The notes under the pieces: generated by a model | Told to the model about the DNA's origin: nothing | Databases searched by the model: none | The model's input: the letters and a program-made list of their open reading frames with translations, nothing else | Shown: in pieces, positions 1 through 64,000 of the stretch | How positions within the stretch are numbered: position 1 is the first letter of the stretch | How the letters are laid out: each line of letters opens with the position of its first letter | Translations under genes and position numbers: made by a program | Assembly (NCBI RefSeq): GCF_963931595.1 | Contig: NZ_OZ007030.1 | Location: 548,481 to 612,480 of the forward strand | Source: an uncultured Subdoligranulum sp. | Lineage (GTDB): Bacteria; Bacillota; Clostridia; Oscillospirales; Ruminococcaceae | DNA length: 64,000 nucleotides | Direction of reading: 5' to 3'

Positions 1-31
1 GCTACAATGCTTCCAAAGGAGCGTGCCAACC

Positions 32-778
32 ATGAAAAAAATCCTGGAAGTATGTGTGGACAGTCTTGCCTCGGCCAAGGCCGCCATGGCAGGCGGTGCG
101 GACCGTCTGGAGCTTTGCAGCGCGCTGGCGGTGGGCGGACTGAGCCCCTACGGGGAACTGCTGGAGCAGATCAAAGCTACCTGCCCGCTGCCGGTTCGTT
201 GCCTGATGCGCCCCCGGCCGGGGGATTTCCTCTACACAGAGGATGAAATCCAGCTGATGTGCGCCCAGATCCGCCATCTGCGGGCGGCCGGTGCGGACGG
301 TTTTGTGTTGGGCGCCCTGACGCCGGAAGGCGCGCTGGACAGCCGGGCTATGGAGCAGTTACTGAATGCCTGCGGGGACAAGCCTGTCACGCTGCACCGC
401 TGCATCGATGTGGCGGCTGACCCTGTCCGGGTCTACCGCGCGGCGGCGGCGCTGGGACTGGACACGGTGCTCACCAGCGGCGCGGCGGCGTCCTGCCGGG
501 AGGGCAAGGCGACGCTGGCCAGCCTGCTGGCACTGCGGGAAGAGCTGAATGGCCCGGAGGTGCTGATCGGCGCAGGGGTGAATGCCGCGGTCATCCGGGA
601 ACTGCGGGCGGCGCTGCCGGGGGCGCGGGCTTTTCATATGAGCGGCAAAACGCTGCGGGAAAGCGGCATGCGCTTCCGCAGGGAGGGCGTGCCCATGGGC
701 CTGCCCGGGCTGGACGAATGGCATATCCAGGAGACCGACGCCGAGGCGGTGCGTGCTGCCAAAGCGGCGCTGGCGTGA
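32..778 (+). CDS. cutC: CutC-family (copper homeostasis) TIM-barrel protein
   Basis: LEVCVDS, GADRLELCS, GGLSP, MRPRPGDF, TLHRCID, VLTSG, FHMSG motifs. ATG at 32 follows an AAGGAG RBS (ORF track starts at 23). Confidence 0.92.
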   Translation: MKKILEVCVDSLASAKAAMAGGADRLELCSALAVGGLSPYGELLEQIKATCPLPVRCLMRPRPGDFLYTEDEIQLMCAQIRHLRAAGADGFVLGALTPEGALDSRAMEQLLNACGDKPVTLHRCIDVAADPVRVYRAAAALGLDTVLTSGAAASCREGKATLASLLALREELNGPEVLIGAGVNAAVIRELRAALPGARAFHMSGKTLRESGMRFRREGVPMGLPGLDEWHIQETDAEAVRAAKAALA

Positions 779-794
779 AAAGGCGGTGGAAAGG

Positions 795-1310
795 ATGAAA
801 ATAGAGCTGAAACGGTGGGCACCGGGGGACCGGGCGGCACTGTCGGCCATCGGCAACGGGGTGGACCGCAGCTTTCTGTCGGACCGGCTGCCCGATCCCT
901 ATACTGTGGCGGATGCTGACCAGTGGCTGCACAGCGTGATGGCACGGGACGGCAAAAACGGCATTTTCCGGGCCATCGTTGTGGACGGGCAGGTCGTGGG
1001 AACGGTTTCGGTGGACCAGAAGGAGGATGTCTACCGCAAGGATGCCGATATCGGCTATTTCCTTGTGAACGGCCTGTGGTCCCGGGGTATCATGACCGAG
1101 GCGGTCCGCCAGGTCTGTGACCTGGCCTTCGCACAGCTGGACATCGTGCGGATCACCGGCCTGGTCTATGCCGACAATATGGCCTCCCGCCGCGTTCTGG
1201 AGAAAAACGGCTTTCGGGCGGAAGGGCTGATGCGGGATGCCATCTTCAAAAAGGGCCGGCTGCATGATCAGTGCATCTACGGCAAACGGAAAGCGGACTC
1301 TTCACGGTAA
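795..1310 (+). CDS. GNAT N-acetyltransferase, RimJ/RimL-like
   Basis: IGYFL..GLWSRGIMTEAV and NMASRRVLEKNGFRAEG motifs; start set at ATG 795. Confidence 0.88.
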   Translation: MKIELKRWAPGDRAALSAIGNGVDRSFLSDRLPDPYTVADADQWLHSVMARDGKNGIFRAIVVDGQVVGTVSVDQKEDVYRKDADIGYFLVNGLWSRGIMTEAVRQVCDLAFAQLDIVRITGLVYADNMASRRVLEKNGFRAEGLMRDAIFKKGRLHDQCIYGKRKADSSR

Positions 1311-1324
1311 CCGAACAACAGCAA

Positions 1325-1355
1325 AACCCCCGCCGGTGCAGTACCGGCGGGGGTT
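1325..1355. terminator. Intrinsic terminator hairpin between convergent genes
   Basis: Perfect 13-bp inverted repeat AACCCCCGCCGGT/ACCGGCGGGGGTT with a 5-nt loop. Confidence 0.75.
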
Positions 1356-1377
1356 GTTGTCTGGACAGGTAAAAAAC

Positions 1378-2169
1378 TCAGTCATCCCCGTAAGGGTCGT
1401 CAAAGAGGCTGACCACCGAGGTCTTGTCCAGCTCGGGGGTATTGTATTCCCGGATGGATTCCGTGGGACCGAAATCATCCACGGCGGCGGGGCGGCGCCG
1501 TCCGTGACGGCTGCGCCGGGAACGACGGGTGGGTTCCTCCGGCTCCTCCTCCGGGACGGCCTCGCTGTGGGTGTCGTAGACTTGGTGGAAGGCCCGGGCG
1601 TCGATCTCGGGCTCTTCCGGCGTCAGGTCCAGCTCCTCCAGCAGGCTCTGGATGGCCTCGCAGTCCTCCGGCACATCGGTCAGGCTGGCGCCGTAGTGGC
1701 AGAACAGCACGGTGCCGTCCCGGTCCAGAATCAGCGTCAGCGGCAGCTGCTGGGGAGCCCCCTTGACGGCACGGTAGCCCTGTTTGCGGGCCTGCCGCAG
1801 GATGCGCCAGCCCTCCAGGGAATAGGTCATCAGCGTGCTGCTGTTCTGGGGAATGTCCAGGTACTCGTAGAGCACGCCATCGGCGTCGCAGAGCAGGGGA
1901 TAGGGCAGCGTGTCGGGACCGATGCTGCGGGAGAGCTTGTCGGCCCGGGACCGTACCACCAGCGCCAGGGCGCCATCCCGCAGCGCGCCGTAGGTCTCCG
2001 CGTAGCGGCTGGCGAAGGTGCGGGTAATGGGATGGCCGAAGTTGGCCATGAAGATCAGCACCAGAGGGCTTTTGGCAGCCAGCAGGTCGCGGAACCGGTT
2101 CTGGGCGCTGTAGGGAGTGTCATACAAAAAGAAAGGGAGCTTGTCCCCGACAGCGATTCTCTCTGCCAT
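1378..2169 (-). CDS. Peroxiredoxin-like (AhpC/TSA, redoxin fold) protein lacking CxxC, with a charged disordered C-tail
   Basis: IAVGDKLPFF start, LVLIF strand, LPYPLLCDADGVLY and QLPLTLILDRDGTVLFCHYG match the redoxin fold. GHPIT lies where CxxC is expected. Confidence 0.7.
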   Translation of the reverse strand: MAERIAVGDKLPFFLYDTPYSAQNRFRDLLAAKSPLVLIFMANFGHPITRTFASRYAETYGALRDGALALVVRSRADKLSRSIGPDTLPYPLLCDADGVLYEYLDIPQNSSTLMTYSLEGWRILRQARKQGYRAVKGAPQQLPLTLILDRDGTVLFCHYGASLTDVPEDCEAIQSLLEELDLTPEEPEIDARAFHQVYDTHSEAVPEEEPEEPTRRSRRSRHGRRRPAAVDDFGPTESIREYNTPELDKTSVVSLFDDPYGDD

Positions 2170-2199
2170 GAAACAACCTCCCTTTTGTAAAAATCACCC

Positions 2200-2230
2200 A
2201 AAAACCCGGACAGGTATACGCTGTCCGGGT
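2200..2230 (-). terminator. Intrinsic terminator after the 6S RNA
   Basis: 10-bp IR ACCCGGACAG/CTGTCCGGGT followed by a T-run on the minus strand. Confidence 0.8.
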
Positions 2231-2244
2231 GAAATGTCAGAAAA

Positions 2245-2431
2245 ACCCCCGCTTGGCCGTCTGCAGCCAATCAAAACCTACCGGTACAGGCAGGTGGGTG
2301 CCCTACGGGTGCGTTTCCACTCCCTTCTTCCGCCGAAGCGGGAGGTCTGCGGTCCGGCATCCGACCCGGGCTCCCAATATTTGATTAGTAGGATTCTATA
2401 AAGGCCACAACAAATCGAACCTCGCAGGGGT
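2245..2431 (-). ncRNA. ssrS: 6S RNA (SsrS)
   Basis: ~187-nt non-coding segment. Closing stem ACCCCUGC/GCGGGGGU, inner stem GAAUCCUAC/GUAGGUUUU, central bubble, GGGAGCCC/GGGCACCC stem, and the GGCACCCACCUGC and ACGGC motifs typical of clostridial 6S RNAs (recalled, not searched). Confidence 0.8.
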
Positions 2432-2443
2432 GGGTACGAAAAC

Positions 2444-2770
2444 TCAGTCCAGTTCGGAATCGTCGATATCGTACATGGCACGCAGCCGCTCTTCAAAGAC
2501 CTTGCCCACAGTCAGCAACTCTTCGTCATCGTCCACGATGTCCATATATTCGCCTTCGTCGTCAGTGCCGATGCGCATGAGGATCAGTTCGGCGTCCTCC
2601 TGCAGGCTGGCGGGATCCTCCTGGTAGGGGATGACGGCCAGATAGCGGGTGCCGTTGACTTCGGTGGCATCAATGACTTCAAAGGTGACTTCCTGTCCGT
2701 CCTCATCCTCCAGGGTCAGCAGGTCGGGCTTGGCTTCTTCCAGCATTTCGGGGCTCAGTTCGTCAGACAT
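2444..2770 (-). CDS. DUF1292 domain protein (YrzB-like, acidic)
   Basis: LTLEDEDGQEVTFEVID..EVNGTRYLAV and IVDDDEEL..VGKVFEERL; very acidic. Confidence 0.88.
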   Translation of the reverse strand: MSDELSPEMLEEAKPDLLTLEDEDGQEVTFEVIDATEVNGTRYLAVIPYQEDPASLQEDAELILMRIGTDDEGEYMDIVDDDEELLTVGKVFEERLRAMYDIDDSELD

Positions 2771-2807
2771 GATCGTCCCTCCTGTGTTTGGAATTTTTAC
2801 TGCCTCT

Positions 2808-2836
2808 AGTGTACCCTTTTTTTATGGAAACGTCAA
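2808..2836 (-). promoter_or_regulatory. Sigma-A promoter for the DUF1292-6S RNA unit
   Basis: TTGACG-17 bp-TACACT on the minus strand. Confidence 0.7.
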
Positions 2837-2908
2837 GGGTGTTCATGATGCGTAAAGTGTGGTATACTATGGCTAATTAGAAATTTTTTCGCCCGGGGAG
2901 GTTCCGCC

Positions 2909-3730
2909 ATGAAAAAGACGGTCTGTGTGGTTTTGTCGCTGCTGCTGGTGCTGCTGTGCGGCTGCGGCGGCAGCGGAAAAACCGCGCCCAATCGGCCTGA
3001 AGTGACCAGCGAGGAGCGGCAGTTCGCCGCCCCCGCCGACGGGGACCTCATCGCCATCTTCACCACGAATCTGGGTGAGGTGCGGGCGGTGCTCTACCCG
3101 GATGCGGCGCCCATGGCGGTGTACAACTTTGTGGGGTTGGCCCGCACGGGCTACTATAACGGCACCGTCATCTGGCGCAGCCAGTACGGCTTTGCGGTGC
3201 AGGGGGGCGATGCCACCGGCACCGGGACCGGAGGCTCCACCATCTGGAGCAACAACCCCTACCCGCTGGAAGCGGATGCCAGCCTGAAGCACTACGCGGG
3301 GGCACTTTGCGCGGCCTTTGCCTCGGGGGGCGATGCCACGGGCGGCAACAGCCAGTTCTACTTTGTGGCGGCGCTGCCCGACAGTGTGGACAAGACCCAG
3401 CAGGACCAGCTGGCCCAGAACGGCTACAGCGAATCCCAGATCGCGGCCTACGCGGCGGCGGGCGGCCTGCCCTATCTGGACAACACCGACACGGTGTTCG
3501 GCCAGGTCTACCAGGGTATGGACGTGGTGGACAAGATGGCCTGCGTGGAGACGGAAAAGGGCGAGGACGGCAGTGACACCTGGCGCCCCACCGAGGAGGA
3601 CACCATCACCATCGAGAGCGTGACAATTTCCACCTATCCGGGCCCCACGTCGGAGGAACTGGCCGCCCAGAGCGAGGGCGGGGAGAGCGCTTCCTCCGAT
3701 GCCGCCTCCAGCAGTGAGGCAGTGGGCTGA
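2909..3730 (+). CDS. Cyclophilin-type peptidyl-prolyl isomerase, lipoprotein
   Basis: Lipobox LLCGC; TNLGEVRAVLYPDAAPMAVYNF, VQGGDATGTGTGG, SQFYFV, TVFGQVYQGMDVVDK. Confidence 0.85.
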   Translation: MKKTVCVVLSLLLVLLCGCGGSGKTAPNRPEVTSEERQFAAPADGDLIAIFTTNLGEVRAVLYPDAAPMAVYNFVGLARTGYYNGTVIWRSQYGFAVQGGDATGTGTGGSTIWSNNPYPLEADASLKHYAGALCAAFASGGDATGGNSQFYFVAALPDSVDKTQQDQLAQNGYSESQIAAYAAAGGLPYLDNTDTVFGQVYQGMDVVDKMACVETEKGEDGSDTWRPTEEDTITIESVTISTYPGPTSEELAAQSEGGESASSDAASSSEAVG

Positions 3731-3758
3731 ACCGCTCCCTGTTTTTAGAATATGCAGC

Positions 3759-3809
3759 AAACACCCCGGGAACCCTTGGCAGAGCGGCCAAAGTTCCCGG
3801 GGTGTTTTT
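3759..3809. terminator. Bidirectional terminator hairpin
   Basis: 15-bp IR AAACACCCCGGGAAC/GTTCCCGGGGTGTTT between convergent genes. Confidence 0.78.
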
Positions 3810-3822
3810 GGTGATATTGCTG

Positions 3823-4548
3823 TTATTTCTTGGTATTGCCGCCCATCCGGCGATCCCGGCGGGCGTATTCCTCCAGCGCCTGGTCGAAGCATTCCTTGGT
3901 GAAATCGGGGAACAGCACCGGCGTGAAGTAGAATTCGGCGTAGGCGCACTGCCACAGCAGGAAGTTGGAAAGGCGCTCCTCGCCGCTGGTGCGGATCATC
4001 AGATCCACCGGCGGCAGCTGGCGGTAGAGATGGCTCTCGATGGTCTTCTCGTCGATGGCGTCGGGGGCCAGCGTGCCGGCCTGCACCTCCTTGGCGATGC
4101 CGCGCACCGCATCGGTGAGCTCGGCGTGGCTGCCGTAGTTCAGGCAGAAGTTCACAATGCCCTTGGTGTTGTCCTTGGTCAGGTTCATCATGTAGTCCAT
4201 GGCGTCCAGCACACGCTGCTGCAGCCCCTCCCGGCGGCCGCTGAACAGCACCTGACAGCCCCGCTCGTTCATCTCGTCGGCGATGGTGCGGAAGTTGTTG
4301 GCAAACAGATCCATCAGATAGCCCACTTCCCTGGCGTCACGGGAAAAGTTCTCGGTGGAGAAGACGTAGAGGGAGAGCACATGCACGCCCCGGTCGCCCA
4401 CGGCGTAGCGGGTAATCTCCTTCAGGCGGTCAAAGCCGGCCTTGTGGCCCAAACTGGCGGGCATCAGTCGCTGACGGGCCCAGCGGCGGTTGCCGTCCAC
4501 GATGATGGCCACGTGGTTGGGAATGCGGGAAACGGTTTCGTTGGACAT
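3823..4548 (-). CDS. uppS: cis-prenyltransferase (undecaprenyl diphosphate synthase)
   Basis: HVAIIVDGNRRWA, GHKAG, FSTENFSR, IRTSGEERLSNFLLWQ. Confidence 0.93.
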   Translation of the reverse strand: MSNETVSRIPNHVAIIVDGNRRWARQRLMPASLGHKAGFDRLKEITRYAVGDRGVHVLSLYVFSTENFSRDAREVGYLMDLFANNFRTIADEMNERGCQVLFSGRREGLQQRVLDAMDYMMNLTKDNTKGIVNFCLNYGSHAELTDAVRGIAKEVQAGTLAPDAIDEKTIESHLYRQLPPVDLMIRTSGEERLSNFLLWQCAYAEFYFTPVLFPDFTKECFDQALEEYARRDRRMGGNTKK

Positions 4549-4563
4549 AGCGGGACTCCTTTT

Positions 4564-5034
4564 TTATGATTGTTGGGGCGCCTGGGGCAGCAGCTGCTCC
4601 GGCGGTTCTTCGCCGGGGTGATGGGCGCGCCAGTTGAGAAAACTTTCCAGAATGACCGCGGCCGATACGGAATCCAGCCGCTCCTTGCGCTTCTGGCCGA
4701 AGGTATCGTTGCCGGCCAGAATGGCTGCCGCCGAGACGGTGGTCCGGCGCTCATCCCACAGCACCACGGGGCATCCGGCGGTGTTGGCCAGCCGCTGGGC
4801 GAACCGGCGGCTCTTGGCGGCGCGGGAACCTTCGGTGCCGTCCATGTTCTTGGGCAGGCCGCAGACAAGCCCCTCGGCGCCGCGCTGGGCAGCCACCTCG
4901 GTGACGGCGGCCGCCACCTTGTTCATGCTTTTCTCCTCGATCTGCGGCGTGATGGGGCTGGTGATGGTTTCTGACGCATCACACCCGGCCAGTCCGGTGC
5001 GCGCGTCGCCGTAATCCACGGCAAGCCATTTCAT
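4564..5034 (-). CDS. ruvX: YqgF/RuvX-family nuclease (pre-16S rRNA nuclease / resolvase-like)
   Basis: LAVDYGDARTGLA, GLPKNMDGTEG, WDERRTT, DSVSAAVILE. Start at ATG 5034 after an AAGGAG RBS. Confidence 0.93.
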   Translation of the reverse strand: MKWLAVDYGDARTGLAGCDASETITSPITPQIEEKSMNKVAAAVTEVAAQRGAEGLVCGLPKNMDGTEGSRAAKSRRFAQRLANTAGCPVVLWDERRTTVSAAAILAGNDTFGQKRKERLDSVSAAVILESFLNWRAHHPGEEPPEQLLPQAPQQS

Positions 5035-5068
5035 CGGCGGTTCTCCTTTGTTCACAGGGTTTGGCTTC

Positions 5069-5097
5069 AGTATAACACGTTTGGGCCCGCAACGCAA
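5069..5097 (-). promoter_or_regulatory. Sigma-A promoter for ruvX-uppS
   Basis: TTGCGT-17-TATACT on the minus strand. Confidence 0.55.
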
Positions 5098-5100
5098 ACA

Positions 5101-5122
5101 AAAAGCCGCCCGGCAGGGCGGC
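5101..5122 (-). terminator. Terminator after bioY
   Basis: GCCGCCC/GGGCGGC stem followed by TTTT on the minus strand. Confidence 0.6.
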
Positions 5123-5138
5123 AGAAACGGGAGAAATC

Positions 5139-5687
5139 TTACACAAAGTCCCGGGGCAGCCGGCGGTCCAGCTGGACGGTCAGCAAAGCGGCCAGAGCAA
5201 TTTTCAGGGCGTCGGCGGGCAGATAGGGCAGCACACAGAGGCCCAGGGCGGTGAGCAGCGGGCTGTGGGTCAGGAAGACGAACCAGAGAGTGCCCAGCGC
5301 GTAGCAGGCAAGGCAGCCCACCACCATGGCCAGCACCAGGACCGGGAAGCGGCGGCCCAGGGCTTTGGTCACAAGACCGGTGAGAAGGGCAGCCACGATA
5401 TAGCCCACGGCATAGCCGCCGGTTTTGCCGAAGATGGCGGCGGGACCGCCCTGGAAACCGGCCAGCACCGGCACGCCGATGGCGGCCAGGGCCACATAGA
5501 CCACCAGGCTGGCGGTGCCCCACACAGGACCCAGCATGCTGCCGGCCAGGCAGACGGCAAAGACGGCCAGGTTGATGGGCACACCCCAGGGCATGGGAAT
5601 GGCGATCTGGCTGCAGACGGCCACCAGAGCGGCGAAGAGGGCGCAGAGCACCAGATGACGGACGCGATGGTTGGAAGCGGTATGCAT
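5139..5687 (-). CDS. bioY: BioY ECF S-component, biotin transporter
   Basis: LCALFAALVAVCSQIAIP, GVPVLAGFQGG..IFGKTGGYAVGY, PYLPADALK; adjacent to birA. Start at ATG 5687. Confidence 0.93.
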   Translation of the reverse strand: MHTASNHRVRHLVLCALFAALVAVCSQIAIPMPWGVPINLAVFAVCLAGSMLGPVWGTASLVVYVALAAIGVPVLAGFQGGPAAIFGKTGGYAVGYIVAALLTGLVTKALGRRFPVLVLAMVVGCLACYALGTLWFVFLTHSPLLTALGLCVLPYLPADALKIALAALLTVQLDRRLPRDFV

Positions 5688-5701
5688 AGCGGTAGTTCCT
5701 T

Positions 5702-6700
5702 TCAAAGAGAAGTGGCGGGCGCGGCGGGCAGAATGTGCACTTCGCCGCTGCTCAAGGCCACCGTTTCGGTGCGGCCGCAGGGGCGGACCACAAGACGGCA
5801 TTCGTCGTCCACGGCAAGCACGGTGGCGGTGTAGGGAGCGCCCCGGCCGGGGCAGACCTGCACCGTACACCCAGGCAGCGCCTGGCGGGCGCGGTATTCC
5901 GGCAGGAAGCTGGAGGTTCGCCCGCAGTGGTAGAGGGGCCAGAATTCGTTGAGGAAGGCGGCGGCCAGTTTGGCACGGGCACCGGGCGGCGGGGCGGCGT
6001 CAAACAGACTGCCGGCAATGCCCTGGAGCTCGTCGGGCCAGCCGTCGGGCGGCGGCATAAGGTTGAAGCCGGGTCCCACGATGGCATAGTCCAGAAGGCC
6101 GGATTCCACATCCAGGGAGGCCTCGGTCAGGATGCCGCAGACTTTCCGGCCGTCCCGCCACAGATCGTTCACCCACTTGATGCGGATGGGCGCCCCGCAC
6201 AGGGATTCACAGGCGCGGGCGGCAGCCACCGCCGCCATGACGGTGAGGTAGACCGCCTGCCGGGCACCGAAATCCGGCCGCACCAGCAGACTCATATACA
6301 GTCCGCCCGGCGGGGAAAAGAAGCTGCGCCCGTTGCGGCCCCGCCCGGCCGACTGGGCCTGGGCGATGAGGACCAGCCCTTCGGGGGCGCCCTGGGTGGC
6401 ACGGGCGCGCAGGGCGGCGTTGGTGCCGGGCAGCCGGTCGTACACTTCGATCTGCAAGGCCCCGGCCACTTCGGGAGACAGCAGTGCGGTGACGGCATCG
6501 GCGTGGAGGATGTCGGCTCCGGCGGGCAGGCGGTAGCCCCGGTTGGTGGCCGCCTCGATGGGGACGCCGTCGGCACGCAGGGAAGCCACCGCTTTCCATA
6601 CCGCGTTGCGGCTGACCCCCAGCTGACGGGCCAGCGCCTGTCCCGAGCGGTAGTGACCCCGGGCGGATTCCAGTGCCGCCAGAACCTCTGCCTTGCTCAC
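5702..6700 (-). CDS. birA: Bifunctional biotin operon repressor / biotin-protein ligase
   Basis: N-terminal HTH (SGQALARQLGVSRNAVWKAV), QSAGRGRNGRSF, IKWVNDL, KVCGILTE. GTG 6700 fits the RBS better than 6709. Confidence 0.95.
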   Translation of the reverse strand: MSKAEVLAALESARGHYRSGQALARQLGVSRNAVWKAVASLRADGVPIEAATNRGYRLPAGADILHADAVTALLSPEVAGALQIEVYDRLPGTNAALRARATQGAPEGLVLIAQAQSAGRGRNGRSFFSPPGGLYMSLLVRPDFGARQAVYLTVMAAVAAARACESLCGAPIRIKWVNDLWRDGRKVCGILTEASLDVESGLLDYAIVGPGFNLMPPPDGWPDELQGIAGSLFDAAPPPGARAKLAAAFLNEFWPLYHCGRTSSFLPEYRARQALPGCTVQVCPGRGAPYTATVLAVDDECRLVVRPCGRTETVALSSGEVHILPAAPATSL

Positions 6701-6731
6701 GGTATCCACCCTCCCTTGCGCCTGCTTTTCC

Positions 6732-6761
6732 AGTATAGCGGCACCGAAACCGGAATGTCAA
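6732..6761 (-). promoter_or_regulatory. Sigma-A promoter of birA-bioY
   Basis: TTGACA-18-TATACT on the minus strand. Confidence 0.7.
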
Positions 6762-6788
6762 CGGAAAGCGGCGGTGGGGGTTGACAAT
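6754..6788. promoter_or_regulatory. BirA operator
   Basis: AATGTCAAC-N17-GTTGACAAT, resembling the TGTwAAC-N~15-18-GTTwACA BirA consensus and overlapping the -35 of birA-bioY. Confidence 0.75.
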
Positions 6789-6793
6789 CGCAC

Positions 6794-6828
6794 AAAAAAA
6801 GAAGAGATCCGCGTATGCGGACCTCTTC
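6794..6828 (-). terminator. Terminator after kdgK
   Basis: GAAGAGGUCCGC/GCGGAUCUCUUC stem (one G-U) followed by U7 on the minus strand. Confidence 0.78.
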
Positions 6829-6847
6829 AGAAAAGCTATGGGAAAAA

Positions 6848-7873
6848 TCAGCGCTGGATACGGCCGGAACCGTCGCCGCCGACCAGCTTCTCCACCTCAG
6901 ACACGGTGACCATGTTGTAGTCGCCCTCGATGGAGTGCTTCAGGGCAGAAGCAGCCACGGCGAACTCCACGGCGTCCTGGGTGCTCTTGCCGGACAGCAG
7001 CGCGTAGATCAGGCCGCCGCCGAAGCTGTCACCGCCGCCCACGCGGTCGATGATGTGCAGGTCGTACTTCTTGCTGAAGCAGTACTCGTTGGAGGCAACG
7101 TCGTAGAGCATGGCGCTCCAGCCGTTGTCGAAGGCGGAATGGCTCTCACGCAGGGTGATGGCCACCTTCTCGAAGCCGAACTTGTCGGCCAGCTGCTTGG
7201 CAACGCTCTTGTAGCCCTCGCGGTTGATCTCACCGGCGTAGATGTCGGTGGCCTCGGCCTCGATGCCGAAGACATCCTTGGCATCCTCCTCGTTGGAGAT
7301 GCAGACATCCACGTACTGGCACAGATCGGTCATGGCAGCGCGGGCCTGCTCACGGGTCCACAGCTTGCCGCGGTAGTTCAGGTCGCAGCTGATCTTCACG
7401 CCATGGGCCTTGGCAGCCTTGCAGGCTTCGCGGCAGATGTCCACCACGTTGGGGCCCAGGGCCGGGGTGATGCCGGTGAAGTGGAACCAGTCCACGCCCT
7501 CGAAGATGGAATCCCAGTCGAAGTCGGCAGTGGTGGCTTCCTGGATGGCGGAATGGGCACGGTCGTAGATGCAGACGGAACCACGCTGGGAAGCGCCCTT
7601 CTCGTTGTAGTAGATGCCCACACGGTCACCGCCGCGGGTGATCTTGGAGGTATCGACGCCGTAGCGGCGCAGGCTGTTCACAGCGGCCTGGCCGATGGCA
7701 TGGGCGGGCAGCTTGGTGACGTAGATGGCATCGGCGCCATAGTTGGCCAGGGAGACGGCCACGTTGGCCTCACCGCCGCCGAAGGTGAATTCCAGGTGAT
7801 CGGCCTGGACGAAACGCTCGTAGTTGTACGGCTGCAGACGGACCATCAGTTCGCCAAAAGTAACGACTTTCAT
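6848..7873 (-). CDS. kdgK: PfkB-family sugar kinase, 2-keto-3-deoxygluconate kinase
   Basis: FGGGEANVA, FHFTGITPAL, DLNYRGKLW, DRVGGGDSFGGG; downstream of eda. Confidence 0.9.
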   Translation of the reverse strand: MKVVTFGELMVRLQPYNYERFVQADHLEFTFGGGEANVAVSLANYGADAIYVTKLPAHAIGQAAVNSLRRYGVDTSKITRGGDRVGIYYNEKGASQRGSVCIYDRAHSAIQEATTADFDWDSIFEGVDWFHFTGITPALGPNVVDICREACKAAKAHGVKISCDLNYRGKLWTREQARAAMTDLCQYVDVCISNEEDAKDVFGIEAEATDIYAGEINREGYKSVAKQLADKFGFEKVAITLRESHSAFDNGWSAMLYDVASNEYCFSKKYDLHIIDRVGGGDSFGGGLIYALLSGKSTQDAVEFAVAASALKHSIEGDYNMVTVSEVEKLVGGDGSGRIQR

Positions 7874-7921
7874 GAAGAGACTCCTTTTATTTCAGATTGT
7901 ATACAGAACGTGAGAGAAAGC

Positions 7922-8884
7922 TCAGCGCTGAACCAGGTGCAGGGCGAAGCCGGCGATCTCATCCGCAAAGTAGATGGCGGTGGTCTTGCCGTCCTTGACC
8001 TTCTTGCTGTCCATGTCGAACTTGACGCCGCGCTGGCCCAGGTGGAAGACGGCGCGGTCCACGTTGTTGGTCAGGATGGCGATGTGGCCGTGGGTGCCGC
8101 GGCCCGGCTTCTTCATGATCTCGAATTCCTTCTTGCCCACGAAAATGCTGCTGTTGCCCGGCTTGACAGCCATGCTCAGCAGGTTGCCGATGGTCTCGGC
8201 GGTCTTGGCAGCCTCGGCGTCGTCGGCGCAGTTGATGCCGATGTGGCCCAGCTCCAGGCCCAGCATGGTGTCCACGGCCTCACGGCACATGGCGGTGATT
8301 TCATCCCAGGCGCCGGCCTTGATCTTGTCGCTCTTGCACATCCAGGTGCCGCCCACGGCGAAGATGGGATCGTAGGCCAGGTACTCGTTGACGTTCTTGG
8401 CGTTGATGCCGCCGGTGCACATCCACTTGCAGGTCTTCAGGGCGCCGCCGATGTTCTTCAGCATGGCCACGCCGCCGTTGGCCTCGGCAGGGAAGAACTT
8501 GATGGCCTCGCAGCCCAGGTTCATGGCCTGCTGCATCTCACCGGCGCTGCAGGTGCCGGGCATCATCAGGCCGCCCTTGTCGAAGACGTGCTTGGTGACG
8601 TTGGGGTCAAAGCCCGGCGAAACGATGAAAGAAGCGCCGGCCGCCAGCGCACGGTCCGCCTGATCGGTGGTCAGGACGGTGCCGGCACCCAGCAGCATGT
8701 CGGGCAGCTCCTCGTGGATCTTCTTGATGCACTCCTCGGCGCAGGCCGTGCGGAAGGTGACCTCCGCCGCGGGCAGACCGCCGGCGATCAGGGCCTTGCA
8801 CAGGGGCAGGGCCTCGTCCACGCTATTGAAGGCAATGACCGGAATAATGCCGATCTCATACACACGCTGAACAACAGGATTCAT
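7922..8884 (-). CDS. eda: KDPG/KHG aldolase with an extra ~110-aa C-terminal domain
   Basis: AEVTFRT, GAGTVL, FIVSPG, IKFFPAE, TGGIN; 320 aa versus ~210 aa for a canonical Eda. Confidence 0.92.
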   Translation of the reverse strand: MNPVVQRVYEIGIIPVIAFNSVDEALPLCKALIAGGLPAAEVTFRTACAEECIKKIHEELPDMLLGAGTVLTTDQADRALAAGASFIVSPGFDPNVTKHVFDKGGLMMPGTCSAGEMQQAMNLGCEAIKFFPAEANGGVAMLKNIGGALKTCKWMCTGGINAKNVNEYLAYDPIFAVGGTWMCKSDKIKAGAWDEITAMCREAVDTMLGLELGHIGINCADDAEAAKTAETIGNLLSMAVKPGNSSIFVGKKEFEIMKKPGRGTHGHIAILTNNVDRAVFHLGQRGVKFDMDSKKVKDGKTTAIYFADEIAGFALHLVQR

Positions 8885-8960
8885 AGCAATTCTCCTTCAC
8901 TGGTTCGGTGCGCGGTGTCGCCGGTGGGCCCGGCGCATACCTGCGTACTGGTTTAGTATC

Positions 8961-8989
8961 ATTATATCCGGCGGTGTGGCGGCCGTCAA
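8961..8989 (-). promoter_or_regulatory. Sigma-A promoter of eda-kdgK
   Basis: TTGACG-17-TATAAT on the minus strand. Confidence 0.85.
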
Positions 8990-9064
8990 TCGGGCAAAAT
9001 GAACCATGATAGGCCAATAATTTGGGGTACAGCCTGCCGGAATTCCGCAATCCGGCATAAGGGC

Positions 9065-9093
9065 TTGCAAATGGGGCCAATCCTTGTTATAAT
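9065..9093 (+). promoter_or_regulatory. Sigma-A promoter of the IclR gene
   Basis: TTGCAA-17-TATAAT with an extended TG. Confidence 0.85.
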
Positions 9094-9112
9094 CGTTCCG
9101 TGATACGGAACG
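9094..9112. promoter_or_regulatory. Palindromic operator, probably bound by the IclR regulator
   Basis: Perfect IR CGTTCCGT-GAT-ACGGAACG directly after the -10, covering the start site. Confidence 0.65.
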
Positions 9113-9181
9113 GCTCCGGCCGAACGAGGCAAAAGCGAAAAATGTGAATATTTTGTTAATTTTTGGGAAGAGGGCGATCTT

Positions 9182-9967
9182 GTGGCGGAAAAAGGCGGCG
9201 TACAGAGTGTGGAGCGGATCTTTGCGCTGATCGAGCTGCTGGCGGCCCACCCGGCGGGGGCCAGCCTGCAGACGCTGGCCCAGGGCACCGCCCTGGCCAA
9301 GAGCACGGTGCACCGGCTGCTGGCCAGCCTGGTGGGGCTGGGGTATGTCTCCCAGGAGGAGACTTCGGGGCGGTATCGCCTGACGCTGAAGATGTTTGAG
9401 CTTTCCAGCGGCATCGTCAACGATATGGCCATCATGGAGGTGGCCAAGGCCCATCTGGAGCGGTTGGCCCAGCGCACCGGCGAGGCGGTGCATCTGGTCA
9501 TCCGGGACGGCCAGGACATTGTCTACATTTATAAGACGGAGAACGGTCCCATGCGGATGTCCAGCCGGGTGGGCATGCGCAGCCCGCTCTACTGCACCGG
9601 CGTGGGCAAGGCCATTCTGGCCACGCTGCCCGCCGGGGAGGTGGCCCAGGTCTGGGCTGCCAGCCGGCCCCGCAAGCTCACCGAGCGGACGGTGGCGGAC
9701 CTGCCCCATCTGCAGGAACAGCTGGAGACGGTGCGGGCCAAGGGCTACGCGGTGGACGACGAGGAAAACGAGCTGGGGGTGCGCTGCGTGGCGGTGGCCA
9801 TCCCGGGACCGGACGGCCGGGCGGACAGCGCCTTCTCCATCAGCGGCCTGACCCCCTACATGACGCCGGAGCGCATCCGGCGCATCGCGGCCATGGCGTT
9901 GGACTCCCGCACCGACATTCTGGCGGACCTGGGCATCGCCCGCCGCAGTGCCGCACAAACCGAATAA
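9182..9967 (+). CDS. IclR-family transcriptional regulator (KdgR-like)
   Basis: VQSVERIFALIE HTH, KSTVHRLL, TGEAVHL, PLYCTGVGKAIL, GYAVDDEENELGVRCVAV; divergent from eda-kdgK. Confidence 0.93.
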   Translation: MAEKGGVQSVERIFALIELLAAHPAGASLQTLAQGTALAKSTVHRLLASLVGLGYVSQEETSGRYRLTLKMFELSSGIVNDMAIMEVAKAHLERLAQRTGEAVHLVIRDGQDIVYIYKTENGPMRMSSRVGMRSPLYCTGVGKAILATLPAGEVAQVWAASRPRKLTERTVADLPHLQEQLETVRAKGYAVDDEENELGVRCVAVAIPGPDGRADSAFSISGLTPYMTPERIRRIAAMALDSRTDILADLGIARRSAAQTE

Positions 9968-9970
9968 CAG

Positions 9971-10004
9971 AAAACGGGCTTCCCCGGCGGGAAGCCCGTT
10001 TTTT
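9971..10004. terminator. Bidirectional terminator
   Basis: AAAACGGGCTTCC/GGAAGCCCGTTTT IR between convergent genes. Confidence 0.82.
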
Positions 10005-11073
10005 ATGCGGGATAGAAGTTGGACAGGATGGAGAGCATGGTGTCCAGGCTGCGCTCGTTGAATTCCAGAATCAGGATATCGCAGCCGGGCTGCTGCGCGA
10101 TGGCGGGATCGAAGGTGTCGATATGCTCGCGCCAGCAGCCGGCAAACCGGCTCTCCAGGTAGGGCATGTAATACTCGCTGAAGGAATCGCCGATGACCCG
10201 CACCACCCGGTCGTCCTTCTCAAACAGGGTGTCGTAGCCGGGCACCTCGTAGGTGGTCTCGGGGGGCAGCACGGCGTAGAGGGCGGCCACATTGGCCATG
10301 TCGCCGGTGGTGGTGCCGCTGGCCTGGACGGGATATTCCTCCGGCGCCAGGGTGGGCATCTCCAGCGCCGAAAAGATACCGTCCAGCCCGATGAGCGCCC
10401 CCACCGCGTTCCAGTGGGTGTCGGTCTTGTAGTAGAGCGGCCGCTCGGGATGGAGCTTGGCCTGGCTGCGCAGGGTGGGGTACTGCCACACCACCGGCAC
10501 CGTGGTGTGGGACTGCAGGTAGGCGGCCATCCGGTCGGTGCGGTTCTCCTCGCTGATGATGGGGTAGCCGTCCGGCATGTATTCCTGGTAAACCCGGTCC
10601 TTGCTGGGGGTCAGGTCCAGCACCAGGGTGCAGCCGTTCTCGGCCAGATCATCGCTGAGGATTTGCAGCGCCGCGCTGGCGCGGGCCAGTGTCTCCTCGC
10701 TGTCCTGCTGGTCGGTCAGGCCCTGGTAGTTGGCCACCGGCTGGGCCGCCGTGGGACCGTCCTTGTAGAACAGCCAGCCGTCCTTGCCCGGCAGCACCTG
10801 GTCGCTCTGGCTGCTGCCGAAGAGCTCATAGTCTATTCCGGCGTTCAGCAGCACGAACTGGTAGCGGAAGGGGGAATTGTCCACAAAGAAGTTGTCCAGG
10901 TTCTTGCTCAGTTCCCGCAGGGGGCTCTGCAGCACCTGGGGCAGGCCGGTCATCAGGCGGTTCTCGTGGCTGTCCATCGAGAGCTGCTTGGAAAAGATGT
11001 TGAACACGGCAAAGGAGAGCCCCAGTACCGCGCAGAAAACGACGATCAGAATGGTTTGCGCTGTCTTTTTCAC
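10003..11073 (-). CDS. AlgX/AlgJ-like SGNH O-acetyltransferase partner, membrane-anchored
   Basis: ENRLMTGLP, VLPGKDGWLFY, TPSKDRVY, LYYKTDTHWNAVGA, VIGDSF; follows an MBOAT gene. Confidence 0.85.
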   Translation of the reverse strand: MKKTAQTILIVVFCAVLGLSFAVFNIFSKQLSMDSHENRLMTGLPQVLQSPLRELSKNLDNFFVDNSPFRYQFVLLNAGIDYELFGSSQSDQVLPGKDGWLFYKDGPTAAQPVANYQGLTDQQDSEETLARASAALQILSDDLAENGCTLVLDLTPSKDRVYQEYMPDGYPIISEENRTDRMAAYLQSHTTVPVVWQYPTLRSQAKLHPERPLYYKTDTHWNAVGALIGLDGIFSALEMPTLAPEEYPVQASGTTTGDMANVAALYAVLPPETTYEVPGYDTLFEKDDRVVRVIGDSFSEYYMPYLESRFAGCWREHIDTFDPAIAQQPGCDILILEFNERSLDTMLSILSNFYPA

Positions 11074-11087
11074 GGGTCATCCCTCCT

Positions 11088-12497
11088 TTAGAACTGGAAA
11101 TAGATAAAGGCACTGTAGGTGCCGGCGGTCACCCGCATGAGGCTGAAGAAGAACAGCACCAGCAGCCCCGCCACCATGGGAACCCCGGGAGCCCTGCGGG
11201 CGTAGAGGGCTTCCTTCAGCCGCGGGAACAGGGCCTGCACAGGGCCGCACAGCAGTACGGCGGCGGCCAGGATCAGCAGCAGTTTGGTGTCGGTGAAGGC
11301 GGCCAGCGTGTAGCCGGGGGCGCCCTCCTGCCAGCAGAAAATGCCCTTCCATGCGTCCAGCCCCTGGGCCAGACCCGGGGCGCCGAAGATGATCAGCGTC
11401 AGCCACAGGACCACCACGGCGTAGAGATGCTGCACCGCGCCGGGCAGCTTCTCCAGCAGGCGGCGCAGACCCAGCCGTTCGAGACAGAGCAGCAGGCCGT
11501 GGAGCAGCCCGAAAAATACGTACTGCCAGGCGGCGCCGTGCCACAGGCCGGTGAGCAGGAAGACGATGATCAGGTTGCGGCAGGTGCACAGCGTGCTGCA
11601 ATGGCTGCCGCCCAGGGGAAAGTAGAGATAATCCCGGAACCAGCTGGACAGCGAGATATGCCACCGGCGCCAGTATTCGCCGATGCTTTTGGCCAGGTAG
11701 GGGTAGTCGAAGTTCTCCGGCAGATCCAGCCCGAAGAAGCAGCCGATGCCGATGGCCATATCGCTGTAGCCGGAAAAGTCAAAATACAGCTGCAGCATGT
11801 AGGCCACGTACCCCAGCACCAGTATGGGGGCGGGCACGGTGTCGGCGGGCACCGAGGTCACCCGCTGGTAGATCAGGGCGATCTGGTCGGCGATGATGGC
11901 CTTTTTGGAAAGACCGAAGATGAACCGCTTGATGCCATAGGCAAAGCGGTCAGCGGTCACACGGCGGGGTTCGCCCCGGGGATCCAGCATGGGGGCCTGC
12001 TGCCCGTAACGGACGATGGGGCCGGAGGGACCGTGGCCGAAGAAGGCAAGGAACACAAAGAACCGCAGGGGATTGCGGGCGGGCTGCACATGGCCGACGG
12101 CCACGTCGATGCAGTAGCCGATGGCCGTGAAGATGTAGAAGCTGATGCCCAGGGGCAGGGCCGGCGCCAGGACCGGCAGCAGGCCGGGCACAAAGGTGTT
12201 GACGGTCTCGGCGGCAAACCCGGCGTACTTGAAGACCGCCAGCACCCCCAGGTCCGCCACGATCAGCAGGATCAGCAGCACTTTTTTGAAGGGCAGATGT
12301 TTCAGCGCCAGGCCGCCCAACCAGTTGAGAGCGGCCAGCCCCACCAGCAGGGCAGCACCCCGCAGGCCGGACCAGGCGAAGAACACCAGGCTGAACAGGC
12401 AGAGCACGGCGTTGCGGGCAAAACGGGGCAGCAGATAATAGACCACCAGCGTCAGCGGCAGAAAGATAAAGAGAAATTGAACGGAAGAAAAGGCCAT
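11088..12497 (-). CDS. MBOAT O-acyltransferase (AlgI/PatA/DltB-like)
   Basis: LPLGISFYIF, QLYFDFSGYSDMAIG, ENFDYPY, WRRWHISLSSWFRDYLYFPLGG, LTGLWHGA, C-terminal FIYFQF. Confidence 0.95.
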   Translation of the reverse strand: MAFSSVQFLFIFLPLTLVVYYLLPRFARNAVLCLFSLVFFAWSGLRGAALLVGLAALNWLGGLALKHLPFKKVLLILLIVADLGVLAVFKYAGFAAETVNTFVPGLLPVLAPALPLGISFYIFTAIGYCIDVAVGHVQPARNPLRFFVFLAFFGHGPSGPIVRYGQQAPMLDPRGEPRRVTADRFAYGIKRFIFGLSKKAIIADQIALIYQRVTSVPADTVPAPILVLGYVAYMLQLYFDFSGYSDMAIGIGCFFGLDLPENFDYPYLAKSIGEYWRRWHISLSSWFRDYLYFPLGGSHCSTLCTCRNLIIVFLLTGLWHGAAWQYVFFGLLHGLLLCLERLGLRRLLEKLPGAVQHLYAVVVLWLTLIIFGAPGLAQGLDAWKGIFCWQEGAPGYTLAAFTDTKLLLILAAAVLLCGPVQALFPRLKEALYARRAPGVPMVAGLLVLFFFSLMRVTAGTYSAFIYFQF

Positions 12498-12540
12498 ACA
12501 GTATTCCTGCGTCTTTCATAAAAATTTTACATCTGTTTCC

Positions 12541-12569
12541 ATTATACGGCGCCGTAAGGGATTCGGCAA
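12541..12569 (-). promoter_or_regulatory. Sigma-A promoter of the MBOAT-AlgX pair
   Basis: TTGCCG-17-TATAAT on the minus strand. Confidence 0.7.
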
Positions 12570-12624
12570 GGCAAAATTCGACAGAAACGGGCATTTTTTT
12601 ACCGGCAGTACACCGGGGCGGCCA

Positions 12625-12653
12625 TAGACAACACCCCGCAAAAAGGCTATAAT
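12625..12653 (+). promoter_or_regulatory. Sigma-A promoter of the four-gene GT8-like/esterase/acyltransferase operon
   Basis: TAGACA-17-TATAAT. Confidence 0.75.
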
Positions 12654-12684
12654 AATTCTATCTGTACAATCAAGGAGGCCCGGG

Positions 12685-13623
12685 ATGGAAAACCTGATCT
12701 TTGGAGCGTTTGCCACGCTGGAAGGCTACCGGGAGGGTGACGCCGCCAACCTGGGCCGCGGGGTGTATGACCGGTGCACCGTGGTGGCGCTGTGCAGTGC
12801 CAAAGCCCGGAACCCGAGGTGCACGGTGGCGCTGGTGACCAACGCACCGCTGCCCGAACCCTACGCCGGGCAGCTGGCGGCGGCCGGGGTGGAGGTGTGG
12901 CGCTGTCCCTTTGATAGTTACCGCGTTTCGGCGGAAACCAACTGGGCGCTGGCCTATTACAAGCTCTGTGCCATGGAGTGGGTGCTGGCCAACCGGGAGT
13001 TTGCCCGGGTGGCCATGCTGGACCTGGACACCTACACCCAGTATCCGCTGGATGATCTCTGGCGGGAGGCTGACGAGGCGGTGCTGCTCTACCAGACGCC
13101 CCACGCCGCCAGCCAGGGCATGGCCCAGGCCATCTCTGACATCTACGACGAGGTCCACCCCGAGGGAGCTCCCCATGTGCTGACCCATTTCGGCGGGGAA
13201 CTGGTGGCGGGCAGCAAGGCCCGGCTGCAGGACTTCCTGGAACGGTGCCGCTGTTACTATGACGCGCTGCAGCAAAAGGGCATCACGCCCCGGGAGGGCG
13301 ACGAAGCCATCTGGTGTGCCGCTGCCTACGAATGCCAGCAGGCCGGGCAGCCGGTGCGGGCGGCCAACGCCTATATTTTCCGGTACTGGCTGGGCGGGCG
13401 GTTCTATTTTGTCTCCACCAACTATGTGCTGGACCCCGTCTGCATCCTGCATCTGCCCGGCGCCGCCAAGGAGCGGCAGCTCAAGCTGCTCTATTACAGC
13501 TATACAAAGCGGGGAACCTTCCCGGCGGCGGCCCGGGTCCATAAACTGTGCTGCCTGCCTCCCGCCCGTCCGCCGCTGCTGGCGACGGTCTGGGTGCGGC
13601 TGAAAGCAAGACTCTGCCACTGA
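12685..13623 (+). CDS. Putative GT-A fold glycosyltransferase (GT8-like), divergent
   Basis: YYKL, VAMLDLDT (DxD), EGDEA (GT8 GDQ-like) and ILHLP motifs in the GT8 order. Confidence 0.55.
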   Translation: MENLIFGAFATLEGYREGDAANLGRGVYDRCTVVALCSAKARNPRCTVALVTNAPLPEPYAGQLAAAGVEVWRCPFDSYRVSAETNWALAYYKLCAMEWVLANREFARVAMLDLDTYTQYPLDDLWREADEAVLLYQTPHAASQGMAQAISDIYDEVHPEGAPHVLTHFGGELVAGSKARLQDFLERCRCYYDALQQKGITPREGDEAIWCAAAYECQQAGQPVRAANAYIFRYWLGGRFYFVSTNYVLDPVCILHLPGAAKERQLKLLYYSYTKRGTFPAAARVHKLCCLPPARPPLLATVWVRLKARLCH

Positions 13624-13639
13624 ACCAAAAGGAGCAACC

Positions 13640-14620
13640 ATGTCCCGACACACTTCCAAGGATCTGACCCAACGGCTGGAGACCGTCATCAAAACGCTGA
13701 TTCCCCAGCGCGGCCAGAGCGCCGACGAGCTGGGGCCGATGATGCGTGCCATCAAGGCCATCCACAGCGTTACCGACAATACTTCCACCTCCCCGGAGGA
13801 CCTGGAACGCCAGCGGGCGGCCCAGGAACTGTTCGGGCGGCTGGTGGCGCCCTCCCAGGGCATCCGCACCGACGGGCTGACGGTGGGCAAGGTGCCGGCC
13901 GAATGGGTGAGCCTGGAACACGGCCATGACCGGCGCCACGCGGTGCTCTACTGCCATGGCGGCGGTTTCACCTGCGGCCAGCTGGGCTATGCCCGGATTC
14001 TGGCCAGCAAGCTGGCCCTCTGCACCGGGTTTGACGTGCTCTCCTTCGAGTACCGCCTGTCCCCCGAGCACCGCTACCCGGCGGCGCTGCAGGACGCGCT
14101 GGCCATGTGGGATTATATGATGTATATGGGCTACGGCGCCCGGGATGTGATCGTGGCGGGGGATTCCGCCGGGGGCAACCTGGCGCTGGAACTCTGCCTG
14201 AAAATCAAGGCCCAGGGGCGCGCCCAGCCCCGGGGACTGCTGCTGTTCAGCCCCTGGACCGACATGACCACAGGGGGCAAGAGTTACCGCACCTGCCGGG
14301 ACCTGGACCCCATGCTGACGCTGGAATATGTGGAAGCGATACGGGCGGCCTACGCCGGGCCCGATGCCGAGTGGGCCGATCCCTGTTACAGCCCGCTGTT
14401 CGCCGATCTGCGGGGAATGCCGCCTGCCCTGATTCAGGTGGGCACCAACGAGATTCTGCGGTCTGACGGTGAGCGGCTGGCCGAAGCCCTGCAGAAGGCC
14501 GGCGGGTACGCCAGACTGGAAGTGTACGAGGAGTGCTGGCATGTTTTCCAGCAGATGCCGATCCATCGCGCCGAGGTGGCCATGGAGGCGGCCGGGCGGT
14601 TTGTGCAGCGGCTGATGTGA
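13640..14620 (+). CDS. HSL-family alpha/beta hydrolase (esterase/lipase)
   Basis: YCHGGGF oxyanion motif, GDSAGG nucleophile elbow, EILRSDG, WHVF. Confidence 0.92.
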   Translation: MSRHTSKDLTQRLETVIKTLIPQRGQSADELGPMMRAIKAIHSVTDNTSTSPEDLERQRAAQELFGRLVAPSQGIRTDGLTVGKVPAEWVSLEHGHDRRHAVLYCHGGGFTCGQLGYARILASKLALCTGFDVLSFEYRLSPEHRYPAALQDALAMWDYMMYMGYGARDVIVAGDSAGGNLALELCLKIKAQGRAQPRGLLLFSPWTDMTTGGKSYRTCRDLDPMLTLEYVEAIRAAYAGPDAEWADPCYSPLFADLRGMPPALIQVGTNEILRSDGERLAEALQKAGGYARLEVYEECWHVFQQMPIHRAEVAMEAAGRFVQRLM

Positions 14621-14651
14621 CCGGGGCGCAGCCCAGAAAACGAGGAGTCCT

Positions 14652-15902
14652 ATGTCCCAAGCATGGTACAAAGTTGATAATGTGGCCAAGGTGTTTCTGG
14701 CCACCACCACCCGTCGGGATCCGCGGGTCTTCCGGATCAGCTGCACGCTGACCGAGGAGGTGGAGCCCGACACCCTCAACGAGGCACTGCGCCGCACGGC
14801 GGGGGAGTGGCCCCAGTTCCAGGTTACACTGCACCGGGGGCTGTTCTGGCATTATTTTGAAGCCACCGACCAGCTGCCCGTGGCCAAGCCGGAGAACAAG
14901 GAGCCCTGTGCTCCGCTCTATGTGCCGGAGCGCCGCAACCAGCTCATCTACCGGGTGAGTTACTTCGGCGCGCGGATCAATCTGGAGATGTTCCACGCCA
15001 TGACGGATGGCAACGGCGGTTTTCTCTTCCTGAAATCGCTGGTGCGCAACTATCTGGCGCTGCGCCATCCCGGCACGCTGGACCATGTGCCCACCCCCAA
15101 CGGTGCCTCGGAGGCGGACCTGGCCCAGGACAGCTTCAAGAACTTTTACGAGGGCACCCGCCGCGCCAGCCCGGCCAAGGTACCCAAGGCCTATCACCTG
15201 CGGGGGGCGCGGCTGCCCTACGACCAGCTGCAGTATTTTGAAGGACATCTCAGCGCCAGGGAGGTGCTGGCCCGGGCCCGGACGCTGGGGGTATCGCTGA
15301 CCAGTTATCTGGGAGCTTCCCTGATGCTGGCCATCTACGGCGAGATGGCCACGATGGACCGGCGCAAACCCATCTCCATCAGCCTGCCGGTAAACCTGCG
15401 CAACTACTATCCCAGCGAGACGGCGCGCAACTTCTTCAATTCGGTTTATGTGACCCACACGCTGACCGACGGTGATACGCTGGCCACGGTGGCCCCGGTG
15501 TTTGACGCCAAACTCAAGGAGATCCTGCACCCCGAGAACATCAAGGCCCAGATGGACGAGTACGAAAAACTGGAGCACATGCCGGGCATCCGGCCGGTGC
15601 CGCTTTTCATCAAGAATCTGGCGGTGCGGTTCTTCACCCATCTGGAGGAAACCCACGTCACGGCGGTGCTCTCCAATATGGGCAGGGTGGAGGTGGCCGA
15701 GGAACTGCGGCCCTACATCCGGCAGTTTGCGGCCTTTTCCAGCTGCGAGGGGCTCTTCACCTGTGTGTGTTCCTATGGGGACGACCTGGTGCTGGGCACG
15801 GCCTCGGCTCTGCGCAGCACCAACGTGCTGCGGCGGTTTTACCGGGGACTGGCAGCCGACGGTCTGCAGGTCACCCTCTATGCAACGGAGGTGGAAAAAT
15901 GA
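14652..15902 (+). CDS. CoA-dependent acyltransferase, alcohol acetyltransferase / condensation (HxxxD) superfamily
   Basis: FHAMTDGNGG (HxxxDG), ISLPVNLRNYYPSETARNFF, VLSNMG. Confidence 0.8.
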   Translation: MSQAWYKVDNVAKVFLATTTRRDPRVFRISCTLTEEVEPDTLNEALRRTAGEWPQFQVTLHRGLFWHYFEATDQLPVAKPENKEPCAPLYVPERRNQLIYRVSYFGARINLEMFHAMTDGNGGFLFLKSLVRNYLALRHPGTLDHVPTPNGASEADLAQDSFKNFYEGTRRASPAKVPKAYHLRGARLPYDQLQYFEGHLSAREVLARARTLGVSLTSYLGASLMLAIYGEMATMDRRKPISISLPVNLRNYYPSETARNFFNSVYVTHTLTDGDTLATVAPVFDAKLKEILHPENIKAQMDEYEKLEHMPGIRPVPLFIKNLAVRFFTHLEETHVTAVLSNMGRVEVAEELRPYIRQFAAFSSCEGLFTCVCSYGDDLVLGTASALRSTNVLRRFYRGLAADGLQVTLYATEVEK

Positions 15903-16579
15903 AGACCTGTCCCCATTGTCATATCACCATCGGCGGCAGCGCGGCCTACTGCCCGCTGTGCCAGAACCGGCTGTCCGGCCCTGACGAAGCCCCCTGGTGG
16001 CCCAGGATCACGCCGCCGGTGCGGCGGTTCAGCCTGCTGTTCAAGATCGTTGCCTTTGTGCTGCTGGCCGCCACAATGGTGGTCATGGCCATCGATTTCC
16101 TGCTGGTGCCGGAGCCCCACCACCACGAAAGCCTGCTGATGCTGGTGTGGGTGGTGGCGGCACTGCTGGTGCTGCGGGGACTGCTGCGCCGCCGCTACAA
16201 CGGCCCAAGGCAGGTGTTCTCGCTGCTATTGCTGGTGTCGGGACTGCTCATCTTTACCGACTGGTACAACGGCTACACCGGCTACAGCCTGGACATTGTG
16301 ATTCCCATTCTTTGCAGTGTCACGCTGGTCTGCAATTTTATCTTTGCCTTCTGCCGCAGCCGCTTCACCCAGAACGCGCTGGTCTATATGCTGCTGAACA
16401 TCGGCATAGGCATTCTGCCTTATCTGCTGCTGCTCTTCCGGGTGGGGACCGGCCGCATCGATGCCCACAGCATCCCCTGGGTCATCTGCCTGATCATCAG
16501 CTCGGTGACCTGCCTGGGGCTTATCATCTTCCAGGGGCGCAAACTGCGCAGCGAACTGGAAAAACGCCTGCATATGTAA
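15899..16579 (+). CDS. DUF6320-like membrane protein with an N-terminal CxxC...CxxC zinc ribbon
   Basis: MKTCPHC..AYCPLCQ followed by ~6 TM helices, ending ELEKRLHM. ATGA overlap with the upstream gene. Confidence 0.72.
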   Translation: MKTCPHCHITIGGSAAYCPLCQNRLSGPDEAPWWPRITPPVRRFSLLFKIVAFVLLAATMVVMAIDFLLVPEPHHHESLLMLVWVVAALLVLRGLLRRRYNGPRQVFSLLLLVSGLLIFTDWYNGYTGYSLDIVIPILCSVTLVCNFIFAFCRSRFTQNALVYMLLNIGIGILPYLLLLFRVGTGRIDAHSIPWVICLIISSVTCLGLIIFQGRKLRSELEKRLHM

Positions 16580-16580
16580 A

Positions 16581-16614
16581 AACAGCCCCGTGTCCGTTGG
16601 GACACGGGGCTGTT
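16581..16614. terminator. Bidirectional terminator
   Basis: Perfect 15-bp IR AACAGCCCCGTGTCC/GGACACGGGGCTGTT. Confidence 0.85.
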
Positions 16615-16623
16615 GCTTATCAT

Positions 16624-17478
16624 TTATCGTTTGTCAAAGGCTTCCCGCCTCTGGGTGGATAGCCGGAACATCTCCTCCAGGCCTTCCCGGTCGTCCTCCA
16701 CCAGCTTTTTGCGCATATCCAGCAGCGTGTTGGTGAACATGTCGATCTCGGAGATCAGGTTGTCCTTGTTCCACAGGAACAGTTCCGCCCACATCTTGTC
16801 GTTGATCCGGGCGATGCGGGTCAGGTCCCGGAAGGAATCGCCGGTGTAGCGGGCCAGTTCCGAGTTGTCCGAAGCGCACATCAGGCTCACGGCGATGGCG
16901 TGGCAGAGCTGGCTCACATAGCCGATCATGTGATCGTGCTCGGCGGGGGTTAGCTCGCTGATCCGCTTGAAGCCCAGCGTCTCGGCCAGGTCATGGCACC
17001 AGTCGATGCCGGCCTGGGTGTTGCGGGCGGTGGGGGTGATGATGAAGTTGGCGGGGGCAAAATCCACCTCGGCGCTGTGGGCAATGCCGCTGGTCTCCCG
17101 CCCGGCCATGGGATGGCTGGCGATGAACTCCACACCCTCGGGCAGCATCTCCTGGATGGGTTCCACCACGCCCCGCTTGACGCCCGAAACATCGGTGACC
17201 ATCGTGCCGGGCTGCAGAAGATCCCCGTATTCCCGCACCCAGTCCAGCAGGACGGTGGGGTAGAGCCCGAAGATCACGCAGTCCGCCTTGATGACCAGGT
17301 CGGCAAAATCTTCGGTCTTGCCGGCACAGATATAGTCATGGCTCAGGGCGTAGTCCAGGGTGGACTGGCTGTGGGTGATGCCGGTCACACGGTAGCCTTT
17401 CTGGCTGAGCACCTGGGCGTATTTGCCGCCCAGCAGGCCCAGCCCCACGATCAGATAGGTTTTGCTTTTATCCAACAT
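16624..17478 (-). CDS. tyrA: Prephenate dehydrogenase
   Basis: GLGLLGG Rossmann motif, TDVSGVK, SHPMAGRE, HDHMIGYVSQLCH, SFRDLTRIA. Confidence 0.93.
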   Translation of the reverse strand: MLDKSKTYLIVGLGLLGGKYAQVLSQKGYRVTGITHSQSTLDYALSHDYICAGKTEDFADLVIKADCVIFGLYPTVLLDWVREYGDLLQPGTMVTDVSGVKRGVVEPIQEMLPEGVEFIASHPMAGRETSGIAHSAEVDFAPANFIITPTARNTQAGIDWCHDLAETLGFKRISELTPAEHDHMIGYVSQLCHAIAVSLMCASDNSELARYTGDSFRDLTRIARINDKMWAELFLWNKDNLISEIDMFTNTLLDMRKKLVEDDREGLEEMFRLSTQRREAFDKR

Positions 17479-17495
17479 AGTATCACGACCAAACT

Positions 17496-18785
17496 TTAGT
17501 CAAATTCCACTTTGGCACCCAGGGCGCGCAGGGTGTCCCAGAAGGCGGGCCAGCTCTTGTTGACGGCCTCGGCGCCGCTGATGAGGGCGGGCAGCCCCGA
17601 ACCGCAGGCAGCCACGGCCAGCGCCATGACGATGCGATGATCGTTGTGGCCCGAAAGAGGCGCGTTGGGGGCATGAAGGGCCACGCCGGTGATGTGCACC
17701 TCGTCGCCGTCCACCTCGATGCGGGCGCCCATCTTCTGCAGCTCGGTCTGCATGGCCTCGATGCGGTCGGACTCCTTCAGCCGCAGCCGTCCGGCGTTGT
17801 GAATGACCGTCTCGCCGCTGCAGAAACAGCCCAGCGTGAAGAGCACCGGCCCCAGGTCGGGGCAGTCCGCCAGGTCGATCTCGGTGGCGCGCAGCAGACT
17901 GCGGGAGAATTTGTACCCGCCTTCCACGGCTTTGAACTTGCCGCCGCACCGCTGCAGGATCTCCAGGATGACCTTGTCGCCCTGCTGGCTGGCGGGGTTG
18001 AGGCCCGTCACGGTGATGCCGCCGATCACGCAGCCCAGCACGGCCAGAAAGGCCGCCTGGCTGTAGTCACCCTCCACGGCAAAGTCGCTGGCGGTATATC
18101 GCTGGGGGGCGGGGATGCGGTAGAGCACGCTGCCGTTCTTCCGCGCCCGGGAAGCCACCTTGATGCCGAACTGCTGCATGGCCCCGATGGTCAGGTCCAC
18201 GTAGGAACGGCTCTCGTAGGGGGCCAGCACCTCGATGGTGCTCTCGGATTCCATCAGCGGGGCGGCAAAGAGCAGGCCGCTGATGAACTGGCTGGACACA
18301 TCCCCCGGCAGGGTGAAGCCGCCGGGGCGCAGCCGCCCGAAAATCGTGATGCCGTCGGGGGACTGCTCAAAGCGCAGCCCCTGCCGGTCAAACAGCATCT
18401 GGTAGACCGCCTGGGGCCGGTCGAACAGCCGCCCCCTGCCGGTGAAATGGATCTTCTGGGCGGTCAGGCTGAACAGCGGGATCATGAACCGCAGGGTGGA
18501 GCCGCTCTCGTTGCAGAAGACCGGACGAGTCACCGTCACAAAGCCGCTGGCGTTGCCCCGCCCCGTGATGGTCAGGGAATGGGGCTCCTCCTGGATCTTG
18601 GCGCCCAGCTGGGCCGCGGCGCCAAGGGTGGCCCGGATATCCTGGCTGTACTCGATGTTGATGATGTGGCTCACGCCGTCGGCCAGCGCCGCACAGAGCA
18701 CCGCCCGGTGGGCAGCGCTCTTGCTGGGCGGCACAGTGGCTGCACCGCTCAGCCGGCTGACGTACAGACGGGCATCCACTTTCAC
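17496..18785 (-). CDS. aroA: EPSP synthase
   Basis: PPSKSAAHRA, ESGSTLRF, SSQFISGLL, CPDL, KESDR, DHRIVMA, KSWP. GTG start overlapping the aroF stop is approximate. Confidence 0.94.
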   Translation of the reverse strand: MKVDARLYVSRLSGAATVPPSKSAAHRAVLCAALADGVSHIINIEYSQDIRATLGAAAQLGAKIQEEPHSLTITGRGNASGFVTVTRPVFCNESGSTLRFMIPLFSLTAQKIHFTGRGRLFDRPQAVYQMLFDRQGLRFEQSPDGITIFGRLRPGGFTLPGDVSSQFISGLLFAAPLMESESTIEVLAPYESRSYVDLTIGAMQQFGIKVASRARKNGSVLYRIPAPQRYTASDFAVEGDYSQAAFLAVLGCVIGGITVTGLNPASQQGDKVILEILQRCGGKFKAVEGGYKFSRSLLRATEIDLADCPDLGPVLFTLGCFCSGETVIHNAGRLRLKESDRIEAMQTELQKMGARIEVDGDEVHITGVALHAPNAPLSGHNDHRIVMALAVAACGSGLPALISGAEAVNKSWPAFWDTLRALGAKVEFD

Positions 18786-19798
18786 ATCTCCCGGCCGATG
18801 GCGGCGGCCACCTTGCGGCACATGGCGATGGTCTCGGCGAACTTGTCGGGTTTCAGGCACTGGGCACCGTCGCTCCAGGCGCACTGCGGATTGTCGTGCA
18901 CCTCGATCTCCAGACCGTCGGCACCGGCCGCCACGGCGGCGATGGCCATGCTTTCCACATACTTGTAGTCACCGGTGGCATGGCTGGGGTCCACGATGAT
19001 GGGCAGGTGGGTCTTCTCCTTCACCACCGGCACCGCAGACAGGTCCAGCGTGTTGCGGGTGGCGCGCTCGAAGGTGCGGATGCCCCGCTCGCAGAGGATG
19101 ACGTTCTCGTTGCCGCCGGCCATGATGTACTCGGCGGACATGATCCATTCCTCGATGGTGTTGGCAAGGCCGCGCTTGAGCAGCACCGGCTTGTGCATCT
19201 TGCCGACGGCCTTCAGCAGCTGGAAGTTCTGCATGTTGCGCGCGCCGATCTGCACCACGTCCACGTACTCCTCGAACTCGTCGATGTGGGCCTCATCCAT
19301 CAGCTCGCTGACGATGGGCAGACCGGTGACCTCCCGGGCCTTCACCAGGTCCAGGATGCCCTCGGTGCCCAGCCCCTGGAAGGAGTAGGGGCTGGTGCGG
19401 GGTTTGTAGGCGCCGCCGCGCAGGAAGTTGGCGCCGCCCTCCTTGACCAGCTTGGCCATCTTGATGGTGTGCTCCTCGCCTTCCACGCTGCAGGGGCCGG
19501 CCATCACGGCGATGGGGGCGTGGCCGCCGATCTTGATGCCGTTCACATCCACGACGGTATCCTCGGGGTGGAACAGGCGGTTGGCGCGCTTGTAGGGGGC
19601 CGAAACACGGGTCACATTCTCGACCCAGGGGTTGGCCAGCACGTCCTTCTCGGCGATCTTGGTGGTGTCGCCCACGAGGCCGAAGACGTTATAGTCGGTG
19701 CCGCGGATCAGCGTGACCGAAAGGCCCTGCTTCTCAAAATTCTCAATAATGCGGTCCAGTTCCGCCTGCGGCGTACCCTTTTTGGTGGAAATAATCAT
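18782..19798 (-). CDS. aroF: DAHP synthase type I-beta with an N-terminal regulatory domain
   Basis: AGPCSVE, RGGAYKPRTSPYSFQG, QIGARNMQNF, LCERGIRTF, DPSHATG. Confidence 0.95.
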   Translation of the reverse strand: MIISTKKGTPQAELDRIIENFEKQGLSVTLIRGTDYNVFGLVGDTTKIAEKDVLANPWVENVTRVSAPYKRANRLFHPEDTVVDVNGIKIGGHAPIAVMAGPCSVEGEEHTIKMAKLVKEGGANFLRGGAYKPRTSPYSFQGLGTEGILDLVKAREVTGLPIVSELMDEAHIDEFEEYVDVVQIGARNMQNFQLLKAVGKMHKPVLLKRGLANTIEEWIMSAEYIMAGGNENVILCERGIRTFERATRNTLDLSAVPVVKEKTHLPIIVDPSHATGDYKYVESMAIAAVAAGADGLEIEVHDNPQCAWSDGAQCLKPDKFAETIAMCRKVAAAIGREM

Positions 19799-19832
19799 GA
19801 AGGAAACCTCTTTCTCACAAATTTAAACTACC

Positions 19833-21092
19833 TTACAGTGCAATGTCTGTTTCAAACAGCCGCACGGCGGCCTCCACGGTGTCGGCCAGCGCGCCGGAAT
19901 TGTCCAGCACGGCGTGGGCGGCTGCCTGGTAGAGCGGTGTGCGCTCGGCCTGCAGCTGCTTGAGGGCCGCGCCGCCCTGGGACAGCGGACGGCCGCCGGT
20001 GGCCAGCTTGCCCAGGGGGCGCTGGACCCACAGCACGCATCCGTTCTGGCGCAGGGCGTGGACGTTGGCGTGGGTCTTGATGACGCCGCCGCCGCAGGCG
20101 ATGACCTGCCCGGTGTGCTTGGCCACGTCGGCCAGGATGTCGGCCTCGTACCGGCGGAAGGCCTCCTCCCCCTCGTGGGCGAAGATGTCGGGGATATTGT
20201 TGCCGGTGCGGCGCTCGATCTCCTCGTCCAGATCCACGAAGGTCTTGTTCAGACGCTTGGCAAGGGCGGCGCCCACGGTGGATTTGCCGCAGCCCGGCAT
20301 GCCGATCAGCGAAACGTTGGAGAGTTCCCGCTGCAGCCGGCGGCTGGCGGTGGGAATCACGCTGTCCACCGCAAAGAACCGCCCGGTAAAGTGCTGGGCG
20401 GCATACACTGCCTGGGCCACCAGCATCTCAAAGCCGCCCACCGCCTTGATGCCGTGCTCCTCGGCGCGCAGCAGCAGTTCGGTGCGGAAGGGATTGTAGA
20501 CCACATCCAGCACCGCTTCCAGCTGGGGGAAGGCCGTGGGGTCCAGCATACACTGCCCCACGTTGGGGAACATGCCGCAGGGGGTGGTGTTGACGATGAT
20601 CTGCACGTCCCGGCGGCGCATGGCCTCGTTGTAGGTCAGCGCACCGAATTTGCCGGTGCGGCTGGCCGACAGGATGGTTTTGGCGCCGCTGTCCCGGCAG
20701 ACCGCCTCCACGGTGGAGTGGGTGCCGCCGGTGCCGAGGATCAGCACGGTTTTGTCGGCAAAATCCACGCCATGCACCTTGGCCAGATAGGAAAAGCCCA
20801 GGTAATCGGTGTTGTAGCCATAGAGCTTGCCATCCCGGTTGACGATGGTGTTGACGGCCCCGATGGCCTTGGCCTTGGGGTCCAGCACATCGCAGTAGGG
20901 GATGACCAGCTGTTTGTAGGGAATGGTCACATTGATGGCCGCAAAGGCGCGCTTCTCCATGAAGGCGCGGGCCTCCGCCTCGGTGGGCAGGGGAATCAGT
21001 TCGTACCGGTAGCCGGCCAGCTGTTCATGAATGATCTTGGAATAGCTGTGTCCCAGCTTGGCACCAATCAGACCATACAGTTTTTGTTCCAC
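19833..21092 (-). CDS. aroE: Fused shikimate dehydrogenase (AroE) - shikimate kinase (AroK)
   Basis: LGHSYS, NVTIPYK, GAVNT, NTDYLGF, then LIGMPGCGKSTVG, DLDEEIE, ACGGG. Confidence 0.92.
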   Translation of the reverse strand: MEQKLYGLIGAKLGHSYSKIIHEQLAGYRYELIPLPTEAEARAFMEKRAFAAINVTIPYKQLVIPYCDVLDPKAKAIGAVNTIVNRDGKLYGYNTDYLGFSYLAKVHGVDFADKTVLILGTGGTHSTVEAVCRDSGAKTILSASRTGKFGALTYNEAMRRRDVQIIVNTTPCGMFPNVGQCMLDPTAFPQLEAVLDVVYNPFRTELLLRAEEHGIKAVGGFEMLVAQAVYAAQHFTGRFFAVDSVIPTASRRLQRELSNVSLIGMPGCGKSTVGAALAKRLNKTFVDLDEEIERRTGNNIPDIFAHEGEEAFRRYEADILADVAKHTGQVIACGGGVIKTHANVHALRQNGCVLWVQRPLGKLATGGRPLSQGGAALKQLQAERTPLYQAAAHAVLDNSGALADTVEAAVRLFETDIAL

Positions 21093-21098
21093 AGCGGT

Positions 21099-22229
21099 TC
21101 ACATCCTTTCCTCAGAACTGTAGGTGGGCAGGCCGTGCTTCTGGGCCAGTGTGCCGTAGCGCACGGTAAACAGGTCCAGCAGCCCGAAGGCGGTCAGGGT
21201 ATTCTGCACCACCGCCGCCCGGGGCACGATGCAGGGATCGTGGCGGCCCTTGATCTGCAAAAGGGCATCCTTTTGTGCCACATAGTCCACCGTGTGCTGC
21301 TCTTTATAGATGCTGGCGGTGGGCTTGATGACGGTGCGGAAGACCAGCGGCATGCCGTTGGTGATGCCGCCGTTGATGCCACCGTTGCGGTTGGTGGTGG
21401 TGACGATCTTGCCGTCCCGCATGGTGAAGGGGTCGTTGGCCTCGCTGCCGCGCATACCGGCAAAGCGGAACCCGGCGCCGAACTCCAGCCCCTTGCAGGC
21501 GGGGATGGCAAACATCAGGTGGCCCAGCTCACTCTCCACGCTGTCAAACCAGGGCTCGCCGATGCCGGCGGGCAGCCCGGTGACGATGGTCTCCAGGATG
21601 CCGCCCACGCTGTCCCGGTCACTGCCGGCGGCGCGGATGGCGTCCTGCATGGCGGCTTCCCTGGAGGGATCCAGCAGCGCAAAATGGCCCGGCTCCGGCT
21701 CGGGCATGACCAGCCCGGCGGCGCTGGAAAGGGGGGCATCCTCGATGCCCGCGCAGGCCGCAATGTGGGTGTACACCCGGATGCCGAGACTTTTCAGCAC
21801 GCTCTCACACAGGGCACCGGCCGCCACCGAAGCGGCGGTGAGCCGTCCGGAAAAATGTCCGCCGCCCCGGGCATCCTGGAAGCCCTCGTACTTGGCGTAG
21901 GCCGTATAATCGGCGTGACCGGGGCGCAGCAGATCGGCCGTTTTGGCATAGTCACCGCTGCGGGTGTTGAGGTTGCGGATCATCAGCGCGATGGGGGTGC
22001 CGGTGGTATGGCCTTCATAAACGCCGGACAGAAATTCCACGGCGTCGGCCTCGGTGCGGGCGGTGGAAAGGCCGTCGCCGCGGGCACGACGGCGGTCCAT
22101 GGCGGCGGCGATGGCAGCCACATCCACCGGCAGACCGGCGGCCAGACCGTCCAGCACCGCGCCCACGGCGGGGCCGTGGCTCTCGCCGAATATGGTCAGA
22201 CTGATCGCGTTGCCAAAGGTGTTTTTCAT
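21099..22229 (-). CDS. aroC: Chorismate synthase
   Basis: FGESHG, RPGHADY, GGHFSGRLT, GGINGGITNG, GRHDPC. Confidence 0.95.
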   Translation of the reverse strand: MKNTFGNAISLTIFGESHGPAVGAVLDGLAAGLPVDVAAIAAAMDRRRARGDGLSTARTEADAVEFLSGVYEGHTTGTPIALMIRNLNTRSGDYAKTADLLRPGHADYTAYAKYEGFQDARGGGHFSGRLTAASVAAGALCESVLKSLGIRVYTHIAACAGIEDAPLSSAAGLVMPEPEPGHFALLDPSREAAMQDAIRAAGSDRDSVGGILETIVTGLPAGIGEPWFDSVESELGHLMFAIPACKGLEFGAGFRFAGMRGSEANDPFTMRDGKIVTTTNRNGGINGGITNGMPLVFRTVIKPTASIYKEQHTVDYVAQKDALLQIKGRHDPCIVPRAAVVQNTLTAFGLLDLFTVRYGTLAQKHGLPTYSSEERM

Positions 22230-22289
22230 CAGACAGAGTCCTTTCCGGGAAAAAACTGGTCCGCCGCCGGAGCAGCGGACGGGAAAAAC

Positions 22290-23315
22290 TTATTCCAGGC
22301 CCAGCAGGCGGGGCAGTTCGGAGGTGGAGATGGTGTCGGCCCGCCAGCAGCCCAGGCCGGGGCACTTGATGACCGTGATGTGGTCGCCCCGGGTCTTCTT
22401 GTCGTGCTGCATATACTCCAGCACCTTCGCCTTGTTGGCGCCGGTGCGGGTGGGCAGCCCCAGCGTGCGGTAGATGGCCCGCACCCGTTTTACCAGGGCC
22501 GGGTCCTCGATCATGGGCAGCATGCCCAGCGCCACGCACTCGCCGTGGTACAGCCCGGTGGTGCGGCGGCCGCGGATGCCCCGCACCGCCTCGATGCCGT
22601 GGCCGATGGTGTGGCCGAAGTTGAGGCAGGCGCGCACGCTACCTTCCCGCTCGTCCTGCTCCACGATCTTCTTCTTGAATTTCAGGCTGCGGTAGACGAT
22701 CTGCTCGATCTGTTCCTCGGGATGCTCGGTCTCAAACAGGGCGAACAGCTGGGCGTCGCCGATGAGGCCGGTCTTGAGGGCTTCCGCCAGACCGTTGACC
22801 ACATGGCGGCGGGGCAGGGTGGCCAGTGTATCGAAGTCCACCAGCACCACCTTGGGCTGCCAGAAGGCGCCGACGATGTTCTTGGTCTCCCCCAGGTCGA
22901 TGGCGGTCTTGCCGCCGATGGAGGAATCCACCTGGGCCAGCACGGTGGTGGGGCAGTTCACGAAGTCGATGCCGCGCATATAGCTGGCTGCGCAGAAACC
23001 GCCCAGATCCCCCACAACACCGCCGCCCACGGCCACCAGCAGGTCCTTGCGGTCCATATCGAAATCCAGCATGGCCTGCAGGACCTGGCCGAAGACCTTC
23101 AGGCACTTGCTGCCTTCGCCCTGGGGAATGGTGTAGATGGTGGAATGGGGGCACTGGGCGGCGATGGTCTCGGCATACTGCCGGGGCACGCCGGAATCGG
23201 TCAGTACAAACACCTTGCGGTTCTGCACGTTGGTGAACTGGTGCAGGTTGGCAAGGCAGCCCCCCTTCAGGATGATGTCATAGCTGCGGCTTTTCAGTTG
23301 CATCGTCAGTTTCAT
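22290..23315 (-). CDS. aroB: 3-dehydroquinate synthase
   Basis: GEGSK, GGGVVGDLGGF, PTTVLAQVDSSIGGKT, LNFGHTIGHGIE, HGECV. Confidence 0.95.
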   Translation of the reverse strand: MKLTMQLKSRSYDIILKGGCLANLHQFTNVQNRKVFVLTDSGVPRQYAETIAAQCPHSTIYTIPQGEGSKCLKVFGQVLQAMLDFDMDRKDLLVAVGGGVVGDLGGFCAASYMRGIDFVNCPTTVLAQVDSSIGGKTAIDLGETKNIVGAFWQPKVVLVDFDTLATLPRRHVVNGLAEALKTGLIGDAQLFALFETEHPEEQIEQIVYRSLKFKKKIVEQDEREGSVRACLNFGHTIGHGIEAVRGIRGRRTTGLYHGECVALGMLPMIEDPALVKRVRAIYRTLGLPTRTGANKAKVLEYMQHDKKTRGDHITVIKCPGLGCWRADTISTSELPRLLGLE

Positions 23316-23333
23316 GCTTCGCACGTCCTTTTG

Positions 23334-24446
23334 TCATCGATTGTTTTCCGCCGTATCCAGCGTAAAGGCGCCCACAAGCCGCAGCGTGCTGCAGTCGGTG
23401 CGCAGAATGTCCAGCAGCGCCTCGCAGTCGGCGCGGGTGCTGCCGGCGGGGCAGACCAGCTGAACGTAGAAATAGTATTGGAAGGGCACATGGGGCAGCG
23501 GGCGGCTCTTGATGCACTCCATATTGAAGCTGCGGGCGCCGATCTGGTCCAGTACCGCCGCCAGCCGGCCCGGTTTGTGCCGGGCGGTGAAGAGCAGCGC
23601 CAGCCGCTGGCCCTCCCCGGTCATAACGGGCGGCTGCTCGGCGCGCTCGATCACGATGAACCGGGTGGTGTTGTCGCCGTCGGCGTTGACGCCCGCCGCC
23701 AGGATCTGCAGCCCGTACAAATCGGCCGTCTCGGCACTGGCGATGGCTGCCACCGACGGGTCTTTGAGCTCGGCAATGTGCTTCGCGGCGTCGGCGGTGT
23801 TGCTCCAGGGCTGGGTGGTCAGGCCGTGCTGCTGCAGGAAGACGCTGCTCTGGGCCAGGGCCTGGGGATGGCTGATGACGGTGCGGACCCCAGCCAGGGT
23901 TGCCCCCGGCACACCCAGCAGATCCTGACGGATGGGCAGGTCGCACATCCGGGCCACGATCAGCCCGGGATGGGTGTAGAGCAGGTCCAGCACGGTGGAA
24001 ACATCCCCGGCATTGGAATTCTCAAAGGGCAGCACGCCGAACTCGGCGTCGCCATTCTGCACGGCGTCAAAGACTTCCGCCCAGGTGGCAAAGGAGAGTG
24101 TACGGGAAAAAGGAAACAGCCGCCGCAGGGCGATGTGACTCCAGGCCCCCTGCACGCCCTGGTAAGCGGCGGTGTCCCGGCCCAGCATGGCGCGCTGGTA
24201 AGCGCGGGAGACGGCCATCGCTTCCTGCAAAAACGTGCGGTAGTAGGGGCGCAGGGTTTCATCCTGCAGACGGGCTGTGTTTTTATCCAGGACGGCCGCC
24301 TCGCGGACGGCATCGAAAATCGGCTTGCCGGTCTGGGCCTTGTAGCGTGCCACGTCGGCCACCGCCCGCATCCGCCGCTCGAAGAGGGAGGCCATCTCGG
24401 CGTCCACGGCGTCAATTTCGGTGCGCGCTTGCTGTAACAGGTCCAT
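23334..24446 (-). CDS. pheA: Bifunctional chorismate mutase / prephenate dehydratase
   Basis: N-terminal AroQ-type CM (EIDAVD..LFERRM), then YQGVQGAWS, LPFENS, SHPQALAQ, NTTRF and an ACT domain (IKSRP). Confidence 0.93.
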   Translation of the reverse strand: MDLLQQARTEIDAVDAEMASLFERRMRAVADVARYKAQTGKPIFDAVREAAVLDKNTARLQDETLRPYYRTFLQEAMAVSRAYQRAMLGRDTAAYQGVQGAWSHIALRRLFPFSRTLSFATWAEVFDAVQNGDAEFGVLPFENSNAGDVSTVLDLLYTHPGLIVARMCDLPIRQDLLGVPGATLAGVRTVISHPQALAQSSVFLQQHGLTTQPWSNTADAAKHIAELKDPSVAAIASAETADLYGLQILAAGVNADGDNTTRFIVIERAEQPPVMTGEGQRLALLFTARHKPGRLAAVLDQIGARSFNMECIKSRPLPHVPFQYYFYVQLVCPAGSTRADCEALLDILRTDCSTLRLVGAFTLDTAENNR

Positions 24447-24547
24447 GGGAAACGGCTCCTTTGCTCATGAAATGGTGAATATACACAGTCAGTATACCAT
24501 AAAGAAAAAGCCACCACAAGAGTGGCGGCAAGAAAAATGATACCCGA

Positions 24548-25390
24548 TCAGCCGTGCAGGGCGCTGCGCAGCGCAGCCAGCAGTTCGGCCTGGTATTCAG
24601 GGCTGAAGGTGCCGTGAAGCAGTTTGGGCAGCGCTTCCTCCTGCAGACGGCGCCAGCTCTCGGCCTCGCGCCCCGGCAGGATCGGCACAAAGGAAACCCC
24701 GTTGGCTGCGGCGGCCTGGGCATCGCCCATGGCGTCGCCCACCATCATGACCTTGCGGCTCTCATACCCGCAGGCCAGCATGGTGGCAATGGAATTGGCC
24801 TTGCTGCCCACCTCCTGGCCGAAGATGATGTCGGCATGCTGGGCCAGGCCGTAGCGCTTCCACTCGCTGGCGATGGCGCTCTCGTTGGCGGCGCTCACCA
24901 CCGCCAGATCGGCCACGGTGTGCAGCTGGCGCAGACTCTCCTGCACGCCGGGGAAGGGCTCAAAGGTGGGTTCCAGTGCCTGGATGCGCCGGTTGCAGGC
25001 GTTGCTCCACTCCAGCAGCTTGCGCAGCGTCAGGCTGCCGGTCTTCTTGATCTCCAGCTGCAGGCTGGCGGTGGAAAGTTCGGTGGCGGTATTGACCCAG
25101 GTGGCGATATCCTCGCTGCCGGGAATCTCGATGCCCCGGTTTTTCAGCCGGTCAAAGACCAGCACCACGCTCTCGAACCGGGAGATACCCCGCGTCAGTG
25201 TGTGGAGGTTGATCTCCTCCCAGGCGGCGGAGACAAAGTCGGCATAGTCCTCCAGTGCAAACACCCGGATGAGCTCGGGACACATGACCGTCGTATGTTT
25301 GATCTGTACGGTGTTCATCACACAGCCGTCAGAATCCATACAAACCAAAAATTCACGTCTTTTGGTAAAATCCGTCAATGCGTTCGCCAT
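24548..25390 (-). CDS. HAD-superfamily hydrolase
   Basis: MDSDGC motif I, VVSAAN motif II, GSK, MVGDAMGD motif IV. Confidence 0.85.
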   Translation of the reverse strand: MANALTDFTKRREFLVCMDSDGCVMNTVQIKHTTVMCPELIRVFALEDYADFVSAAWEEINLHTLTRGISRFESVVLVFDRLKNRGIEIPGSEDIATWVNTATELSTASLQLEIKKTGSLTLRKLLEWSNACNRRIQALEPTFEPFPGVQESLRQLHTVADLAVVSAANESAIASEWKRYGLAQHADIIFGQEVGSKANSIATMLACGYESRKVMMVGDAMGDAQAAAANGVSFVPILPGREAESWRRLQEEALPKLLHGTFSPEYQAELLAALRSALHG

Positions 25391-25437
25391 GATGCCAACC
25401 CCCCAATACCTTCCCGGAACGTAGTTGATTCATACCT

Positions 25438-25466
25438 ATCATAACAAAGCGCCCGGTGCTTGGCAA
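25438..25466 (-). promoter_or_regulatory. Sigma-A promoter of the HAD gene
   Basis: TTGCCA-17-TATGAT on the minus strand. Confidence 0.65.
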
Positions 25467-25510
25467 TGGTTTTTTTGAAAATAATTCGGCTTTTGTACAA
25501 AAATACAAAT

Positions 25511-26242
25511 TCAGGAATCGGCCTCTTCGCTGAGGGCCTGCCCGATGGGCTGGTTCAGCACCAGCGTTGCCATGCTGTCGGCGGGGGTGGGCTGCTTGTT
25601 GATGACCACGAGATCGTTGCCCCGGAAATACCGCGGCAGACCGGCCGCCGGGTAGACCGCCAGGCTGGTGCCGCCCACGATCAGGGTATCGGCGGCCGCG
25701 ATGGCGTGCACGGCGTTTTCCAGCGTCTGCTCATCCAGACCTTCCTCGTAGAGCACCACGTCGGGCTTGACGATGCCGCCGCACTCGGTGCAGCGGGGAA
25801 TGCCGTCGCCCTTGCCGGCGGCTTCCTCAATGAAGGAAACGGGGTAGAATTTGCCGCAGCGGGTGCAGTAGTTGCGCAGGGTGGAGCCGTGCAGCTCGTA
25901 GACGGTACGGCTGCCGGCGGCCTGATGCAGTCCGTCGATGTTCTGGGTCACCACGGCCTTGCAGATGCCCTGCCGTTCCAGCTTGGCCAGCCGCAGATGG
26001 GCGGCGTTGGGCCTGGCGCCGTGGACAATGAGTTTGCTGCGGTAGAAATCAAAGAATTCCGCGGTATGGCTCTCGTAGAAGCTGTGGGAGAGCATGACCT
26101 CGGGCGGGTAGCGGAATTTCTGGTGATAGAGCCCGTCCACCGAACGGAAATCCGGGATACCGCTCTCGGTGGAAACGCCCGCCCCGCCGAAAAATACCAG
26201 ATTTTTGGATTTTGCCAGAATCGCTTCCAAAGCCGGAACCAT
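25511..26242 (-). CDS. cobB: Sirtuin (NAD-dependent protein deacylase)
   Basis: GAGVSTESGIPDFRS, TQNIDGLH, ELHGS, CxxC...CxxC zinc site, KPDVVLYEE, GTSLAVYPA. Confidence 0.95.
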   Translation of the reverse strand: MVPALEAILAKSKNLVFFGGAGVSTESGIPDFRSVDGLYHQKFRYPPEVMLSHSFYESHTAEFFDFYRSKLIVHGARPNAAHLRLAKLERQGICKAVVTQNIDGLHQAAGSRTVYELHGSTLRNYCTRCGKFYPVSFIEEAAGKGDGIPRCTECGGIVKPDVVLYEEGLDEQTLENAVHAIAAADTLIVGGTSLAVYPAAGLPRYFRGNDLVVINKQPTPADSMATLVLNQPIGQALSEEADS

Positions 26243-26336
26243 ACAAACTTCCCCTTTCGTTTTGGCCGCAGATGGATTATAATGGAAAAAACGCAGCCTG
26301 TGCTTTCATTATAATACAAAACAAGGGGGATGCAAG

Positions 26337-27221
26337 ATGCAGGATATCACACGCAGCGTGGTGCGGGGGCTGCTGCCCCGGCGGGACGCCGACACCAACA
26401 AGGGCAGTTTCGGCAGTGTGCTGGCAGTGGCCGGCAGCATGGCCTACCGCGGCGCCGCGGCGCTCTGTGTGGAGGGCGCGCTGCGGGGCGGCGCGGGGCT
26501 GGTCTATCTGGCCGCCATCGAGCCGGTGCTGCAGCTGGTTTTGCCCCGCACGCCGGAGTGTTGCCCCTGCGGATGCCGCACCGACAACACCGGCGGCATC
26601 CGCGCCCAGGATACCGCCGCGCTGCGGGCCTGGTTTGCCGACAAGAACACCGTGCTGCTGGCGGGCCCGGGGCTGGGAGAAAACGCCGGGGCCATCTGCG
26701 GCGGCCTGCTGGGCAAAAAGGCGCCCTGGGCGGCGGCCGTGCTGGATGCCGATGCCCTCAACGCCCTGGCGGCGGGCACTTTGCGCGGCCCGCTGCCCGA
26801 ACATACGATCCTGACGCCCCATCCCGGCGAGGCGGCCCGCCTGCTGGACACCACGGTGGGGGAGATCCAGGCCGACCGGGAACAGGCGGTGCGGCAGCTG
26901 GCCGACGAATACCACTGTGTGGCGGTGCTCAAGGGCAGCGGCACACTGATCACGGCGCCCGGGGAGCCGGTGTGGCGCAACACCACCGGCAACGCCGGGC
27001 TGGCGAAGGGCGGCAGCGGGGATATCCTGGCCGGTATGATGGCCGGGATCCTCTCGGCGGGCTGGCGGCAGGGCCATACCGCGCTGGAGGTCGCTCTGAC
27101 GGCAGTATGGCTCCACGGCGCGGCGGCGGACCACTGTGCCGCACGGCGCAGTAAAACTGCCATGCTGCCCCAGGATCTCTTTGAGGATCTGGGTGCGGTG
27201 CTCACCGAGCTGGAGTGCTGA
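26337..27221 (+). CDS. nnrD: NAD(P)H-hydrate dehydratase (stand-alone YjeF C-terminal domain)
   Basis: NKGSFGSVL, AGPGLG, LDADALN, LTPHPGEAARL, LKGSGT, LAKGGSGDILAG. Confidence 0.93.
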   Translation: MQDITRSVVRGLLPRRDADTNKGSFGSVLAVAGSMAYRGAAALCVEGALRGGAGLVYLAAIEPVLQLVLPRTPECCPCGCRTDNTGGIRAQDTAALRAWFADKNTVLLAGPGLGENAGAICGGLLGKKAPWAAAVLDADALNALAAGTLRGPLPEHTILTPHPGEAARLLDTTVGEIQADREQAVRQLADEYHCVAVLKGSGTLITAPGEPVWRNTTGNAGLAKGGSGDILAGMMAGILSAGWRQGHTALEVALTAVWLHGAAADHCAARRSKTAMLPQDLFEDLGAVLTELEC

Positions 27222-27264
27222 ACCGCAGCGGAAAGTATACAGGGGAGAGGAAGTTGTACATACT

Positions 27265-27741
27265 ATGTCCATTGAAAAGGTAAAAGCCTATTTTGCACAG
27301 TTCGGCATGGAGGGCCGGGTTCTGGAATTCCCGGTCTCCAGCGCCACGGTAGAACTGGCGGCCCAGGCGCTGCACTGCGAGCCCTGCCGCATCGCCAAGA
27401 CGCTGTCTTTCGCGGTGGGGGATACCCCGGTGCTCATCGTGGCGGCGGGGGATGCCCGCATCGATAATCATAAGTACAAGGCCCGGTTCGCCACCAAGGC
27501 CAAGATGCTCACCCCGGAGGAGGCGGCCCGGCGCATCGGCCATGCGGTGGGCGGTGTCTGTCCCTTTGCGGTGCAGCCCGGCGTGGAGGTCTATCTGGAT
27601 GTCTCACTCAAGCGGTTCGATACGGTCTTCCCGGCCTGCGGCAGCAGCAACAGCGCCATTGAACTGACCATCCCCGAACTGGAACAGTATTCAGGCTATA
27701 AGGACTGGGTGGATGTCTGCAAGGACTGGCAGGCAGAATAA
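27265..27741 (+). CDS. YbaK/EbsC-family aminoacyl-tRNA deacylase-like protein
   Basis: SATVELAAQAL, IAKTLSF, GHAVGGVCPF, ACGSSNSAI. Confidence 0.88.
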   Translation: MSIEKVKAYFAQFGMEGRVLEFPVSSATVELAAQALHCEPCRIAKTLSFAVGDTPVLIVAAGDARIDNHKYKARFATKAKMLTPEEAARRIGHAVGGVCPFAVQPGVEVYLDVSLKRFDTVFPACGSSNSAIELTIPELEQYSGYKDWVDVCKDWQAE

Positions 27742-27796
27742 TCAAAGGGAAAATAAAAACAAACGCCCGCCCCGGCGGCGCGGAAAGGAGAACGTT

Positions 27797-28129
27797 ATGA
27801 CCTATCAGGAAGTGGTGGAAAAAGTACGGACCATGTTCGGCAGCGCGGATGTGAGCAATATCCGGGAACATCTGGCCTTTCAGTTCAACATCACGGGGGA
27901 GGGCGCCGGTGCCTTCTACGTGGAAGTACGGGACGGAAAGATGTTCATTGAACCCTACGAATACCACGACTGCGACGCGGCCTTTACCTGTTCCGCCGAC
28001 CTGCTCTTCAAGCTGGCGGCGGGCAAGGCGGACCCGGTGGCTTCTGTGCTCATGGGCAAGCTGAAGGTGGAAGGCAGCATCGACAAAGCCATGCAGATCA
28101 AGACCTTCCTGGCGGCGCACCGGGGCTGA
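27797..28129 (+). CDS. SCP2 sterol/lipid-binding domain protein
   Basis: AFQFNITGEGAGAFYVEV..G, DPVASVLMGKLKVEG. Confidence 0.85.
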   Translation: MTYQEVVEKVRTMFGSADVSNIREHLAFQFNITGEGAGAFYVEVRDGKMFIEPYEYHDCDAAFTCSADLLFKLAAGKADPVASVLMGKLKVEGSIDKAMQIKTFLAAHRG

Positions 28130-28554
28130 TGCCCGCCGCTGCCGGAAAAACGATGACCACGGTTCTGTGGGGTGCTGCGGCTGCGGTCTGGTTCGGGATG
28201 ATGACCTGGCTCTCCCATCAGCCGGGCCCCGGGACCAGCCGCACCAGCCGGGAACTGGCGGAGGAATTGCACAGCCTGCTGCCCGGCATTAAGACGGAAT
28301 CCCTCAACAGGCTGCTGCGCAAGACAGCACACCCGGTGCTCTTTGCCGGGCTGGCGGTGCTGGTCGGTCTGGCGCTGCAATCGGCAAGCTGCGGGGCAGG
28401 ACTGCTCCCGGCGGGCATGGTACAGCTTCTCTGGTGCTGGGGCGATGAGGCCACCAAGCGGATGGTGCCGGGGCGGCACTTCTCCTGGCTGGATGTGGGC
28501 CTCAATGCCCTGGGCACCCTGCTGGGCAGCGGTGCGGTGCTGCTGTTGGGATAA
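28129..28554 (+). CDS. VanZ-like membrane protein
   Basis: LRKTAH, DEATKRMVPGRHFSWLDVGLN; overlaps the SCP2 stop (TGATG). Confidence 0.75.
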   Translation: MPAAAGKTMTTVLWGAAAAVWFGMMTWLSHQPGPGTSRTSRELAEELHSLLPGIKTESLNRLLRKTAHPVLFAGLAVLVGLALQSASCGAGLLPAGMVQLLWCWGDEATKRMVPGRHFSWLDVGLNALGTLLGSGAVLLLG

Positions 28555-28570
28555 CAGTATAAAAAGAAAG

Positions 28571-28610
28571 GCGGAGCGGACTCTCCCGGTTCAGGAGAAT
28601 CCGCTCCGCT
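28571..28610. terminator. Terminator hairpin between convergent genes
   Basis: GCGGAGCGGA/TCCGCTCCGC stem flanked by A- and T-rich tracts. Confidence 0.7.
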
Positions 28611-28627
28611 GTATTTTTTAGAAAAAG

Positions 28628-29185
28628 TCAGTGCCGCCAGGGCTCTTTTCCCTCGTTCTCCACCGTGATATGGCAGAGCTTCATGGCCTGGAGGGCGGTG
28701 TCGTGGGACTGGGGCGATACACAGGCGCAGCAGGCGGCGTCCACCGAGAGTTCCGCCTCGGGCAGGGCCGCTTTGAGCAGGATGGCGTTGGACAGCACAC
28801 AGATGCCGGTGCAAAGGCCTACCAGTTCGATCTCCACCAGCTCGTTTTCCCGGGCCAGGGGGCGCAGCCGTTCGGCCAGTTCCATGGAACCGAAGGTGGG
28901 CTTGTCAAAGATGTGATCGGCAGGCACCGCCGTCAGGGCCTGGGCAATTCGGGGGTTGAGGGAATGGCCGGGCGTGCCCTCAACACAGTGCACCACCGGC
29001 AGATGCCGTCCCTCGCAGCTGTTGAGATAGTCGGGGGTGTGGGTGTCCCGGGTGACATAGACCGATTCCGGCGGATAGGCGGCAATCTTGTCCACCACAT
29101 TGTCCAGAATGGTCTGGGCCTCGGGGGTGCCCAGCGTCCCGTCAATAAAATCCTTCTGCATGTCCACAACGATCAGCAGTTTCAT
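28628..29185 (-). CDS. Isochorismatase-family cysteine hydrolase (nicotinamidase PncA-like)
   Basis: VDMQKDF, DTH, HC, KPTFGS, GLCTGIC. Confidence 0.88.
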   Translation of the reverse strand: MKLLIVVDMQKDFIDGTLGTPEAQTILDNVVDKIAAYPPESVYVTRDTHTPDYLNSCEGRHLPVVHCVEGTPGHSLNPRIAQALTAVPADHIFDKPTFGSMELAERLRPLARENELVEIELVGLCTGICVLSNAILLKAALPEAELSVDAACCACVSPQSHDTALQAMKLCHITVENEGKEPWRH

Positions 29186-29202
29186 AGCGGCCTCCTTGCA
29201 GG

Positions 29203-30693
29203 TTACTTCTTGTGGTATTTGCGGTCCTCCTCCTCATAGACGGGATCGCAGGTCAGATACATGCCCAGTTTGTGCAGCGTGTCGCTGTCCACGCTGGACA
29301 GAATCACCGTGGAGTGGATATCGCAGCCCTTCAGCTGGGGCAGCTGGGCCAGCGCCGCGGCAGCGTCGGGATTGTCGGACGCCGAGCCGGACAGCGCGAT
29401 CAGCAGTTCATCGGTATGCAGCCGGGGATTCTTGCTGCCCAGGTAGGTGGTTTTCAGCGTCTGGATGGGGGCGATGGCCCGGGCCGAAACCAGTTCTACC
29501 TTGTCGTCGATGCCGGCCAGATGTTTCAGGGCGTTGAGCAGTGCCGAGGAGGCCGCGCCCAGCAGGGAGCCGGTCTTGCCGGTGACGATGACTCCGTCCG
29601 GCAGTTCGATGGCCGCGGCGGGCAGGCCGCCGGTGGCTTCCGAGCGGGCATGGGCCTGGCGTTCCACCGCCCGGCTGCCCACCGTAAGGCCGGCCTGGTT
29701 GAGCAGCAGTTCCAGCTTGAACCGCTCCTCCTTGAGGGTGCCGCCCACCTTCTGATCGCACAGACATTTGAAATAGCGGCGCAGGATCTCCTTGCGGGAA
29801 GCCTCGCGGCAGACCTCGTCGTCCACGATGCAGTGCCCCGCCATGTTGACCCCCATATCGGTGGGGGAGCGGTAGGGGCTGGTGCCGGAGATCATCTCGA
29901 ACATGGCGTGCAGCACCGGGAAAATCTCAATATCCCGGTTGTAGTTCACGGCGGTCTCCCCGTAGGCTTCCAGGTGGAAGGGATCGATCATGTTCACGTC
30001 GTTGAGATCGGCGGTGGCGGCCTCGTAGGCCAGGTTCACCGGGTGCTTCAGCGGCAGATTCCAGATGGGGAAGGTCTCGAACTTGGCATACCCGGCCTTG
30101 ACGCCATGCTTGTGCTCGTGGTAGAGCTGGGACAGACAGACCGCCATCTTGCCGCTGCCCGGCCCCGGCGCCGTGATGACCACCAGAGGACGCCCGGTCT
30201 CGATGTAGTCGTTCCTGCCGTAGCCCTCGTCGCTGACGATGCGGGCCACGTCGTTGGGATAGCCGGGGATTTTGTAATGGCGGAAGGTGCGGATGCCCAG
30301 CCCGTGCAGCCGGTTCTCGAAGGCCTCCACCTCGGGGGCGGGGGTGTACATTGTTATACAGACGCTGCCCACCATCAGACCCGCCTCCTGGAAGGCGTCG
30401 TGCAGCCGCAGCACATCCATGTCATAGGGAATGCCGTAATCCCCCCGCAGTTTGCTGCTGATAATGTCCTCGGCACTGATGACGATCACGATCTCCGCCT
30501 GGTCTTTCAGCTGCAGCAGCATCTGCAGCTTGGAGTCGGGCTGAAATCCCGGCAGAACGCGGGAAGCATGGTAGTCGTCAAACAGTTTGCCGCCAAATTC
30601 CAGATACAGTTTGTTGTCGAACTGGGCGATCCGTTCCCGGATGCGGGCCGACTGCATGGCCAGATACCGCTCATTGTCAAAGCCTTTTTTCAT
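29203..30693 (-). CDS. DUF1846 (UPF0371) family protein
   Basis: LYLEFGGKLFDDYHASRVLPGF, TAPGPGSGKMAVCLSQ, AKFETFP, AYEAATAD, NPRLH. Confidence 0.92.
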   Translation of the reverse strand: MKKGFDNERYLAMQSARIRERIAQFDNKLYLEFGGKLFDDYHASRVLPGFQPDSKLQMLLQLKDQAEIVIVISAEDIISSKLRGDYGIPYDMDVLRLHDAFQEAGLMVGSVCITMYTPAPEVEAFENRLHGLGIRTFRHYKIPGYPNDVARIVSDEGYGRNDYIETGRPLVVITAPGPGSGKMAVCLSQLYHEHKHGVKAGYAKFETFPIWNLPLKHPVNLAYEAATADLNDVNMIDPFHLEAYGETAVNYNRDIEIFPVLHAMFEMISGTSPYRSPTDMGVNMAGHCIVDDEVCREASRKEILRRYFKCLCDQKVGGTLKEERFKLELLLNQAGLTVGSRAVERQAHARSEATGGLPAAAIELPDGVIVTGKTGSLLGAASSALLNALKHLAGIDDKVELVSARAIAPIQTLKTTYLGSKNPRLHTDELLIALSGSASDNPDAAAALAQLPQLKGCDIHSTVILSSVDSDTLHKLGMYLTCDPVYEEEDRKYHKK

Positions 30694-30760
30694 AGTCACT
30701 CTTTTCTTTTCCTATACTCATGGGCGTAACCCTGTGTTCCGCCCTTCTTACACACGTTTC

Positions 30761-30790
30761 AGTATACCATACCCGGGATATGCGGTGCAA
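30761..30790 (-). promoter_or_regulatory. Sigma-A promoter of the DUF1846 gene
   Basis: TTGCAC-18-TATACT with an extended TG on the minus strand. Confidence 0.6.
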
Positions 30791-31302
30791 TGCAGAAAAA
30801 AGAAAAGTCGCAAACCGGTCAAAACCAGTGTGGCCCCCACATGAATTCCCGGACGCCATTTCTGCCGGGAAAACGGATGGCAGTGCCTCCAACCACACGA
30901 AAAGATAGTGGTGATCCGCGATGCCGATCTTGCCGGGAAATCCGGCTGCCGGTCAGGTTGTCCCGGTGGATGCAAAGAACCCCGTCCGCCTGTGGTCCGG
31001 CCGTCCGCGAAAAGACTGACCGACCATATCCGGGCGGCCGGCGGCCAAAAGGCAGCCCTGGCATTTGCCGGAAAGAATGAGAAAAAAGTGAACAAAAATA
31101 CAGTAAAGAGAACATCCATGACTATCCGATGGGGCGTTTGGGATGTATGATAGTGACAGGATCGACGTGTGGTGTGCAGATGCCGGGCCTGGCCGGCCGG
31201 TATCTGCCTGTTGCACGCTGACGGAGATCCGACGCAATATATCACAGTTTCTGCGACCCTTTTCGTTTGAAAAGGCTGGAAACATAAAAGGAGGAATTAT
31301 CC

Positions 31303-33666
31303 ATGAGCCTTTCCAAAGAGGAACTCCAGCGCATCAACGCCTACTGGCGTGCTGCCAACTACCTGGCAGCGGGACAGCTCTACCTGTTGGACAATCCTCT
31401 TCTGCGCCGTCCGCTCACCCGCGACGACGTGAAGAAGAAGATTGTCGGGCACTGGGGCACCGTACCCGGTCAGAACTTTGTCTACGTGCACCTGAACCGC
31501 ATTATCAAGAAGTATGACCAGGACCTCATCCTGATCTCCGGTCCGGGCCACGGCGGCAACTTCTTTGTGGCCAACGCCTACCTGGACGGCACCTACAGCG
31601 AGGTCTACCCCAACATCAGCCGTGACGAGGAAGGCATGCGCCGTCTGTTCAAGCAGTTCAGCTTCCCGGGCGGCATCTCCAGCCACGTGGCCCCCGAGAC
31701 CCCGGGCTCCATCAACGAGGGCGGCGAGTTGGGCTACTCCATCGCCCATGCCTTCGGCGCTGTCTTTGACAACCCCGACCTGATCGCCGCGGTCACGGTG
31801 GGCGACGGCGAGGCCGAGACCGGGCCTCTCGCCACCAGCTGGCAGTCCAACAAGTTCCTGAACCCCAAAGGCGACGGCGCTGTGCTGCCCATCCTGCACC
31901 TGAACGGCTACAAGATCTCCAACCCCACGATTTTCGGCCGTATGACCCACGAGGAGATCGAGCACTTCTTCCTGGGCTGCTCCTGGAAGCCCTACTTCGT
32001 GGAGGGCGACGACCCCATGACGATGCACGCCAAGATGGCCGAGACGCTGGACACCGTCATCGAGGAGATCCACGACATCCAGCGCCGCGCCCGCGCCGGC
32101 GAGGAGATGGGCCACATCCAGTGGCCGATGATCGTGCTGCGCACCCCCAAGGGCTGGACCGGCCCGAAGGTGGTGGACGGCAAGCCCATCGAGGGCACCT
32201 TCCGCGCCCATCAGGTTCCCATCGACATCACGGTGGGCACCCCCAACCAGGAAGAGCACCTGAAGCAGATCGAGGAATGGCTGCGCAGCTACCATCCCGA
32301 GGAGCTGTTCGACGAGAACGGCACCCTGATCCCCGAGCTGCAGGAACTGGCGCCCAAGGGCGACCGCCGCATCGCGGCCAACCCCCACGCCAACGGCGGC
32401 AAGCTGCTGCGTGACCTGCGCACCCCCGACTTCAAGGACTACGCCGTGGATCTGCCCGCCCCCGGCAGTGTGGAAAAGCAGGATATGATCGAACTGGGCG
32501 GTTACATCCGCGACCTGTTCCGCCTGAACGCCGACGCCAAGAACTTCCGCATCTTCGGACCTGACGAGACGATGTCCAACCGTCTGTACAAGTGCTTCGA
32601 AGCCACCAACCGTGACTGGAACTCCACCACGGTGCCCGGCGACGAGTTCCTGGCCAGCGACGGCCGCATCATGGACTCCATGCTGTCCGAGCATATGTGC
32701 GAGGGCTGGCTGGAAGGCTACCTGCTCACCGGCCGTCACGGCTTCTTCGCCTCCTACGAGAGCTTCATCCGCGTGGTGGACTCCATGGTGGCCCAGCATG
32801 CCAAGTGGCTCAAGGTCTGCAACCAGCTGCCCTGGCGCCAGAGCATTGCTTCGCTGAACCTGATCCTGTCCTCCAACGTCTGGCAGCAGGACCACAACGG
32901 CTTCACCCATCAGGATCCCGGCTTCCTGGATCACATCGCCAACAAGAAGGCGGACGTGGTTCGCCTGTATCTGCCGCCGGATGCCAACTGCCTGCTGTCC
33001 TGCTTCGATCACTGCATCCGTAGCCGTGACTATGTGAACGTGCTGGTCACCTCCAAGCATCCGCGTCCCCAGTGGCTGACCATGGAGCAGGCTGTGAAGC
33101 ACTGCACCCAGGGCGTGGGCATCTGGGAGTGGGCTTCCAACGACGCCGGCCAGGAACCCGACGTGGTCATGGCCTGCTGCGGAGATACCCCCACGCTGGA
33201 GACGCTGGCCGCCGTCAGCATACTGCGCAAGGCGCTGCCCGAGCTGAAGATCCGTGTGGTCAACGTGGTTGACCTGATGAAACTGGAGCCTGCCACCAAG
33301 CATCCTCACGGCCTCACCGACGCCGACTATGATGCCCTGTTCACCAAGGACAAGCCCATCATCTTCGCGTTCCACGGCTATCCCACCCTGATCCACGAGC
33401 TGACCTACAACCGCACCAACCGCAACCTGAGCGTCCATGGCTATCAGGAGGAGGGCACCATCACCACGCCCTTCGATATGCGCGTGCAGAACGAGATCGA
33501 CCGCTTCCATCTGGTTAAGGATGCGGTGCTGCATCTGCCTCAGCTGGGCAACCGCGGCGCCTACCTGGTCCAGGAGATGAACGACAAGCTGGTGGAGCAC
33601 AAGAACTACATCCACGAAGTGGGCCAGGATCTGCCCGAGATCCTGGACTGGAAGTGGGAGTCCTGA
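31303..33666 (+). CDS. xfp: Phosphoketolase (X5P/F6P)
   Basis: [49 protein letters not shown]. Confidence 0.97.
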
Positions 33667-33760
33667 GGAAGGCTGCAGAAATCAGCCTGTCAGGGAAGAA
33701 CCGGGCCTGAAATCCTTCACCCGGCCCGCTTTCCTTCGTAAAGCATGATGCTGCCAATAT

Positions 33761-33803
33761 AAACCGGGAGCCAATCTCTAAATGAGCTTGGCTCCCGGTT
33801 TTT
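33761..33803 (+). terminator. Terminator after xfp
   Basis: 14-bp IR AAACCGGGAGCCAA/TTGGCTCCCGGTTT plus a T tail. Confidence 0.8.
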
Positions 33804-33971
33804 CATTTTGGTGAAAAGGAACGCCTTTCCCGCGGCGACAACCGTTCCTCTCCGCCGCCTTACGGGTGTATGCAACAACTGCAACGTATGAGCGAAGAAC
33901 AGGCGGGGCAGAGCGATGTGCAGAAACTGTGCAAAAATGTGCAGGCGCGGAGATTTGCCGACAAAAAAGAA

Positions 33972-33999
33972 AAAACCTCACGTTTTCACGTGAGGTTTT
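33972..33999 (-). terminator. Terminator abutting the tRNA-Lys CCA end
   Basis: AAAACCTCACG/CGTGAGGTTTT IR followed by a T-rich tail on the minus strand. Confidence 0.78.
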
Positions 34000-34074
34000 G
34001 GTGCGCCCGCAGGAACTCGAATCCTGGACCCTCTGATTAAAAGTCAGATGCTCTACCAACTGAGCTACGGGCAC
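33999..34074 (-). tRNA. tRNA-Lys (anticodon UUU)
   Basis: 76-nt cloverleaf GTGCCCG..GCTCAGTTGGTAGAGC..TCTGA CTTTTAA TCAGA..TTCGAG..CGGGCGC ACCA. Confidence 0.97.
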
Positions 34075-34109
34075 ATATTGCTGCAGATTCTGTGAATTAC
34101 AGCCTTAAT

Positions 34110-34138
34110 AGTATACCAAGGCCGGACGGGTTTGTCAA
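34110..34138 (-). promoter_or_regulatory. Strong sigma-A promoter of tRNA-Lys
   Basis: TTGACA-17-TATACT with an extended TG. Confidence 0.85.
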
Positions 34139-34191
34139 GATGTTTTTCCCTGCAAATCCGCAAAAATCTGCGCACTTTTCCACAGCCGCCC

Positions 34192-34220
34192 TTGCCAAAC
34201 CGATGGCGGCGCGGTATAAT
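34192..34220 (+). promoter_or_regulatory. Sigma-A promoter of aspS
   Basis: TTGCCA-17-TATAAT, ~38 nt before the ATG. Confidence 0.8.
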
Positions 34221-34258
34221 ACATCTTTAGAATATAAACCGTAAAGGGGAATGGAAAT

Positions 34259-36046
34259 ATGGAAACTTTGGGCAACCTGCGCCGTACCCGTTACTGCGGG
34301 GAGGTCAGCCTGGCCGATGCCGGTCAGGAGATGACCGTCTGCGGCTCCATCGCCCGTGCCCGCGACAAGGGCGGCATTATCTTTGCCGACCTGCGCGATA
34401 CCACCGGCATTCTGCAGCTGGTGTTCGACGAGGATACGCCGAAGGAGGTCTTCGCCAAGGCGGAGAGCCTCAAGAGCGAATATGTGGTGATCTGCCGCGG
34501 CAAGCTGCGGGAGCGCGCCTCCAAGACCGACAAGATCGCCACCGGCGACGTGGAGCTCTACGTCTCGGAGCTGCGGGTGCTCAGCGAAGCCCAGACCCCG
34601 CCCTTCGAGATCCGGGACGAGATCAACGTCAACGACGATCTGCGGCTGCGCTACCGGTATCTGGACCTGCGCCGTCCTTCCATGCATGAACCCATCGTGC
34701 TGCGCAGCAAGATCATGCAGATCATCCGCAGCTACTTCACCGACAATCATTTCACCGAGATCGAGACGCCCACCCTCATCAAGTCCACGCCGGAGGGCGC
34801 CCGTGACTATCTGGTGCCCAGCCGTGTGCAGCCGGGGCACTTTTATGCGCTGCCCCAGAGCCCCCAGCTCTACAAGCAGATCCTGATGCTGTCCGGCTTT
34901 GACCGCTATTTCCAGATCGCCCGCTGCTACCGCGACGAGGACCTGCGCGCCGACCGTCAGCCCGAGTTCACCCAGGTGGACGAGGAGATGTCCTTCGTCA
35001 CCGAGGACGATATCATGACGGTGAACGAGGGCCTGCTCAAGCGGCTGTGGAAGGAGATGCTGGGCATCGACCTGGTGACGCCCTTCCAGCGGATGCCCTG
35101 GGACGAGGCCATGGGCCGCTTCGGTTCCGACAAGCCGGACACCCGCTTCGGCCTGGAGATCCAGGACGTGACTTCGGTGTTTGCCCACACCGAGTTCAAG
35201 CCCTTTGCCGCCGTCATTGAGGCGAAGGGCACCATCCGTGCCATCAATGCCAAGGGTCTGGCCGACAAGCTGAGCCGCAAGAACATCGACAAGCTGGGCG
35301 ACGTGGCCAAGACCTACGGCGCCAAGGGACTGGCCTACAGCCGCCTGACCGCCGACGGCACCTCCTCCAGCTTTGAAAAGTTCCTCACCGAGGAGGAAAA
35401 GACTGCCCTGTATGCAGCTCTGGGCGCCGAGACCGGCGACGTGCTGCTGCTGGTCAGCGATGCCGACTGGGTCAAGGCCTGCACGGCCCTGGGCCAGGTG
35501 CGTCTGGACATTGCCCGCAAGCACGGCCTCATCGACAATGACAAGTTCAACTTCCTGTGGGTGGTGGACTTCCCGCTGTTCGAGTACAGCGAGCAGGAGG
35601 GCCGCTGGATGGCGATGCACCATCCCTTCACCATGCCCAAGGCCGAGGATATCGACAAGGTGGAGACCGATCCCGGTGCCTGCCATGCCGTTGCCTACGA
35701 CATCGTGCTCAACGGCGTGGAACTGGGCGGCGGATCCATGCGTATCAATGATCCTGCCCTGCAGGACCGCATGTTCAAGGCCCTGGGCTTCACCGAGGAG
35801 AAGGCCCGCGCCAGCTTCGGCTTCCTGATGGATGCCTACAAGTTCGGTGCGCCGCCCCACGGCGGCATGGCCTATGGCCTGGACCGCATGGTCATGCTGA
35901 TGCTCAAGAAGGACTCCATCCGCGATGTCATCGCCTTCCCCAAGGTGCAGAACGCCGGCGAGCCCATGAGCGGTGCCCCCGATGTGGTGGACGAGAAGCA
36001 GCTGGCCGATCTGTCCATTGCGCTGACCCTGCCCGAAAAAGAATAA
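34259..36046 (+). CDS. aspS: Aspartate-tRNA ligase
   Basis: LRRTRYCG, YRYLDLRR, EGARDYLVPSR, LPQSPQ, RDEDLRADRQPEFTQ, HHPFT, PPHGGMAYGLDR. Confidence 0.97.
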   Translation: METLGNLRRTRYCGEVSLADAGQEMTVCGSIARARDKGGIIFADLRDTTGILQLVFDEDTPKEVFAKAESLKSEYVVICRGKLRERASKTDKIATGDVELYVSELRVLSEAQTPPFEIRDEINVNDDLRLRYRYLDLRRPSMHEPIVLRSKIMQIIRSYFTDNHFTEIETPTLIKSTPEGARDYLVPSRVQPGHFYALPQSPQLYKQILMLSGFDRYFQIARCYRDEDLRADRQPEFTQVDEEMSFVTEDDIMTVNEGLLKRLWKEMLGIDLVTPFQRMPWDEAMGRFGSDKPDTRFGLEIQDVTSVFAHTEFKPFAAVIEAKGTIRAINAKGLADKLSRKNIDKLGDVAKTYGAKGLAYSRLTADGTSSSFEKFLTEEEKTALYAALGAETGDVLLLVSDADWVKACTALGQVRLDIARKHGLIDNDKFNFLWVVDFPLFEYSEQEGRWMAMHHPFTMPKAEDIDKVETDPGACHAVAYDIVLNGVELGGGSMRINDPALQDRMFKALGFTEEKARASFGFLMDAYKFGAPPHGGMAYGLDRMVMLMLKKDSIRDVIAFPKVQNAGEPMSGAPDVVDEKQLADLSIALTLPEKE

Positions 36047-36053
36047 TATGAAC

Positions 36054-36124
36054 AAAAGCCCTGTGCCATGCCGGCACAGGGCTTTTTACAATGACAAGGC
36101 CCCTGCCGTATGGCGGGGGCCTTG
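36054..36124. terminator. Two tandem terminator hairpins between convergent aspS and DUF4349 genes
   Basis: IR1 AAAAGCCCTGTGCC/GGCACAGGGCTTTT (36054-36086); IR2 CAAGGCCCC/GGGGCCTTG (36095-36124). Confidence 0.78.
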
Positions 36125-36132
36125 CTATGGTA

Positions 36133-37098
36133 TCAGTATTTGGGTTTGGTGTCATCCGTCGGGGGAGCGGAAGGGGCCGGCGGTGTGCCGTAAGCGGCCG
36201 GACCGGAAGGGGGCGAAGCCGGTTTGGGAGGGCGGGGATGCCGGACGCGATGGCGGCGGGCCAGGGCGCGGACGACCAGCACCACGATCACCGCCAGAAG
36301 CAGCAGCGGCCACAGGTAGACCAGCGTCAGCACCAGCCCCTGCAGGAAGAGAACAAAGCCGCTCCAGCCGCCCCGGAACGCCTCGGCCAACCGGCCGGGG
36401 AAGGTGGTGGCGGTGGGGGTCAGGGTGGCGACCTCCCGCAGGGAGATGTCCACGGTGGAGTAGGTGACCTGCCCGCTCAGCGTGCGCATCTGCCGGGTGT
36501 AGCTTTCCAGCTGGTACTGCACGTCGGAGAGCTGGCTCTCGATCTCCAGCAGGTCGGCGGTGGTCTCCGCCTGGGCCGCCAGCTCGTTGAGCCGGTCGCG
36601 CTGGTTCTCCAGGGAATCCAGCCGCGCCTGCAGATCAATGTAGTCGCTGGTGACGTTCTCGGCGTTCTCCTCCAGGTTCAAAACGCTGCCGCTCTCCCCG
36701 GCCTGGGCCAGGAAGGCGCTGTAGTTATCCACCGGAACCCGCACGGTGTAGCTGGCGCGGCGGTCGCGGTCCTCGGCGCTGCCGCTGAGCTGGCTGTACT
36801 CCAGCCAGGCGCCGTTGGCATCCACCGCCGCCAGCAGGGTGTCCCGGGCAGCATCAAAATCGGTGGACTCCAGGGAAAGAGTGGCGCGGTAGATGATCTT
36901 CTGGGCCGTCTCATCGGTGGCGGTACCCTCGGGCAGCAGGGCACTCTCGGCACCGCCGGCCTCCTGGGCCATGGCGGCGTCGCTGCTCATCTCGTAGGTG
37001 GCGGCGGAACTGGTGGCGCTGCCGCCGCTGGAGCCGCAGCCGGCCAGCAGGAAGGCGGCCAGCAGAGCGGCCCCCAGGCGGGAAACTTTTCGTTTCAT
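36133..37098 (-). CDS. DUF4349 domain lipoprotein
   Basis: Lipobox LLAGC, KIIYRATLSLES, YTVRVP, ENVTSDYIDLQARL, QVTYSTVDISL, C-terminal TM. Confidence 0.85.
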   Translation of the reverse strand: MKRKVSRLGAALLAAFLLAGCGSSGGSATSSAATYEMSSDAAMAQEAGGAESALLPEGTATDETAQKIIYRATLSLESTDFDAARDTLLAAVDANGAWLEYSQLSGSAEDRDRRASYTVRVPVDNYSAFLAQAGESGSVLNLEENAENVTSDYIDLQARLDSLENQRDRLNELAAQAETTADLLEIESQLSDVQYQLESYTRQMRTLSGQVTYSTVDISLREVATLTPTATTFPGRLAEAFRGGWSGFVLFLQGLVLTLVYLWPLLLLAVIVVLVVRALARRHRVRHPRPPKPASPPSGPAAYGTPPAPSAPPTDDTKPKY

Positions 37099-37257
37099 CG
37101 GTAAACCTCCTCTCGCAAGGGCATACAGCCCGTACCGTTTCTTCTGTGGTTTCAGTATACCATAAAAAGCGGGCGCAGAAAATGACAGCTTGCCAACAAA
37201 ATGGCAACAAAAAAGGAACAGACTGAACACTTCAGCCTGTTCATTACAAAGCCGCGA

Positions 37258-38505
37258 TTAGTCCGCTTTCTGTCCCAGCAGCTTGAGGTCGTCGTTGTCG
37301 GCAAAGGCGACGGCGGCGTAGCCGGCCGCTTCCAGCGCGCCGAACTGCTTGCCCAGCTTTTTGGCCTGGGGCAGTACTGTCACGTCGTAGTCGGCGCGCA
37401 GCGTCTGGGCCTTGGCCAGCACGTCGGCGAAGTCGGCGTCCTTGCAGTAGAGCAGCGCCAGCCGCGGTTTGGCGCCGGGAATCTGGTAGCCCTGCTCCAG
37501 CAGAATGCCGCAGACCCGCTCGAAGCCGATGGAAAAGCCCACCGCCGGCACCTGCTGGCCGATGAACTTGCCCACCATGTTGTCGTACCGGCCGCCGCCG
37601 GCCACCGCACCGCTGAACTGCGGGCAGGTGACTTCAAACACCATGCCGGTGTAGTAGCCCTGGCCGCGCACCAGGCTGGGGGCGTAGGCAATGCCATACC
37701 GCCCGCCGGCAATCTTCTCGCTGGTGGCGATGACATACCGCAGATCGGCGGTGAGGGCCTCGTCGTCCACCTTGGCGGCCACGGTGTCCAGGCTGAAGTC
37801 ACCGACGCGCAGGAACTCGTCCAGCGCCGCCACGGCCTCGGGAGTAAAGCCCTTCTCGGTCAGCTCGTTCTTCACGCCGTCGGCGCCGATCTTGTCCAGC
37901 TTGTCGAAGCTGATGCAGACCGAATCCAGATCTTCGGCGGCAAAGCCCATCTTCTCCAGCATGGCCCGCAGGATGCGCCGGTCATTGATGTTGACGGTGA
38001 AGCCCGTGAAGCCGATGGTCAGCAGCGCCCGGGCGGTCACGTCGATGAGCTCCACTTCAGCGTTGGGGCTGGAATCCCCCAGAATGTCGATGTCGCACTG
38101 GACAAACTCCCGCAGGCGACCCTTCTGGGGACGCTCGGCGCGGTAGACGCGGTCGGTTTGGATGACCTTGAAGGGGGTGGGCAGCTCGTTGCGGTTGGCC
38201 GCATAGTAGCGGGAGAGCGGCAGCGTCAGGTCATAGCGCAGACCCATGTCGGACAGCTGCTTTTCGTCGCCGGTGGCCAGCGCCTTTTCCAGCTTGTCGC
38301 CGCGCTTGAGCACCTTGAAGATCAGGTTGAGGTTGTCGCCGCCGTCGCTCTTGTCCAGGTTCTCCATGTCCTCCAGGATGGGGGTGGAGATGCGCTGGAA
38401 ACCGGCGGCGCGGTAGGTGGCCAGGATCTGGCCCTGGATATAGTCGCGAAGAGCCTGCTCACGGGGCAGCAGATCGCGCATGCCTTTTAACGGCTGGGTT
38501 TTCAT
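37258..38505 (-). CDS. hisS: Histidine-tRNA ligase
   Basis: LKGMRD, LRYDLT, RAERPQKGRLREFVQCD, LVRGQGYYTG, GGGRYD, GFSIGFER. Confidence 0.96.
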   Translation of the reverse strand: MKTQPLKGMRDLLPREQALRDYIQGQILATYRAAGFQRISTPILEDMENLDKSDGGDNLNLIFKVLKRGDKLEKALATGDEKQLSDMGLRYDLTLPLSRYYAANRNELPTPFKVIQTDRVYRAERPQKGRLREFVQCDIDILGDSSPNAEVELIDVTARALLTIGFTGFTVNINDRRILRAMLEKMGFAAEDLDSVCISFDKLDKIGADGVKNELTEKGFTPEAVAALDEFLRVGDFSLDTVAAKVDDEALTADLRYVIATSEKIAGGRYGIAYAPSLVRGQGYYTGMVFEVTCPQFSGAVAGGGRYDNMVGKFIGQQVPAVGFSIGFERVCGILLEQGYQIPGAKPRLALLYCKDADFADVLAKAQTLRADYDVTVLPQAKKLGKQFGALEAAGYAAVAFADNDDLKLLGQKAD

Positions 38506-38540
38506 CGGGAAGGACTCCTTACACTTTATAGAATGGTATC

Positions 38541-38569
38541 ATGATAAACTTCCCGCCGCATTTTGTCAA
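38541..38569 (-). promoter_or_regulatory. Sigma-A promoter of hisS
   Basis: TTGACA-17-TATCAT on the minus strand. Confidence 0.7.
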
Positions 38570-38610
38570 TGCAAACCGGCCATACTGAAAGGGCAGGGGA
38601 GGGATCTTTT

Positions 38611-39765
38611 GTGGAAAAACAAAACCGTGGACCGTACATTCTGGCGGCCGGGGCAGGGGTACAGCTGCTCACCGGCATCCCGGCGGCATGGGGGGCCTTT
38701 CAGCGGCCGGTCATGCAGGGGTACGGCCTGTCCCGCGGGCAGGCCATGCTGGTCTTTGCGGTGCTGGTGGCCTCCTACGGCGTGGGCTGTGCGGCGGGCG
38801 GCCTTCTGCAGGACCGCCGCGGCCCCCGCACGGCCGGGCTGTGGGGCACCGGGCTGCTGGCGGGAGGATTCCTGGCCGCCGCCCTGGTGCCGCCCGGCAA
38901 TGCGCCCCTCTTCCTGCTGGCCTACAGCCTGCCGGCGGGGGTGGGCAGCGCCTTTCTGGCCCCGGCGGTACTGGCCTGCGCCCAGAAATGGTACCAGACC
39001 AAAAAAGGATGGGCCACCGGCGTGACCGGGGTGGCCATGGGACTTTCCGGCGCATTTTATACACTGTTTGTCCGTCTGGTGGCCGGGCATTGGGGCGTCC
39101 GGGTCTGCTTCGCGGCGCTGGGCCTGCTGATGCTGGCGGTCTGCGGCAGCGGCGCGGCCATCCTGCAGGACCCGCCCGCCGCAGGGCAGGGGGAAGCCTT
39201 ACAGGGACTGGACCGCAAGCAGATGATCCGCACCCCCCAGTACAAACTCTGCATGGCGGCGGTGGCTCTCAGCGCCCCGCCGGTGCTGCTCTTCAGCCCC
39301 GAAATCTACACCATCGCCGCCGACCGTGGCCTGCCGGAAAACTTTGTGCCCTTCAGCATCGTGCTGGGTTCGGCGGCCAGCGCGGCGGGACGGCTGCTCT
39401 GCCCGGCGGGCAGCGACCACTGGGGCCGCAAGCGGGTGCTGTACGCCGTCTACCTGGGCCTGGCGGCGGGTTCCGCCTGGTTCGCCTTTGCCCGGGAAGG
39501 CTGGGTGCTGGCCTCCTATGCCTTGCTCACCTTCTTCTACTCGGGCGGTGCCGCCGTGCAGCCCGCCCTCAACACCGATCTGTTCGGTCTGCGCCATGCG
39601 GGGGTCAATTACGGCTTCATTGCCCTGGGCATGAGCGCCGGCAGTCTGTTGAGCTATCTCGGCAGCCAGGCTCTGCCGCTGTCGGCACGGCACTGGCTGG
39701 CGGGAGGCTGCGCCCTGGTGGGGTTATTCTGTGTACGTCTTGTAAAACCTGTGGCAAAATCTTGA
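38611..39765 (+). CDS. MFS transporter, OFA (oxalate/formate antiporter)-like
   Basis: GGLLQDRRGPR motif A, QKWY..KKGWATG, AGRLLCPAGSDHWGRK, DLFGLRHAGVNYG; ~12 TMs. Confidence 0.85.
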   Translation: MEKQNRGPYILAAGAGVQLLTGIPAAWGAFQRPVMQGYGLSRGQAMLVFAVLVASYGVGCAAGGLLQDRRGPRTAGLWGTGLLAGGFLAAALVPPGNAPLFLLAYSLPAGVGSAFLAPAVLACAQKWYQTKKGWATGVTGVAMGLSGAFYTLFVRLVAGHWGVRVCFAALGLLMLAVCGSGAAILQDPPAAGQGEALQGLDRKQMIRTPQYKLCMAAVALSAPPVLLFSPEIYTIAADRGLPENFVPFSIVLGSAASAAGRLLCPAGSDHWGRKRVLYAVYLGLAAGSAWFAFAREGWVLASYALLTFFYSGGAAVQPALNTDLFGLRHAGVNYGFIALGMSAGSLLSYLGSQALPLSARHWLAGGCALVGLFCVRLVKPVAKS

Positions 39766-39833
39766 AATGGAGCGCTGGAACGTGTACACTATATAAGTTA
39801 TCCCTTTTTGCAACCGATTCCAAAGGAGGACCC

Positions 39834-41498
39834 ATGCAGCAAACCCAACAGCTGCGGCAGCTCGCAGCGCGCTCCGCCACCGCCTTTCTGCTGGCGGTGC
39901 TCTGCGTCTACCCGTTGTACATCGATAAATTTTCCAACCTGGGCGTCGTCAAGTTCACCGGCGTATGCACCCTCTCCTGGGCGTTCTGCCTCTGGCTGGG
40001 GGCGCTGGCCCTGGTGGGCGCCGTGCCCCGCCCGGGGCGCCTGCCCGCCCGGGACACCACTCTCTGGTCACTGGGGGCCTTCGTGCTGACGACGCTGGTC
40101 TCCACGGCCGGGTCCCTGTCGCCCACGGCCTCCTTCTGGGGGCTGGGCGGCTACTACGGCGGCCTTATGATGGTGCTGTTCACGGCGGCCGGCTACCTGG
40201 CGGTGCGCGCCTTTGCCCCCCAGGGCATCCTGAACGGCCTGACCTTCTGTGTGGGCATCACCACCGCCATCGTCACGGTGCTCTATGTGCTCAACATCTT
40301 CAACATTGACCTCATCGGCACCTACGCCAACACGGCCGTGGTGGAGCGGGCCCAGTTCTTCTCCACACTGGGACAGAAAAATTTCAACTCCGGCTTCATG
40401 GCCCTGGCGCTGCCGCTGGTTTTTTATGCCTTTCTGGTGGCCCGCGGGGTACGGCATACCCTGTTCTATGGCGTGCCGGCCTTCTTCGGCGGGCTGGCTC
40501 TGGCGGTGGTGGATGCCGAAGGCCTGGCCCTGGGCATCGGCGCGGCGGTGCTGGTGCTGATCTGCCAGAAGATGTTCACCACCCGCACGCTGCGGCGGAT
40601 GGCGGTGATCGGCGCCTTCTTCTTCTTCCACGCCGGATGGATGCAGTACATGCGCACCCATGTGTATACCCAGGGCGGCAAACCCATGCTGGCGGCGCTG
40701 GGCCACATGGGGCTGGAGGGCCTGGCCGTCTGCACAATCCTGTGGGCGGTACTGCGGTTTGGCCTGCACGGGCGGGAGATCCCCCTCTGGAAGGCCGGCC
40801 GGGTGGTGGCGGCGGTGGCTGTCACCGCCATCGTGCTGCTCTACGCTCTGGCCAACTTCTGGCCGGGTTTCCCCAGTCTGGGCCGGCTGGATGACATCCT
40901 GGTCATCAACGACGACTGGGGCACCTACCGGGGCACCGCCTGGCGGATCACCTGGAGCACCTGGCTGGATCAGCCGCTGTGGCGCAAGATCCTCGGGGTG
41001 GGTACCGGCATGATGCACACCGCCATGATGGCCTGGGCGGGCAGCGATGTGACCGAGCGGATGAAAACCTTCTATGCGGCCCACAATGAGTATCTGGAAC
41101 AGCTGCTCACCACCGGGCTGCTGGGGCTGGCGGCCTGGGTATGGTTTGCCGTCTCCCACCTGCGGTGTGCTGCCAAAAACTGGCTGCGGCCCGGCGTGGC
41201 GCCGATGACGCTGGCCCTGGTCAGCTACCTGGCCCACGCGATCGTGTCCATCCGGGTGTCCATGATCTTCCCCGAAGTGATGCTGCTCTTTGCACTGCTG
41301 ACGGTCTTCTGCCGTCCGCCCGAGACGGAGGACCACCCCGCCGAAAAGCCCCGCCACGGTAAAGGGAAAAAGGCAAAGCCGGAAACACAGCCCGCCCCGG
41401 GGCTTGTGCGGCTGTGGGCCCCGCCCGCTGCGGCGGCCATCCTGATGATGGCGGTGTGTGGCGCGGCATCCCGGGTGATCTTCGGGTTCCTGTTTTGA
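39834..41498 (+). CDS. O-antigen ligase (WaaL/Wzy_C)-family membrane protein
   Basis: STLGQKNF, WGTYRGTAWRITW, GVGTG, AAHNEYLEQLLTTGLLG. ATG 39834 follows an AAGGAGG RBS. Confidence 0.82.
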   Translation: MQQTQQLRQLAARSATAFLLAVLCVYPLYIDKFSNLGVVKFTGVCTLSWAFCLWLGALALVGAVPRPGRLPARDTTLWSLGAFVLTTLVSTAGSLSPTASFWGLGGYYGGLMMVLFTAAGYLAVRAFAPQGILNGLTFCVGITTAIVTVLYVLNIFNIDLIGTYANTAVVERAQFFSTLGQKNFNSGFMALALPLVFYAFLVARGVRHTLFYGVPAFFGGLALAVVDAEGLALGIGAAVLVLICQKMFTTRTLRRMAVIGAFFFFHAGWMQYMRTHVYTQGGKPMLAALGHMGLEGLAVCTILWAVLRFGLHGREIPLWKAGRVVAAVAVTAIVLLYALANFWPGFPSLGRLDDILVINDDWGTYRGTAWRITWSTWLDQPLWRKILGVGTGMMHTAMMAWAGSDVTERMKTFYAAHNEYLEQLLTTGLLGLAAWVWFAVSHLRCAAKNWLRPGVAPMTLALVSYLAHAIVSIRVSMIFPEVMLLFALLTVFCRPPETEDHPAEKPRHGKGKKAKPETQPAPGLVRLWAPPAAAAILMMAVCGAASRVIFGFLF

Positions 41499-41549
41499 GA
41501 AAAAGGGGAAAACGGGCGAAAAAACAAGGAGTTAGCTTTTGCTAACATC

Positions 41550-41578
41550 TTGCAAAACGCACGGCGACCCTTTATAAT
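41550..41578 (+). promoter_or_regulatory. Sigma-A promoter of the IscU-like/GGGtGRT operon
   Basis: TTGCAA-17-TATAAT. Confidence 0.8.
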
Positions 41579-41624
41579 AAACTTAGCTGTGAAAAGCCTA
41601 ACAATATGCAAAGGAGAGAAAATT

Positions 41625-42329
41625 ATGATCGAATACTCCGCACAGGTCAATAACATGTGCCCGATCACAAAAGGGCCCAAGCACGGTCCCGCGCCCATTC
41701 CCGAAGAGGGCGAATGGGTAAAGGCCTATAAAATTGAGGACATCAGCGGCTATACCCACGGCGTGGGCTGGTGCGCTCCTCAGCAGGGCACCTGCAAGCT
41801 CAGCCTGAACATCAAGAACGGCATCATCGAGGAAGCCCTGGTCGAGACCATCGGCTGCTCCGGCATGACCCACTCCGCCGCCATGGCCGGTGAGATCCTG
41901 CCCGGCAAGACCATTCTGGAAGCGCTGAACACCGACCTGGTGTGCGATGCCATCAACGTGGCCATGCGTGAGCTGTTCCTGCAGATCGTCTACGGCCGCA
42001 GCCAGACCGCTTTCTCCGAGAACGGCCTGCCCATCGGCGCCGGCCTGGATGACCTGGGCAAGGGTCTGCGCAGCATGACCGGCACCATTTTCTCCACCAA
42101 GGCCAAGGGCGTTCGTTACCTCGAACTGACCGAGGGCTACATCCTCCAGACCGCTCTCGACAAGGACAACCAGGTCATCGGCTACAAGTTTGTCCACCTG
42201 GGCAAGATGATGGACGCCATCCGTCACGGCACCGATCCCAAGACCGCCTACGAGAAGAACATCGGTACCTACGGCCGCTTCAGCGCCGAGCAGGGTGCTG
42301 TCAAGTGGATCGACCCGCGTGAAGAATAA
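41625..42329 (+). CDS. IscU/NifU-N-like protein (partner of GGGtGRT)
   Basis: GVGWCAPQQG, ETIGCSGMTHSAAMA and LVCDAI give three IscU-like Cys; ~110-aa C-terminal extension. Confidence 0.82.
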   Translation: MIEYSAQVNNMCPITKGPKHGPAPIPEEGEWVKAYKIEDISGYTHGVGWCAPQQGTCKLSLNIKNGIIEEALVETIGCSGMTHSAAMAGEILPGKTILEALNTDLVCDAINVAMRELFLQIVYGRSQTAFSENGLPIGAGLDDLGKGLRSMTGTIFSTKAKGVRYLELTEGYILQTALDKDNQVIGYKFVHLGKMMDAIRHGTDPKTAYEKNIGTYGRFSAEQGAVKWIDPREE

Positions 42330-42349
42330 GAGAGGGAGGAACAGATACT

Positions 42350-43348
42350 ATGGCTACTTTTGAATCCCAAGAGCGCCGGATGCCCAAAATTAACGAGTGC
42401 CTGAAAGCCAACGGCCTCGAGTCTCTGGACGCCTGCAACGAAATGCTCCTTGCCAAGGGCATCGACTGCGACAAGATCGTTCGCGGCGTTCAGCCCATCT
42501 GCTTTGATAACGCTGTCTGGGCTTACACCCTGGGCACCGCCATCGCTGTCAAGCGCGGCCTGAAGAGCGCCGCCGACTGCGCCGCCGCCATCGGCGAGGG
42601 CCTGGAAGCCTTCACCGTGCCCGGCTCCGTTGCCGAGCAGCGTCATGTCGGCCTGGGCCATGGCAACCTGGGCGCCATGCTGCTGCATGAGGACACCCAT
42701 TGCTTCTGCTTCCTGGCCGGCCACGAGTCCTTCGCTGCCGCCGAGGGCGCCATCGGCATTGCCCGCACCGCCAATAAGGTCCGCAAGGAGCCCCTGCGTG
42801 TTATCCTGAACGGCCTGGGCAAGGACGCTGCCATGATCATCAGCCGTATCAACGGCTTCACCTACGTCAAGACTGATTTCGACTTCAAGACCGGCGAGGT
42901 CAAGGTTGTCGAGACCACTCCGTACTCCGATGGCGAGCGCGCTGCCGTCAAGTGCTACGGCGCCAACGACGTTCTGGAAGGCGTTGCCATCATGAAGATG
43001 GAGGGTGTTGAGGTTTCCATCACCGGTAACTCCACCAACCCCACCCGCTTCCAGCACCTGGTGGCCGGCACCTACAAGAAGTGGGCCATCGAGAACGGCA
43101 AGAAGTACTTCTCCGTCGCTTCCGGCGGCGGCACGGGCCGTACCCTGCATCCCGACAACGTGGCTGCCGGCCCCGCTTCCTACGGTCTGACCGACTCCAT
43201 GGGCCGTATGCACGGCGATGCCCAGTTCGCTGGCTCCTCCTCCGTGCCTGCCCACGTTGAGATGATGGGTCTGATCGGCGCCGGCAACAACCCGATGGTC
43301 GGCATGACCGTCGCCTGCGCGGTTGCCGCTGCTCAGGCCAACGCCTGA
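42350..43348 (+). CDS. GGGtGRT-family protein, unknown function
   Basis: Signature SGGGTGRTLHPDN, AGHESFAAAEGAI, ITGNSTNPTRF. Confidence 0.93.
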   Translation: MATFESQERRMPKINECLKANGLESLDACNEMLLAKGIDCDKIVRGVQPICFDNAVWAYTLGTAIAVKRGLKSAADCAAAIGEGLEAFTVPGSVAEQRHVGLGHGNLGAMLLHEDTHCFCFLAGHESFAAAEGAIGIARTANKVRKEPLRVILNGLGKDAAMIISRINGFTYVKTDFDFKTGEVKVVETTPYSDGERAAVKCYGANDVLEGVAIMKMEGVEVSITGNSTNPTRFQHLVAGTYKKWAIENGKKYFSVASGGGTGRTLHPDNVAAGPASYGLTDSMGRMHGDAQFAGSSSVPAHVEMMGLIGAGNNPMVGMTVACAVAAAQANA

Positions 43349-43375
43349 TCTCCTTTGTAAACTGCATACTGACTG

Positions 43376-43410
43376 GCCGCCGCCCGGCTCTGCGCCGGGC
43401 GGCGGCTTTT
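43376..43410 (+). terminator. Terminator after GGGtGRT
   Basis: 13-bp IR GCCGCCGCCCGGC/GCCGGGCGGCGGC followed by TTTT. Confidence 0.82.
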
Positions 43411-43444
43411 GCTTTTGAAAGATTTGTAAACTCTTGTGCAATAC

Positions 43445-43473
43445 TTGCCCCGGCGGGATGCAGGGTGTATAAT
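43445..43473 (+). promoter_or_regulatory. Sigma-A promoter of the WYL gene
   Basis: TTGCCC-17-TATAAT with TG. Confidence 0.72.
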
Positions 43474-43509
43474 AGGACTGTATATGTGAAAATGCGGGAG
43501 GGGTGTGCC

Positions 43510-44505
43510 ATGCCACGCAAAGAAGGTCAAAAACGCAAACTGCTTGTCCTTTTGGAGATCCTGGCCCGGGAGACGGACGAAAAGCATCCGTTGAGCGTGC
43601 CGCAGCTGGTGGAAAAGCTGCAGGAACACGGCATTGAGGCCGAGCGCAAGAGTGTCTACGGCGATCTGAACACCCTGAACAGCCTGCCCGATGCCCCCTA
43701 CGAGATCGTGCAGCTGCGCGGCCGCGGCGGCGGCTACTATATGACCGATGTGCTGTTTGAGCTGGCCGAACTCAAACTGCTGGTGGATGCCGTCTACGCC
43801 AGCAAGTTCATCACGGCCCGGAAATCCAAGACACTGATCGACAAGCTGGGACAGTTCACCTCGCGCTACCGCCAGGCGGAGCTGGACCGTAAAGTGCTGG
43901 TCAGCGGCCGGATCAAGAGTACCGACGAGAAGATCCTCTACACGGTGGACGCGCTGCACACGGCCATCACGGCGGGGGAGCAGGTCCAGTTCAAATATTG
44001 CGAGTGGAGCATGGAGAAAAATATGGTGCCGCGCCACGACGGCCAGCTCTACCAGGTCAGTCCCTGGGTGCTGGTGTGGGAGAACGGCAACTACTATCTC
44101 ATCGCCTACACCGAGGGCCGCCTCAAGCACTACCGGGTGGACAAGATGCAGAATGTGCATCAGCTGGCCGGCAGCAAGCGGGAAGGTGCCGCCGAGTACG
44201 CCGAGTTTGATGTGAACACCTACATGCAGCAGATGTTCGGCATGTTCAACGGCCCGCTGAAAAAGGTGACGCTGCTGTGTGAAAACCGGTTTGCCGGGGC
44301 GATGATCGACCGCTTCGGCACCGGGCCGATCCTCAATCCCTGCGAGGACGGGGAACACTTTACCATGACGGTGGAAATCCAGGTCAGCCCCCAGTTCTTC
44401 GGCTGGGTGGCGGGCTTTGGCACCGGCGTGGTGGTGGCGGGGCCGCCGGAGGTCCGCGCCGAGATGAAAAAGACGCTGGATCGGCTGCAGGAGCTCTATC
44501 GCTGA
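43510..44505 (+). CDS. HTH-WYL-WCX transcriptional regulator
   Basis: N-terminal wHTH (ERKSVYGDL), VSPWVLVWENGNYYLIAY (WYL), YRVDKM, FFGWVAGFG (WCX). Confidence 0.92.
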   Translation: MPRKEGQKRKLLVLLEILARETDEKHPLSVPQLVEKLQEHGIEAERKSVYGDLNTLNSLPDAPYEIVQLRGRGGGYYMTDVLFELAELKLLVDAVYASKFITARKSKTLIDKLGQFTSRYRQAELDRKVLVSGRIKSTDEKILYTVDALHTAITAGEQVQFKYCEWSMEKNMVPRHDGQLYQVSPWVLVWENGNYYLIAYTEGRLKHYRVDKMQNVHQLAGSKREGAAEYAEFDVNTYMQQMFGMFNGPLKKVTLLCENRFAGAMIDRFGTGPILNPCEDGEHFTMTVEIQVSPQFFGWVAGFGTGVVVAGPPEVRAEMKKTLDRLQELYR

Positions 44506-44534
44506 TTGCAAACCGGGGCAAAATATGGTATGCT
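44506..44534 (+). promoter_or_regulatory. Sigma-A promoter of the glycosylation operon
   Basis: TTGCAA-17-TATGCT with an extended TG, starting one base after the WYL stop. Confidence 0.7.
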
Positions 44535-44617
44535 GATATGATACGCTCCCCGCGTGGCAGCGGCAGGAAGGACCGCCCCGGCGGTCGGCAACCAATCTCG
44601 TAAGGAGGGCACCTCCG

Positions 44618-46030
44618 GTGCTGGAAAAGAACCAACGATACAAAAACATACTCAGCGGCCTGCTGGATGCGGTGCTGCTGTTTGCCGGTTTTCTGCTGGC
44701 CAACTATGTGCGCTTCAATTATGTCCGCTTCTTTGAGCCGGGCGGCGCCGGGCCGGCACTGGATGTAGCCCAGGATCCCCGCAACCTGCTGGCCGGTACG
44801 GTCACCTCACTGGTGCTGGTGCTGGTCTACTGGGTGGCGGGCATCTACAACAATTCCCGGATGCGCGGCCTTTCGGTGCGCTGCACCCGCATAGCCATCA
44901 TCAATGCGGGCGGCATCCTGGGCTTTGTCTTCATCCTTTATCTGATGCACTTGGACGACTACTCCCGTGTGGTGCTGGGCCTGTTCTACTGCTTCTCCAC
45001 CGCTCTGGTGGTCATCAAGCGGCTGATCCGCCGCTGGTATGACCGTGCCCGCCGCCGCAGGGGGCTGGGGCTGCGACATATCCTGCTGGTGGGCGGCGGC
45101 AAGTCGGCGGCTCTCTACCTGCGGGCACTGGAACACAACCCCTACTATGGTTTCACGGTGGACGGGTATCTCTCGCCTTTGGAGGAGCCGGGGCTGGGGG
45201 TGCCCTACTTCGGCGGTTACGACAAGCTGGATGAGTGCCTGGAAAATCCCGGCATTGACGAGGTGGTGGTAGCGCTGGAAGCCGACGAAATCCAGATGCT
45301 GCCCCGCACCTTTGCCGCCTGCGACAAGCACGGCACCCGCATCACCATGGTGCCCTTTTACAGTGATTATCTGCCGGCCCGTCCCACCATCGACGTGCTG
45401 GACGAATGCAAACTCATCAATGTGCGGCAGACCCCCTTTGACAATATCCTCAACGCCGCCGTCAAGCGCGGACTGGACATTGTGGGCAGCCTGATTCTCA
45501 TTGTGCTGACCAGCCCCGTGATGCTGGTCACGGCCATCGGCGTCAAGCTGTCCAGCCCCGGGCCGGTGATTTTCCGGCAGGAGCGGGTAGGGCTGAACAA
45601 GAAGCCCTTCATGATGTACAAGTTCCGCTCCATGCGGGTGAACGCCAAACAGCAGACCGGCTGGTCCACCGACTACGATCCCCGCAAGACGCGGTTCGGC
45701 AGCCTGATCCGCAAGTTCAGCCTGGACGAGCTGCCCCAGTTCTTCAACGTGCTGAAAGGGGATATGTCCCTGGTGGGACCGCGCCCCGAGGTGCCCTTCC
45801 ATGTGGAGCATTTCAAGGAGGAGATCCCCCGGTATCTGGTGCGGCAGCAGGTCCGCCCCGGCTGCACGGGCTGGGCGCAGATCCACGGCCTGCGGGGGGA
45901 CACCGACATTGCCGAGCGCATCCGCTATGATATCTGGTACATCGAGAACTGGACCGTGGCGCTGGATATCAAGATCATCTTCCGCACGGTGTTCGGCGGC
46001 AAGATGATCAACGACGAAAAAATACAGTGA
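44618..46030 (+). CDS. Priming undecaprenyl-phosphate glycosylphosphotransferase (WcaJ/CpsE-like)
   Basis: N-terminal TMs, KRGLDI, FRQERVG, MYKFRSM, LDELPQFFNVLKGDMSLVGPRPE, PGCTGWAQ, YDIWYIENW. Confidence 0.95.
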   Translation: MLEKNQRYKNILSGLLDAVLLFAGFLLANYVRFNYVRFFEPGGAGPALDVAQDPRNLLAGTVTSLVLVLVYWVAGIYNNSRMRGLSVRCTRIAIINAGGILGFVFILYLMHLDDYSRVVLGLFYCFSTALVVIKRLIRRWYDRARRRRGLGLRHILLVGGGKSAALYLRALEHNPYYGFTVDGYLSPLEEPGLGVPYFGGYDKLDECLENPGIDEVVVALEADEIQMLPRTFAACDKHGTRITMVPFYSDYLPARPTIDVLDECKLINVRQTPFDNILNAAVKRGLDIVGSLILIVLTSPVMLVTAIGVKLSSPGPVIFRQERVGLNKKPFMMYKFRSMRVNAKQQTGWSTDYDPRKTRFGSLIRKFSLDELPQFFNVLKGDMSLVGPRPEVPFHVEHFKEEIPRYLVRQQVRPGCTGWAQIHGLRGDTDIAERIRYDIWYIENWTVALDIKIIFRTVFGGKMINDEKIQ

Positions 46031-46056
46031 TCCCACTGGAAACCGGGTGAGAGTTT

Positions 46057-47211
46057 ATGAGCAAGACAGAACCGAAAGTTGCCATTGTACACGACTGGCT
46101 GGTGGCCTATGCCGGAGCCGACCGTGTGGTGGACTGCATGCACCATGTGTTCCCCAACGCAGTGATCTATACGCTGGTCTACGACGAGAAGAAGATGCCG
46201 GCCTGGTTCAAGGATTACGACATCCGCACCACCTGGGTGCAGAGGATTCCCTTTGCCACCCGGATTTATAAAAATCTGCTGCCGCTGATGCCCGGTGCCT
46301 TCGAGGCGCTGGACCTGTCGGAGTATGATCTGGTGCTGTCCTCCTCGTCCTCCTGCGCCAAGGGGGTCATCACCCGGCCGGACGCGGTACATATCTGCTA
46401 CTGCCATACGCCCACCCGCTATGTGTGGGATTTCTACTACACCTACCGGGACAACGCCAACTGGCTGGTGAAAGCCGTCATGCCCCACCAGATCCACAAG
46501 ATGCGTGTCTGGGACAAGTGTGCCGCCGACCGGGTGGATTATTTTATCGCCAACTCCCACTACATTGCCCAGCGCATCAAAAAGTACTATCGCCGGGACA
46601 GCGACGTGATCTATCCCTGCTGCCACATCAATGAGGCACCCTTCGTGAAGAAGGAGGACTTCTATCTGGTGGTGGGCCGCCTGACCTGGTACAAGCGGGT
46701 GGACCTGGCGGTGGCCGCCTGCACCAAGCTGGGCAAGCGGCTCGTCGTCATTGGCGGCGGCGGGGAGGAGGGCAAGCTCAAGGCCATGGCCGGGCCCACC
46801 ATTGAATTCAAGGGCGGCGGCCTCAGCGACGAGGAGGTGCGCGGGTACTACCTGCGGGCCAAGGCGTTCCTCTTCCCCGGGGAGGAGGATTTCGGCATCA
46901 CGCCGGTGGAGGCTCAGTCGGCGGGCACGCCGGTGCTGGCCTACGGCCGCGGCGGCGCCTGCGAGACAGTGCTGCCCGGCAAGACCGGCTACTGGTTCCA
47001 CGAGCAGACGCCCGACAGCCTGATGCGCTGCATCGAAGTGTTCGAGCGGGACGGCGTGGCCTACACCAAGGAAGAGATCCGGGAACACAGCCGCTCTTTC
47101 AGCGAAGCGCGGTTTGAGAAGGAGCTGGGAGAATACTGCGCCCGGCGCATGGCAGACTGGCAGCAGGAACTGCTGGACTGCTCCCACTGGCAGAAGGAGG
47201 AAATGGATTGA
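46057..47211 (+). CDS. GT4 glycosyltransferase (WbaZ-like)
   Basis: AIVHDWL, DLVLSSS, CYCHTPTRYVWD, EEDFGITPVEAQSAG. Confidence 0.9.
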   Translation: MSKTEPKVAIVHDWLVAYAGADRVVDCMHHVFPNAVIYTLVYDEKKMPAWFKDYDIRTTWVQRIPFATRIYKNLLPLMPGAFEALDLSEYDLVLSSSSSCAKGVITRPDAVHICYCHTPTRYVWDFYYTYRDNANWLVKAVMPHQIHKMRVWDKCAADRVDYFIANSHYIAQRIKKYYRRDSDVIYPCCHINEAPFVKKEDFYLVVGRLTWYKRVDLAVAACTKLGKRLVVIGGGGEEGKLKAMAGPTIEFKGGGLSDEEVRGYYLRAKAFLFPGEEDFGITPVEAQSAGTPVLAYGRGGACETVLPGKTGYWFHEQTPDSLMRCIEVFERDGVAYTKEEIREHSRSFSEARFEKELGEYCARRMADWQQELLDCSHWQKEEMD

Positions 47212-48260
47212 ACCCCATTGTCATCAACGGCACCGTGCTGTGCGACAACATCACCGGCATCCCGCGCTACGTGTATGAGACGGTCACCCGGCTGGACACC
47301 CTGCTGGAGGGGACCGGCCTGGATGTGCGCATCGCCTACCGGGACGACGGCCGTCCCATCCACCTGCCGGAACTGAAAAACATCCGGCTGGTGCCCCTCA
47401 AGGCGGTGAAGTATTTTTACAACATGGCGGTGCTGCCGGCCTATCTGCGGCGCAACCACGCCTTCTTTGTGGGGCTGGCCAGCGATATGCTCATGACCCG
47501 CCGCAGCGTGGTGGTGCTGCACGACATCCGCCCGCTGGTGATGGATACCGACCGGGGCTTTTTCCGGTTCAAGTTCTGGGTACACTGCCTGTCCACCAAA
47601 TGGTTCGCCCAGAAGGTGTACACCGTCAGTGAGGACCAGCGCCGGCTCATCAGCGACAAGCTGGGCATTCCCCTGGACAAGATCGGGGTGACCTACAACG
47701 GCTGGGAGCACATGAAGCAGGTGACCCCTGACGAGAGCATCTTCGACAAGCTGCCCGGCGTGACGAAAGGGGAATACTTCTACGCCCTGGGGAGTCTGGC
47801 CAAGCACAAGAACTTCAAGTGGATCCGGGAGGTGGCCCGCCGCAATCCCGACAAGACTTTTGTGGTGGCGGGGGGCAAGGACCTGCGGGCCTTCGGTGAC
47901 GATGCCGAGGCCAGGGACACGGCCAACGTGTTTTATCCGGGCTATGTCAGCGACGCCGAGAATGCGGCGCTGATGCAGAACTGCAAGCTGTTTCTCCATC
48001 CGGCTGTTTTCGAGGGCTTCGGCATTCCGCCGCTGGAAGCGCTGGCCCTGGGGGCGCCCATCGCCCTGGCCCGGGCCAGTTGCCTGCCGGAACTGTACGG
48101 CGACACCGCCCGCTACTTTGACCCCTACGATTACGAGGTGGATCTGGACGCCCTGGCGGCCCAGCCGGTGGCTCCGCCCGACAAAGTGCTGGAAAAGTAC
48201 AGCTGGGACAAGACGGCGGCCTTCTGGCTGGAACAGATCAAACGGTACGCGGCGCAGTAA
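47208..48260 (+). CDS. GT4 glycosyltransferase (MtfB-like)
   Basis: TGIPRY, LHDI, GSLAKHKN, FEGFGIPPLEAL. Confidence 0.9.
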   Translation: MNPIVINGTVLCDNITGIPRYVYETVTRLDTLLEGTGLDVRIAYRDDGRPIHLPELKNIRLVPLKAVKYFYNMAVLPAYLRRNHAFFVGLASDMLMTRRSVVVLHDIRPLVMDTDRGFFRFKFWVHCLSTKWFAQKVYTVSEDQRRLISDKLGIPLDKIGVTYNGWEHMKQVTPDESIFDKLPGVTKGEYFYALGSLAKHKNFKWIREVARRNPDKTFVVAGGKDLRAFGDDAEARDTANVFYPGYVSDAENAALMQNCKLFLHPAVFEGFGIPPLEALALGAPIALARASCLPELYGDTARYFDPYDYEVDLDALAAQPVAPPDKVLEKYSWDKTAAFWLEQIKRYAAQ

Positions 48261-48303
48261 TCTTCTGGTTCGCCGGACCCAAAGGGAAGGATAGAAAATC
48301 GGT

Positions 48304-50703
48304 ATGATCATTGCGGCATTGCTGACGACGGCGCTGATGGCGCTGCTCTTCGGGCTGCTGCCGGCGGGCCTCGCCGGGCAGCAGATCCGGGGACGGGATC
48401 TGGGCTGGACCATCGGCCTCTGGCTGGTGGTCTGGCTGTTTGCGCTGTGCGCCTACCACCGCCCCGGCATCACGGTGGGCTTTGACGGGTTCCGCCTGGC
48501 GGCCCTCACGGCCATGACCGGCTGGGCAGGGCTCTGCACAGCAGGGCTCCGCCACTTCGGACGCCGGGGCGCCAGGTTCGTGCTGCCGCTGCTGGCAGTG
48601 CTGGCGGCCGGCACGGAACTGTTTGTCTGCAATGTGACCTACTTCAACACCCACAGCTATGAGCCGTTCCAGCTCATGGACTATCTGGACCCCAACGTCA
48701 ATGTGGAGCGGGGCAACGGAACCATCTCCCTGGAGGAGGGGCGCACCTACCTGCGTTTTCTCGACGTGGACCGGCCTGTCTACAACCTTCACCTGGACAA
48801 CCTCACCAACGACGACACTGACCCGCTCCACGCGGACAGTGCCTTTACCTTTGCCGTGGAGGGCACCGACGAGGCCAACAGTCAGCTGGTCCGTTTCGGC
48901 AGCTGGGAAGTGGCGCCCCAGGCGGCGCGCACCCACACCATCAGCCTGGACCTGACCGGCAACGTGGGCATGCTGGTGCTGCAGGCCAGCGGGTACACCA
49001 GCACCTATGCCCAGTATCCGGTGGCCTTTACCGTCACCGGCATCACGGCCAACATGCCCCGGCCGCTGCAGTTTTCCCTGCTGCGGTTCGCCGCGCTGTG
49101 GCTGCTCTTCGGAAGCGTCTATCTGCTGCGGCCCCGCAGCGGACTGTGGCAGCGCCGCTGGCTGGCGGGCAACCTCTGTGACCGCGCCGCCGCCACCGTG
49201 CTGGGCTTGATTCTGGCGGCCTTTGTGGTGGTGGTACCCTTCTGGGAACCCGGCAATTCCGGGCTGGCCACCGCCACCTACAACACCGGCTTCTGGGACG
49301 GGGAGAGCACCGTCAGTTTTGTCTACCAGCAGTACGGCGCGCTGGCCCACAGCCTGCTCAACGGCCGCCTCGACCTGGAGGAGGACCCGCCCGCGGAACT
49401 GCTGGCCATGGACAACCCCTACGACGCCTCCGCCCGAGACGCGCTGAACATCCAGGGCGGCCGCTGGGACCATGCCTTTTATAACGGGCGGTATTACGTC
49501 TATTTCGGCATTGTGCCCTGTCTGCTGTTCCAGCTTCCCTTTGAAGCCATTACCGGCATCCAGAATCTGGCCTATGCCCCCTGTATGGTGATCCTGGGCC
49601 TGGTGTTCCTGATCAGCTGCTACGGAATTTTGAGCCAGGTGGTGCGCCGCTGGTTCCCCCAGGCATCAACCGCTGCCTACCTGCTTTGCGTGGCGGCGCT
49701 GGTGCTGGGCAGTCAGCTGTATTCGCTCTTGATCCGCCCCTATATTTATGAGTACGCCATCCTGTGCGGCGCAGCCCTGCTGATGTTGGGGCTGTGGCTC
49801 TGGCTGGCAGCCGCCAGTACGCCGGTCAACCACAGGGGGGTGCTCACGGTGCGGCTTGTCTTTGGCAGCCTGTGTGTGGCACTGGTGGCCGGGTGCCGTC
49901 CCCAGATGGAACTGTTCGCCCTGCTGGCGCTGCCCATCTTCTGGAACCGCTACATCGTCCACGGACGGCTGCGCAGCCGTGCCGGCGTGCGGGAGGCGGT
50001 GGCCTTCCTGCTGCCCGTTGTGGTGGTGGCCGCGGGCCTGATGTGGTATAACTATGCCCGCTTTGGTTCTCCCTTTGATTTCGGTGCCACCTACAATATT
50101 ACCGGCAATGATATGACCAAGCGCGGCTTCAATGTGGTGCGCATCGGTCCGGCGATTTTCACCAGCCTGCTGGATCTGCCCCGTCTGCAGAGTGTATTTC
50201 CCTATCTGCAGGAGACCGATGTGTCCACCAATGCGGTCATTCTGACCATCAGCGAAAAATTCTGCGGCGGCATGCTGGCAGCCACCCCCTTTACCTGGGC
50301 GCTGCTGCTGCCGGCGCTGCCGCTGGCACGGCGCAGCCTGCACCGCCGCCGGGGCGCGGCGGCCATCGTCTACGGTTCTGTGGCGGCCATGGTGCTGATT
50401 ACGGTGGTGGACTGCCAGATGGCCGGCGTGCTCTACCGGTATCTGATGGATTACAGCCCGGTGCTGCTGCTGGGCGCGGCGATCTGCTGGCTGCTGGCTG
50501 ATACAACCCTGGCCCGGCGGGCCGCGGGGGGCGAGGCTCTGGCCGTCTCGCTGCTGCCGGTGCTGCGCATCGGTATGGCGGCAGCCCTGGCGTGGAGCGT
50601 TGTGTATCGTTTCTGCACTTTGTTTGCGATGGAACCCTGGCTGCAGGGGATGAACCCGTCGCTGTATTATACGGTGAACCGTCTGGTTCAGTTCTGGATG
50701 TAA
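48304..50703 (+). CDS. Large polytopic membrane protein, probable GT-C glycosyltransferase with an extracytoplasmic domain
   Basis: Many TMs; YGALAHSLLNG, WDHAFYNGRYYVYFG, YEYAI, GCRP, YNYARFGSPFDFG; context among GTs. Confidence 0.62.
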   Translation: MIIAALLTTALMALLFGLLPAGLAGQQIRGRDLGWTIGLWLVVWLFALCAYHRPGITVGFDGFRLAALTAMTGWAGLCTAGLRHFGRRGARFVLPLLAVLAAGTELFVCNVTYFNTHSYEPFQLMDYLDPNVNVERGNGTISLEEGRTYLRFLDVDRPVYNLHLDNLTNDDTDPLHADSAFTFAVEGTDEANSQLVRFGSWEVAPQAARTHTISLDLTGNVGMLVLQASGYTSTYAQYPVAFTVTGITANMPRPLQFSLLRFAALWLLFGSVYLLRPRSGLWQRRWLAGNLCDRAAATVLGLILAAFVVVVPFWEPGNSGLATATYNTGFWDGESTVSFVYQQYGALAHSLLNGRLDLEEDPPAELLAMDNPYDASARDALNIQGGRWDHAFYNGRYYVYFGIVPCLLFQLPFEAITGIQNLAYAPCMVILGLVFLISCYGILSQVVRRWFPQASTAAYLLCVAALVLGSQLYSLLIRPYIYEYAILCGAALLMLGLWLWLAAASTPVNHRGVLTVRLVFGSLCVALVAGCRPQMELFALLALPIFWNRYIVHGRLRSRAGVREAVAFLLPVVVVAAGLMWYNYARFGSPFDFGATYNITGNDMTKRGFNVVRIGPAIFTSLLDLPRLQSVFPYLQETDVSTNAVILTISEKFCGGMLAATPFTWALLLPALPLARRSLHRRRGAAAIVYGSVAAMVLITVVDCQMAGVLYRYLMDYSPVLLLGAAICWLLADTTLARRAAGGEALAVSLLPVLRIGMAAALAWSVVYRFCTLFAMEPWLQGMNPSLYYTVNRLVQFWM

Positions 50704-50725
50704 AGGCAAGAAAGAGAGGTCCGCG

Positions 50726-51667
50726 GTGATGGACAAAATTGCGGTTTTGATTCCCTGCTACAACGAGGCCAAAACGGTGGAAAAGGTGGTCACGGATTTC
50801 CGTCGGGTGCTGCCCGAGGCCACCATCTATGTATACGACAATAACTCCACCGACGGCACCGCGGAACTGGCGGCCGCTGCCGGTGCGGTGGTGCGGCATG
50901 AATACCAGCAGGGCAAGGGCAACGTCATGCGCCGGATGTTCCGGGAGATCGATGCCGAAGCCTACGTGCTGGTGGACGGGGACGACACCTATCCCGCCGA
51001 GGCCGCGCCCGAGATGGTGCGCGCCGTCACCCAGCGCCAGGCAGACATGGTGGTGGGGGACCGTCTTTCCAGCACCTACTACACCCAGAACAAGCGCCCC
51101 TTCCACAACTTCGGCAACGATCTGGTGCGTTTCTGCACCAACCACCTGTTCGGCGGCAAGATCAAGGACATCATGACGGGCTACCGGGCGTTCAGCTACC
51201 AGTTTGTCAAAACCTACCCGGTACTCTCCCGGGGCTTTGAGATCGAGACCGAGATGACCATCCATGCCCTCCAGCGCAACATGCAGGTGGACAACGTGGT
51301 CATCGAATACCGCGACCGCCCCGAGGGTTCCGAGAGCAAACTCAACACCTACTCGGACGGCTTCAAGGTGTTGGGCACCATCCTGCGCCTCTTCAAGAAC
51401 TACCGTCCCTTCACCTTCTTCGGCGTGTTGGCGGCGGTGCTGGCGGTGTTCGGCATCGGGTTCATGATCCCGGTGCTCAACGAGTATTTCCACACCGGTC
51501 TCGTGCCCCGCTTCCCGACCCTCATCGTCTGCTGCTTCGTATTGGTGGCAGCCCTGCTTCTCTTTGTATCGGGCGTGATCCTCTCCAGCCAGCTGGCCAA
51601 GGACGCCCGGGACTTTGAATTCCAGCTTCAGACCGTGCAGCACTGGAAGCGCACGGCCGGGGAATGA
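50726..51667 (+). CDS. GT2 polyprenyl-phosphate glycosyltransferase (GtrB/DPM-synthase-like)
   Basis: IPCYNEA, DNNSTD, LVDGDDTY, DIMTGYR, GFEIETE; two C-terminal TMs. Confidence 0.9.
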   Translation: MMDKIAVLIPCYNEAKTVEKVVTDFRRVLPEATIYVYDNNSTDGTAELAAAAGAVVRHEYQQGKGNVMRRMFREIDAEAYVLVDGDDTYPAEAAPEMVRAVTQRQADMVVGDRLSSTYYTQNKRPFHNFGNDLVRFCTNHLFGGKIKDIMTGYRAFSYQFVKTYPVLSRGFEIETEMTIHALQRNMQVDNVVIEYRDRPEGSESKLNTYSDGFKVLGTILRLFKNYRPFTFFGVLAAVLAVFGIGFMIPVLNEYFHTGLVPRFPTLIVCCFVLVAALLLFVSGVILSSQLAKDARDFEFQLQTVQHWKRTAGE

Positions 51668-53997
51668 ACGCCACGGCCCGCACCCGGGCCTTCCTGAAGA
51701 TCCATCCGCTGTTCGGGGCGGTCTTCCTGGTGGAACTGCTGTTCCTGGCCGCTTTGGTGGCGGGGGCCTTCCGACCACTGGTGGAAGTCTCGGTGCCGCT
51801 GGACGGCATGACCCGGCAGGAGGACGGCAGCAGTGTGTCCCAGCCGGTGACGCTGCCTTCCGGCGGATACCGGGTCACGGTCAGTTATGAAGCGACCTAT
51901 CCACATGACCCCAACCGCGCCGACGACGGGACGGTAGCCACCTTGTCCTTCGCCTCGGCCCAAAACCCGGCGGCATTGCAAAGCGATGCCATCACCCTCA
52001 CCGGCAACCGCTCCACCGTGACGGCCCGGCTGTGGGTCGGCACGGCCGCCACGGTGGAGGATCTGACGCTGACGGTGACCGAGACCCCGGCGGAGGGGCA
52101 GCAGTTTTCCCTGCAGAGCGTGACGCTGACCGAACAGCCCATCTGGCGGGCAACCTCGCTGGTGGGCTGGCTGCTGCTGTTTGCGGTGGCCGACTGGCTG
52201 CTGAGCCTGCTCTTTTTAGGGGACAGCCCCCGGGCGCCCCGCTGCGGCTGGGGTGTGGTGTTGCTGGTGGCGGGCGGCATAGTGCTGGCCAGCCTGCCCT
52301 ATTGCGCCGATTTCCTGTACACCGGCCACGATCTGCGGTTCCACTGTTACCGTATCTGGGCGGTGGCCCAGGCGCTGGCCGACGGACAGTTCCCGGTGCG
52401 CCTTTTCACCGACGGCTTCAACGGTTACGGTGCGGCCACACCGCTGTATTACTGTGACCTGTTTTTGTATATCCCCGCCCTTTTGTACAACGCGTTTTTG
52501 CCCCTGCAGACCTGCTACCAGCTGTATGTGGTGCTGGTCAACGCCGCCACCATGCTGGCGGCCTACTACAGCTTTTCGCGCATCGGCGGGCATCGGCTAT
52601 ACGGCGCTGTGGCGGCCTTCGCCTACACGCTGTGCGCCTACCGGCTCACCAACCTGATGCTGCGCGGCTCGGTGGGGGAGTACACCGCCATGGTCTTTCT
52701 GCCGCTGGTGGCGCTGGGGGCCTGGGCCATTGCCCGGCAGGACCGCCCCGCTCCCCGGGACTGGCTGCCGCTGGCCTTAGGGATGGCGGGCATCGTCCAG
52801 AGCCATCTGCTCACCACCGAGCTGGCCGCCCTCTTTCTGGCGCTGTTCTGGCTGTGCAACCTGCCGGTAATGGTGCGCCCTGCCCGTCTGCTGGCCGCCT
52901 GCAAGGCGGTGGTGGTGGCTGTGGGGCTAAGCTGCTGGTTCCTGCTGCCCTGCCTGCAGACGCTCAAGAGCCAGAAGGTCATGATCAGCGATGTACATCC
53001 GTCGCCGCTGCAGTCCACCGGCACCTATCTGATCCAGCTGCTGGGATTTTTCGGCACAGCGGGGGGCAGTTCGGGGCCGGGTACCACCGGCGATATGCCG
53101 CTGACCATCGGTCTGGCGGGCTGTGTGGTGCTGGTGCTGGCGCTGTGGTGCTGTGTGCGGCGCGGGGCGTGGCAGCACACCCTGGAAAGCCGCAACCGCT
53201 GGCTGGGGTTGCGGGGCAGCCTGGCGCTCTGCCTGCTGGCTCTGTGGCTGTCCACCACGTCCTTCCCCTGGGACTGGCTGGCCAACAAACTGCCCCAGAC
53301 CCTGGTGGATATATTGCTCAAGCCCCAGTTCAGCTGGCGCTATCTGGCGGTGGCGGTGGTGCTGCTGGGGGTCATCACGGTGACGGCCCTGCAGCTGGCG
53401 GAATCCGCCGCGCCGCGTCTGGCCCAAGGGATGGCGATTGCCGTTGTGGCGGCCACGCTGCTCTATGTAGGTGTCTTCTACAGTGAATATGCCTACCGGC
53501 AGGACACCATAACGCTGATCAGCACCGAGACCGTCACGGATTTCCCCTACGAAACCATGGGGTACGATTACCTGCCGGCCGGCGCGGATTTTGCCACCTT
53601 TGCAAGTTCGGAAGCCTCGGCGGAAAATCCCGGGGTGACGGTCTCCTGGCAGGAGAACGGCGTGCTGGAATGCGAGAACCCGTCGGCACAGGAGGCTGCT
53701 GTTGACCTGCCGCTGCTGGCCTACCAGCATTACACCGCTGTGGATACCGCCACCGGGCAGACGCTGCCCCTGACGGAGAACGAATCCCATTGCCTGCAGG
53801 TTACGGTGCCGGCCGGCTACCGGGGGACCGTGCAGGTACGCTATACGCCGCCGCTGCTCTGGCACGGGGCGGAAGCGGTCACCCTGGTAACGATTCTGGG
53901 GCTGCTGGGCTGGGCCGTGTATACGACCCGCCGCAGGCAGAGGCCCCTGCACCATACAACAGTACGGAAAGTTGAGGAGGAAACGGTTCATGTATGA
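51664..53997 (+). CDS. GT-C membrane protein (YfhO / PTPS-related family)
   Basis: GHDLRFH, YYCDLFLY, YRLTNLMLRGSVGE, QFSWRYL, LPLLAY, VRYTPP. Confidence 0.78.
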   Translation: MNATARTRAFLKIHPLFGAVFLVELLFLAALVAGAFRPLVEVSVPLDGMTRQEDGSSVSQPVTLPSGGYRVTVSYEATYPHDPNRADDGTVATLSFASAQNPAALQSDAITLTGNRSTVTARLWVGTAATVEDLTLTVTETPAEGQQFSLQSVTLTEQPIWRATSLVGWLLLFAVADWLLSLLFLGDSPRAPRCGWGVVLLVAGGIVLASLPYCADFLYTGHDLRFHCYRIWAVAQALADGQFPVRLFTDGFNGYGAATPLYYCDLFLYIPALLYNAFLPLQTCYQLYVVLVNAATMLAAYYSFSRIGGHRLYGAVAAFAYTLCAYRLTNLMLRGSVGEYTAMVFLPLVALGAWAIARQDRPAPRDWLPLALGMAGIVQSHLLTTELAALFLALFWLCNLPVMVRPARLLAACKAVVVAVGLSCWFLLPCLQTLKSQKVMISDVHPSPLQSTGTYLIQLLGFFGTAGGSSGPGTTGDMPLTIGLAGCVVLVLALWCCVRRGAWQHTLESRNRWLGLRGSLALCLLALWLSTTSFPWDWLANKLPQTLVDILLKPQFSWRYLAVAVVLLGVITVTALQLAESAAPRLAQGMAIAVVAATLLYVGVFYSEYAYRQDTITLISTETVTDFPYETMGYDYLPAGADFATFASSEASAENPGVTVSWQENGVLECENPSAQEAAVDLPLLAYQHYTAVDTATGQTLPLTENESHCLQVTVPAGYRGTVQVRYTPPLLWHGAEAVTLVTILGLLGWAVYTTRRRQRPLHHTTVRKVEEETVHV

Positions 53998-55096
53998 TTA
54001 TCTGATTGTGGGCACCGGTCTTTTCGGCGCGGTATTTGCCCACGAGGCGACGGCGGCCGGCAAGCGCTGCCTGGTCATCGACAAGCGGGACCACATCGCC
54101 GGCAACATCTACACCGAGGACATCGAGGGCATCGCCGTGCACCGTTATGGCGCTCATATCTTCCACACCAACAACAAGGAGGTGTGGGACTACGTCAACC
54201 GGTTTGCCACCTTCAACCGCTACACCAATTCCCCGGTGGCCAACTACAAGGGCGAGCTGTACAACATGCCCTTCAACATGAACACCTTCAACAAGATGTG
54301 GGGCGTCATCACGCCGGCCCAGGCCCAGGCCAAGATCGAGGAGCAGCGGGCCGCCCACTACACCGAGCATCCCCGCAACCTGGAGGAGCAGGCCATCAAC
54401 CTGGTGGGCATGGACATCTACGAAAAGCTCATCAAGGGCTATACCGAAAAGCAGTGGGGCCGTCCCTGCACGGCGCTGCCGGCCTTCATCATCAAGCGGC
54501 TGCCGGTGCGTTTCACCTTTGACAACAACTATTTCAACGCCCTGTACCAGGGCATTCCCGTGGAAGGGTACACGGCGCTGGTGGCTAACCTTCTGCAGGG
54601 CATCGAGGTGCGGCTGAACACCGATTACCTCAAGGACCGCGCCGCCCTGGATGCACTGGCTTCCAAGGTGGTCTATACCGGCCCCATCGACGCCTACTTC
54701 GATTACAAGCTGGGGGCTCTTCAGTACCGCAGCGTCCGGTTTGAGACCGAAACGCTGGACATGCCCAACTACCAGGGCAACGCGGTCATCAACTACACTG
54801 ATGCCGAGACCCCCTACACCCGCATCATTGAGCACAAGCATTTTGTCTTCGGCTCCACCGAGCCGGGCACCAAGACGGTGATCAGCCGGGAGTATTCCGC
54901 CGAGTGGAAACCGGGCGACGAGCCCTACTACCCGGTGAACGACGAGGCCAACGGCGCACTGTATGCCAGGTACAAGGAGCTGGCCGATGCCCAGCCCAAC
55001 GTGCTGTTCGGCGGCCGTCTGGGCGAGTACAAGTACTACGACATGGACCGCGTCATCGAGGTGGCGCTGGACCGGGTACGGGCCGAACTGGGCTGA
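53990..55096 (+). CDS. glf: UDP-galactopyranose mutase
   Basis: GTGLFG, HIAGN, YGAHIFHT, GYTEKQWG, TRIIEHKHF, EPYYP, GRLGEYKYYDM. Confidence 0.97.
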   Translation: MYDYLIVGTGLFGAVFAHEATAAGKRCLVIDKRDHIAGNIYTEDIEGIAVHRYGAHIFHTNNKEVWDYVNRFATFNRYTNSPVANYKGELYNMPFNMNTFNKMWGVITPAQAQAKIEEQRAAHYTEHPRNLEEQAINLVGMDIYEKLIKGYTEKQWGRPCTALPAFIIKRLPVRFTFDNNYFNALYQGIPVEGYTALVANLLQGIEVRLNTDYLKDRAALDALASKVVYTGPIDAYFDYKLGALQYRSVRFETETLDMPNYQGNAVINYTDAETPYTRIIEHKHFVFGSTEPGTKTVISREYSAEWKPGDEPYYPVNDEANGALYARYKELADAQPNVLFGGRLGEYKYYDMDRVIEVALDRVRAELG

Positions 55097-55101
55097 TGTA
55101 A

Positions 55102-55144
55102 AAAATACCGCAGAGCCGCCGCAGCGCGGACCTGCGGTATTTTT
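55102..55144 (+). terminator. Terminator ending the glycosylation operon
   Basis: AAAATACCGCAG/CTGCGGTATTTT IR. Confidence 0.8.
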
Positions 55145-55169
55145 GCTGACCGGCGCCGGGGCTGCTGCC

Positions 55170-55198
55170 TTGCTTTTTGGGTGATAATCGGCTATAAT
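55170..55198 (+). promoter_or_regulatory. Sigma-A promoter of the rpe operon
   Basis: TTGCTT-17-TATAAT. Confidence 0.72.
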
Positions 55199-55271
55199 AT
55201 TCTAGTATATCTCTGTGCGGAAATACGGCACGGAGGAGTGTGGGAAAGATAGAGAAAGGGAGCAACTTCCT

Positions 55272-55928
55272 ATGACCAAAATTGCCGCTTCGATCCTGTC
55301 GGCGGACTTTGCCAACCTCCAGGAGGATTGTACGCGCCTTCTGCAGGAGGGCGTGGATCTTCTGCATATTGATGTGATGGACGGCCACTTTGTGCCCAAC
55401 ATCAGCTACGGCGCACCGGTCCTGCAGAGCCTGCACCAGGCGCTGCCCGATGCCTATTACGACGTGCACCTGATGATCAGCGACCCGGCGCGGTACGCGG
55501 CGGATTTTGCCAAGGCAGGCGCCGACCTGATCACCTTCCACCTGGAGGCGGTGCCCGACACGGCGGAGGAAGTCATTGCCGCCATCCGGGCCACCGGCTG
55601 CCAGGTGGGCATCAGCATCCGGCCGGGAACCCCGGTGGAAGCTGCTTTCCCGTATCTGGGCGTGGCGGATCTGATTCTGGTCATGAGCGTGGAGCCCGGC
55701 TTCGGCGGGCAGAAGTTCCTGCCCGGCACGCCCCGGCGGCTGGCGGTGCTGGATGCCGAGCGCAAGCGCCGGGGCTGTTCCACCGTGCTGGAAGTGGACG
55801 GCGGCATCAACGCCGAGACCGGCCCTGCCTGTGTGCAGGCCGGCGCCGACTGGCTGGTGGTCGGCAATTCGCTGTTCCGCGCGGAGGATCCGGCCGCGGT
55901 GGTACGTCTGCTCCACGGGCAGGCCTGA
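55272..55928 (+). CDS. rpe: Ribulose-phosphate 3-epimerase
   Basis: IAASILSADF, HIDVMDGHFVPN, DVHLM, VMSVEPGFGGQKF, EVDGGI. Confidence 0.96.
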   Translation: MTKIAASILSADFANLQEDCTRLLQEGVDLLHIDVMDGHFVPNISYGAPVLQSLHQALPDAYYDVHLMISDPARYAADFAKAGADLITFHLEAVPDTAEEVIAAIRATGCQVGISIRPGTPVEAAFPYLGVADLILVMSVEPGFGGQKFLPGTPRRLAVLDAERKRRGCSTVLEVDGGINAETGPACVQAGADWLVVGNSLFRAEDPAAVVRLLHGQA

Positions 55929-55954
55929 ACGAACCAAAGGAGATACCAAATCCC

Positions 55955-56974
55955 ATGGCGAATCGTATGAAAATCGAACGCAGCGAGAATTACGATTATT
56001 ATCGTGATCTGCTGTGGTGTTCCGTTCCGTTGATCGGAATGGCCTGGTACTATTATGGCCCCCGTCCGGTGCTGCTGCTGCTGACGGGACTGCTGACGGC
56101 CTATCTGTGCGACTGTGCCCTGGCACCGCTGCACGGGGCAGGGTACCATTCCCATGAGCCGTCCAGCGAATGCTTTGCGGCCCTGATCGTGCTGATGATG
56201 CCGGCAACGGTACCCTACGCGGTGGTCGTTGCGGCCGTCATTGCGGCAGTTCTGGTCAAGGAGGCCTTCGGCGGCGAGGGACACTATCCCTTCCACCCGG
56301 CGGCGGTTGGCATGGCGGTGGCCGGCATTTCCTGGCCGGATGCCGTCTATCAGTATCCCGCCCCCGGCGTCTGGCTGCCGGTGTGGGGCGTTTCCGATGC
56401 CGACCTGGTGGAGGGCATGAACGCTACCCTGCGGGACGGCGGTCTGCCCAGCGCCAGCACCATGAATCTGCTCACCGGCAATGTCTCGGGCGGCCTGGGC
56501 ACCACGGCAGCCCTTGTGGTCATTGCCTGCGGCCTCTTTTTGCTGGTGCGCAGACGCATCCGTCTGTCGGTGCTCATCCCGTTCCTCATCTTCTGCATCG
56601 GCCTGCCCTGGCTGCTGCCCCAGCTCAACGAGCTGCCGGTGGTCAGCTGGCCGTGGGAATATGTGCGCCAGCGTATCTATCTGGAAAAATATATCATTCT
56701 CTCGGGAACGATGCTGTTCGGTGGTCTGTTCCTGATCTGTGAGCCGGTGACCATGCCTAACCGCACCAGCAGCCGTATTGTGTATGGTGCAGCGCTGGGC
56801 ATTGCCACCTATGCCTTCCGGGTGTTCAGCCCCTACGAGAGCGCCGCCTGCCTGGCGTTGCTCATTGTGGGCGCCATTCCGGAATGGCTGGATCTGATCA
56901 GCCACCGCACCGAGCGTATCCGCTTTATGAGGAAGGAGGAGCAGCGCCTTGCCCAGTTTACAAAACCGGAATAA
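55955..56974 (+). CDS. RnfD/NqrB-like membrane protein, divergent (FMN-attachment motif degenerate)
   Basis: KEAFGGEGHYPFHPAAVG, GNVSGGLGTT, LSGTMLFGGLFLICEPVTMP and RIVYGAALG align with RnfD. DLVEGMN lies where DxxSGAT is expected. Confidence 0.8.
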   Translation: MANRMKIERSENYDYYRDLLWCSVPLIGMAWYYYGPRPVLLLLTGLLTAYLCDCALAPLHGAGYHSHEPSSECFAALIVLMMPATVPYAVVVAAVIAAVLVKEAFGGEGHYPFHPAAVGMAVAGISWPDAVYQYPAPGVWLPVWGVSDADLVEGMNATLRDGGLPSASTMNLLTGNVSGGLGTTAALVVIACGLFLLVRRRIRLSVLIPFLIFCIGLPWLLPQLNELPVVSWPWEYVRQRIYLEKYIILSGTMLFGGLFLICEPVTMPNRTSSRIVYGAALGIATYAFRVFSPYESAACLALLIVGAIPEWLDLISHRTERIRFMRKEEQRLAQFTKPE

Positions 56975-58238
56975 CCGCCGCAAGGGGGAAGAACATTCCG
57001 AAACGCTGATCATCCCCCATATTACCAAGGAAATGCTGGAAAAGGCCCGGTCGATGGCGGCGCAGGGGGCATCCCGTGCCGAGATCGAGCAGGCCATTGC
57101 CGAGATGCAGGGGACCATCGCCCCGAAGCCCGAGGAGTCCCAGCCGCAGCCCGAACCGGACGCGCGCCGCATCATTCCCACCAGCCGCAAGCGCCATACC
57201 GACGAGGAGCGCAAGGCGATGCTGGAGCAGATGCGGCAGGAGCAGGCCCAGCGGGAGGCGGAGCGCCGGGAGGAGGCATCCCACCGCACCCAGCGCCCGG
57301 CCTGGCATTTCCCCACGTCCCGGCCTGCACCGGAAAAGCAGCCTGCAGCCCGGCCTGCCGAAACAGCGGAATCCCGCACCGAGGCGACGATCCGCATCCC
57401 GGCGGTAAAGCCGGCACCGCAGCCTGCCCGTCCCGCGGAACCGGCACTGAAAGTGCCGGAACCGGCCCCGGCACCCCAGCAACAGCAGCCGCCGCAGCAG
57501 CAACAGCAGCCGGTTCAGAAAGAACCGGCCCCCCGCAGGGAAGCGCCGCCGGCCGCCCCGAAGCGCCAGGCCGGACTGCTGCGCAGTCGCGCCGAGGCGG
57601 AGGCGGAACTGAATGAAAAGATCCGCAGCGACCATATCTGGCTGTCCAACCCCGTGATGGTCCGCGGCCTTGGCCTGGCACCGGTCATCGGTGCTGCGCT
57701 GGACGGGGAGCGGGCACTGATCCTCTGTGTGGCCAGCCTGCTGCTCATCACCTTTACCCGGGTGCTGGCGGTGGCGGTGTGCCATCTCAGCGGCAACCGG
57801 TTCCGCCCCGTCATCTACAGCTACGCGGCGGCCCTGCTCTATATCCCTGTGTACATTCTGCTGTATGAATTCTTCGGCAACAGCCTGACGGCCCTGGGTA
57901 TCTATCTGCCTATCCTCGTTGTGGAACCGGCCATTGTCAAGCGCATGGAATTCAGTGAACTGGAACCGCTGGGCGACGCTTTGCGCCACGGCTTCAACAA
58001 CGGCATCGGCATGTGCATAGCCCTGCTGATTGTGGGCTGCCTGCGGGAGTTCCTGGCCAGCGGTACGGTGTTCGGTCATGAGGTGATCCAGACGGCGCCG
58101 CTGCCGCTGGCGGCACAGCCTGCCGGCGGTTTCGTCCTGGTGGGCGTCATCGCGGCGGTCTGGTGCGCGGTGGCCAATGCCTACACCGATTATAAACGGG
58201 AGGAGGTGCATCGCCTGTATGCCGGCCGTAAACATTGA
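56949..58238 (+). CDS. RnfE-like membrane protein with a ~230-aa Pro/Gln/Glu/Arg-rich N-terminal extension
   Basis: C-terminal part NPVMVRGLGLAP, LGIYLPILVVEP, GCLREFLASGTVFG, PAGGFV aligns with RnfE. TTG start at 56949 after GGAGG is inferred. Confidence 0.78.
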   Translation: MPSLQNRNNRRKGEEHSETLIIPHITKEMLEKARSMAAQGASRAEIEQAIAEMQGTIAPKPEESQPQPEPDARRIIPTSRKRHTDEERKAMLEQMRQEQAQREAERREEASHRTQRPAWHFPTSRPAPEKQPAARPAETAESRTEATIRIPAVKPAPQPARPAEPALKVPEPAPAPQQQQPPQQQQQPVQKEPAPRREAPPAAPKRQAGLLRSRAEAEAELNEKIRSDHIWLSNPVMVRGLGLAPVIGAALDGERALILCVASLLLITFTRVLAVAVCHLSGNRFRPVIYSYAAALLYIPVYILLYEFFGNSLTALGIYLPILVVEPAIVKRMEFSELEPLGDALRHGFNNGIGMCIALLIVGCLREFLASGTVFGHEVIQTAPLPLAAQPAGGFVLVGVIAAVWCAVANAYTDYKREEVHRLYAGRKH

Positions 58239-58872
58239 ATTTGTGCCGCTGCTGCGCGGTGTGCTGGACTTCATCACCTATATGGGCCTTGCCATCTTTG
58301 CGGAAAACGTCATTCTGGCCCGGGCCCTGGGTGTCACCCGTCTGCTGAAGCTGGTCCCCGACCACAAAGCCCAGGTCTGGGACTTCAGTCTGCCCCTGAT
58401 TCTCGTCATGACCTTTTCCGCCCCCATGGGCTGGGCGGCCCACAATCTGCTGTTTCCTTGGCTGCGTAACTACCTGCCGGAATGGCTGCCCGTGGCGGCC
58501 CTGCGCCCGCTGATTTACCTGAGCTGTGCGTCGGCGGCCATGATCCTGACCTGGATTTTGCTGTTTGTGCTGCCCCGCCGTCAGCGGCAGGCCTGCCACG
58601 CCCAGCTGACCCTGGGCGGCTGCAGTACCGGCGTGCTGGGTGTTCTGCTGATCTGTGCCAACCAGAACTATACCATGATGCAGAGCATTGCCTTCGGATT
58701 GGGCAGTGCGCTGGGCTATGTGTTCATCATCTTTATCGTGCGGGAAGGCCGGCGCCGCCTGCGCAGTAAGGATGTACCGGCGATCTTCCAGGGACTTCCC
58801 AGTTCCCTGATTTATATCGGCATTCTCTCCCTGGCCATCTACGGTCTGGTGGGACATGCCGTTGTGCTCTGA
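58219..58872 (+). CDS. RnfA-like membrane protein, divergent
   Basis: ENVILARALGV, GLGSALGY, IVREGRRRL..KDVPAIFQGLPSSLIYIGILSLAIYGL is the RnfA C-terminus pattern. Confidence 0.8.
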   Translation: MPAVNIEFVPLLRGVLDFITYMGLAIFAENVILARALGVTRLLKLVPDHKAQVWDFSLPLILVMTFSAPMGWAAHNLLFPWLRNYLPEWLPVAALRPLIYLSCASAAMILTWILLFVLPRRQRQACHAQLTLGGCSTGVLGVLLICANQNYTMMQSIAFGLGSALGYVFIIFIVREGRRRLRSKDVPAIFQGLPSSLIYIGILSLAIYGLVGHAVVL

Positions 58873-58892
58873 TTTGGAGGAGGCTTTTTTGT

Positions 58893-60179
58893 ATGGCACT
58901 TCCGTGCTTTGTTGCTGCAGATATTCTGCTTCCGGCTGAGGGCACCCCGCTGGACCCCTGGGCCTGCATTGCGGTGGATCAGTTTACTTCCCAGCCGGAA
59001 TACTGGCAGCGCGCCGAGGAACTGGCCAAGGACCATCCCAGTACGCTGCACATCGTGCTGCCCGAGGCCTACCTTGGCACGCCCCAGGAGGAACAGCGGC
59101 TGCACGATATCCGTGATACCATGGAGCAGTACCGCATCCGGGTGCTGACGCGCCAGGTGCACGGGTATGTGTATGTGGAGCGGACCCAGATGGATGGCAG
59201 CATCCGCCAGGGTCTGGTGGGTGCTGTGGACCTGGAGGCGTACGACTACGCGCCGGGCAGCCACACGGCCATCCGGCCCAGCGAGAGCACCGTGGTAGAG
59301 CGGATTCCGCCGCGCCTGAAAGTGCGCCGCGGCGCGCTGCTGGAAACGCCTCACGTGATGATGCTGGCCGACGATGCGGGCAAGACGCTCATCGAGCCCA
59401 TCGGTGCCTGCAAGGAGGAACTGCCGCTGCTCTATGACGGCGAACTGATGCTGGGCGGCGGACACCTGCGGGGCTGGGCGGTGGAGGACCCCGCCCGTAT
59501 TGCCCAGATCGATGCCGCCCTGGCGGCGCTGGCTGACCCGGAGGCGTTTGCCCGGCGGTGGCCGGCAGCCGCGGGCCAGACCCCCATGGTGCTGGCCGTT
59601 GGCGACGGCAACCACAGCCTGGCCACGGCGAAAGCCTACTGGGAGGAGCTGAAACCCACCCTCACCGAAGAACAGCGCAAGACCCATCCGGCGCGTTGGT
59701 GCCTGGCGGAGGTCTGCAATGTGCACAGCCCGGCCATCGAGATTGAACCCATCCACCGGGTGGTGTTCGGCGTCACGGCCAAGGAGCTGTACCAGGACCT
59801 GGACCGCTGGGACAATGCCCAGGGCAAGCGCACCGAGCCGTCGACCCAGCGGTTCCGTCTGGCGGACCGCCAGGGCGAGATCGCCGTGGCGCTGCAGAAT
59901 CCGTCGGCGCCGCTGACAGTGGGCAGCATCGAGGCCTTCCTGGAGGATTGGCTGCCCAAGCATCCCGATGCCAGCGTGGACTACATCCACGGTGCCTCCA
60001 CGGCGATGGCGCTGGCCTCCCGGCCCGATCGTCCGGCCACAGCCATTCTGCTGCCCGACTTCAACAAGGCGGACCTCTTCCGGGGTGTTGTGCTGGGCGG
60101 CGTACTGCCGCGCAAGACCTTCAGCATGGGTCATGCGGAGGAAAAACGTTATTACAATGAATGCCGAGTGATCGGTTAA
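58893..60179 (+). CDS. DUF1015-family protein (ParB/Srx-like fold)
   Basis: WACIAVDQFTS, LHIVLPE, IRPSESTVVERIPPR, VGDGNHSLATAK, IEPIHRV, LPRKTFSMG. Confidence 0.9.
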   Translation: MALPCFVAADILLPAEGTPLDPWACIAVDQFTSQPEYWQRAEELAKDHPSTLHIVLPEAYLGTPQEEQRLHDIRDTMEQYRIRVLTRQVHGYVYVERTQMDGSIRQGLVGAVDLEAYDYAPGSHTAIRPSESTVVERIPPRLKVRRGALLETPHVMMLADDAGKTLIEPIGACKEELPLLYDGELMLGGGHLRGWAVEDPARIAQIDAALAALADPEAFARRWPAAAGQTPMVLAVGDGNHSLATAKAYWEELKPTLTEEQRKTHPARWCLAEVCNVHSPAIEIEPIHRVVFGVTAKELYQDLDRWDNAQGKRTEPSTQRFRLADRQGEIAVALQNPSAPLTVGSIEAFLEDWLPKHPDASVDYIHGASTAMALASRPDRPATAILLPDFNKADLFRGVVLGGVLPRKTFSMGHAEEKRYYNECRVIG

Positions 60180-60197
60180 AAGAAAATCAGGTGAAGT

Positions 60198-60722
60198 ATG
60201 GAAAAAACCGCACAAAATCCGTCCGGCGCACCGCGCCGCCGTCGTCGCCGCCGCGGTTCCGGCGCGGGTGCTTCCCAGAATGCCCAGAGCCAGGCCGCCC
60301 GGGAAAACGGGAAGCAGGCCCAGCCGGCTGCCAAGGAGAAACCTGCCCGGCAGCAGCCGCCGCGCAAGGAGAATAAAGAACAGAACGCCCCGGCACCTTC
60401 CGCCCGCGGCCGCCATCGGGGCGGTGCCCAGGGGGAGGCGGCTTCCCAGGCGCCTTCGTCCGGCCGTCGCGGCCGGGGCGGCAACGGGGGACAGCAGCAG
60501 GCACCGGCCAAGGAGCAGAACCACGGCCAGAAGCCCTCTTCCCGCGCTTCCCGCAGCCAGCGCCGGGCGGCCGACGAGGACCCCGGGCTGGAGCTCATCG
60601 CGCGCCGTCCGCCCAAACAGAAGTTTGCCAACTTTGAGGAATACCTGGCGGCCCACGGCGGTATGACGGTGCCGCTGCCCGAGGAAGAAACGGCCCCGGT
60701 GAATGACGGAGCCGCCCAATGA
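60198..60722 (+). CDS. Hypothetical low-complexity basic protein
   Basis: R7 tract and G/Q/R/S-rich body, C-terminal QKFANFEEYLAAHGG. Tightly packed in the operon; ATGA overlap with the next gene. Confidence 0.65.
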   Translation: MEKTAQNPSGAPRRRRRRRGSGAGASQNAQSQAARENGKQAQPAAKEKPARQQPPRKENKEQNAPAPSARGRHRGGAQGEAASQAPSSGRRGRGGNGGQQQAPAKEQNHGQKPSSRASRSQRRAADEDPGLELIARRPPKQKFANFEEYLAAHGGMTVPLPEEETAPVNDGAAQ

Positions 60723-61534
60723 CCCCGGCCCTGGCGGCGGCCCTGCGCTGTCCGGTGTGCGGTGGTCCGCTGCTGCTAGTGGGGCGCACCCTGCGGTGCC
60801 CCAAGGCCCACAGCTTTGACCTGGCCAAGGAGGGCTATGCTAATCTGCTGGCCATCCAGAAAAAGCATGCAGCCGATCCGGGGGACGGCAAGGAGATGGT
60901 CCGCGCCCGGCGTGCCTTCCTGGAGGCGGGACACTACGAACCGCTGATGCAGGCGCTGGCTGCACTGTGCGCCGGCCTGCCCCACGGGCATATTGTGGAT
61001 GCGGGCTGCGGGGAAGGCAGCTATGACCGCTATCTGCAGGACGCCCTGCCCGATGCCCGGATCGTCGGCTTTGACCTTTCCAAGGAAGCGGTGCGGCTGG
61101 CGGCCAGAAAGGTGCCGGAGGCCGCCTTCTGCGTGGGCGGCAGCTTCAGTGCCCCGGTGCGGGACGGCTGGGCGGATCTTCTGCTGAACATCTTTTCTCC
61201 CTTTGCGGGGGCGGAGTTCCACCGCATGCTGCGCCCGGGCGGGTATCTGGTCTACGCGGTGCCCACGGCCCGGCATCTCTACGGCCTCAAACAGGTGCTC
61301 TACAAAACACCCTATGAAAATGAGGTAAAACAGACCGCCTACGAGGGTTTTGCCTTCGTGGAGGAGCGGGAGGCCACGGCCACGCTGACCCTGGAAGGGG
61401 AGAGTGTGCAGCAGCTGTTTGCCATGACGCCCTACTACTGGAATACCCCCGCCGACGGTGCGGCCCGGCTGGCGGTCTGCCATACCCTGACCACCGAGAT
61501 CGGGTTCCGGTATCTTCTTTACCGCAAAATCTGA
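60719..61534 (+). CDS. rlmA: RlmA-like rRNA m1G methyltransferase
   Basis: CPVC..CPKAHSFDLAKEGYANLL zinc finger, ARRAFLEAGHY, VDAGCGEG, GFDLSK, IFSP, MTPYYW. Confidence 0.88.
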   Translation: MTPALAAALRCPVCGGPLLLVGRTLRCPKAHSFDLAKEGYANLLAIQKKHAADPGDGKEMVRARRAFLEAGHYEPLMQALAALCAGLPHGHIVDAGCGEGSYDRYLQDALPDARIVGFDLSKEAVRLAARKVPEAAFCVGGSFSAPVRDGWADLLLNIFSPFAGAEFHRMLRPGGYLVYAVPTARHLYGLKQVLYKTPYENEVKQTAYEGFAFVEEREATATLTLEGESVQQLFAMTPYYWNTPADGAARLAVCHTLTTEIGFRYLLYRKI

Positions 61535-61543
61535 ACAGAATAC

Positions 61544-61578
61544 AAGCGACCCGCTGTCTTACAGGCAGCGGGTCGCTT
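61544..61578. terminator. Bidirectional terminator
   Basis: 13-bp IR AAGCGACCCGCTG/CAGCGGGTCGCTT. Confidence 0.8.
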
Positions 61579-61586
61579 CGTGCTTT

Positions 61587-61898
61587 TTACAGGTCGTCGG
61601 CGTCCTGGGTGGGGGTCTCGTACTTGTCATCACGGGGCACGCCGGTCCAGCTGCCCAGCGGGTCCTGCCGGCTGGCGCTGTCCTCCCCGGTCAGTGTCTC
61701 GGGGGCCAGAGGCAGCACCTGCTGGTCCGAATCCGGCGTGTAGTGGTGGGCCGACTGGGTGTCCACCGTGCGCCGGGCCTCCGGGAATGTGTCCGCGGGA
61801 TCGCTGCGGTAGGCCGCGTCGGTCACCTCTCCCAGGTCGGTCCAGAAGGTGTCGCGCTCATCCTCGGCGCCGCGGGGGCCAAACGGTTCATGAAACAT
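61587..61898 (-). CDS. Small acidic hypothetical protein ending GSWTGVP...TPTQDADDL
   Basis: ORF with an AAGGAGG RBS, acidic composition, fills the gap between terminator and divergent gene. Confidence 0.75.
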   Translation of the reverse strand: MFHEPFGPRGAEDERDTFWTDLGEVTDAAYRSDPADTFPEARRTVDTQSAHHYTPDSDQQVLPLAPETLTGEDSASRQDPLGSWTGVPRDDKYETPTQDADDL

Positions 61899-61968
61899 AA
61901 CTCAAACCTCCTTTGGTATACAGGTGGGCTCCACGGCCCACACTATACCTAGATTCTGACACAGAGAG

Positions 61969-62853
61969 GTGTTGTTTATGCGTTCACGGCCCGGTGTTTT
62001 TTGGTACAGCCTGGGGCTGACGCTTTTGCTGCTTCTGCCGCTCATCGGCCTGACGGCCTTTCTGGTGCACCAGCGCCAGGAGCAGAATGTGCTGCGGCAG
62101 GCTGCGGCCGAACGGGGCGGCCTGCCGGTGGAACAGGGCGCCCAGGACAGCTGGCGGATGCTGCTGGTGGTGCAGCAGGAGGAACCCGCCTTTGTGGTGG
62201 CCCGGGTGGATGGTCCGGCCCAGACGGTGACACTCTGCGCGCTGCCCGGCAATCTCCAGGTGGCGGCCCCGGCGGGCACCACCACGCTGGCCGACTGTGC
62301 GCTGTCAGCGGGGGCAGGGCGGGCCGCCCAGCTGCTGAGCCAGACCATTGCCACTGGGGAGACGGCGGTGGGGGAGCTGTACTATCTGGCGGCCACACCG
62401 GCATGCTGGCAGGACTGCGTGGGGTCAACGGCTACGGCCCGTCTGGACACTGCGGCGCTGCTCTCCAAAGAGCAGCGGACGGAGATCGGCTACGGGGAGG
62501 ATTCGGTGGCGGAATTCAGTGCGGCGGATGCACCGGAACTGATTGCCACCTTGCAGGGCGCCCTGGATACGGCGGGCAGACAGGCCGATGTGCGGGCCGC
62601 TGTGTGGGAGGCCTTTGTGCGGCAGAATCCCGATCTGCTGGCCGCCATGCCGGAAGCCTGGCGGCAGTACAGTGCCCGCACCCTCACCGACCTCATGGCC
62701 ACCGAGCTGGGCGGCCTGGAAAAGACGCTGGACTATCTGACCGCCCAGCCGGGGCTGACCGTACAGTACACCACAGCGGAAACCCGGCGTGCAGGGCGGG
62801 AGACTGCCCTCACCGAGGCGGGAATGAAGACTGTGCGGGAACTGCTGCAATAA
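61969..62853 (+). CDS. Membrane-anchored LCP (LytR-CpsA-Psr)-like protein, degenerate
   Basis: Single N-terminal TM, then LLVV..AFVVARVD..TVTLCALPGNLQV and TTTLAD..GAG matching the LCP fold order but without the PRD motif. Confidence 0.55.
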   Translation: MLFMRSRPGVFWYSLGLTLLLLLPLIGLTAFLVHQRQEQNVLRQAAAERGGLPVEQGAQDSWRMLLVVQQEEPAFVVARVDGPAQTVTLCALPGNLQVAAPAGTTTLADCALSAGAGRAAQLLSQTIATGETAVGELYYLAATPACWQDCVGSTATARLDTAALLSKEQRTEIGYGEDSVAEFSAADAPELIATLQGALDTAGRQADVRAAVWEAFVRQNPDLLAAMPEAWRQYSARTLTDLMATELGGLEKTLDYLTAQPGLTVQYTTAETRRAGRETALTEAGMKTVRELLQ

Positions 62854-62855
62854 AC

Positions 62856-62889
62856 AAAAGAGCCGCCTGGCAATGCAGGCGGCTCTTTT
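62856..62889. terminator. Bidirectional terminator
   Basis: AAAAGAGCCGCCTG/CAGGCGGCTCTTTT IR. Confidence 0.82.
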
Positions 62890-62896
62890 CACTTTT

Positions 62897-63637
62897 TTAC
62901 TCCTGGCGGAACCGGGAAAGGAATTCCACGGTGCGGGGGTTCTGGGGATGCTCGAAGATATCGGCGGGGGTGCCCTCCTCGGCGATGACGCCGTCGGCCA
63001 TGTAGACCACATGGCTGGACACATCCCGGGCAAAGGCCATCTCGTGGGTGACGACGATCATCGTCAGACCGTCCTTGGCCAGCTGGCGCATGACGGCCAG
63101 CACCTCGCCCACCATCTGGGGGTCCAGGGCGGAAGTGGGCTCGTCGAAGAGCAGCACCTCGGGCTGCATGGAGAGGGCGCGGGCAATGGCTACACGCTGC
63201 TTCTGGCCGCCGGAAAGCTGCCGCGGTTTGGCGTGGATGTAGGGGGCCATGCCCACCTTTTCCAGGTTTTCCAGCGCTGTGCGGCGGGCGGTTTCCTTGT
63301 CCTGGTGGAGCACATACCGCAGGCCGGCGGTGCAGTTGTCCAGCACCGACATGTTGTTGAAGAGGTTGAAGCTCTGGAACACCATGCCCACCTTGGCACG
63401 GTAGGCGCAGGGGTCAAAGCCCTTGGCGGTGATCTCCTGCCCGTGGAAGAGCACATTGCCGCTGGTGGGAGTCTCCAGCAGGTTGATGCAGCGCAGCAGG
63501 GTGGACTTGCCGCTGCCCGAAGCGCCGATCACACAGGTGACATCGCCGGCATTGACGGTGAAATCCACATCCCGCAGCACCACGTGGGTGCCGAAGCTCT
63601 TGGAGAGGTGGCGAACTTGAATGATGGACTCAGACAT
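62897..63637 (-). CDS. Polar amino-acid ABC transporter ATP-binding protein (GlnQ-like)
   Basis: [48 protein letters not shown]. Confidence 0.95.
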
Positions 63638-64000
63638 GGGAAGCCTCTCCTTTCATATCCAGATTCTGCGGCTCGTGGGCCGGGTCGGGGGCATTGTACA
63701 TGCCGCTGGTGTAGGCCAGGGTGTCGGTGGTGTTCAGGTCGTAGTTCTGGGGGCCGTCCAGCGCCTTCTCCCACAGACGGAGCAGATAGCTGGCCAGCAG
63801 CGTCATGGTCAGGTAGATGATCATGACGATGGTGGCGCTCTCAAAGTAGGTGTACAGGGCACCCACCACGCTCTTGTGGACGAAGAACAGGTCGGTGATG
63901 GAGATGACCGACAGCACCGAGGTATCCTTGATGTTGATGATGAAGTTGTTGCCGATCTGGGGAATGATGTTGCGCAGCGCCTGGGGCAGGATCACATGGA
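63630..64000 (-). CDS. Polar amino-acid ABC transporter permease (3' part; runs off the window)
   Basis: [31 protein letters not shown]. Confidence 0.9.

Follow-up and report, generated by a model that had tools for sequence, protein, structure and literature searches.

Does a gut bacterium encode, side by side, an acyltransferase that would put an ester on a hydrophobic alcohol and an esterase that would take it off again, as Atf2 and Say1 do for sterols in yeast? The question is raised by four linked genes of an uncultured Subdoligranulum sp., which lie in a stretch of 64,000 nucleotides that was analysed as a whole (the window). An earlier sequence-only reading had proposed such an acylation/deacylation cycle, with a membrane protein as exporter or anchor and a glycosyltransferase-like protein as a further component.

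The probable operon and its first gene

The four genes, which are co-directional on the plus strand and occupy positions 12685-16579, form a probable operon in the window (Table 1). The gaps are 16 nt between ORF1 and ORF2 and 31 nt between ORF2 and ORF3, while ORF3 and ORF4 overlap by 4 nt (ATGA) and are thus translationally coupled; all four starts are preceded by a Shine-Dalgarno-like AGGAG or GAGGAG. The tight linkage and the TAGACA-17-TATAAT promoter described by the sequence-only reading were borne out by the ORF coordinates, the gaps and the promoter scan, and the DxD, HGGG/GDSAG and HxxxDG motifs and the ATGA coupling that it had named were all located in ORF1-ORF4. The region held 3 promoter-like sites of this type against 1.1 ± 1.0 in shuffles, and the promoter core (ATAGACAA...TATAATA) was kept at two other Gemmiger loci (G. 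formicilis L009 and L091). As for the “perfect terminator” of that reading, the 15-pair hairpin is present, but it is on the minus strand that a U-run follows the stem, and the likeliest role of the hairpin is therefore to terminate transcription in both directions, for this operon and for tyrA. Metatranscriptome contigs, which are assembled, come from related strains and in no case span all four genes, bridged the ORF1/ORF2 and ORF3/ORF4 junctions and broke in both flanking intergenic regions, ending at 16572 and starting again at 16808. The module was also seen in chicken-gut metatranscriptome assemblies.

Table 1 Features of the operon and its surroundings, in window coordinates
Feature	Position	Strand	Description	Basis
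Promoter-like site, sigma-70 type	12625-12653	+	TAGACA (12625-12630), 17 nt, TATAAT (12648-12653)	11/12 consensus positions
ORF1	12685-13623	+	312 aa; GT-A glycosyltransferase fold with DxD (D113-L-D115), predicted	AF2 model and Foldseek
ORF2	13640-14620	+	326 aa; family-IV (HSL-type) carboxylesterase	Abhydrolase_3 profile and motifs
ORF3	14652-15902	+	416 aa; HxxxD O-acyltransferase, condensation/CAT superfamily, PapA5/AATase-like	Motif and AF2/Foldseek
ORF4	15899-16579	+	226 aa; DUF6320, N-terminal Cys4 zinc ribbon, then about six TM helices	PF19845 profile and hydropathy
Hairpin	16581-16614		15 bp, G+C-rich (10/15 pairs G-C)	Shared with convergent prephenate dehydrogenase gene
tyrA (prephenate dehydrogenase)	16624-17478	-	Convergent gene	

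For ORF1, searches of Pfam and NCBIfam (E<0.01) and sequence searches of the PDB returned zero matches, including none to the Glyco_transf_8 profile. Its AF2 model (pLDDT 86.7) matched retaining GT-A enzymes in Foldseek, namely GT6, GT24 and the GT8 domain of LARGE1 (E ~1e-9, TM ~0.5, probability 1.00), and the two aspartates of the DxD motif, placed after the strand E108-112, were at least 90% conserved. With this modelled fold and motif ORF1 is a putative glycosyltransferase, and the earlier label “GT8-like” applies at the level of fold but not of sequence profile. All 172 homologues of ORF1 were Gemmiger-like. The gene was absent or deleted in close relatives such as L009, one G. formicilis strain retaining, downstream of the same promoter, no more than a remnant of the final ~17 codons, and in L089 it occurred without the three genes that follow it here. 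ORF1 is Gemmiger-lineage-specific, dispensable and outside the conserved module, and the idea that it belongs to the system had to be dropped.

A trio conserved across Clostridia

The conserved unit is not the four genes but the trio of esterase (ORF2), acyltransferase (ORF3, hereafter AT) and DUF6320 protein (ORF4). We surveyed 80 genome loci across Clostridia, plus metagenome loci found by starting from DUF6320. Across these loci AT and DUF6320 were inseparable: DUF6320 came next after AT in 77/77 of the genome loci with room for it, and AT was immediately upstream of DUF6320 in 57/57 of the metagenome loci. The gap between them had a median of 6 nt, the two genes overlapped in 20/59 pairs, and they formed one ORF in 17/80 loci; P0134, P0150, P0190, P0203, P0185 and P0230 are also AT-DUF6320 fusions. 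An Abhydrolase_3 esterase was found directly upstream of AT in 71/80 genome loci and in 44/48 loci of the metagenome set, and esterase and AT were fused in P0172, P0229 and P0238. The sequence-only reading had asked whether hydrolase, acyltransferase and DUF6320 co-occur, and these counts and gene fusions answer very strongly that they do.

The partner esterases fell into two family-IV subclades, type A nearest to E40/EstD11 and type B nearest to AFEST/EST2, with 25-33% identity between them. Nine of the 80 loci had no Abhydrolase_3 neighbour, and in 4 of these 9 a PAE-family esterase was encoded just downstream of DUF6320. Judged by these families, esterase activity appears to have been retained across loci while the esterase protein was swapped. 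Family IV and PAE esterases are typically short-chain or acetyl esterases. No other gene family was present in more than 19/80 neighbourhoods, so the module is self-contained. Lipid-synthesis genes did not recur near the trio in the neighbourhood survey, nor did PKS or carrier-protein (ACP) genes in 160 neighbourhoods, where a donor association of the PapA5 type was thus not found.

Fold and family of the three proteins

ORF2 proved to be the HSL-type hydrolase with HGGG and GDSAG motifs that had been expected. It belongs to Abhydrolase_3 (PF07859; 187.2 bits, cut-off 25, E 4.1e-55) and also passed the threshold of Say1_Mug180 (PF10340; 54.5 bits, cut-off 21, E 1.2e-14), but this second match is confined to positions 124-271 of the 374 in the profile and falls far short of the first. 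The family-IV triad is made up of Ser176 in GDSAG (174-178), His301 and an acidic residue at 275/276 (Asp ~276), with HGGG at 106-109; HGGG, GDSAG and His301 were 100% conserved in 72 loci. The nearest solved structures were 9izt, E40, EstD11 and PMGL3 (E 1e-45 to 1e-51). ORF2 shares HGGG, GDSAG and the Ser-Asp-His triad with E40, EstD11, PMGL3, EST2 and AFEST and is a bona fide member of their family, but those enzymes are stand-alone, mostly metagenomic and have no assigned physiological partner, whereas ORF2 is locked into an operon or fusion with AT. Neither a signal peptide nor a TM segment was found in any esterase type or in any AT.

ORF3 carries the motif F-H-A-M-T-D-G, in which H115 and D119 were invariant in 80/80 sequences and G120 was likewise invariant; the family comprises 2382 clusters at 50% identity. 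Its AF2 model (pLDDT 84.4) gave 253 matches in the PDB (E<=0.001), every one of condensation/CAT fold and thus placing it in that superfamily, with PapA5 (1q9j, E 2.5e-17, TM 0.6) first and NRPS C domains, TRI3/TRI101 and BAHD enzymes next; the alignments behind the AF2 models were shallow, and TM-scores in Foldseek lay between 0.5 and 0.68. The PapA5 sequence also aligns with ORF3 at the catalytic motif. The acyl donor of PapA5 is a carrier protein and not CoA. By profile, ORF3 of the window stayed below the cut-off of PapA_C (PF16911; 18 bits, cut-off 30) and had no match to AATase (PF07247). Among 45 diverse relatives, however, 32 matched PapA_C and 18 matched AATase at E<0.01, and in a separate scan three further relatives, P0150, P0238 and P0134, scored above the AATase cut-off of 22 bits. 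These matches and the structural neighbourhood of PapA5 uphold the class of HxxxDG acyltransferase assigned to ORF3 by the sequence-only reading, and point to a superfamily or sister relationship with AATase, not membership, for this protein.

ORF4 is the DUF6320-like zinc-ribbon membrane protein that had been described: it matched PF19845 over the full profile (1-186; 120.7 bits, cut-off 29.9, E 8.5e-35), and its N-terminal CxxC...CxxC consists of C4, C7, C18 and C21. The family has a conserved loop, W-D-x2-T-G-W-x-G-W-S-x-D-Y-V-x-P, which reads TDWYNGYTGYSLDIVIP in the window. The Cys4 ribbon was kept by every unfused DUF6320 and was missing in all AT fusions. Nothing in the protein points to a transporter, which leaves the exporter role once suggested for it without a basis. 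DUF6320 is unmentioned in the published literature and neither it nor the AT family has a characterised member, so the activities proposed below are all drawn from superfamily membership.

Possible roles of the module

Our preferred reading, which we put forward tentatively and at a little short of an even chance, is that the trio is a writer/eraser system, tethered to the membrane, for acylating and deacylating a lipophilic or membrane-associated alcohol. DUF6320 would keep the soluble AT on the cytoplasmic side of the membrane, covalently in the fusions and, where the genes are separate, probably through docking of its N-terminal zinc ribbon, and it may also present or flip the substrate. 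AT, with His115 and Asp119, would acylate a hydroxyl on an acceptor that is lipophilic or resides in the membrane; the donor would be a thioester, probably acetyl-CoA, butyryl-CoA or another short-chain acyl-CoA. Working in the cytoplasm with Ser176, Asp and His301, the esterase would take off the same ester, and as a homeostasis or detoxification pair the two enzymes would together set the steady-state level of the O-acylated lipid or lipophilic alcohol. Speaking for this reading are the inseparability of AT and DUF6320 and their fusions, from which the Cys4 ribbon of the unfused proteins is always missing, the esterase directly upstream of AT or fused to it, its exchange for other esterases, the 100% conserved catalytic residues, the absence of signal peptides and the self-contained make-up of the module, together with the precedents below. 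Gene order, coupling, fusions, folds, residue conservation and the absence of signal peptides were observed, whereas the catalytic activities, the donor, the acceptor and the roles of zinc ribbon and DUF6320 are inferred. Counting against the writer/eraser reading are the nearest structure, which is of an enzyme that is not CoA-dependent, the position of ORF3 below both the AATase and the PapA_C thresholds, the 9/80 loci without an Abhydrolase_3 neighbour, the shallow alignments on which the AF2 models were built and the Foldseek TM-scores of just 0.5-0.68.

A lipid-modifying transferase next to a dedicated hydrolase has precedents in ErdS/ErdH, in MprF with aminoacyl-lipid hydrolases and in Atf2/Say1 (PMC7334510). 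The module resembles Atf2/Say1 in combining an AATase-type HxxxD acyltransferase with an HSL-fold esterase, in membrane association and in writer/eraser logic. Unlike the yeast pair, the bacterial genes are co-encoded, sometimes fused and always joined to DUF6320, which yeast does not have; moreover, the AT of the window is under the AATase threshold and most hosts of the module have no sterols. Fungal ErdS/ErdH and bacterial MprF with its hydrolases are likewise homeostasis systems in which a dedicated alpha/beta-hydrolase is encoded next to a transferase, and ErdH shares the Pfam family PF07859 with ORF2 (PMC7334510). But ErdS and MprF use aminoacyl-tRNA through DUF2156/MprF domains, in contrast to the HxxxD thioester-dependent fold seen here, and the bacterial aaPG hydrolases are secreted while the module esterases are cytoplasmic. 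The proposed cycle stands in outline, as an enzyme pair that fits the Atf2/Say1 analogy. A futile cycle is just one of two readings, however; the fusions are explained no less well by successive deacylation and reacylation or by transacylation.

In that second reading, which we consider doubtful, the alpha/beta-hydrolase would act before or after AT as a deacylase or transacylase that builds or remodels an acylated membrane (glyco)lipid, with DUF6320 as a platform or translocator like Sap/MmpL. This could take the form of a Lands-cycle-like deacylation and reacylation, or of intermolecular acyl transfer like that of mycobacterial Chp1/Chp2 with PapA. It is favoured by the fixed order of esterase, AT and DUF6320 and by the esterase-AT fusions, and by PapA5 as the top structural neighbour of AT; the PapA enzymes of M. 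tuberculosis act with the hydrolase-fold transacylases Chp1/Chp2 and with MmpL8/Sap and MmpL10 in making sulfolipid-1 and polyacyltrehalose, pathways whose membrane partners tie synthesis to the membrane (PMC3318749, PMC4183827). The GT-A-fold gene of Gemmiger, which contigs join to the trio's operon across ORF1/ORF2, hints at a glycosylated acceptor. The esterase, however, is replaced by unrelated lineages, sometimes changes position and is missing beside AT in 9/80 loci, and such a replaceable partner is more like a generic eraser than an enzyme that has co-evolved with its pathway. The Chp enzymes are also cutinase-like and membrane-anchored whereas the module esterases are soluble and of family IV, and the PKS, carrier-protein and lipid-synthesis genes of such a pathway do not recur near the module. 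The mycobacterial system differs further in its RND-type MmpL proteins, to which DUF6320 is unrelated, in its FadD genes, which are lacking near the module, and in its phylum. The esterase-AT fusions, on the other hand, weigh against the writer/eraser reading, being no less suited to the channelling of a substrate between successive steps than to two opposing activities.

A gut detoxification cycle on host or dietary hydrophobic alcohols such as bile acids and sterols, Atf2/Say1-like and with DUF6320 as exporter, is improbable in our view. The Say1_Mug180 score of ORF2, the AATase scores of relatives such as P0150 and the frequency of the module in Gemmiger, Faecalibacterium, Blautia and Dorea and in chicken-gut metatranscriptomes speak for it. 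But the Say1 match covers just the generic hydrolase core, DUF6320 shows no sign of transport, and no bile-acid or sterol gene was linked to the module in any of 160 neighbourhoods. The same module is also found in Clostridia of free-living and bioreactor origin, such as Herbinix, Mobilitalea, Sporobacter, Anaerocolumna and Sporanaerobium, as well as in fermentation metagenomes, which argues against a host-derived substrate as its general role. The bile acids and sterols named by the sequence-only reading are left unsupported.

Equally improbable is neutral-lipid or volatile-ester synthesis, in which AT would either be a wax-ester/acylglycerol synthase or act as an alcohol acyltransferase on fermentation alcohols and acyl-CoAs, with the esterase as mobilising lipase. 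In favour of this, AT shares with AATase and WS/DGAT the two-lobed HxxxD superfamily that makes O-esters of hydrophobic alcohols, 1/45 relatives of ORF3 matched WS_DGAT_C, the mobilisation of stored lipid is a task of HSL-family enzymes elsewhere, and short-chain acyl-CoAs and alcohols abound in Clostridia. But the AT family has FHxxxDG in place of HHxxxDG and no match to WES_acyltransf (PF03007), WS/DGAT enzymes have no dedicated membrane partner, an obligate six-TM partner would be unneeded for soluble volatile esters, and the partner esterases are closer to short-chain carboxylesterases than to lipases.

To return to the membrane-tethered writer/eraser system, the module is very common in abundant gut genera and environmental anaerobes, and no function has been published for its AT family or for DUF6320. 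With its constant order of genes, their coupled translation and the fusions found in nature, it offers a clear experimental target, as three proteins of one machine. More speculatively, and rather unlikely in this specific form, AT-DUF6320 may be an unrecognised membrane machine for a short-chain O-acylated (e.g., acetylated or butyrylated) lipid, glycolipid or polyprenol across Clostridia, including dominant gut butyrate producers, in which the W/G-rich loop of DUF6320 would present or flip the lipid and a dedicated esterase in the cytoplasm would adjust its amount. Should an acylated membrane lipid or a modified lipophilic metabolite prove to be the product, a Pfam DUF would gain a function, and the homeostasis systems Atf2/Say1, ErdS/ErdH and MprF/hydrolase would be joined by a bacterial counterpart.

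Organization and transcription of the operon

ORF calling in the window found four ORFs in one direction, which encode a GT-A-fold protein (ORF1), an esterase (ORF2), an HxxxD acyltransferase (AT, ORF3) and a DUF6320 membrane protein (ORF4). The gaps were 16 nt between ORF1 and ORF2 and 31 nt between ORF2 and ORF3, ORF3 and ORF4 overlapped by 4 nt (ATGA), and an AGGAG-like ribosome-binding site preceded all four starts, so the tight linkage described in the sequence-only reading was confirmed. The promoter proposed there, TAGACA-17-TATAAT, was also found; it matched 11 of 12 consensus positions and was kept in two other Gemmiger loci, and the number of promoter-like sites in the region was 3, versus 1.1 ± 1.0 in shuffled sequences. 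As for the "perfect terminator", a hairpin did follow the final stop codon, but its T-run lay on the minus strand, which means that it is most likely a bidirectional terminator that serves the four ORFs and their convergent neighbour, an operon for aromatic amino acids. The latter encodes prephenate dehydrogenase, EPSP synthase, DAHP synthase, chorismate synthase, DHQ synthase, chorismate mutase/prephenate dehydratase and a fused shikimate dehydrogenase-shikimate kinase, and a long plus-strand ORF in this area is an antisense artefact of the high G+C content.

Features of the operon, its surroundings and related loci
Feature	Sequence	Position	Strand	Length	Evidence or remark
AlgX-like SGNH protein	window	10003-11073	minus		PF16822 9.5e-23
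MBOAT/DltB-like membrane O-acyltransferase	window	11088-12497	minus		PF03062 2.6e-23; TIGR04091 3e-46, below cut-off
TAGACA-17-TATAAT site	window	12625-12653			
ORF1, GT-A-fold protein	window	12685-13623		312 aa	
ORF2, esterase	window	13640-14620		326 aa	
ORF3, AT	window	14652-15902		416 aa	
ORF4, DUF6320 protein	window	15899-16579		226 aa	
Hairpin	window	16581-16614		15 bp	T-run on minus strand
Aromatic-amino-acid operon	window	16624-~24000	minus		convergent
Fused shikimate dehydrogenase-shikimate kinase	window	19833-21092	minus	419 aa	
Long ORF	window	19914-24437	plus		antisense artefact
TraX-family membrane protein	L023	9878-10600			PF05857 1.6e-44
PAE-family (pectin-acetylesterase/Notum-type) gene	L054	7946-9157			Pfam scan; directly downstream of DUF6320
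PAE-family (pectin-acetylesterase/Notum-type) gene	L059	8044-9420			Pfam scan; directly downstream of DUF6320
PAE-related gene	L080	8067-9275			BLAST; groups with L054/L059 genes
PAE-related gene	L088	7932-9119			BLAST; groups with L054/L059 genes

In chicken-gut metatranscriptome assemblies, contigs crossed the ORF1/ORF2 and ORF3/ORF4 junctions and broke in the intergenic regions on both flanks of the operon. Such contigs are what expression as an operon would give, but they fall short of proof: the RNA evidence consists of assembled contigs from related strains only, so it supports expression and not full-length co-transcription. In one metagenomic "RNA-Seq" run (X3), contigs joined window positions 12347/13835 and 14075/15385, skipping 1487 and 1309 bases, but each joint rested on a single contig with a short side of only 20-24 letters, and these are probably between-strain assembly chimeras.

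Conservation of the esterase-AT-DUF6320 trio

A one-genome-per-species scan with ORF3 gave at least 591 relatives. The best 80 loci, which included Lachnospiraceae, Oscillospiraceae, Blautia, Dorea, Herbinix, Mobilitalea, Sporobacter, Ethanoligenens, Anaerocolumna, Peptococcaceae and Tissierellaceae, were analysed in detail: the proteins of the window served as queries against ORFs called in all six frames. In each of the 77 loci with enough contig left, DUF6320 was the next gene after the AT, in the same orientation (the other three contigs ended early), and an Abhydrolase_3 gene was directly upstream of the AT in 71 of the 80. The 59 unfused AT-DUF6320 pairs had a median gap of 6 nt, with 20 overlapping and 54 separated by 30 nt or less, and in 17 of the best 80 loci the two formed a single ORF. 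The representative library contained AT-DUF6320 fusions too, together with esterase-AT fusion proteins (P0172, P0229 and P0238). The reverse test started from DUF6320 on metagenome contigs (fermentation, bioreactor, human-gut and other samples), with a 12-sequence subset as query, since a broader 25-sequence alignment was too divergent for the search; the AT was directly upstream in 57/57 loci with room for it and the esterase in 44/48. The trio genes therefore clearly stay together, by adjacency in both directions and by fusion. A word-index homologue search from ORF4 returned close relatives only and no new architectures.

No other neighbour family recurred in more than 19 of the 80 loci, and the commonest was a generic ABC-F ATPase. 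A TraX-family membrane protein gene stood just 3' of DUF6320 in 12 loci of the Herbinix, Mobilitalea and Anaerocolumna group; since the gene travels with DUF5721 and HtpG, which come after it, it probably reflects lineage synteny and is not part of the module, although TraX has a link of its own to acetylation. Divergent from the operon and upstream of it, the MBOAT and AlgX-like genes look like a two-component extracytoplasmic system for O-acylation of polysaccharide or teichoic acid. This pair adjoins the trio only in Gemmiger, so a functional partnership is unsupported for the family. All four operon proteins gave zero matches in PADLOC, so the module is no defence system catalogued there.

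ORF1 had been taken as a GT8-like operon partner. Searches of Pfam, NCBIfam and PDB sequences gave no match for it, and information came from the structure search alone: the AF2 model (pLDDT 86.7) had a GT-A fold nearest to retaining glycosyltransferases (GT6, GT24 and the GT8-type LARGE1 domain), with a conserved D113-x-D115 after a central strand. "GT8-like" thus holds as a description of the fold and not as family membership. Its place as a partner was not borne out. The 172 homologues were all Gemmiger-like, more distant relatives had the trio without ORF1 (GH43 or EamA genes preceded the esterase), and one locus (L089) had an ORF1 homologue without the trio. In G. formicilis DFI.6.10 (L009, 4900-4995), the conserved promoter was followed by a remnant of the last ~17 ORF1 residues (…HPPLLRTVWTRLLARL*) and then directly by the esterase, which indicates that the GT-A gene was deleted. 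These patterns mark ORF1 as a dispensable passenger that is specific to one lineage.

Protein families of the trio

Sequence matches of ORF3 were weak: 18 bits to PapA_C, and an alignment with PapA5 at the HxxxD motif. Its AF2 model (pLDDT 84.4) had PapA5 as first structural match (E 2.5e-17, TM 0.6), followed by NRPS C domains, TRI3/TRI101, BAHD enzymes and a mannosylerythritol-lipid acyltransferase, and among 45 diverse family members 32 matched PapA_C and 18 AATase. By motif, profile and predicted fold, ORF3 is a member of the HxxxD condensation/CAT superfamily, the class assigned to it earlier. The family comprised 2382 clusters at 50% identity (E ≤ 1e-3). The source organism is Gemmiger-like, within the Oscillospirales; its closest named relatives, Candidatus Gemmiger excrementavium and G. 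formicilis, were about 78% identical in ORF3. WS/DGAT was ruled out by motif and Pfam, and a PapA5-like PKS-associated role by the lack of recurrent PKS, ACP or FadD neighbours in the 80 loci.

ORF4 matched DUF6320 at 8.5e-35 in the profile search, in agreement with the earlier annotation. In this protein, about six hydrophobic helices come after a Cys4 zinc ribbon. By the positive-inside pattern both termini are probably cytoplasmic, and conservation in DUF6320 was highest in a W/G-rich loop that joins helices 3 and 4. The ribbon was missing from all 17 AT-DUF6320 fusions, and its four cysteines were kept in every unfused DUF6320, so the ribbon may dock the AT when the two proteins are separate.

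ORF2 carried the HGGG and GDSAG motifs already noted, together with a catalytic His, and matched Abhydrolase_3 at 4e-55; the nearest solved structures were the esterases 9izt, E40, EstD11 and PMGL3. Judged from its sequence, it is a typical carboxylesterase of family IV (HSL-type). An esterase closest to E40/EstD11 (type A) was present in the window and its nearest relatives among the Lachnospiraceae, and the majority of loci had one closest to AFEST/PestE/EST2 (type B), with only 25-33% identity between the types over the core, which indicates that the esterase partner has been swapped out during evolution. Abhydrolase_3 was absent from 9 of the 80 loci, and four of these (L054, L059, L080 and L088) had a PAE-related gene after DUF6320, which looks like non-orthologous replacement of the esterase. 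Thus esterase activity appears to be retained and not one particular protein. Locus alignments showed invariant catalytic residues in both the esterase and the AT.

Proposed function of the trio

The conservation evidence is robust, but the function of the trio is wholly inferred. The evidence best supports an O-acyltransferase that is tethered to the membrane and has a cognate esterase; the two would form a writer/eraser pair and control an ester of a lipophilic or membrane-resident alcohol. The component superfamilies and the transferase-plus-hydrolase logic are already known: this design has been established experimentally for Atf2/Say1 in yeast, ErdS/ErdH in fungi and MprF with adjacent hydrolases in bacteria (PMC7334510), and ErdH and ORF2 belong to a common Pfam family. 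Our literature search found no characterised family members and no description of the obligate three-part architecture with DUF6320, the fusions or the Clostridia-wide breadth.

The chief competing explanation is a pathway in which remodelling or transacylation steps follow one another, modelled on mycobacterial PapA/Chp/MmpL-Sap (PMC3318749, PMC4183827); the esterase-AT fusions and the resemblance of the AT to PapA5 would fit it equally well. Bile acids or sterols, the substrates suggested by the sequence-only reading, are possible in gut species, but such a role is not general, since non-host anaerobes commonly carry the module and it also occurs in fermentation and bioreactor metagenomes.

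In the writer/eraser system, DUF6320 would serve as a platform in the membrane and might also present the substrate, the AT would write the ester and the cognate esterase would erase the same ester. A signal peptide or TM segment was found in none of the esterase types (nor a signal peptide in the PAE-family genes of L054 and L059) and not in the AT, so both formation and removal of the ester would take place on the cytoplasmic side. Short acyl groups are the usual substrates of the partner esterase families, and Clostridia contain much acetyl- and butyryl-CoA and little long-chain acyl-CoA, which would favour a short-chain acyl donor.

What the first reader, a model, noticed from the sequence alone, without database searches (positions are those of the whole stretch)
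41625..43348. IscU-like + GGGtGRT two-gene operon: intact metal-binding Cys, high-expression codon style, unknown function
Has its own strong promoter (TTGCAA-17-TATAAT) and terminator. The first protein keeps three IscU-like Cys (WCAP, IGCS, LVCD) but has Gln where IscU has the Asp after the first Cys, and no iscS/suf genes are adjacent. The GGGtGRT gene visibly uses GCT/GTT/ACT/CGT/AAC/TTC codons like xfp and kdgK, unlike the G/C-ending accessory genes, which suggests high expression (visual impression, not computed). Its Gly-rich GGGTGRT loop suggests phosphate or nucleotide binding. Inference: a two-subunit Fe-S enzyme of central anaerobic metabolism rather than a scaffold. I know of no established function.
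Basis: partly seen in the sequence, partly recalled or inferred. Interest (0 to 1): 0.62.

Follow-up and report, generated by a model that had tools for sequence, protein, structure and literature searches.

The report
Abundant IscU-like plus GGGtGRT gene pair
This is a real, very highly expressed two-gene operon (an IscU-fold iron-sulfur protein plus a "GGGtGRT" protein with no known structural relative) that is almost unchanged across gut anaerobes and still has no assigned function; it looks like an iron-dependent metabolic enzyme rather than an Fe-S assembly scaffold.

Summary
Genes A (41625-42329, 234 aa) and B (42350-43348, 332 aa) form one operon with a near-consensus promoter, strong ribosome-binding sites and a -38 kcal/mol terminator.

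- **Proteins.** B is a full-length PF14057 GGGtGRT protein. A has an IscU fold with invariant Cys50/78/107 but fails the IscU family thresholds. It lacks the Asp39, His105 and LPPVK features and carries an extra C-terminal half with no known relative.
- **Expression.** Codon statistics put B first and A fourth of 52 window genes. Metatranscriptome depth is 10-100 times that of xfp, and published proteomes agree.
- **Conservation.** The pair is adjacent in 79 of 79 testable genomes, has no other conserved neighbour, and is at least about 65% identical across phyla and in a methanogen.
- **Structure.** A confident AlphaFold model of B has no significant PDB match.
- **Literature.** Papers up to 2026 call it uncharacterised. 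They report strong iron-dependent expression and a Bacteroides transposon hit in a screen that also recovered pfkA.
- **New lead.** A divergent clade (about 48% identity) always sits in an operon with phosphoglycerate-mutase-family genes.

Best reading: an abundant heteromeric Fe-S enzyme, possibly acting at the phosphoglycerate/PEP node. This is unproven. The window copy is an ordinary member of a catalogued but functionally unknown family.

The parts
41531..41546 (.). Perfect inverted repeat GTTAGC-TTTT-GCTAAC immediately upstream of the -35 box. It is a candidate operator or a weak bidirectional hairpin.
   Evidence: Read directly from the sequence. The terminator scan lists it as a minus-strand hairpin. 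The arms GTTAG/CTAAC are kept with a variable centre in the Gemmiger loci L004, L005 and L013, and only there.
41550..41578 (+). Sigma-70-type promoter TTGCAA-17 nt-TATAAT.
   Evidence: 10 of 12 matches. Most of the 74 homologous upstream regions carry an equally near-consensus TTGAAA/TTGCAA-N17-TATAAT.
41587..41604 (+). Rex/CRP-type palindrome CTGTGAAAAGCCTAACAA just downstream of the -10 box, a position typical of a repressor site.
   Evidence: It is the only match with 2 or fewer mismatches to TTGTKAANNNNTTMACAA in the 64 kb window, against 0.15 expected. In L002 and L006 the same site reads CTGTGAAAAGCTTCACAA, 13 of 14. Of 74 upstream regions, 21 have at least 12 of 14 matches, against 0.86 expected from GC-matched control windows. 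The box is absent from the divergent clade, Vibrio, Persicobacter and the archaeal locus.
41610..41618 (+). Ribosome-binding site AAAGGAGAG for gene A.
   Evidence: Read from the sequence. AAAGGAG is conserved upstream of nearly all homologues.
41625..42329 (+). Gene A, 234 aa: an IscU-fold Fe-S protein with an extra C-terminal half.
41730..41990 (+). IscU-like domain of A (residues about 36-122). The Cys codons are Cys50 at 41772-41774, Cys57 at 41793-41795, Cys78 at 41856-41858 and Cys107 at 41943-41945.
   Evidence: Cys50, Cys78 and Cys107 are invariant. Cys57 is near-invariant, with Ala in Vibrio. The top 36 Foldseek hits are all IscU/ISCU/SufU (probability 1.0, target TM about 0.5, E of 1.1e-3 or weaker), but the query model is low-confidence.
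41991..42326 (+). C-terminal half of A (residues about 123-234). It has invariant YGRxQxAFS and YGR motifs and no known relative.
   Evidence: No Pfam or NCBIfam hit. A profile search against PDB found nothing. The AlphaFold model is poor for residues 122-170 and moderate for 171-229.
42330..42349 (+). 20-nt spacer carrying the ribosome-binding site (GAGAGGGAGG) for gene B.
   Evidence: Read from the sequence. In other genomes the A-B gap is 17-95 nt, and the genes overlap by 8-11 nt in the divergent clade.
42350..43348 (+). Gene B, 332 aa: a GGGtGRT protein (PF14057).
   Evidence: 619 bits against a cut-off of 27, matched end to end. AlphaFold model with pLDDT 84.2 and pTM 0.86. No PDB relative by sequence or by fold.
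42350..42685 (+). N-terminal all-helical domain of B (residues 1-112, seven helices).
   Evidence: DSSP assignment on the AlphaFold model; pLDDT is mostly above 90.
42686..43345 (+). Alpha/beta domain of B (residues 113-332). Its invariant loops follow the strands: AGHESFAAAEG, GLGK, TGNST, SGGGTGRTxHPD and QFAGSSSVPxH.
   Evidence: Strand and helix order. Invariant columns.
43124..43144 (+). Codons of the name-giving GGGTGRT motif (residues 259-265).
   Evidence: Read from the sequence. The motif is invariant in all clades. It lies in the only long low-confidence stretch of the model, residues 261-286.
43375..43417 (+). Intrinsic terminator: a 14-bp stem with 13 G-C pairs, a 5-nt loop and a T-run.
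   Evidence: Folding energy -38.4 kcal/mol, z = -5.3. Metatranscriptome depth falls to about 0 right after it.

Best explanation
A and B are the two subunits of one very abundant, iron-dependent Fe-S protein that works as a metabolic enzyme, not as a cluster-assembly scaffold.

**Proposed mechanism.**
- Subunit A uses an IscU fold to hold a resident, non-transferred cluster on Cys50, Cys78 and Cys107. The fourth position is filled variably: by Cys57 or Cys12, by a His from B, or by substrate.
- Subunit B is a new alpha/beta protein. Its invariant Gly/Ser/Thr/Arg/Lys/His loops lie at the C-terminal edge of its parallel sheet, the usual ligand site of Rossmann-like folds. These loops bind an anionic, probably phosphorylated, small molecule.
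- The disordered GGGTGRT...HPD...RMH...SSSVPAH segment closes over the cluster of A to complete the active site.
- The most likely substrate class is a phosphorylated three-carbon acid at the phosphoglycerate/PEP node. The cluster would act as a Lewis acid (aconitase or serine-dehydratase logic) or as a one-electron centre.
- The enzyme is made in large amounts when iron is plentiful and is shut down when iron is scarce.

**Shown:** the operon structure, the conservation, the expression level, the IscU fold with its Cys triad, the loss of scaffold-specific motifs, the novelty of B's fold, and the phosphoglycerate-mutase linkage in the divergent clade.

**Inferred:** cluster binding, heteromer formation, the location of the active site and the identity of the substrate.
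For: **One functional unit.**
- A lies immediately upstream of B in 79 of 79 testable loci out of 80 species genomes.
- The same arrangement is found in an archaeal MAG, Vibrio, Persicobacter and other clades.
- The coding regions overlap in the divergent clade.
- Pairwise identities of A and B correlate, r = 0.70.
- An RNA contig spans the junction.
- No other gene is conserved beside them.

**High flux or high abundance.**
- Near-consensus promoter and ribosome-binding sites.
- Most extreme codon bias in the window.
- Metatranscriptome depth of 82-1134 at 99% identity or better, against 1-15 for xfp and 0 for the flanking genes.
- Both proteins are detected in chicken-gut and rumen metaproteomes and as spots on C. 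pasteurianum 2-D gels, and the chicken-gut study calls GGGtGRT highly expressed in vivo.

**Iron protein.** BT0173-74 falls 11-13-fold on iron depletion. The C. pasteurianum proteins change with iron supply.

**Resident rather than transferable cluster.** The Cys triad is invariant, but the Asp39 equivalent is missing, there is no His before the last Cys, there is no LPPVK segment, and A scores below every IscU/NifU/SufU threshold. No desulfurase gene is nearby. Cys57 is replaced by Ala in Vibrio, as expected if the fourth coordination site is not structural.

**Ligand site on B.** All invariant motifs follow beta-strands of the alpha/beta domain.

**Metabolic link.**
- Every divergent-clade locus that is long enough (five lineages) places the pair between an ApgM and a dPGM-like histidine phosphatase. 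The ApgM passes the NCBIfam equivalog cut-off, 517 bits against 489.
- One lineage adds GpmI.
- None of the 80 mainstream loci has these genes.
- BT0173-4::Tn mutants were recovered with pfkA mutants in a screen for loss of glucose-dependent repression of Cur.
Against: - No biochemical datum exists for cluster binding, complex formation or activity.
- The AlphaFold model of A is poor (pLDDT 53), and no complex could be modelled.
- B has no invariant Cys and resembles no known enzyme. Its weak Foldseek hits are generic Rossmann-like domains (best E = 0.023, TM 0.26).
- In the mainstream clade, which includes this window, no metabolic gene is linked to the pair.
- The phosphoglycerate-mutase linkage comes from a paralogue-like clade only 48% identical to the window protein. 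That clade also carries an unknown two-helix membrane protein, so its function could differ.
- The Bacteroides transposon phenotype is modest (2-fold), and growth on glucose is normal.
- IscU itself is also highly conserved, so conservation alone does not separate an enzyme from a scaffold.
Confidence: 0.4

Rival explanations
1. The pair is an Fe-S cluster assembly, carrier or storage module. A would be a specialised IscU-type scaffold, and B an accessory partner that delivers iron or sulfur or stabilises and stores preformed clusters. It would work in anaerobes alongside SUF or the minimal ISC systems.
For: - A has the IscU fold and a Cys triad at the IscU cluster site.
- Sources annotate A as 'NifU-like protein involved in Fe-S cluster formation'.
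- The pair is abundant and induced by iron, as a storage protein would be.
- Extreme conservation is also a property of IscU.
Against: - A scores below all IscU/NifU/SufU thresholds.
- The Asp39, His105 and LPPVK features needed for cluster lability and HscA docking are absent.
- No cysteine desulfurase or chaperone gene is linked in any of about 100 loci.
- Transposon mutants grow normally.
- Scaffold systems such as SUF are normally induced, not repressed, by iron limitation (general knowledge).
- A scaffold has no evident reason to sit among phosphoglycerate mutases.
Confidence: 0.2
2. The pair is a redox or stress protein: an abundant electron-transfer, oxygen/ROS/NO-detoxifying or Fe-S repair protein of anaerobes, comparable in role to rubrerythrin. 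Its expression would be tied to the NADH/NAD+ state.
For: - It is co-listed with rubrerythrins among the commonly expressed proteins of gut anaerobes.
- A Rex/CRP-type palindrome lies on the promoter here and in many Oscillospirales homologues.
- It is an iron-dependent protein.
- A rubredoxin gene lies next to the pair in the archaeal MAG.
Against: - The Rex-like box is confined to one lineage.
- No flavin, haem or di-iron motif is recognisable.
- No peroxidase or reductase partner is linked.
- The phosphoglycerate-mutase linkage is not explained.
Confidence: 0.12
3. The pair is a sulfur-insertion enzyme. The cluster on A, held by three Cys, would carry a terminal sulfide as in TtuA/NcsA-type thiolases. 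B would activate an acceptor by phosphorylation or adenylation through its Gly-rich loops.
For: - The Cys triad is invariant and the fourth ligand is dispensable.
- B has Gly-rich, P-loop-like motifs.
- In the rumen metaproteome it changes together with cysteine synthase and O-acetylhomoserine thiol-lyase.
Against: - B has no PP-loop or Walker A motif in canonical form (read from the sequence).
- B has no ATP-grasp or adenylation fold hit.
- The abundance is far higher than expected for a cofactor or tRNA thiolation enzyme.
Confidence: 0.08
4. B is a cofactor-binding protein, holding a corrinoid or tetrapyrrole, and is paired with an Fe-S partner in the manner of corrinoid/Fe-S proteins.
For: The helical-bundle-plus-Rossmann-like architecture and a loop His after the first strand recall B12-binding and SCHIC domains. 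Those domains appear among the weak Foldseek hits (4jgi, 4heh, 4hh3).
Against: Those hits have probability 0.28-0.41, TM 0.2-0.3 and rmsd above 12 angstroms. The DxHxxG...SxL...GG motif is not present (read from the sequence).
Confidence: 0.04

Closest known systems
IscU / NifU N-terminal domain Fe-S scaffold (PF01592, TIGR01999)
   Same: The fold of residues about 45-122 matches: the Foldseek top hits are all IscU/ISCU. The central GC(S/G) cysteine is shared, as is a cysteine at the start of the last helix. The 'AP..G' loop and the 'KL' strand are recognisable.
   Different: - A scores below the family thresholds.
- It has no Asp39, no His105 and no LPPVK loop.
- The position of the first ligand Cys is shifted or ambiguous, and there are extra Cys at positions 12 and 57.
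- It carries an additional C-terminal half of about 110 residues.
- It is never next to a cysteine desulfurase and always next to a GGGtGRT gene.
- It is repressed, not induced, by iron limitation.
SufU zinc-dependent sulfurtransferase (TIGR01994)
   Same: The general fold is the same. There are weak sequence and Foldseek hits.
   Different: The score is 17 bits against a cut-off of 92.5. No sufS or sufBCD gene is linked.
PF14057 GGGtGRT family, including the B. thetaiotaomicron pair BT0173-BT0174
   Same: The window's B is a full-length, typical member. The NifU-like partner, the iron regulation and the high expression have been described for other members.
   Different: Nothing differs in kind. 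This is simply the copy from a chicken-gut Gemmiger, 95-97% identical to the Gemmiger species in GTDB. The family itself has no function, no solved structure and no mechanism.
Two-subunit [4Fe-4S] hydro-lyases, such as L-serine dehydratase alpha/beta and class I fumarase or tartrate dehydratase
   Same: This is a functional analogy only. Both are two-gene, oxygen-sensitive, iron-dependent, highly expressed enzymes of anaerobes, with a cluster held by three Cys and a substrate-facing fourth iron.
   Different: No sequence or fold relationship was detected. Here the cluster-binding module is an IscU fold.

Membership tests
IscU/NifU_N scaffold (PF01592, TIGR01999, TIGR03419) | Score at or above the curated family cut-off | tested here: not met
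   Pfam gives 19.1 bits against a cut-off of 22, covering residues 58-103 only. TIGR03419 gives 24.5 against 187.9 and TIGR01999 gives 19.9 against 192.4.
IscU/NifU_N scaffold (PF01592, TIGR01999, TIGR03419) | IscU alpha+beta fold | tested here: met
   The top 36 Foldseek hits are all IscU/ISCU/SufU, with probability 1.0, target TM about 0.5 and rmsd about 3 angstroms over about 100 columns. Caveats: the query model has pLDDT 53, and the E-values are only 1e-3 to 1e-2.
IscU/NifU_N scaffold (PF01592, TIGR01999, TIGR03419) | Three cluster-ligand Cys at the canonical positions (Cys37, Cys63, Cys106 in E. coli numbering) | tested here: inconclusive
   Cys78 aligns firmly with Cys63. Cys107 sits at the start of the last helix, as Cys106 does, but only after the LPPVK-His segment is deleted. 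The first ligand is ambiguous: Cys50 by HMMER, or Gln54 flanked by Cys50 and Cys57 by MAFFT. All three Cys are invariant in the family.
IscU/NifU_N scaffold (PF01592, TIGR01999, TIGR03419) | Labile-ligand Asp (Asp39), His105 and the LPPVK chaperone-docking motif | tested here: not met
   The loop reads CAPQQGxC with no Asp. Val precedes the last Cys. There is no LPPVK.
IscU/NifU_N scaffold (PF01592, TIGR01999, TIGR03419) | Genomic linkage to a cysteine desulfurase or the ISC/SUF/NIF machinery | tested here: not met
   None within about 10 kb in the window. No recurrent neighbour in 80 loci. None in the other loci examined.
IscU/NifU_N scaffold (PF01592, TIGR01999, TIGR03419) | Assembles Fe-S clusters and transfers them to acceptor proteins | not testable with these tools
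   This needs anaerobic biochemistry.
GGGtGRT family (PF14057) | Full-length match above the gathering score | tested here: met
   619 bits against a cut-off of 27. Residues 4-329 match profile positions 1-326 of 327.
GGGtGRT family (PF14057) | Conserved GGGTGRT motif | tested here: met
   Residues 259-265, encoded at 43124-43144. The motif is invariant in 41 diverse members.
GGGtGRT family (PF14057) | Partner NifU-like gene immediately upstream (a feature of the pair as described for BT0173-74, not a Pfam criterion) | tested here: met
   Found in 79 of 79 testable loci and in all further clades examined.
Fe-S hydro-lyases (serine dehydratase, fumarase A, aconitase type) | Sequence or fold homology to a known hydro-lyase family | tested here: not met
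   No Pfam or NCBIfam hit. No Foldseek hit.
Fe-S hydro-lyases (serine dehydratase, fumarase A, aconitase type) | [4Fe-4S] cluster on three Cys with a substrate-binding fourth iron | not testable with these tools
   There is only indirect support: three invariant Cys, and the candidate fourth ligand Cys57 is replaced by Ala in Vibrio.
Rex regulon | Rex operator (TTGTKAA-N4-TTMACAA) in the promoter | tested here: inconclusive
   A 12 of 14 match at 41587-41604 is the only one in the window. The box is enriched in Oscillospirales homologues, 21 of 74 against 0.86 expected. It is absent in other clades. CRP/FNR-type sites look the same. Whether the genome has a rex gene was not tested.

The most novel reading that the evidence does not exclude
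The IscU-like/GGGtGRT pair is an unrecognised Fe-S-dependent enzyme of lower glycolysis or gluconeogenesis. It would act on phosphoglycerate, PEP or a close relative, for example as an iron-dependent dehydratase or isomerase working beside phosphoglycerate mutase. It would be present at very high levels in most gut and rumen anaerobes, with a paralogous copy in some spore-forming Firmicutes packaged with ApgM, GpmI and dPGM-like genes.
Probability: 0.15. Interest if true: 0.85.

Novelty: new member of a known kind. Interest (0 to 1): 0.6.

Why it matters
The pair is widely and highly expressed in gut and rumen anaerobes, including Bacteroides, Prevotella, Blautia, Megasphaera and Gemmiger. It is at least about 65-70% identical across bacterial phyla and in a gut methanogen. 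The available data show it responding strongly to iron. It has neither a function nor a structural relative.

If it is a central-carbon enzyme, metabolic models of gut anaerobes lack a high-flux, iron-dependent step. If it is an Fe-S store or carrier, it would change how iron handling in anaerobes is understood.

The phosphoglycerate-mutase linkage found here, together with the Bacteroides screen that also recovered pfkA, gives a concrete set of substrates to test. The window copy itself is ordinary. The value lies in the family.

Tried and rejected
- **PDB relatives of B.** Sequence and profile searches found nothing (best E values 0.22-1.5). A profile of the C-terminal half of A also found nothing.
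- **Foldseek with the confident B model.** No hit at E of 1e-3 or better. The UDP-GlcNAc 2-epimerase, PFK, SIS and carboxyspermidine dehydrogenase hits are generic Rossmann-like matches (TM 0.2-0.3). I rejected them as evidence of function.
- **Foldseek hits to B12-binding and SCHIC domains.** Rejected: probability 0.41 or lower and rmsd above 12 angstroms.
- **Natural A-B fusions.** None were found. All long 'GGGtGRT' proteins are internal duplications or chimeras from assemblies.
- **Conserved neighbours in the mainstream clade.** None. The largest neighbour cluster occurs in 13 of 80 loci and reflects lineage synteny only.
- **Defence-system models (PADLOC).** Nothing for A, B or the divergent operon.
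- **Riboswitch or other known RNA in the leader.** None, only a tRNA at 34002-34074.
- **Rex operator as a general feature.** Rejected. It is enriched only in Oscillospirales.
- **Plasmid or phage carriage.** Only chromosome-like 'plasmid' records and six unannotated faecal 'Bacteriophage sp.' contigs. These are not evidence of mobility.
- **Canonical motifs in B.** Reading the sequence, I considered Walker A, ASKHA phosphate-1/2, a PEP-utiliser phosphohistidine site and the B12 DxHxxG motif. None fits in spacing or residues.
- **Structure prediction.** A complex could not be modelled, because only two jobs were available and no concatenated input is accepted.
- **Literature.** Searches for GGGtGRT, PF14057, BT0173/4, 'Rex regulon' with NifU, NifU-like domain names, 'IscU-like' with Bacteroides, and NifU with phosphoglycerate mutase found no functional assignment.
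Full report
**What is there.** The window (63% G+C) comes from a chicken-gut Gemmiger. The closest genomes are Candidatus Gemmiger faecavium (97% protein identity for gene B) and G. formicilis (95%), and the DNA is found in chicken-gut sequencing runs.

At the stated coordinates there are two co-oriented ORFs. Gene A runs from 41625 to 42329 (234 aa). Its ATG follows AAAGGAGAG, and homologues are 230-234 aa. Gene B runs from 42350 to 43348 (332 aa).

The promoter is TTGCAA-17-TATAAT at 41550-41578. The terminator at 43375-43407 has a 14-bp stem and folds at -38.4 kcal/mol, z = -5.3.

The flanking genes are unrelated. Upstream lie xfp, a tRNA, aspS, a DUF4349 gene, hisS, an MFS transporter and a Wzy-like membrane protein. 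Downstream lie a WYL/WCX regulator with its own promoter and a polysaccharide-synthesis cluster. No iscS or suf gene is nearby.

**The proteins.** B matches PF14057 (GGGtGRT) end to end, 619 bits against a cut-off of 27. A gives only sub-threshold matches to NifU_N, IscU and SufU over residues about 50-105.

Alignments were made across every clade I could reach: Oscillospirales, Collinsella, a Methanobacteriaceae MAG, Vibrio, Persicobacter and a divergent clade. In A they show:
- Cys50, Cys78 and Cys107 invariant.
- His45, Lys58, Glu74/Thr75 and Asp108 also invariant.
- Cys57 near-invariant (Ala in Vibrio), and an N-terminal Cys12 near-invariant.

Cys78 corresponds firmly to IscU Cys63. Cys107 begins the last helix as IscU Cys106 does, but the preceding LPPVK-His segment is missing. 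The first ligand is ambiguous. There is no counterpart of the labile ligand Asp39.

The AlphaFold model of A is poor (pLDDT 53). Even so, its top 36 Foldseek hits are all IscU/ISCU/SufU. The C-terminal half of A has no detectable relative.

B has no invariant cysteine. Its invariant residues are His104, the run His125-Glu-Ser-Phe-Ala-Ala-Ala-Glu132, Arg145, Lys158, Arg166, Glu210, Thr-Gly-Asn-Ser-Thr229, Ser258-GGGTGRT-x-His267-Pro-Asp, Asp282, Arg286, His288, Gln292-FAGSSSVP-x-His302 and Gly-Asn-Asn-Pro.

The AlphaFold model of B is confident (pLDDT 84, pTM 0.86). It shows a seven-helix N-terminal domain followed by an alpha/beta domain. Each invariant motif follows a beta-strand, which is the classical ligand-binding edge of such folds. 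The GGGTGRT-to-His288 stretch (residues 261-286) is the one long low-confidence region.

B has no PDB relative by sequence or by fold (best E = 0.023, TM 0.26).

**Conservation and distribution.** The genome scan found at least 583 species genomes with a close relative. In 79 of the 80 loci kept, A lies 17-95 nt upstream of B on the same strand. The 80th locus is cut off at that point.

A search of 1.84 billion 50%-identity clusters returned 1,756 hits, but nearly all are fragments or chimeras. Only a handful of full-length representatives exist. The whole family therefore stays above roughly 50% identity.

B is 84% identical between Gemmiger and Collinsella, 71% in a Methanobacteriaceae MAG, and 64-69% in Vibrio and Persicobacter. 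That level across phyla and domains implies very strong constraint, horizontal spread, or both.

No other gene is conserved beside the pair. No A-B fusion was found. Pairwise identities of A and B correlate, r = 0.70.

**Expression.**
- B has the highest share of T-ending four-fold codons in the window, and A has the highest CGT share. Both have Nc of about 30.
- On the first RSCU axis, B ranks first and A fourth of 52 genes. They group with the PfkB kinase, xfp, KDPG aldolase and aspS.
- Contigs from a chicken-gut metatranscriptome cover the pair at a depth of 82-1134 at 99% identity or better. The figures for comparison are 1-15 for xfp and 0 for the immediate neighbours. The same pattern appears at 93% identity.
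- Coverage stops at the terminator, and one RNA contig spans the A-B junction.
- Caveat: contig depth is a crude measure, and a gene this conserved can collect reads from other strains.

Published data agree. [quoted passage not shown] They appear in rumen metaproteomes (PMC7035244) and as spots on 2-D gels of C. pasteurianum (PMC5395762).

**Functional clues from the literature.** BT0173-BT0174 fall 11-13-fold under iron depletion in B. thetaiotaomicron (PMC10434189). The C. pasteurianum proteins change with iron supply.

A 2026 preprint isolated BT0173-4 transposon mutants in a screen for loss of glucose-dependent silencing of the regulator Cur. The other hits were pfkA and an M16 peptidase. 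The effect was 2-fold, and growth on glucose was normal.

A 2025 paper states that the function of the GGGtGRT protein remains unclear (PMC12078515). Seven literature searches found no assignment.

**A new lead: the divergent clade.** A clade about 48% identical in B and about 50% in A keeps all the Cys and all the B motifs. It is always found in a fixed operon: apgM, then A', B', a 315-332-aa protein with two membrane helices and no known family, and a His_Phos_1 (dPGM-like) gene (loci L081-L085, L095, L099-L101).

- The ApgM passes the NCBIfam equivalog cut-off for cofactor-independent phosphoglycerate mutase, 517 bits against 489.
- One lineage (L093/L094) adds the bacterial GpmI.
- In these loci A' and B' overlap by 8-11 nt.
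- One locus lies on the chromosome of a spore former, next to fur, ypeB, sleB and spoIIR.
- tblastn finds these partner genes in every divergent-clade locus that is long enough, and in none of the 80 mainstream loci or the window.

This is the only gene-context signal in the family, and it points to phosphoglycerate chemistry. It applies to the window copy only by extrapolation from a paralogue-like clade.

**Regulation.** The sequence CTGTGAAAAGCCTAACAA (41587-41604) lies just after the -10 box. It is the only match in the window with 2 or fewer mismatches to the Rex consensus. In sister species it reads CTGTGAAAAGCTTCACAA.

Such boxes occur in 21 of 74 homologous upstream regions, against 0.86 expected from GC-matched control windows. 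They are absent in other clades, and CRP/FNR-type sites look the same. I treat this as a lineage-specific lead, not a family trait.

A second inverted repeat (41531-41546) upstream of the -35 box is conserved only within Gemmiger.

**Interpretation.** The evidence best fits an obligate two-subunit, iron-dependent Fe-S protein made at the level of a glycolytic enzyme. The IscU fold would have been recruited to hold a resident cluster, because the motifs that make IscU a transfer scaffold are gone. B would provide a binding site for an anionic ligand.

Three observations favour an enzyme of central carbon metabolism at or near the phosphoglycerate/PEP node: the phosphoglycerate-mutase linkage, the screen that also recovered pfkA, and the iron-sparing type of regulation. 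A Lewis-acid Fe-S dehydratase or isomerase is the most economical chemistry.

None of this is shown biochemically, so I give it 0.4. The rivals are a scaffold, carrier or store (0.2), a redox or stress protein (0.12), a sulfur-insertion enzyme (0.08) and a cofactor-binding protein (0.04).

**Novelty and verdict.** The window copy is a typical member of a catalogued pair: Pfam PF14057 plus a 'NifU-like' partner, known as BT0173-74. That makes it a new member of a known kind. The kind itself is an abundant family whose function is still unknown, and B has no structural relative in PDB.

Interest is moderate to high (0.6) because of the family, not because of anything peculiar to this locus.

Noticed in passing
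L081:5997-10606; also L085:2572-8580, L093:391-6859, L095:301-5405, L099:6006-10548: A divergent IscU-like/GGGtGRT pair sits in a conserved five-gene operon: ApgM, A', B', an uncharacterised 315-332-aa protein with two membrane helices, and a dPGM-like histidine phosphatase. L093/L094 add GpmI. In L099 the operon lies beside fur, ypeB, sleB and spoIIR in a spore former, which may point to a link with 3-phosphoglycerate use in spores.
   Followed up: partly
L085:4392-5306: A 304-aa protein with N-terminal membrane helices and a weak PLD-like match is inserted between apgM and A' in one divergent-clade locus. There is no PADLOC hit beyond a marginal PtuB match.
   Followed up: partly
window 41531-41546: A perfect inverted repeat, GTTAGC-TTTT-GCTAAC, abuts the -35 box. 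The arms are conserved with a variable centre in three other Gemmiger loci only. It may be a genus-specific operator.
   Followed up: partly
window 34002-34074 (-): A tRNA gene lies between xfp and aspS. This bin shows a local peak of RNA contig depth in all four runs laid.
   Followed up: no
window 6848-8884 (-): A PfkB-family kinase (kdgK-like) and a KDPG/KHG aldolase lie side by side. They share the same strong codon bias as xfp and the A-B pair, which suggests a highly expressed route for 2-keto-3-deoxygluconate.
   Followed up: partly
window 43445-46030: A WYL/WCX-domain regulator (43465-44505) has its own promoter-like site (43445-43473). It directly precedes a polysaccharide cluster that starts with a Bac_transf/CoA_binding_3 sugar transferase (44618-46030).
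   Followed up: no
proteins P0121, P0122, P0213, P0232, P0241, P0408 (GGGtGRT); P0031, P0037 (gene A family): Many over-long database entries for both families contain internal tandem duplications of the same protein. These are probably assembly artefacts, caused by collapsing many near-identical strain variants of a very highly covered gene.
   Followed up: partly
L088:4048-5751 (Methanobacteriaceae MAG); L021/L022 (Collinsella): The pair is 71% identical (B) in an archaeal gut MAG, where it lies next to a rubredoxin gene. It is 84% identical in the actinobacterium Collinsella. That is far above typical cross-phylum orthologue identity and suggests horizontal spread among gut organisms.
   Followed up: no
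phage collection hits H11-H16 (for example MT835590.1, 4635-5588): Six unannotated 'Bacteriophage sp.' contigs from human faeces encode GGGtGRT proteins 49-78% identical to the divergent-clade query. They may be misclassified bacterial contigs or carried host genes.
   Followed up: no

Follow-up and report, generated by a model that had tools for sequence, protein, structure and literature searches.

The best-described relatives of the genes considered here belong to Rnf (RnfCDGEAB; structures 7ZC6, 8AHX and 9ERI), a ferredoxin:NAD+ oxidoreductase, and to Na+-NQR (NqrA-F). In the latter, NqrA is a homologue of RnfC without cofactors, and sets a precedent for a cofactor-less subunit (PMC12174285). 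A two-subunit 'Nqr/Rnf-like' complex associated with flavinylation has also been described (Meheust et al. 2021; bioRxiv 10.1101/2024.03.13.584918). Its RnfD/NqrB-like subunit has no conserved flavinylation Thr. This subunit carries a fused cytosolic NAD-binding domain (PF00175), and is accompanied by a flavinylated RnfG-like partner with no E or A subunit. Faecalibacterium, the sister genus, carries both an 'rnfDEA' operon and a full rnfCDGEAB operon (PMC10781979; bioRxiv 10.1101/2020.12.09.414284), with single copies of C, G and B and two copies each of D, E and A (bioRxiv 10.1101/2020.12.09.414284). The triad of Faecalibacterium duncaniae A2-165 (CG447_09840-09830) has been viewed as a second putative rnf operon adding to NADH:ferredoxin oxidoreductase activity; cofactor-site losses and a wider family are not described in that report (PMC10781979).

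We have analyzed a 64-kb stretch of DNA from an uncultured Subdoligranulum sp., termed the window, in which the genes and sites of the locus lie on the + strand. The initial annotation placed three overlapping RnfD-, RnfE- and RnfA-like reading frames between rpe and a DUF1015 gene, and the list of open reading frames and the Pfam matches agree. We call these D' (55955..56974, 339 aa), E' (56949..58238, 429 aa, TTG start) and A' (58219..58872, 217 aa). The upstream gene rpe (ribulose-phosphate 3-epimerase, 55272..55928; TIGR01163, 232.7 bits, over the cut-off) has the start given by the gene callers in the related loci L016-L018. It is separated from D' by 26 nt, and the two probably share a transcript here. 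The DUF1015 gene (58893..60179; PF06245, 194.7 bits) begins 20 nt 3' of A', and its position is syntenic in every Gemmiger/Subdoligranulum locus and in L021. Terminator-like hairpins located by consensus scan after glf (55118..55138) and after an RlmA-type methyltransferase gene (61544..61578; a strong hairpin with a 16-bp stem and a T-run) are likely the upstream and downstream limits of the transcription unit. No riboswitch or regulator hinting at a substrate was found.

AAGGAG stands before the D' ATG, and GGAGG before the E' TTG, a start also called in L016-L018. A' has the Shine-Dalgarno sequence GGAGGAGG 11 nt upstream of the ATG at 58219. An alternative ATG at 58177 (231 aa) lacks such a sequence, and A' is called at 217 aa in L016-L018; the earlier numbering of T40 matches the 217-aa start. 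GC3 agrees with all three frames, including the N-terminal extension of E'. The junctions overlap by 26 and 20 nt with Shine-Dalgarno sequences lying within the upstream genes, which fits translational coupling of D'-E'-A'. The genes are intact, as had been proposed.

D' gives 151 bits against PF03116, scoring better with RnfD models than with NqrB models. Its AF2 model (pLDDT 87.4, pTM 0.86) was matched by Foldseek most closely to RnfD (8ahx_D, 9eri_D and 7zc6_D; TM 0.71-0.80); behind RnfD and NqrB came urea transporters and Amt. The relationship to that superfamily, which includes Rh, is distant (TM 0.3-0.46, with no sequence match), and D' retains the Phe constriction that marks RnfD/NqrB as against open channels. 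The canonical flavinylation motif D-G-x-S/T-G-A-T is occupied by W144-G-V-S-D-A-D150 (56384..56404): HMMER aligns this with D-G-Y-S-G-A-T236 of Vibrio cholerae NqrB, so that the acceptor Thr becomes Asp150. The initial annotation was therefore right that the flavinylation site is lost, but its register (D150-L-V-E-G-M-N156) was shifted. Neither register contains an acceptor Ser or Thr within a flavinylation motif. The loop is hypervariable, and about 98 family representatives lack the motif. Other parts of D' are kept. In the alignment with NqrB, F255-G-G-L-F259-L-I-C-E263-P264 (56717..56746) corresponds to F338, F342 and D346-P347, of which the two Phe are gate residues (PMC12174285). Among 54 family sequences the first Phe is found in 49, the second in 47, and Asp or Glu in 50. 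The K-x-x-F-G-G-x-G...N-P-A motif and the overall scaffold of the RnfD pocket are likewise conserved in the D' family.

E' matches PF02508 over residues 227-401 (92.5 bits). It comprises an N-terminal cytoplasmic arm of ~220 residues (56949..57608) followed by a core of six transmembrane helices (residues about 223-429). The arm is rich in A, P, E, R and Q, and from this composition is probably disordered. The alignment of Gemmiger/Subdoligranulum orthologues reveals conserved islands within it, such as TLIIPHITKEMLEKAR..GASRAEIEQAI, IIPTSRxR..EERKAMLEQ and the juxtamembrane AEAEAELNEKIRSDHIWLSNP. The dN/dS of the arm is 0.20-0.42, and in L019-L021 the alignment shows it to be absent. At the first [2Fe-2S] ligand site, canonical LGxCP (LGMCP), E' has L241-G-L-A244-P (57669..57683), so Cys is replaced by Ala, as aligned with 7zc6_E, 9eri_E, 7xk3_D and the family columns. 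At the second (VVNC) it has V324-V-E326-P327 (57918..57929), with Asn changed to Glu and Cys to Pro. Nearly all sequences of the window's branch have Asp/Glu-Pro where the cluster ligand once lay (L001-L012, L016-L019 and L021, except that L011 has Thr), as does L101. The carboxylate is confined to one branch rather than being family-wide.

A' scores 62.9 bits against PF02508. Aligned with 7xk3_E, 9eri_A and 8ahx_A, its L-G-V-T-R (58327..58341) falls on the canonical LGxCP (LGICP) with Cys changed to Thr and Pro to Arg; that Cys is kept in none of the family members. At the second site G-C-S-T-G-V (58618..58635) falls on T-T-N-C-A-V, so that Thr takes the place of the ligand and a Cys stands two residues upstream. 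This single Cys, and the 'FNC' Cys that many relatives retain, count against reading the triad as a module that has ceased to relay electrons. Residue alignments to solved Rnf/Nqr chains thus bear out the earlier assignments in both proteins (LGLAP and VVEP in E'; LGVTR and GCSTGVLG, canonically TTNCAVLG, in A'). The structural motifs said to be kept (FGGEG, GNVSGGLGTT, ICEP and LRE) are all present. The R-E pair of E' and the Asn of A' are invariant both in the D'E'A' family and in canonical Rnf.

Taking the three proteins together, all four [2Fe-2S] cysteine positions of E'/A' are replaced, as is the FMN-threonine motif of D'; the first estimate had been at least three of the four ligands. 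Judged by alignment, the FMN-threonine of RnfD and at least two cluster cysteines are lost across the family, and none of ~70 family loci has all four. With these groups gone D'E'A' cannot run the transmembrane ferredoxin-to-NAD+ electron relay of Rnf. Six-frame translation of the 64-kb window contains no Dxx[ST][GSA]A[ST] motif, and no CxxCxxCxxxC save in a 108-codon open frame (11570-11893), which we judged spurious because it overlaps a long gene on the opposite strand. tblastn of the window found no homologue of an RnfC-like protein, of DUF4015 or of MecA. The motif scan and tblastn thus agree with the earlier statement that rnfC, rnfG and rnfB are missing from the window.

The triad is not peculiar to this genome. 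The family comprises at least 132 clusters at 50% identity (E<1e-30), all from Oscillospirales: Gemmiger, Subdoligranulum, Huintestinicola, Negativibacillus, Angelakisella, Anaerotruncus and other Oscillospiraceae. Most members lie in an operon of the type rpe-(mecA)-C'-D'-E'-A'-DUF4015. Counting loci singly, several of which may share one species, E' and A' follow D' in 56 of 59 loci and C' is adjacent in 50 of 59; where there is enough flank, rpe is upstream in 38/38 metagenome loci and DUF4015 downstream in 36/40, making the latter the most constant non-Rnf gene of the operon. C' is RnfC-like. It keeps two CxxCxxCxxxC [4Fe-4S] motifs in about 60 sequences, and has an acidic IIDExDG signature in place of the GxGGAxFP FMN/NADH loop. 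Family operons with their own C' never include an RnfG or RnfB gene. The DUF4015 protein has a positively charged N-terminus, one transmembrane helix and a PF13200 domain, and is predicted to be membrane-anchored, extracellular and glycosidase-like. The strongest conserved partner elsewhere in the family is thus an extracellular enzyme-like protein, and a role in signaling or as a scaffold fits as well as transport. In the window's branch (of a rough NJ tree) no C' adjoins the triad, and in Gemmiger and Subdoligranulum DUF4015 is also gone from the locus. Since in most genera DUF4015 and an RnfC-like protein whose two [4Fe-4S] motifs are intact join the core, the description 'non-redox' fits the membrane core but need not fit the ancestral complex as a whole.

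D'E'A' is homologous to the Rnf core (PF03116 and PF02508) with the same D-E-A order, sharing the RnfD fold, the RnfE R-E pair, the RnfA Asn, and the FGGxG and D/E-P of RnfD; as in Rnf, an RnfC homologue precedes D' in other genera. It differs in lacking RnfG, RnfB, the FMN-Thr and the cluster Cys, in the absence of the FMN/NADH glycine loop from C', and in adding the arm and, in relatives, the DUF4015 partner. With Na+-NQR it shares homology to NqrB, NqrD and NqrE and the equivalents of F338, F342 and D346, but has no NqrC or NqrF and no quinone-site N-terminal helices. Unlike the two-subunit complex, it has E' and A' and neither PF00175 nor a G-like gene; the missing flavinylation Thr is common to both. 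The Faecalibacterium 'rnfDEA' is very probably orthologous to D'E'A', judging by gene content and phylogenetic position.

What might such a core do? From the residues that are kept and lost we infer, with a probability of about 0.5, that D'E'A' would be an Rnf-derived ion- or solute-translocating module that no longer relays electrons. On this reading the half of Rnf that handles ions or solutes would have been separated from its electron-transfer function. D' together with the inverted E'/A' pair would form a gated alternating-access translocator of a cation (Na+/H+) or small solute, whose activity might be controlled through the cytoplasmic arm of E', or through C' in other genera. What is kept comprises the RnfD fold, the RnfE/RnfA core residues, and the two gate Phe and Asp/Glu-Pro of the NqrB-type ion path. 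The published basis of the transporter idea is the resemblance of RnfA/E to alternating-access symporters and of RnfD to Amt/urea transporters (PMC12174285).

Loss of every cofactor ligand, and scores far under the NCBIfam Rnf cut-offs for all three proteins (104 vs 207, 66 vs 213 and 65 vs 229 bits), could point to a redundant rnfDEA drifting into pseudogenes, but this is extremely improbable. The frames and Shine-Dalgarno sequences are intact, D' gives a confident RnfD-fold model, and synteny extends across genera in a family of many clusters. Comparisons with L002-L009 give dN/dS values of 0.10-0.17 (D'), 0.14-0.20 (E' core) and 0.13-0.25 (A'), and for the flanking genes 0.05-0.21 (rpe) and 0.08-0.16 (DUF1015); against L010, the most distant orthologue, all genes reach 0.31-0.39, dS being close to saturation in these estimates. 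Values of 0.1-0.25 against closer orthologues, like those of the flanking housekeeping genes, show purifying selection, and the triad is not decaying, as the initial annotation had argued. It is also very unlikely that D'E'A' serves the true Rnf as an alternative core, a modulator or an assembly partner, in which case it would bind canonical RnfC/G/B made from genes elsewhere and either build a variant complex with them or regulate the canonical complex. The retained core residues common to canonical RnfE and RnfA would suit this, as would the two-to-one gene ratio in Faecalibacterium. Yet without the FMN-Thr and [2Fe-2S] ligands there is no RnfB-RnfG-RnfD connection, most family members carry their own divergent C' but never G or B, and the canonical operon of Faecalibacterium is already complete. 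The coexistence of the two operons there argues against the triad as the only Rnf core, and fits a paralogue.

Residual redox chemistry could persist in D' through a retained non-covalent riboflavin site, especially in genera with C'. As an account of the whole module, in which D' exchanges electrons with C' (here canonical RnfC) along a short route on the cytoplasmic side that ends at a flavin or membrane acceptor, or in which the triad carries flavin or a small molecule, this seems unlikely. The conserved pocket and both [4Fe-4S] motifs of C' are consistent with it; in canonical Rnf, RnfC receives electrons from RnfD riboflavin (PMC12174285), and a Thr-less RnfD-like subunit with a proposed non-covalent flavin site has precedent (bioRxiv 10.1101/2024.03.13.584918). 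However, C' has lost its FMN/NADH loop and hence any obvious electron donor site, the window has no C', and the operon has no conserved acceptor or donor gene. A more plausible, though still doubtful, alternative is that the Rnf-derived core relays cytoplasmic state across the membrane as a signal or force, much as FtsEX, a complex of transporter origin, governs cell-wall hydrolases outside the cell. The core might respond to the redox state of the Fe-S clusters in C' or to a partner that binds the disordered arm, and act on the DUF4015 protein, which has the N-in single-anchor topology of RnfG; in Gemmiger the extracellular partner would be replaced or come from another locus. The constancy of DUF4015 and the charged N-terminus, single helix and PF13200 domain of its product would agree with this, as would the conserved islands in disordered arms and tails. 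YkyA domains are fused to DUF4015 and likewise to polysaccharide deacetylases (PMC12700454), and the canonical mechanism includes large redox-linked movements of RnfG/NqrC (PMC12174285). Against this, the window lacks DUF4015 and C' and its triad is just as strongly conserved, so the core must fulfil some function without them.

D', E' and A' can be taken as functional paralogues of RnfD, RnfE and RnfA that are transcribed together; chicken-gut metatranscriptome contigs run from D' through A'. Far from being a one-off, the window's triad represents, in reduced form, a paralogous system that extends across Oscillospirales. The Gemmiger branch has shed C' and DUF4015 locally, and has gained a buried Glu (E326) and the 220-residue arm, which is probably disordered. 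D'E'A' belongs to a gene family that is conserved among gut Oscillospirales, has not been described before and is wrongly annotated in databases as ordinary Rnf.

The window encodes three overlapping open reading frames on the + strand that resemble RnfD, RnfE and RnfA, which we term D', E' and A'. D' (55955-56974) encodes 339 amino acids and matches PF03116 with 151 bits, E' (56949-58238) encodes 429 amino acids from a TTG start and matches PF02508 with 92.5 bits, and A' runs from 58177 or 58219 to 58872 and matches PF02508 with 62.9 bits. All three scores exceed the Pfam gathering thresholds. The GC content at third positions supports the three reading frames and, within that of E', its long N-terminal part. 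A Shine-Dalgarno sequence lying within the preceding gene stands before each start (AAGGAG, GGAGG and GGAGGAGG), and its presence before the ATG at 58219 favors this as the start of A', giving a protein of 217 amino acids in agreement with the numbering of the initial annotation. Pfam identifies the flanking genes as rpe, separated from D' by 26 nt, and a DUF1015 gene located directly 3' of A'. Terminator-like hairpins at 55118-55138 and 61544-61578 enclose the genes from rpe to an RlmA-type methyltransferase, and it is possible that these form one transcription unit bounded by the predicted hairpins. Contigs of chicken-gut metatranscriptomes cover D', E' and A', one of them running from the end of D' into A'; because contig depth measures expression poorly, this is weak support for expression.

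Upstream of rpe, and directly adjoining it, is a cell-envelope polysaccharide cluster (46051-55096). Its products include two GT4 glycosyltransferases, one GT2 glycosyltransferase, a UDP-galactopyranose mutase (Glf) and two large proteins of 799 and 777 amino acids without a Pfam match. The 777-residue protein has multiple transmembrane segments, and its gene is absent from some Gemmiger genomes (L001, L005, L007 and L012). At the upstream edge of the cluster is a Bac_transf gene, visible only as a cut fragment in orthologous loci. Between the DUF1015 and methyltransferase genes lies a reading frame (60198-60722) for a 174-residue protein in which Arg, Lys, Gln, Ala and Gly abound; it has no Pfam match and is conserved yet fast-evolving across Gemmiger (44-72% identity). 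Neither the window nor eight diverse loci yielded a riboswitch or leader RNA that might hint at a substrate; the matches there were confined to tRNAs, 6S RNA, an L10 leader and pemK. The only Rfam matches in the window are a 6S RNA (2242-2433, - strand, 53.4 bits) and a tRNA gene (34002-34074, - strand).

In Rnf, two cysteine residues of RnfE and two of RnfA ligate an intramembrane [2Fe-2S] cluster, whereas E' and A' have none of them. On alignment to solved Rnf and Nqr chains the first ligand site of E' changes from LGMCP to LGLAP (A244) and the second from VVNC to VVEP (E326-P327), and in A' the sites LGICP and TTNCAV read LGVTR and GCSTGV. The four ligand positions are therefore occupied by A244 and P327 of E' and by two threonine residues of A'. 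RnfD carries covalent FMN on the threonine of (D)xx(S/T)GAT, whereas the corresponding stretch of D' is W144-G-V-S-D-A-D150, which pairs with D-G-Y-S-G-A-T236 of NqrB; as aligned, no Ser or Thr of D' stands in a flavinylation context to act as acceptor. The initial annotation had described a core of D, E and A subunits with its redox sites erased, and these alignments confirm that observation. Its register for the D' site was displaced by six residues, while its conclusion that the flavinylation acceptor is absent stands. In canonical Rnf, which couples ferredoxin:NAD+ oxidoreductase activity to Na+/H+ translocation, one operon encodes all six subunits (C, D, G, E, A and B), whereas the window has D, E and A alone. 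The absence of rnfC, rnfG and rnfB from the 64 kb, also noted initially, is borne out by a six-frame motif scan and by tblastn. In six-frame translation there is no match to Dxx[ST][GSA]A[ST] and a single match to CxxCxxCxxxC in a frame that we judge to be spurious, and tblastn with RnfC-like, DUF4015 and MecA sequences gave no match. All three proteins also fall well below the NCBIfam cut-offs for rnfD (TIGR01946, 103.8 against 207 bits), rnfE (TIGR01948, 65.9 against 213 bits) and rnfA (TIGR01943, 65.2 against 229 bits), and far under the trusted cut-offs of the Nqr models.

The RnfD fold itself is retained. AlphaFold models D' with confidence (pLDDT 87.4, pTM 0.86), in the ten-transmembrane-helix fold of RnfD and NqrB. 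The best Foldseek matches of this model are RnfD chains (TM 0.71-0.80, E = 1e-12 to 7e-11), followed by NqrB and then, distantly, by urea transporters, Amt and Rh proteins. D' keeps F255, F259 and E263-P264, the counterparts of F338, F342 and D346-P347 in NqrB, where F338 and F342 are constriction residues (PMC12174285). Residues that are invariant in both the family and canonical Rnf are likewise kept, among them an Arg-Glu pair in E' and an Asn in A'. Residue 247 of D' (about 56693-56695) is Ile in the window, and is the Glu of a 'YEL' motif in 51/54 family members and in Clostridium tetanomorphum RnfD.

We compared the window with its Gemmiger and Subdoligranulum orthologues. Against loci L002-L009, dN/dS was 0.10-0.17 for D', 0.14-0.20 for the E' core and 0.13-0.25 for A', with 0.05-0.21 for rpe, 0.08-0.16 for DUF1015 and 0.20-0.42 for the N-terminal arm of E'; dS was 0.6-1.3, so that these ratios are approximate. 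Against the most distant orthologue (L010) the ratio climbed to 0.31-0.39 for all genes. The order rpe-D'-E'-A'-DUF1015 is fully syntenic in twelve Gemmiger and Subdoligranulum genomes. Selection and conservation together rule out a decaying duplicate, upholding the initial argument that intact genes speak against decay. The broader interpretation offered there, of a repurposed non-redox membrane complex, is borne out in part, with decay excluded.

Searched exhaustively with phmmer, 1.84 billion cluster representatives gave 132 clusters at E<1e-30. About 98 representatives of full length were aligned to canonical references. The flavinylation motif is absent from all of these except P0269, and the loop is hypervariable. 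P0269 combines a Gemmiger-type D' N-terminus with an NqrB-type C-terminus bearing an intact flavinylation-type site (GYTMATP). We considered it as a canonical RnfD close to D' and dropped it; most likely its two parts were joined by mis-assembly, making it a chimera of the public collection. D' scores 117-523 bits against the family; a search of solved structures, run separately, gave 32-44 bits for RnfD and NqrB chains. The named members belong to Gemmiger, Subdoligranulum, Huintestinicola, Negativibacillus, Angelakisella, Anaerotruncus and unclassified Oscillospiraceae, and one cluster includes a metagenome-assembled genome labeled 'Clostridium sp.'; the taxa of members from metagenome loci were obtained by looking up ten D' proteins by exact match. 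Almost every named member bears the annotation 'RnfABCDGE type electron transport complex subunit D', the name that NCBI's pipeline assigns. A scan of a genome collection with a single D' protein gave close relatives only. These proteins form a conserved Rnf-derived family of membrane subunits, so far confined to one bacterial order, whose sequences leave them unable to hold covalent FMN or an intramembrane [2Fe-2S] cluster.

The genomic context was examined in 80 metagenome loci found with a family profile, together with several looked-up contigs; the counts are not deduplicated by species. The typical order is rpe, a mecA-like gene that is often present on the other strand, a gene for an RnfC-like protein (C'), D', E', A' and a gene for a DUF4015 (PF13200) protein. 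Among loci with enough flanking sequence, rpe lies upstream in 38/38, C' is adjacent in 50/59, E' and A' lie 3' of D' in 56/59, and DUF4015 follows A' in 36/40. The window has the same placement, with D', E' and A' contiguous and immediately 3' of rpe. No RnfG- or RnfB-like gene occurs between or after the genes of the operon in the relatives. The MecA-family adaptor gene, found between rpe and C' or D' in many lineages (L013 9049-9654 and L015 2098-2826, both - strand), has no counterpart in the window. In the DUF4015 proteins a basic N-terminus and a single transmembrane helix accompany a PF13200 putative glycosyl hydrolase domain, which predicts an extracellular location for the domain. Among solved structures, DUF1015 and DUF4015 had marginal matches only (a SIS domain, E = 9e-4, and an uncharacterized protein, E = 3e-5).

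C' aligns to RnfC across about 290 residues and keeps two CxxCxxCxxxC ([4Fe-4S]) motifs in about 60 sequences. Where RnfC has its glycine-rich FMN/NADH loop, GxVGxGGAxFP, C' has a conserved IIDExDG, and it has DDEPYVSSQ in place of ECEPYLTCD. The acidic signatures IIDExDG and DAIDDEPYVSSQ stand in place of the FMN/NADH-binding loops of RnfC in L015 (2936-4219), L043 (6748-7920) and about 60 other loci, a pattern that suggests a new ligand or metal site and not random loss. A minus-strand 'C-like' match in L031 and L076, considered as a relocated C', proved to be an aldo/keto reductase carrying a ferredoxin tail. The full set of four cluster cysteines occurs in none of the members from about 70 loci: the first of A' is never present, the first of E' occurs in a small subgroup only, and the second of A' ('FNC') is retained in many. 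The subgroup (L071, L084, L087, L097 and L102) keeps the first E' Cys as G-x-C-P, and its C' shows a motif of its own, CDGCGACSYVC; the subgroup may represent an intermediate stage of cofactor loss.

In a rough neighbor-joining tree Gemmiger and Subdoligranulum group with L013, L014 and L019-L021. Adjacent C' is missing from every member of this branch, and the tree contains a second branch without C'. In the window, neither a C' with two [4Fe-4S] motifs (by motif scan and tblastn) nor a homologue of DUF4015 was found; a C' may yet be encoded elsewhere in the genome. In L021 DUF4015 and DUF1015 both follow A'. The simplest reading is a stepwise reduction in which C' was lost first and DUF4015 later, in Gemmiger. 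At the second E' site nearly all sequences of the branch have Asp or Glu followed by Pro (E326-P327 in the window), where most other branches have Asn and then Ser, Thr or Gly. The E' proteins of Gemmiger and Subdoligranulum also carry an arm of 220 residues, rich in Ala, Pro, Glu, Arg and Gln, with well-conserved islands. Other genera have comparable charged low-complexity segments at the C-terminus of D'; long D' homologues (500-759 aa) that might have been fusions to known domains owe their extra length to such tails, which contain no Pfam domain. The tails of P0205, P0207 and P0229 share ...Y(K/R)QSxEY... at their start and an Arg-rich 'RR(R)K...GGW(G/S)' at their end, which resemble short linear motifs that would bind a cytoplasmic partner.

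According to a 2025 review the membrane-subunit cofactors of Rnf and Nqr are strictly conserved (PMC12174285), and our literature searches found no description of a clade without them. Of the oddities described so far, the two-subunit Nqr/Rnf-like complex (Meheust 2021; Huang 2024, bioRxiv 10.1101/2024.03.13.584918) comes closest; its RnfD-like subunit also lacks the Thr. Its architecture differs. There the RnfD-like domain is fused to a C-terminal NAD-binding PF00175 domain, whereas D' has PF03116 only, and the subunit is paired with a flavinylated RnfG/NqrC-like protein, whereas the window has no flavinylation motif. The D'-E'-A' order leaves no gap, and thus no room for an adjacent RnfG/NqrC-like gene. 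Amt and urea transporters are more remote, with a TM to D' of only 0.3-0.46, and D' retains the constriction Phe residues. Faecalibacterium species reportedly have two copies each of RnfA, RnfD and RnfE and one each of RnfB, RnfC and RnfG (bioRxiv 10.1101/2020.12.09.414284), and F. duncaniae A2-165 has 'rnfDEA' (CG447_09840-09830) beside 'rnfCDGEAB' (PMC10781979). This pattern fits a paralogue coexisting with a true Rnf. The locus tags CG447_09830-09840 were not found in the text-form supplements of the study when we sought their expression, literature searches on Rnf in Gemmiger and Subdoligranulum found nothing, and matches to 'rnfCDEA' were unrelated substrings of 'rnfCDEAB'.

What might such a triad do? 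The ion path of Rnf and Nqr is debated, lying either in RnfD/NqrB, which has a Phe constriction and is related to Amt and urea transporters, or in the RnfA/E pair, an inverted pair reminiscent of alternating-access symporters (PMC12174285). We favor a role in which the triad would act as a gated translocator of cations or small solutes, uncoupled from electron transfer, because the family keeps the symporter- and Amt-like features while losing the electron carriers, and because the branch of the window puts a carboxylate at the former cluster site. Three other roles may be considered. The triad may be a transducer of signal or force acting on DUF4015, by analogy with FtsEX; the position of DUF4015 after A' and its predicted extracellular domain are consistent with this, and the window keeps the triad with no DUF4015. 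It may be a residual redox module on the cytoplasmic side, using riboflavin in D' together with the clusters of C'; the [4Fe-4S] motifs of C' point that way, and C' has exchanged its FMN/NADH loops and is missing next to D' throughout the branch of the window. Or it may be a partner or modulator of canonical Rnf, for which the two operons of Faecalibacterium provide a setting.

Taking the translocator and transducer roles together, we put at roughly one in three the probability of the following reading. A whole order, with the dominant gut genera Gemmiger, Subdoligranulum and, by inference, Faecalibacterium, would have remade an Rnf duplicate into a membrane machine without transmembrane electron transfer. 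Its full form would be C'D'E'A' plus an extracellular DUF4015 enzyme, with the window as the minimal core, and it would serve either as a redox-free translocator of ions or solutes or as a transducer by which Fe-S or partner-binding signals in the cytoplasm reach the chemistry of the cell envelope. Such a machine would be the first descendant of the Rnf/Nqr membrane core to have left respiration.

The triad is counted in at least one Faecalibacterium study as a second rnf operon contributing to energy conservation (PMC10781979). If it cannot transfer electrons, inferences about energy drawn from a second rnf would be wrong for butyrate producers that are among the most abundant in the gut, with practical consequences for the annotation and metabolic models of major commensals. 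The family is also a natural dissection of the Rnf membrane core: a cofactor-less version that keeps the fold, gate residues and core motifs could be used to study ion handling without electron transfer. In evolutionary terms it would exemplify the reuse of a respiratory pump core, resembling the loss of cofactor in NqrA but extending to a whole membrane module.
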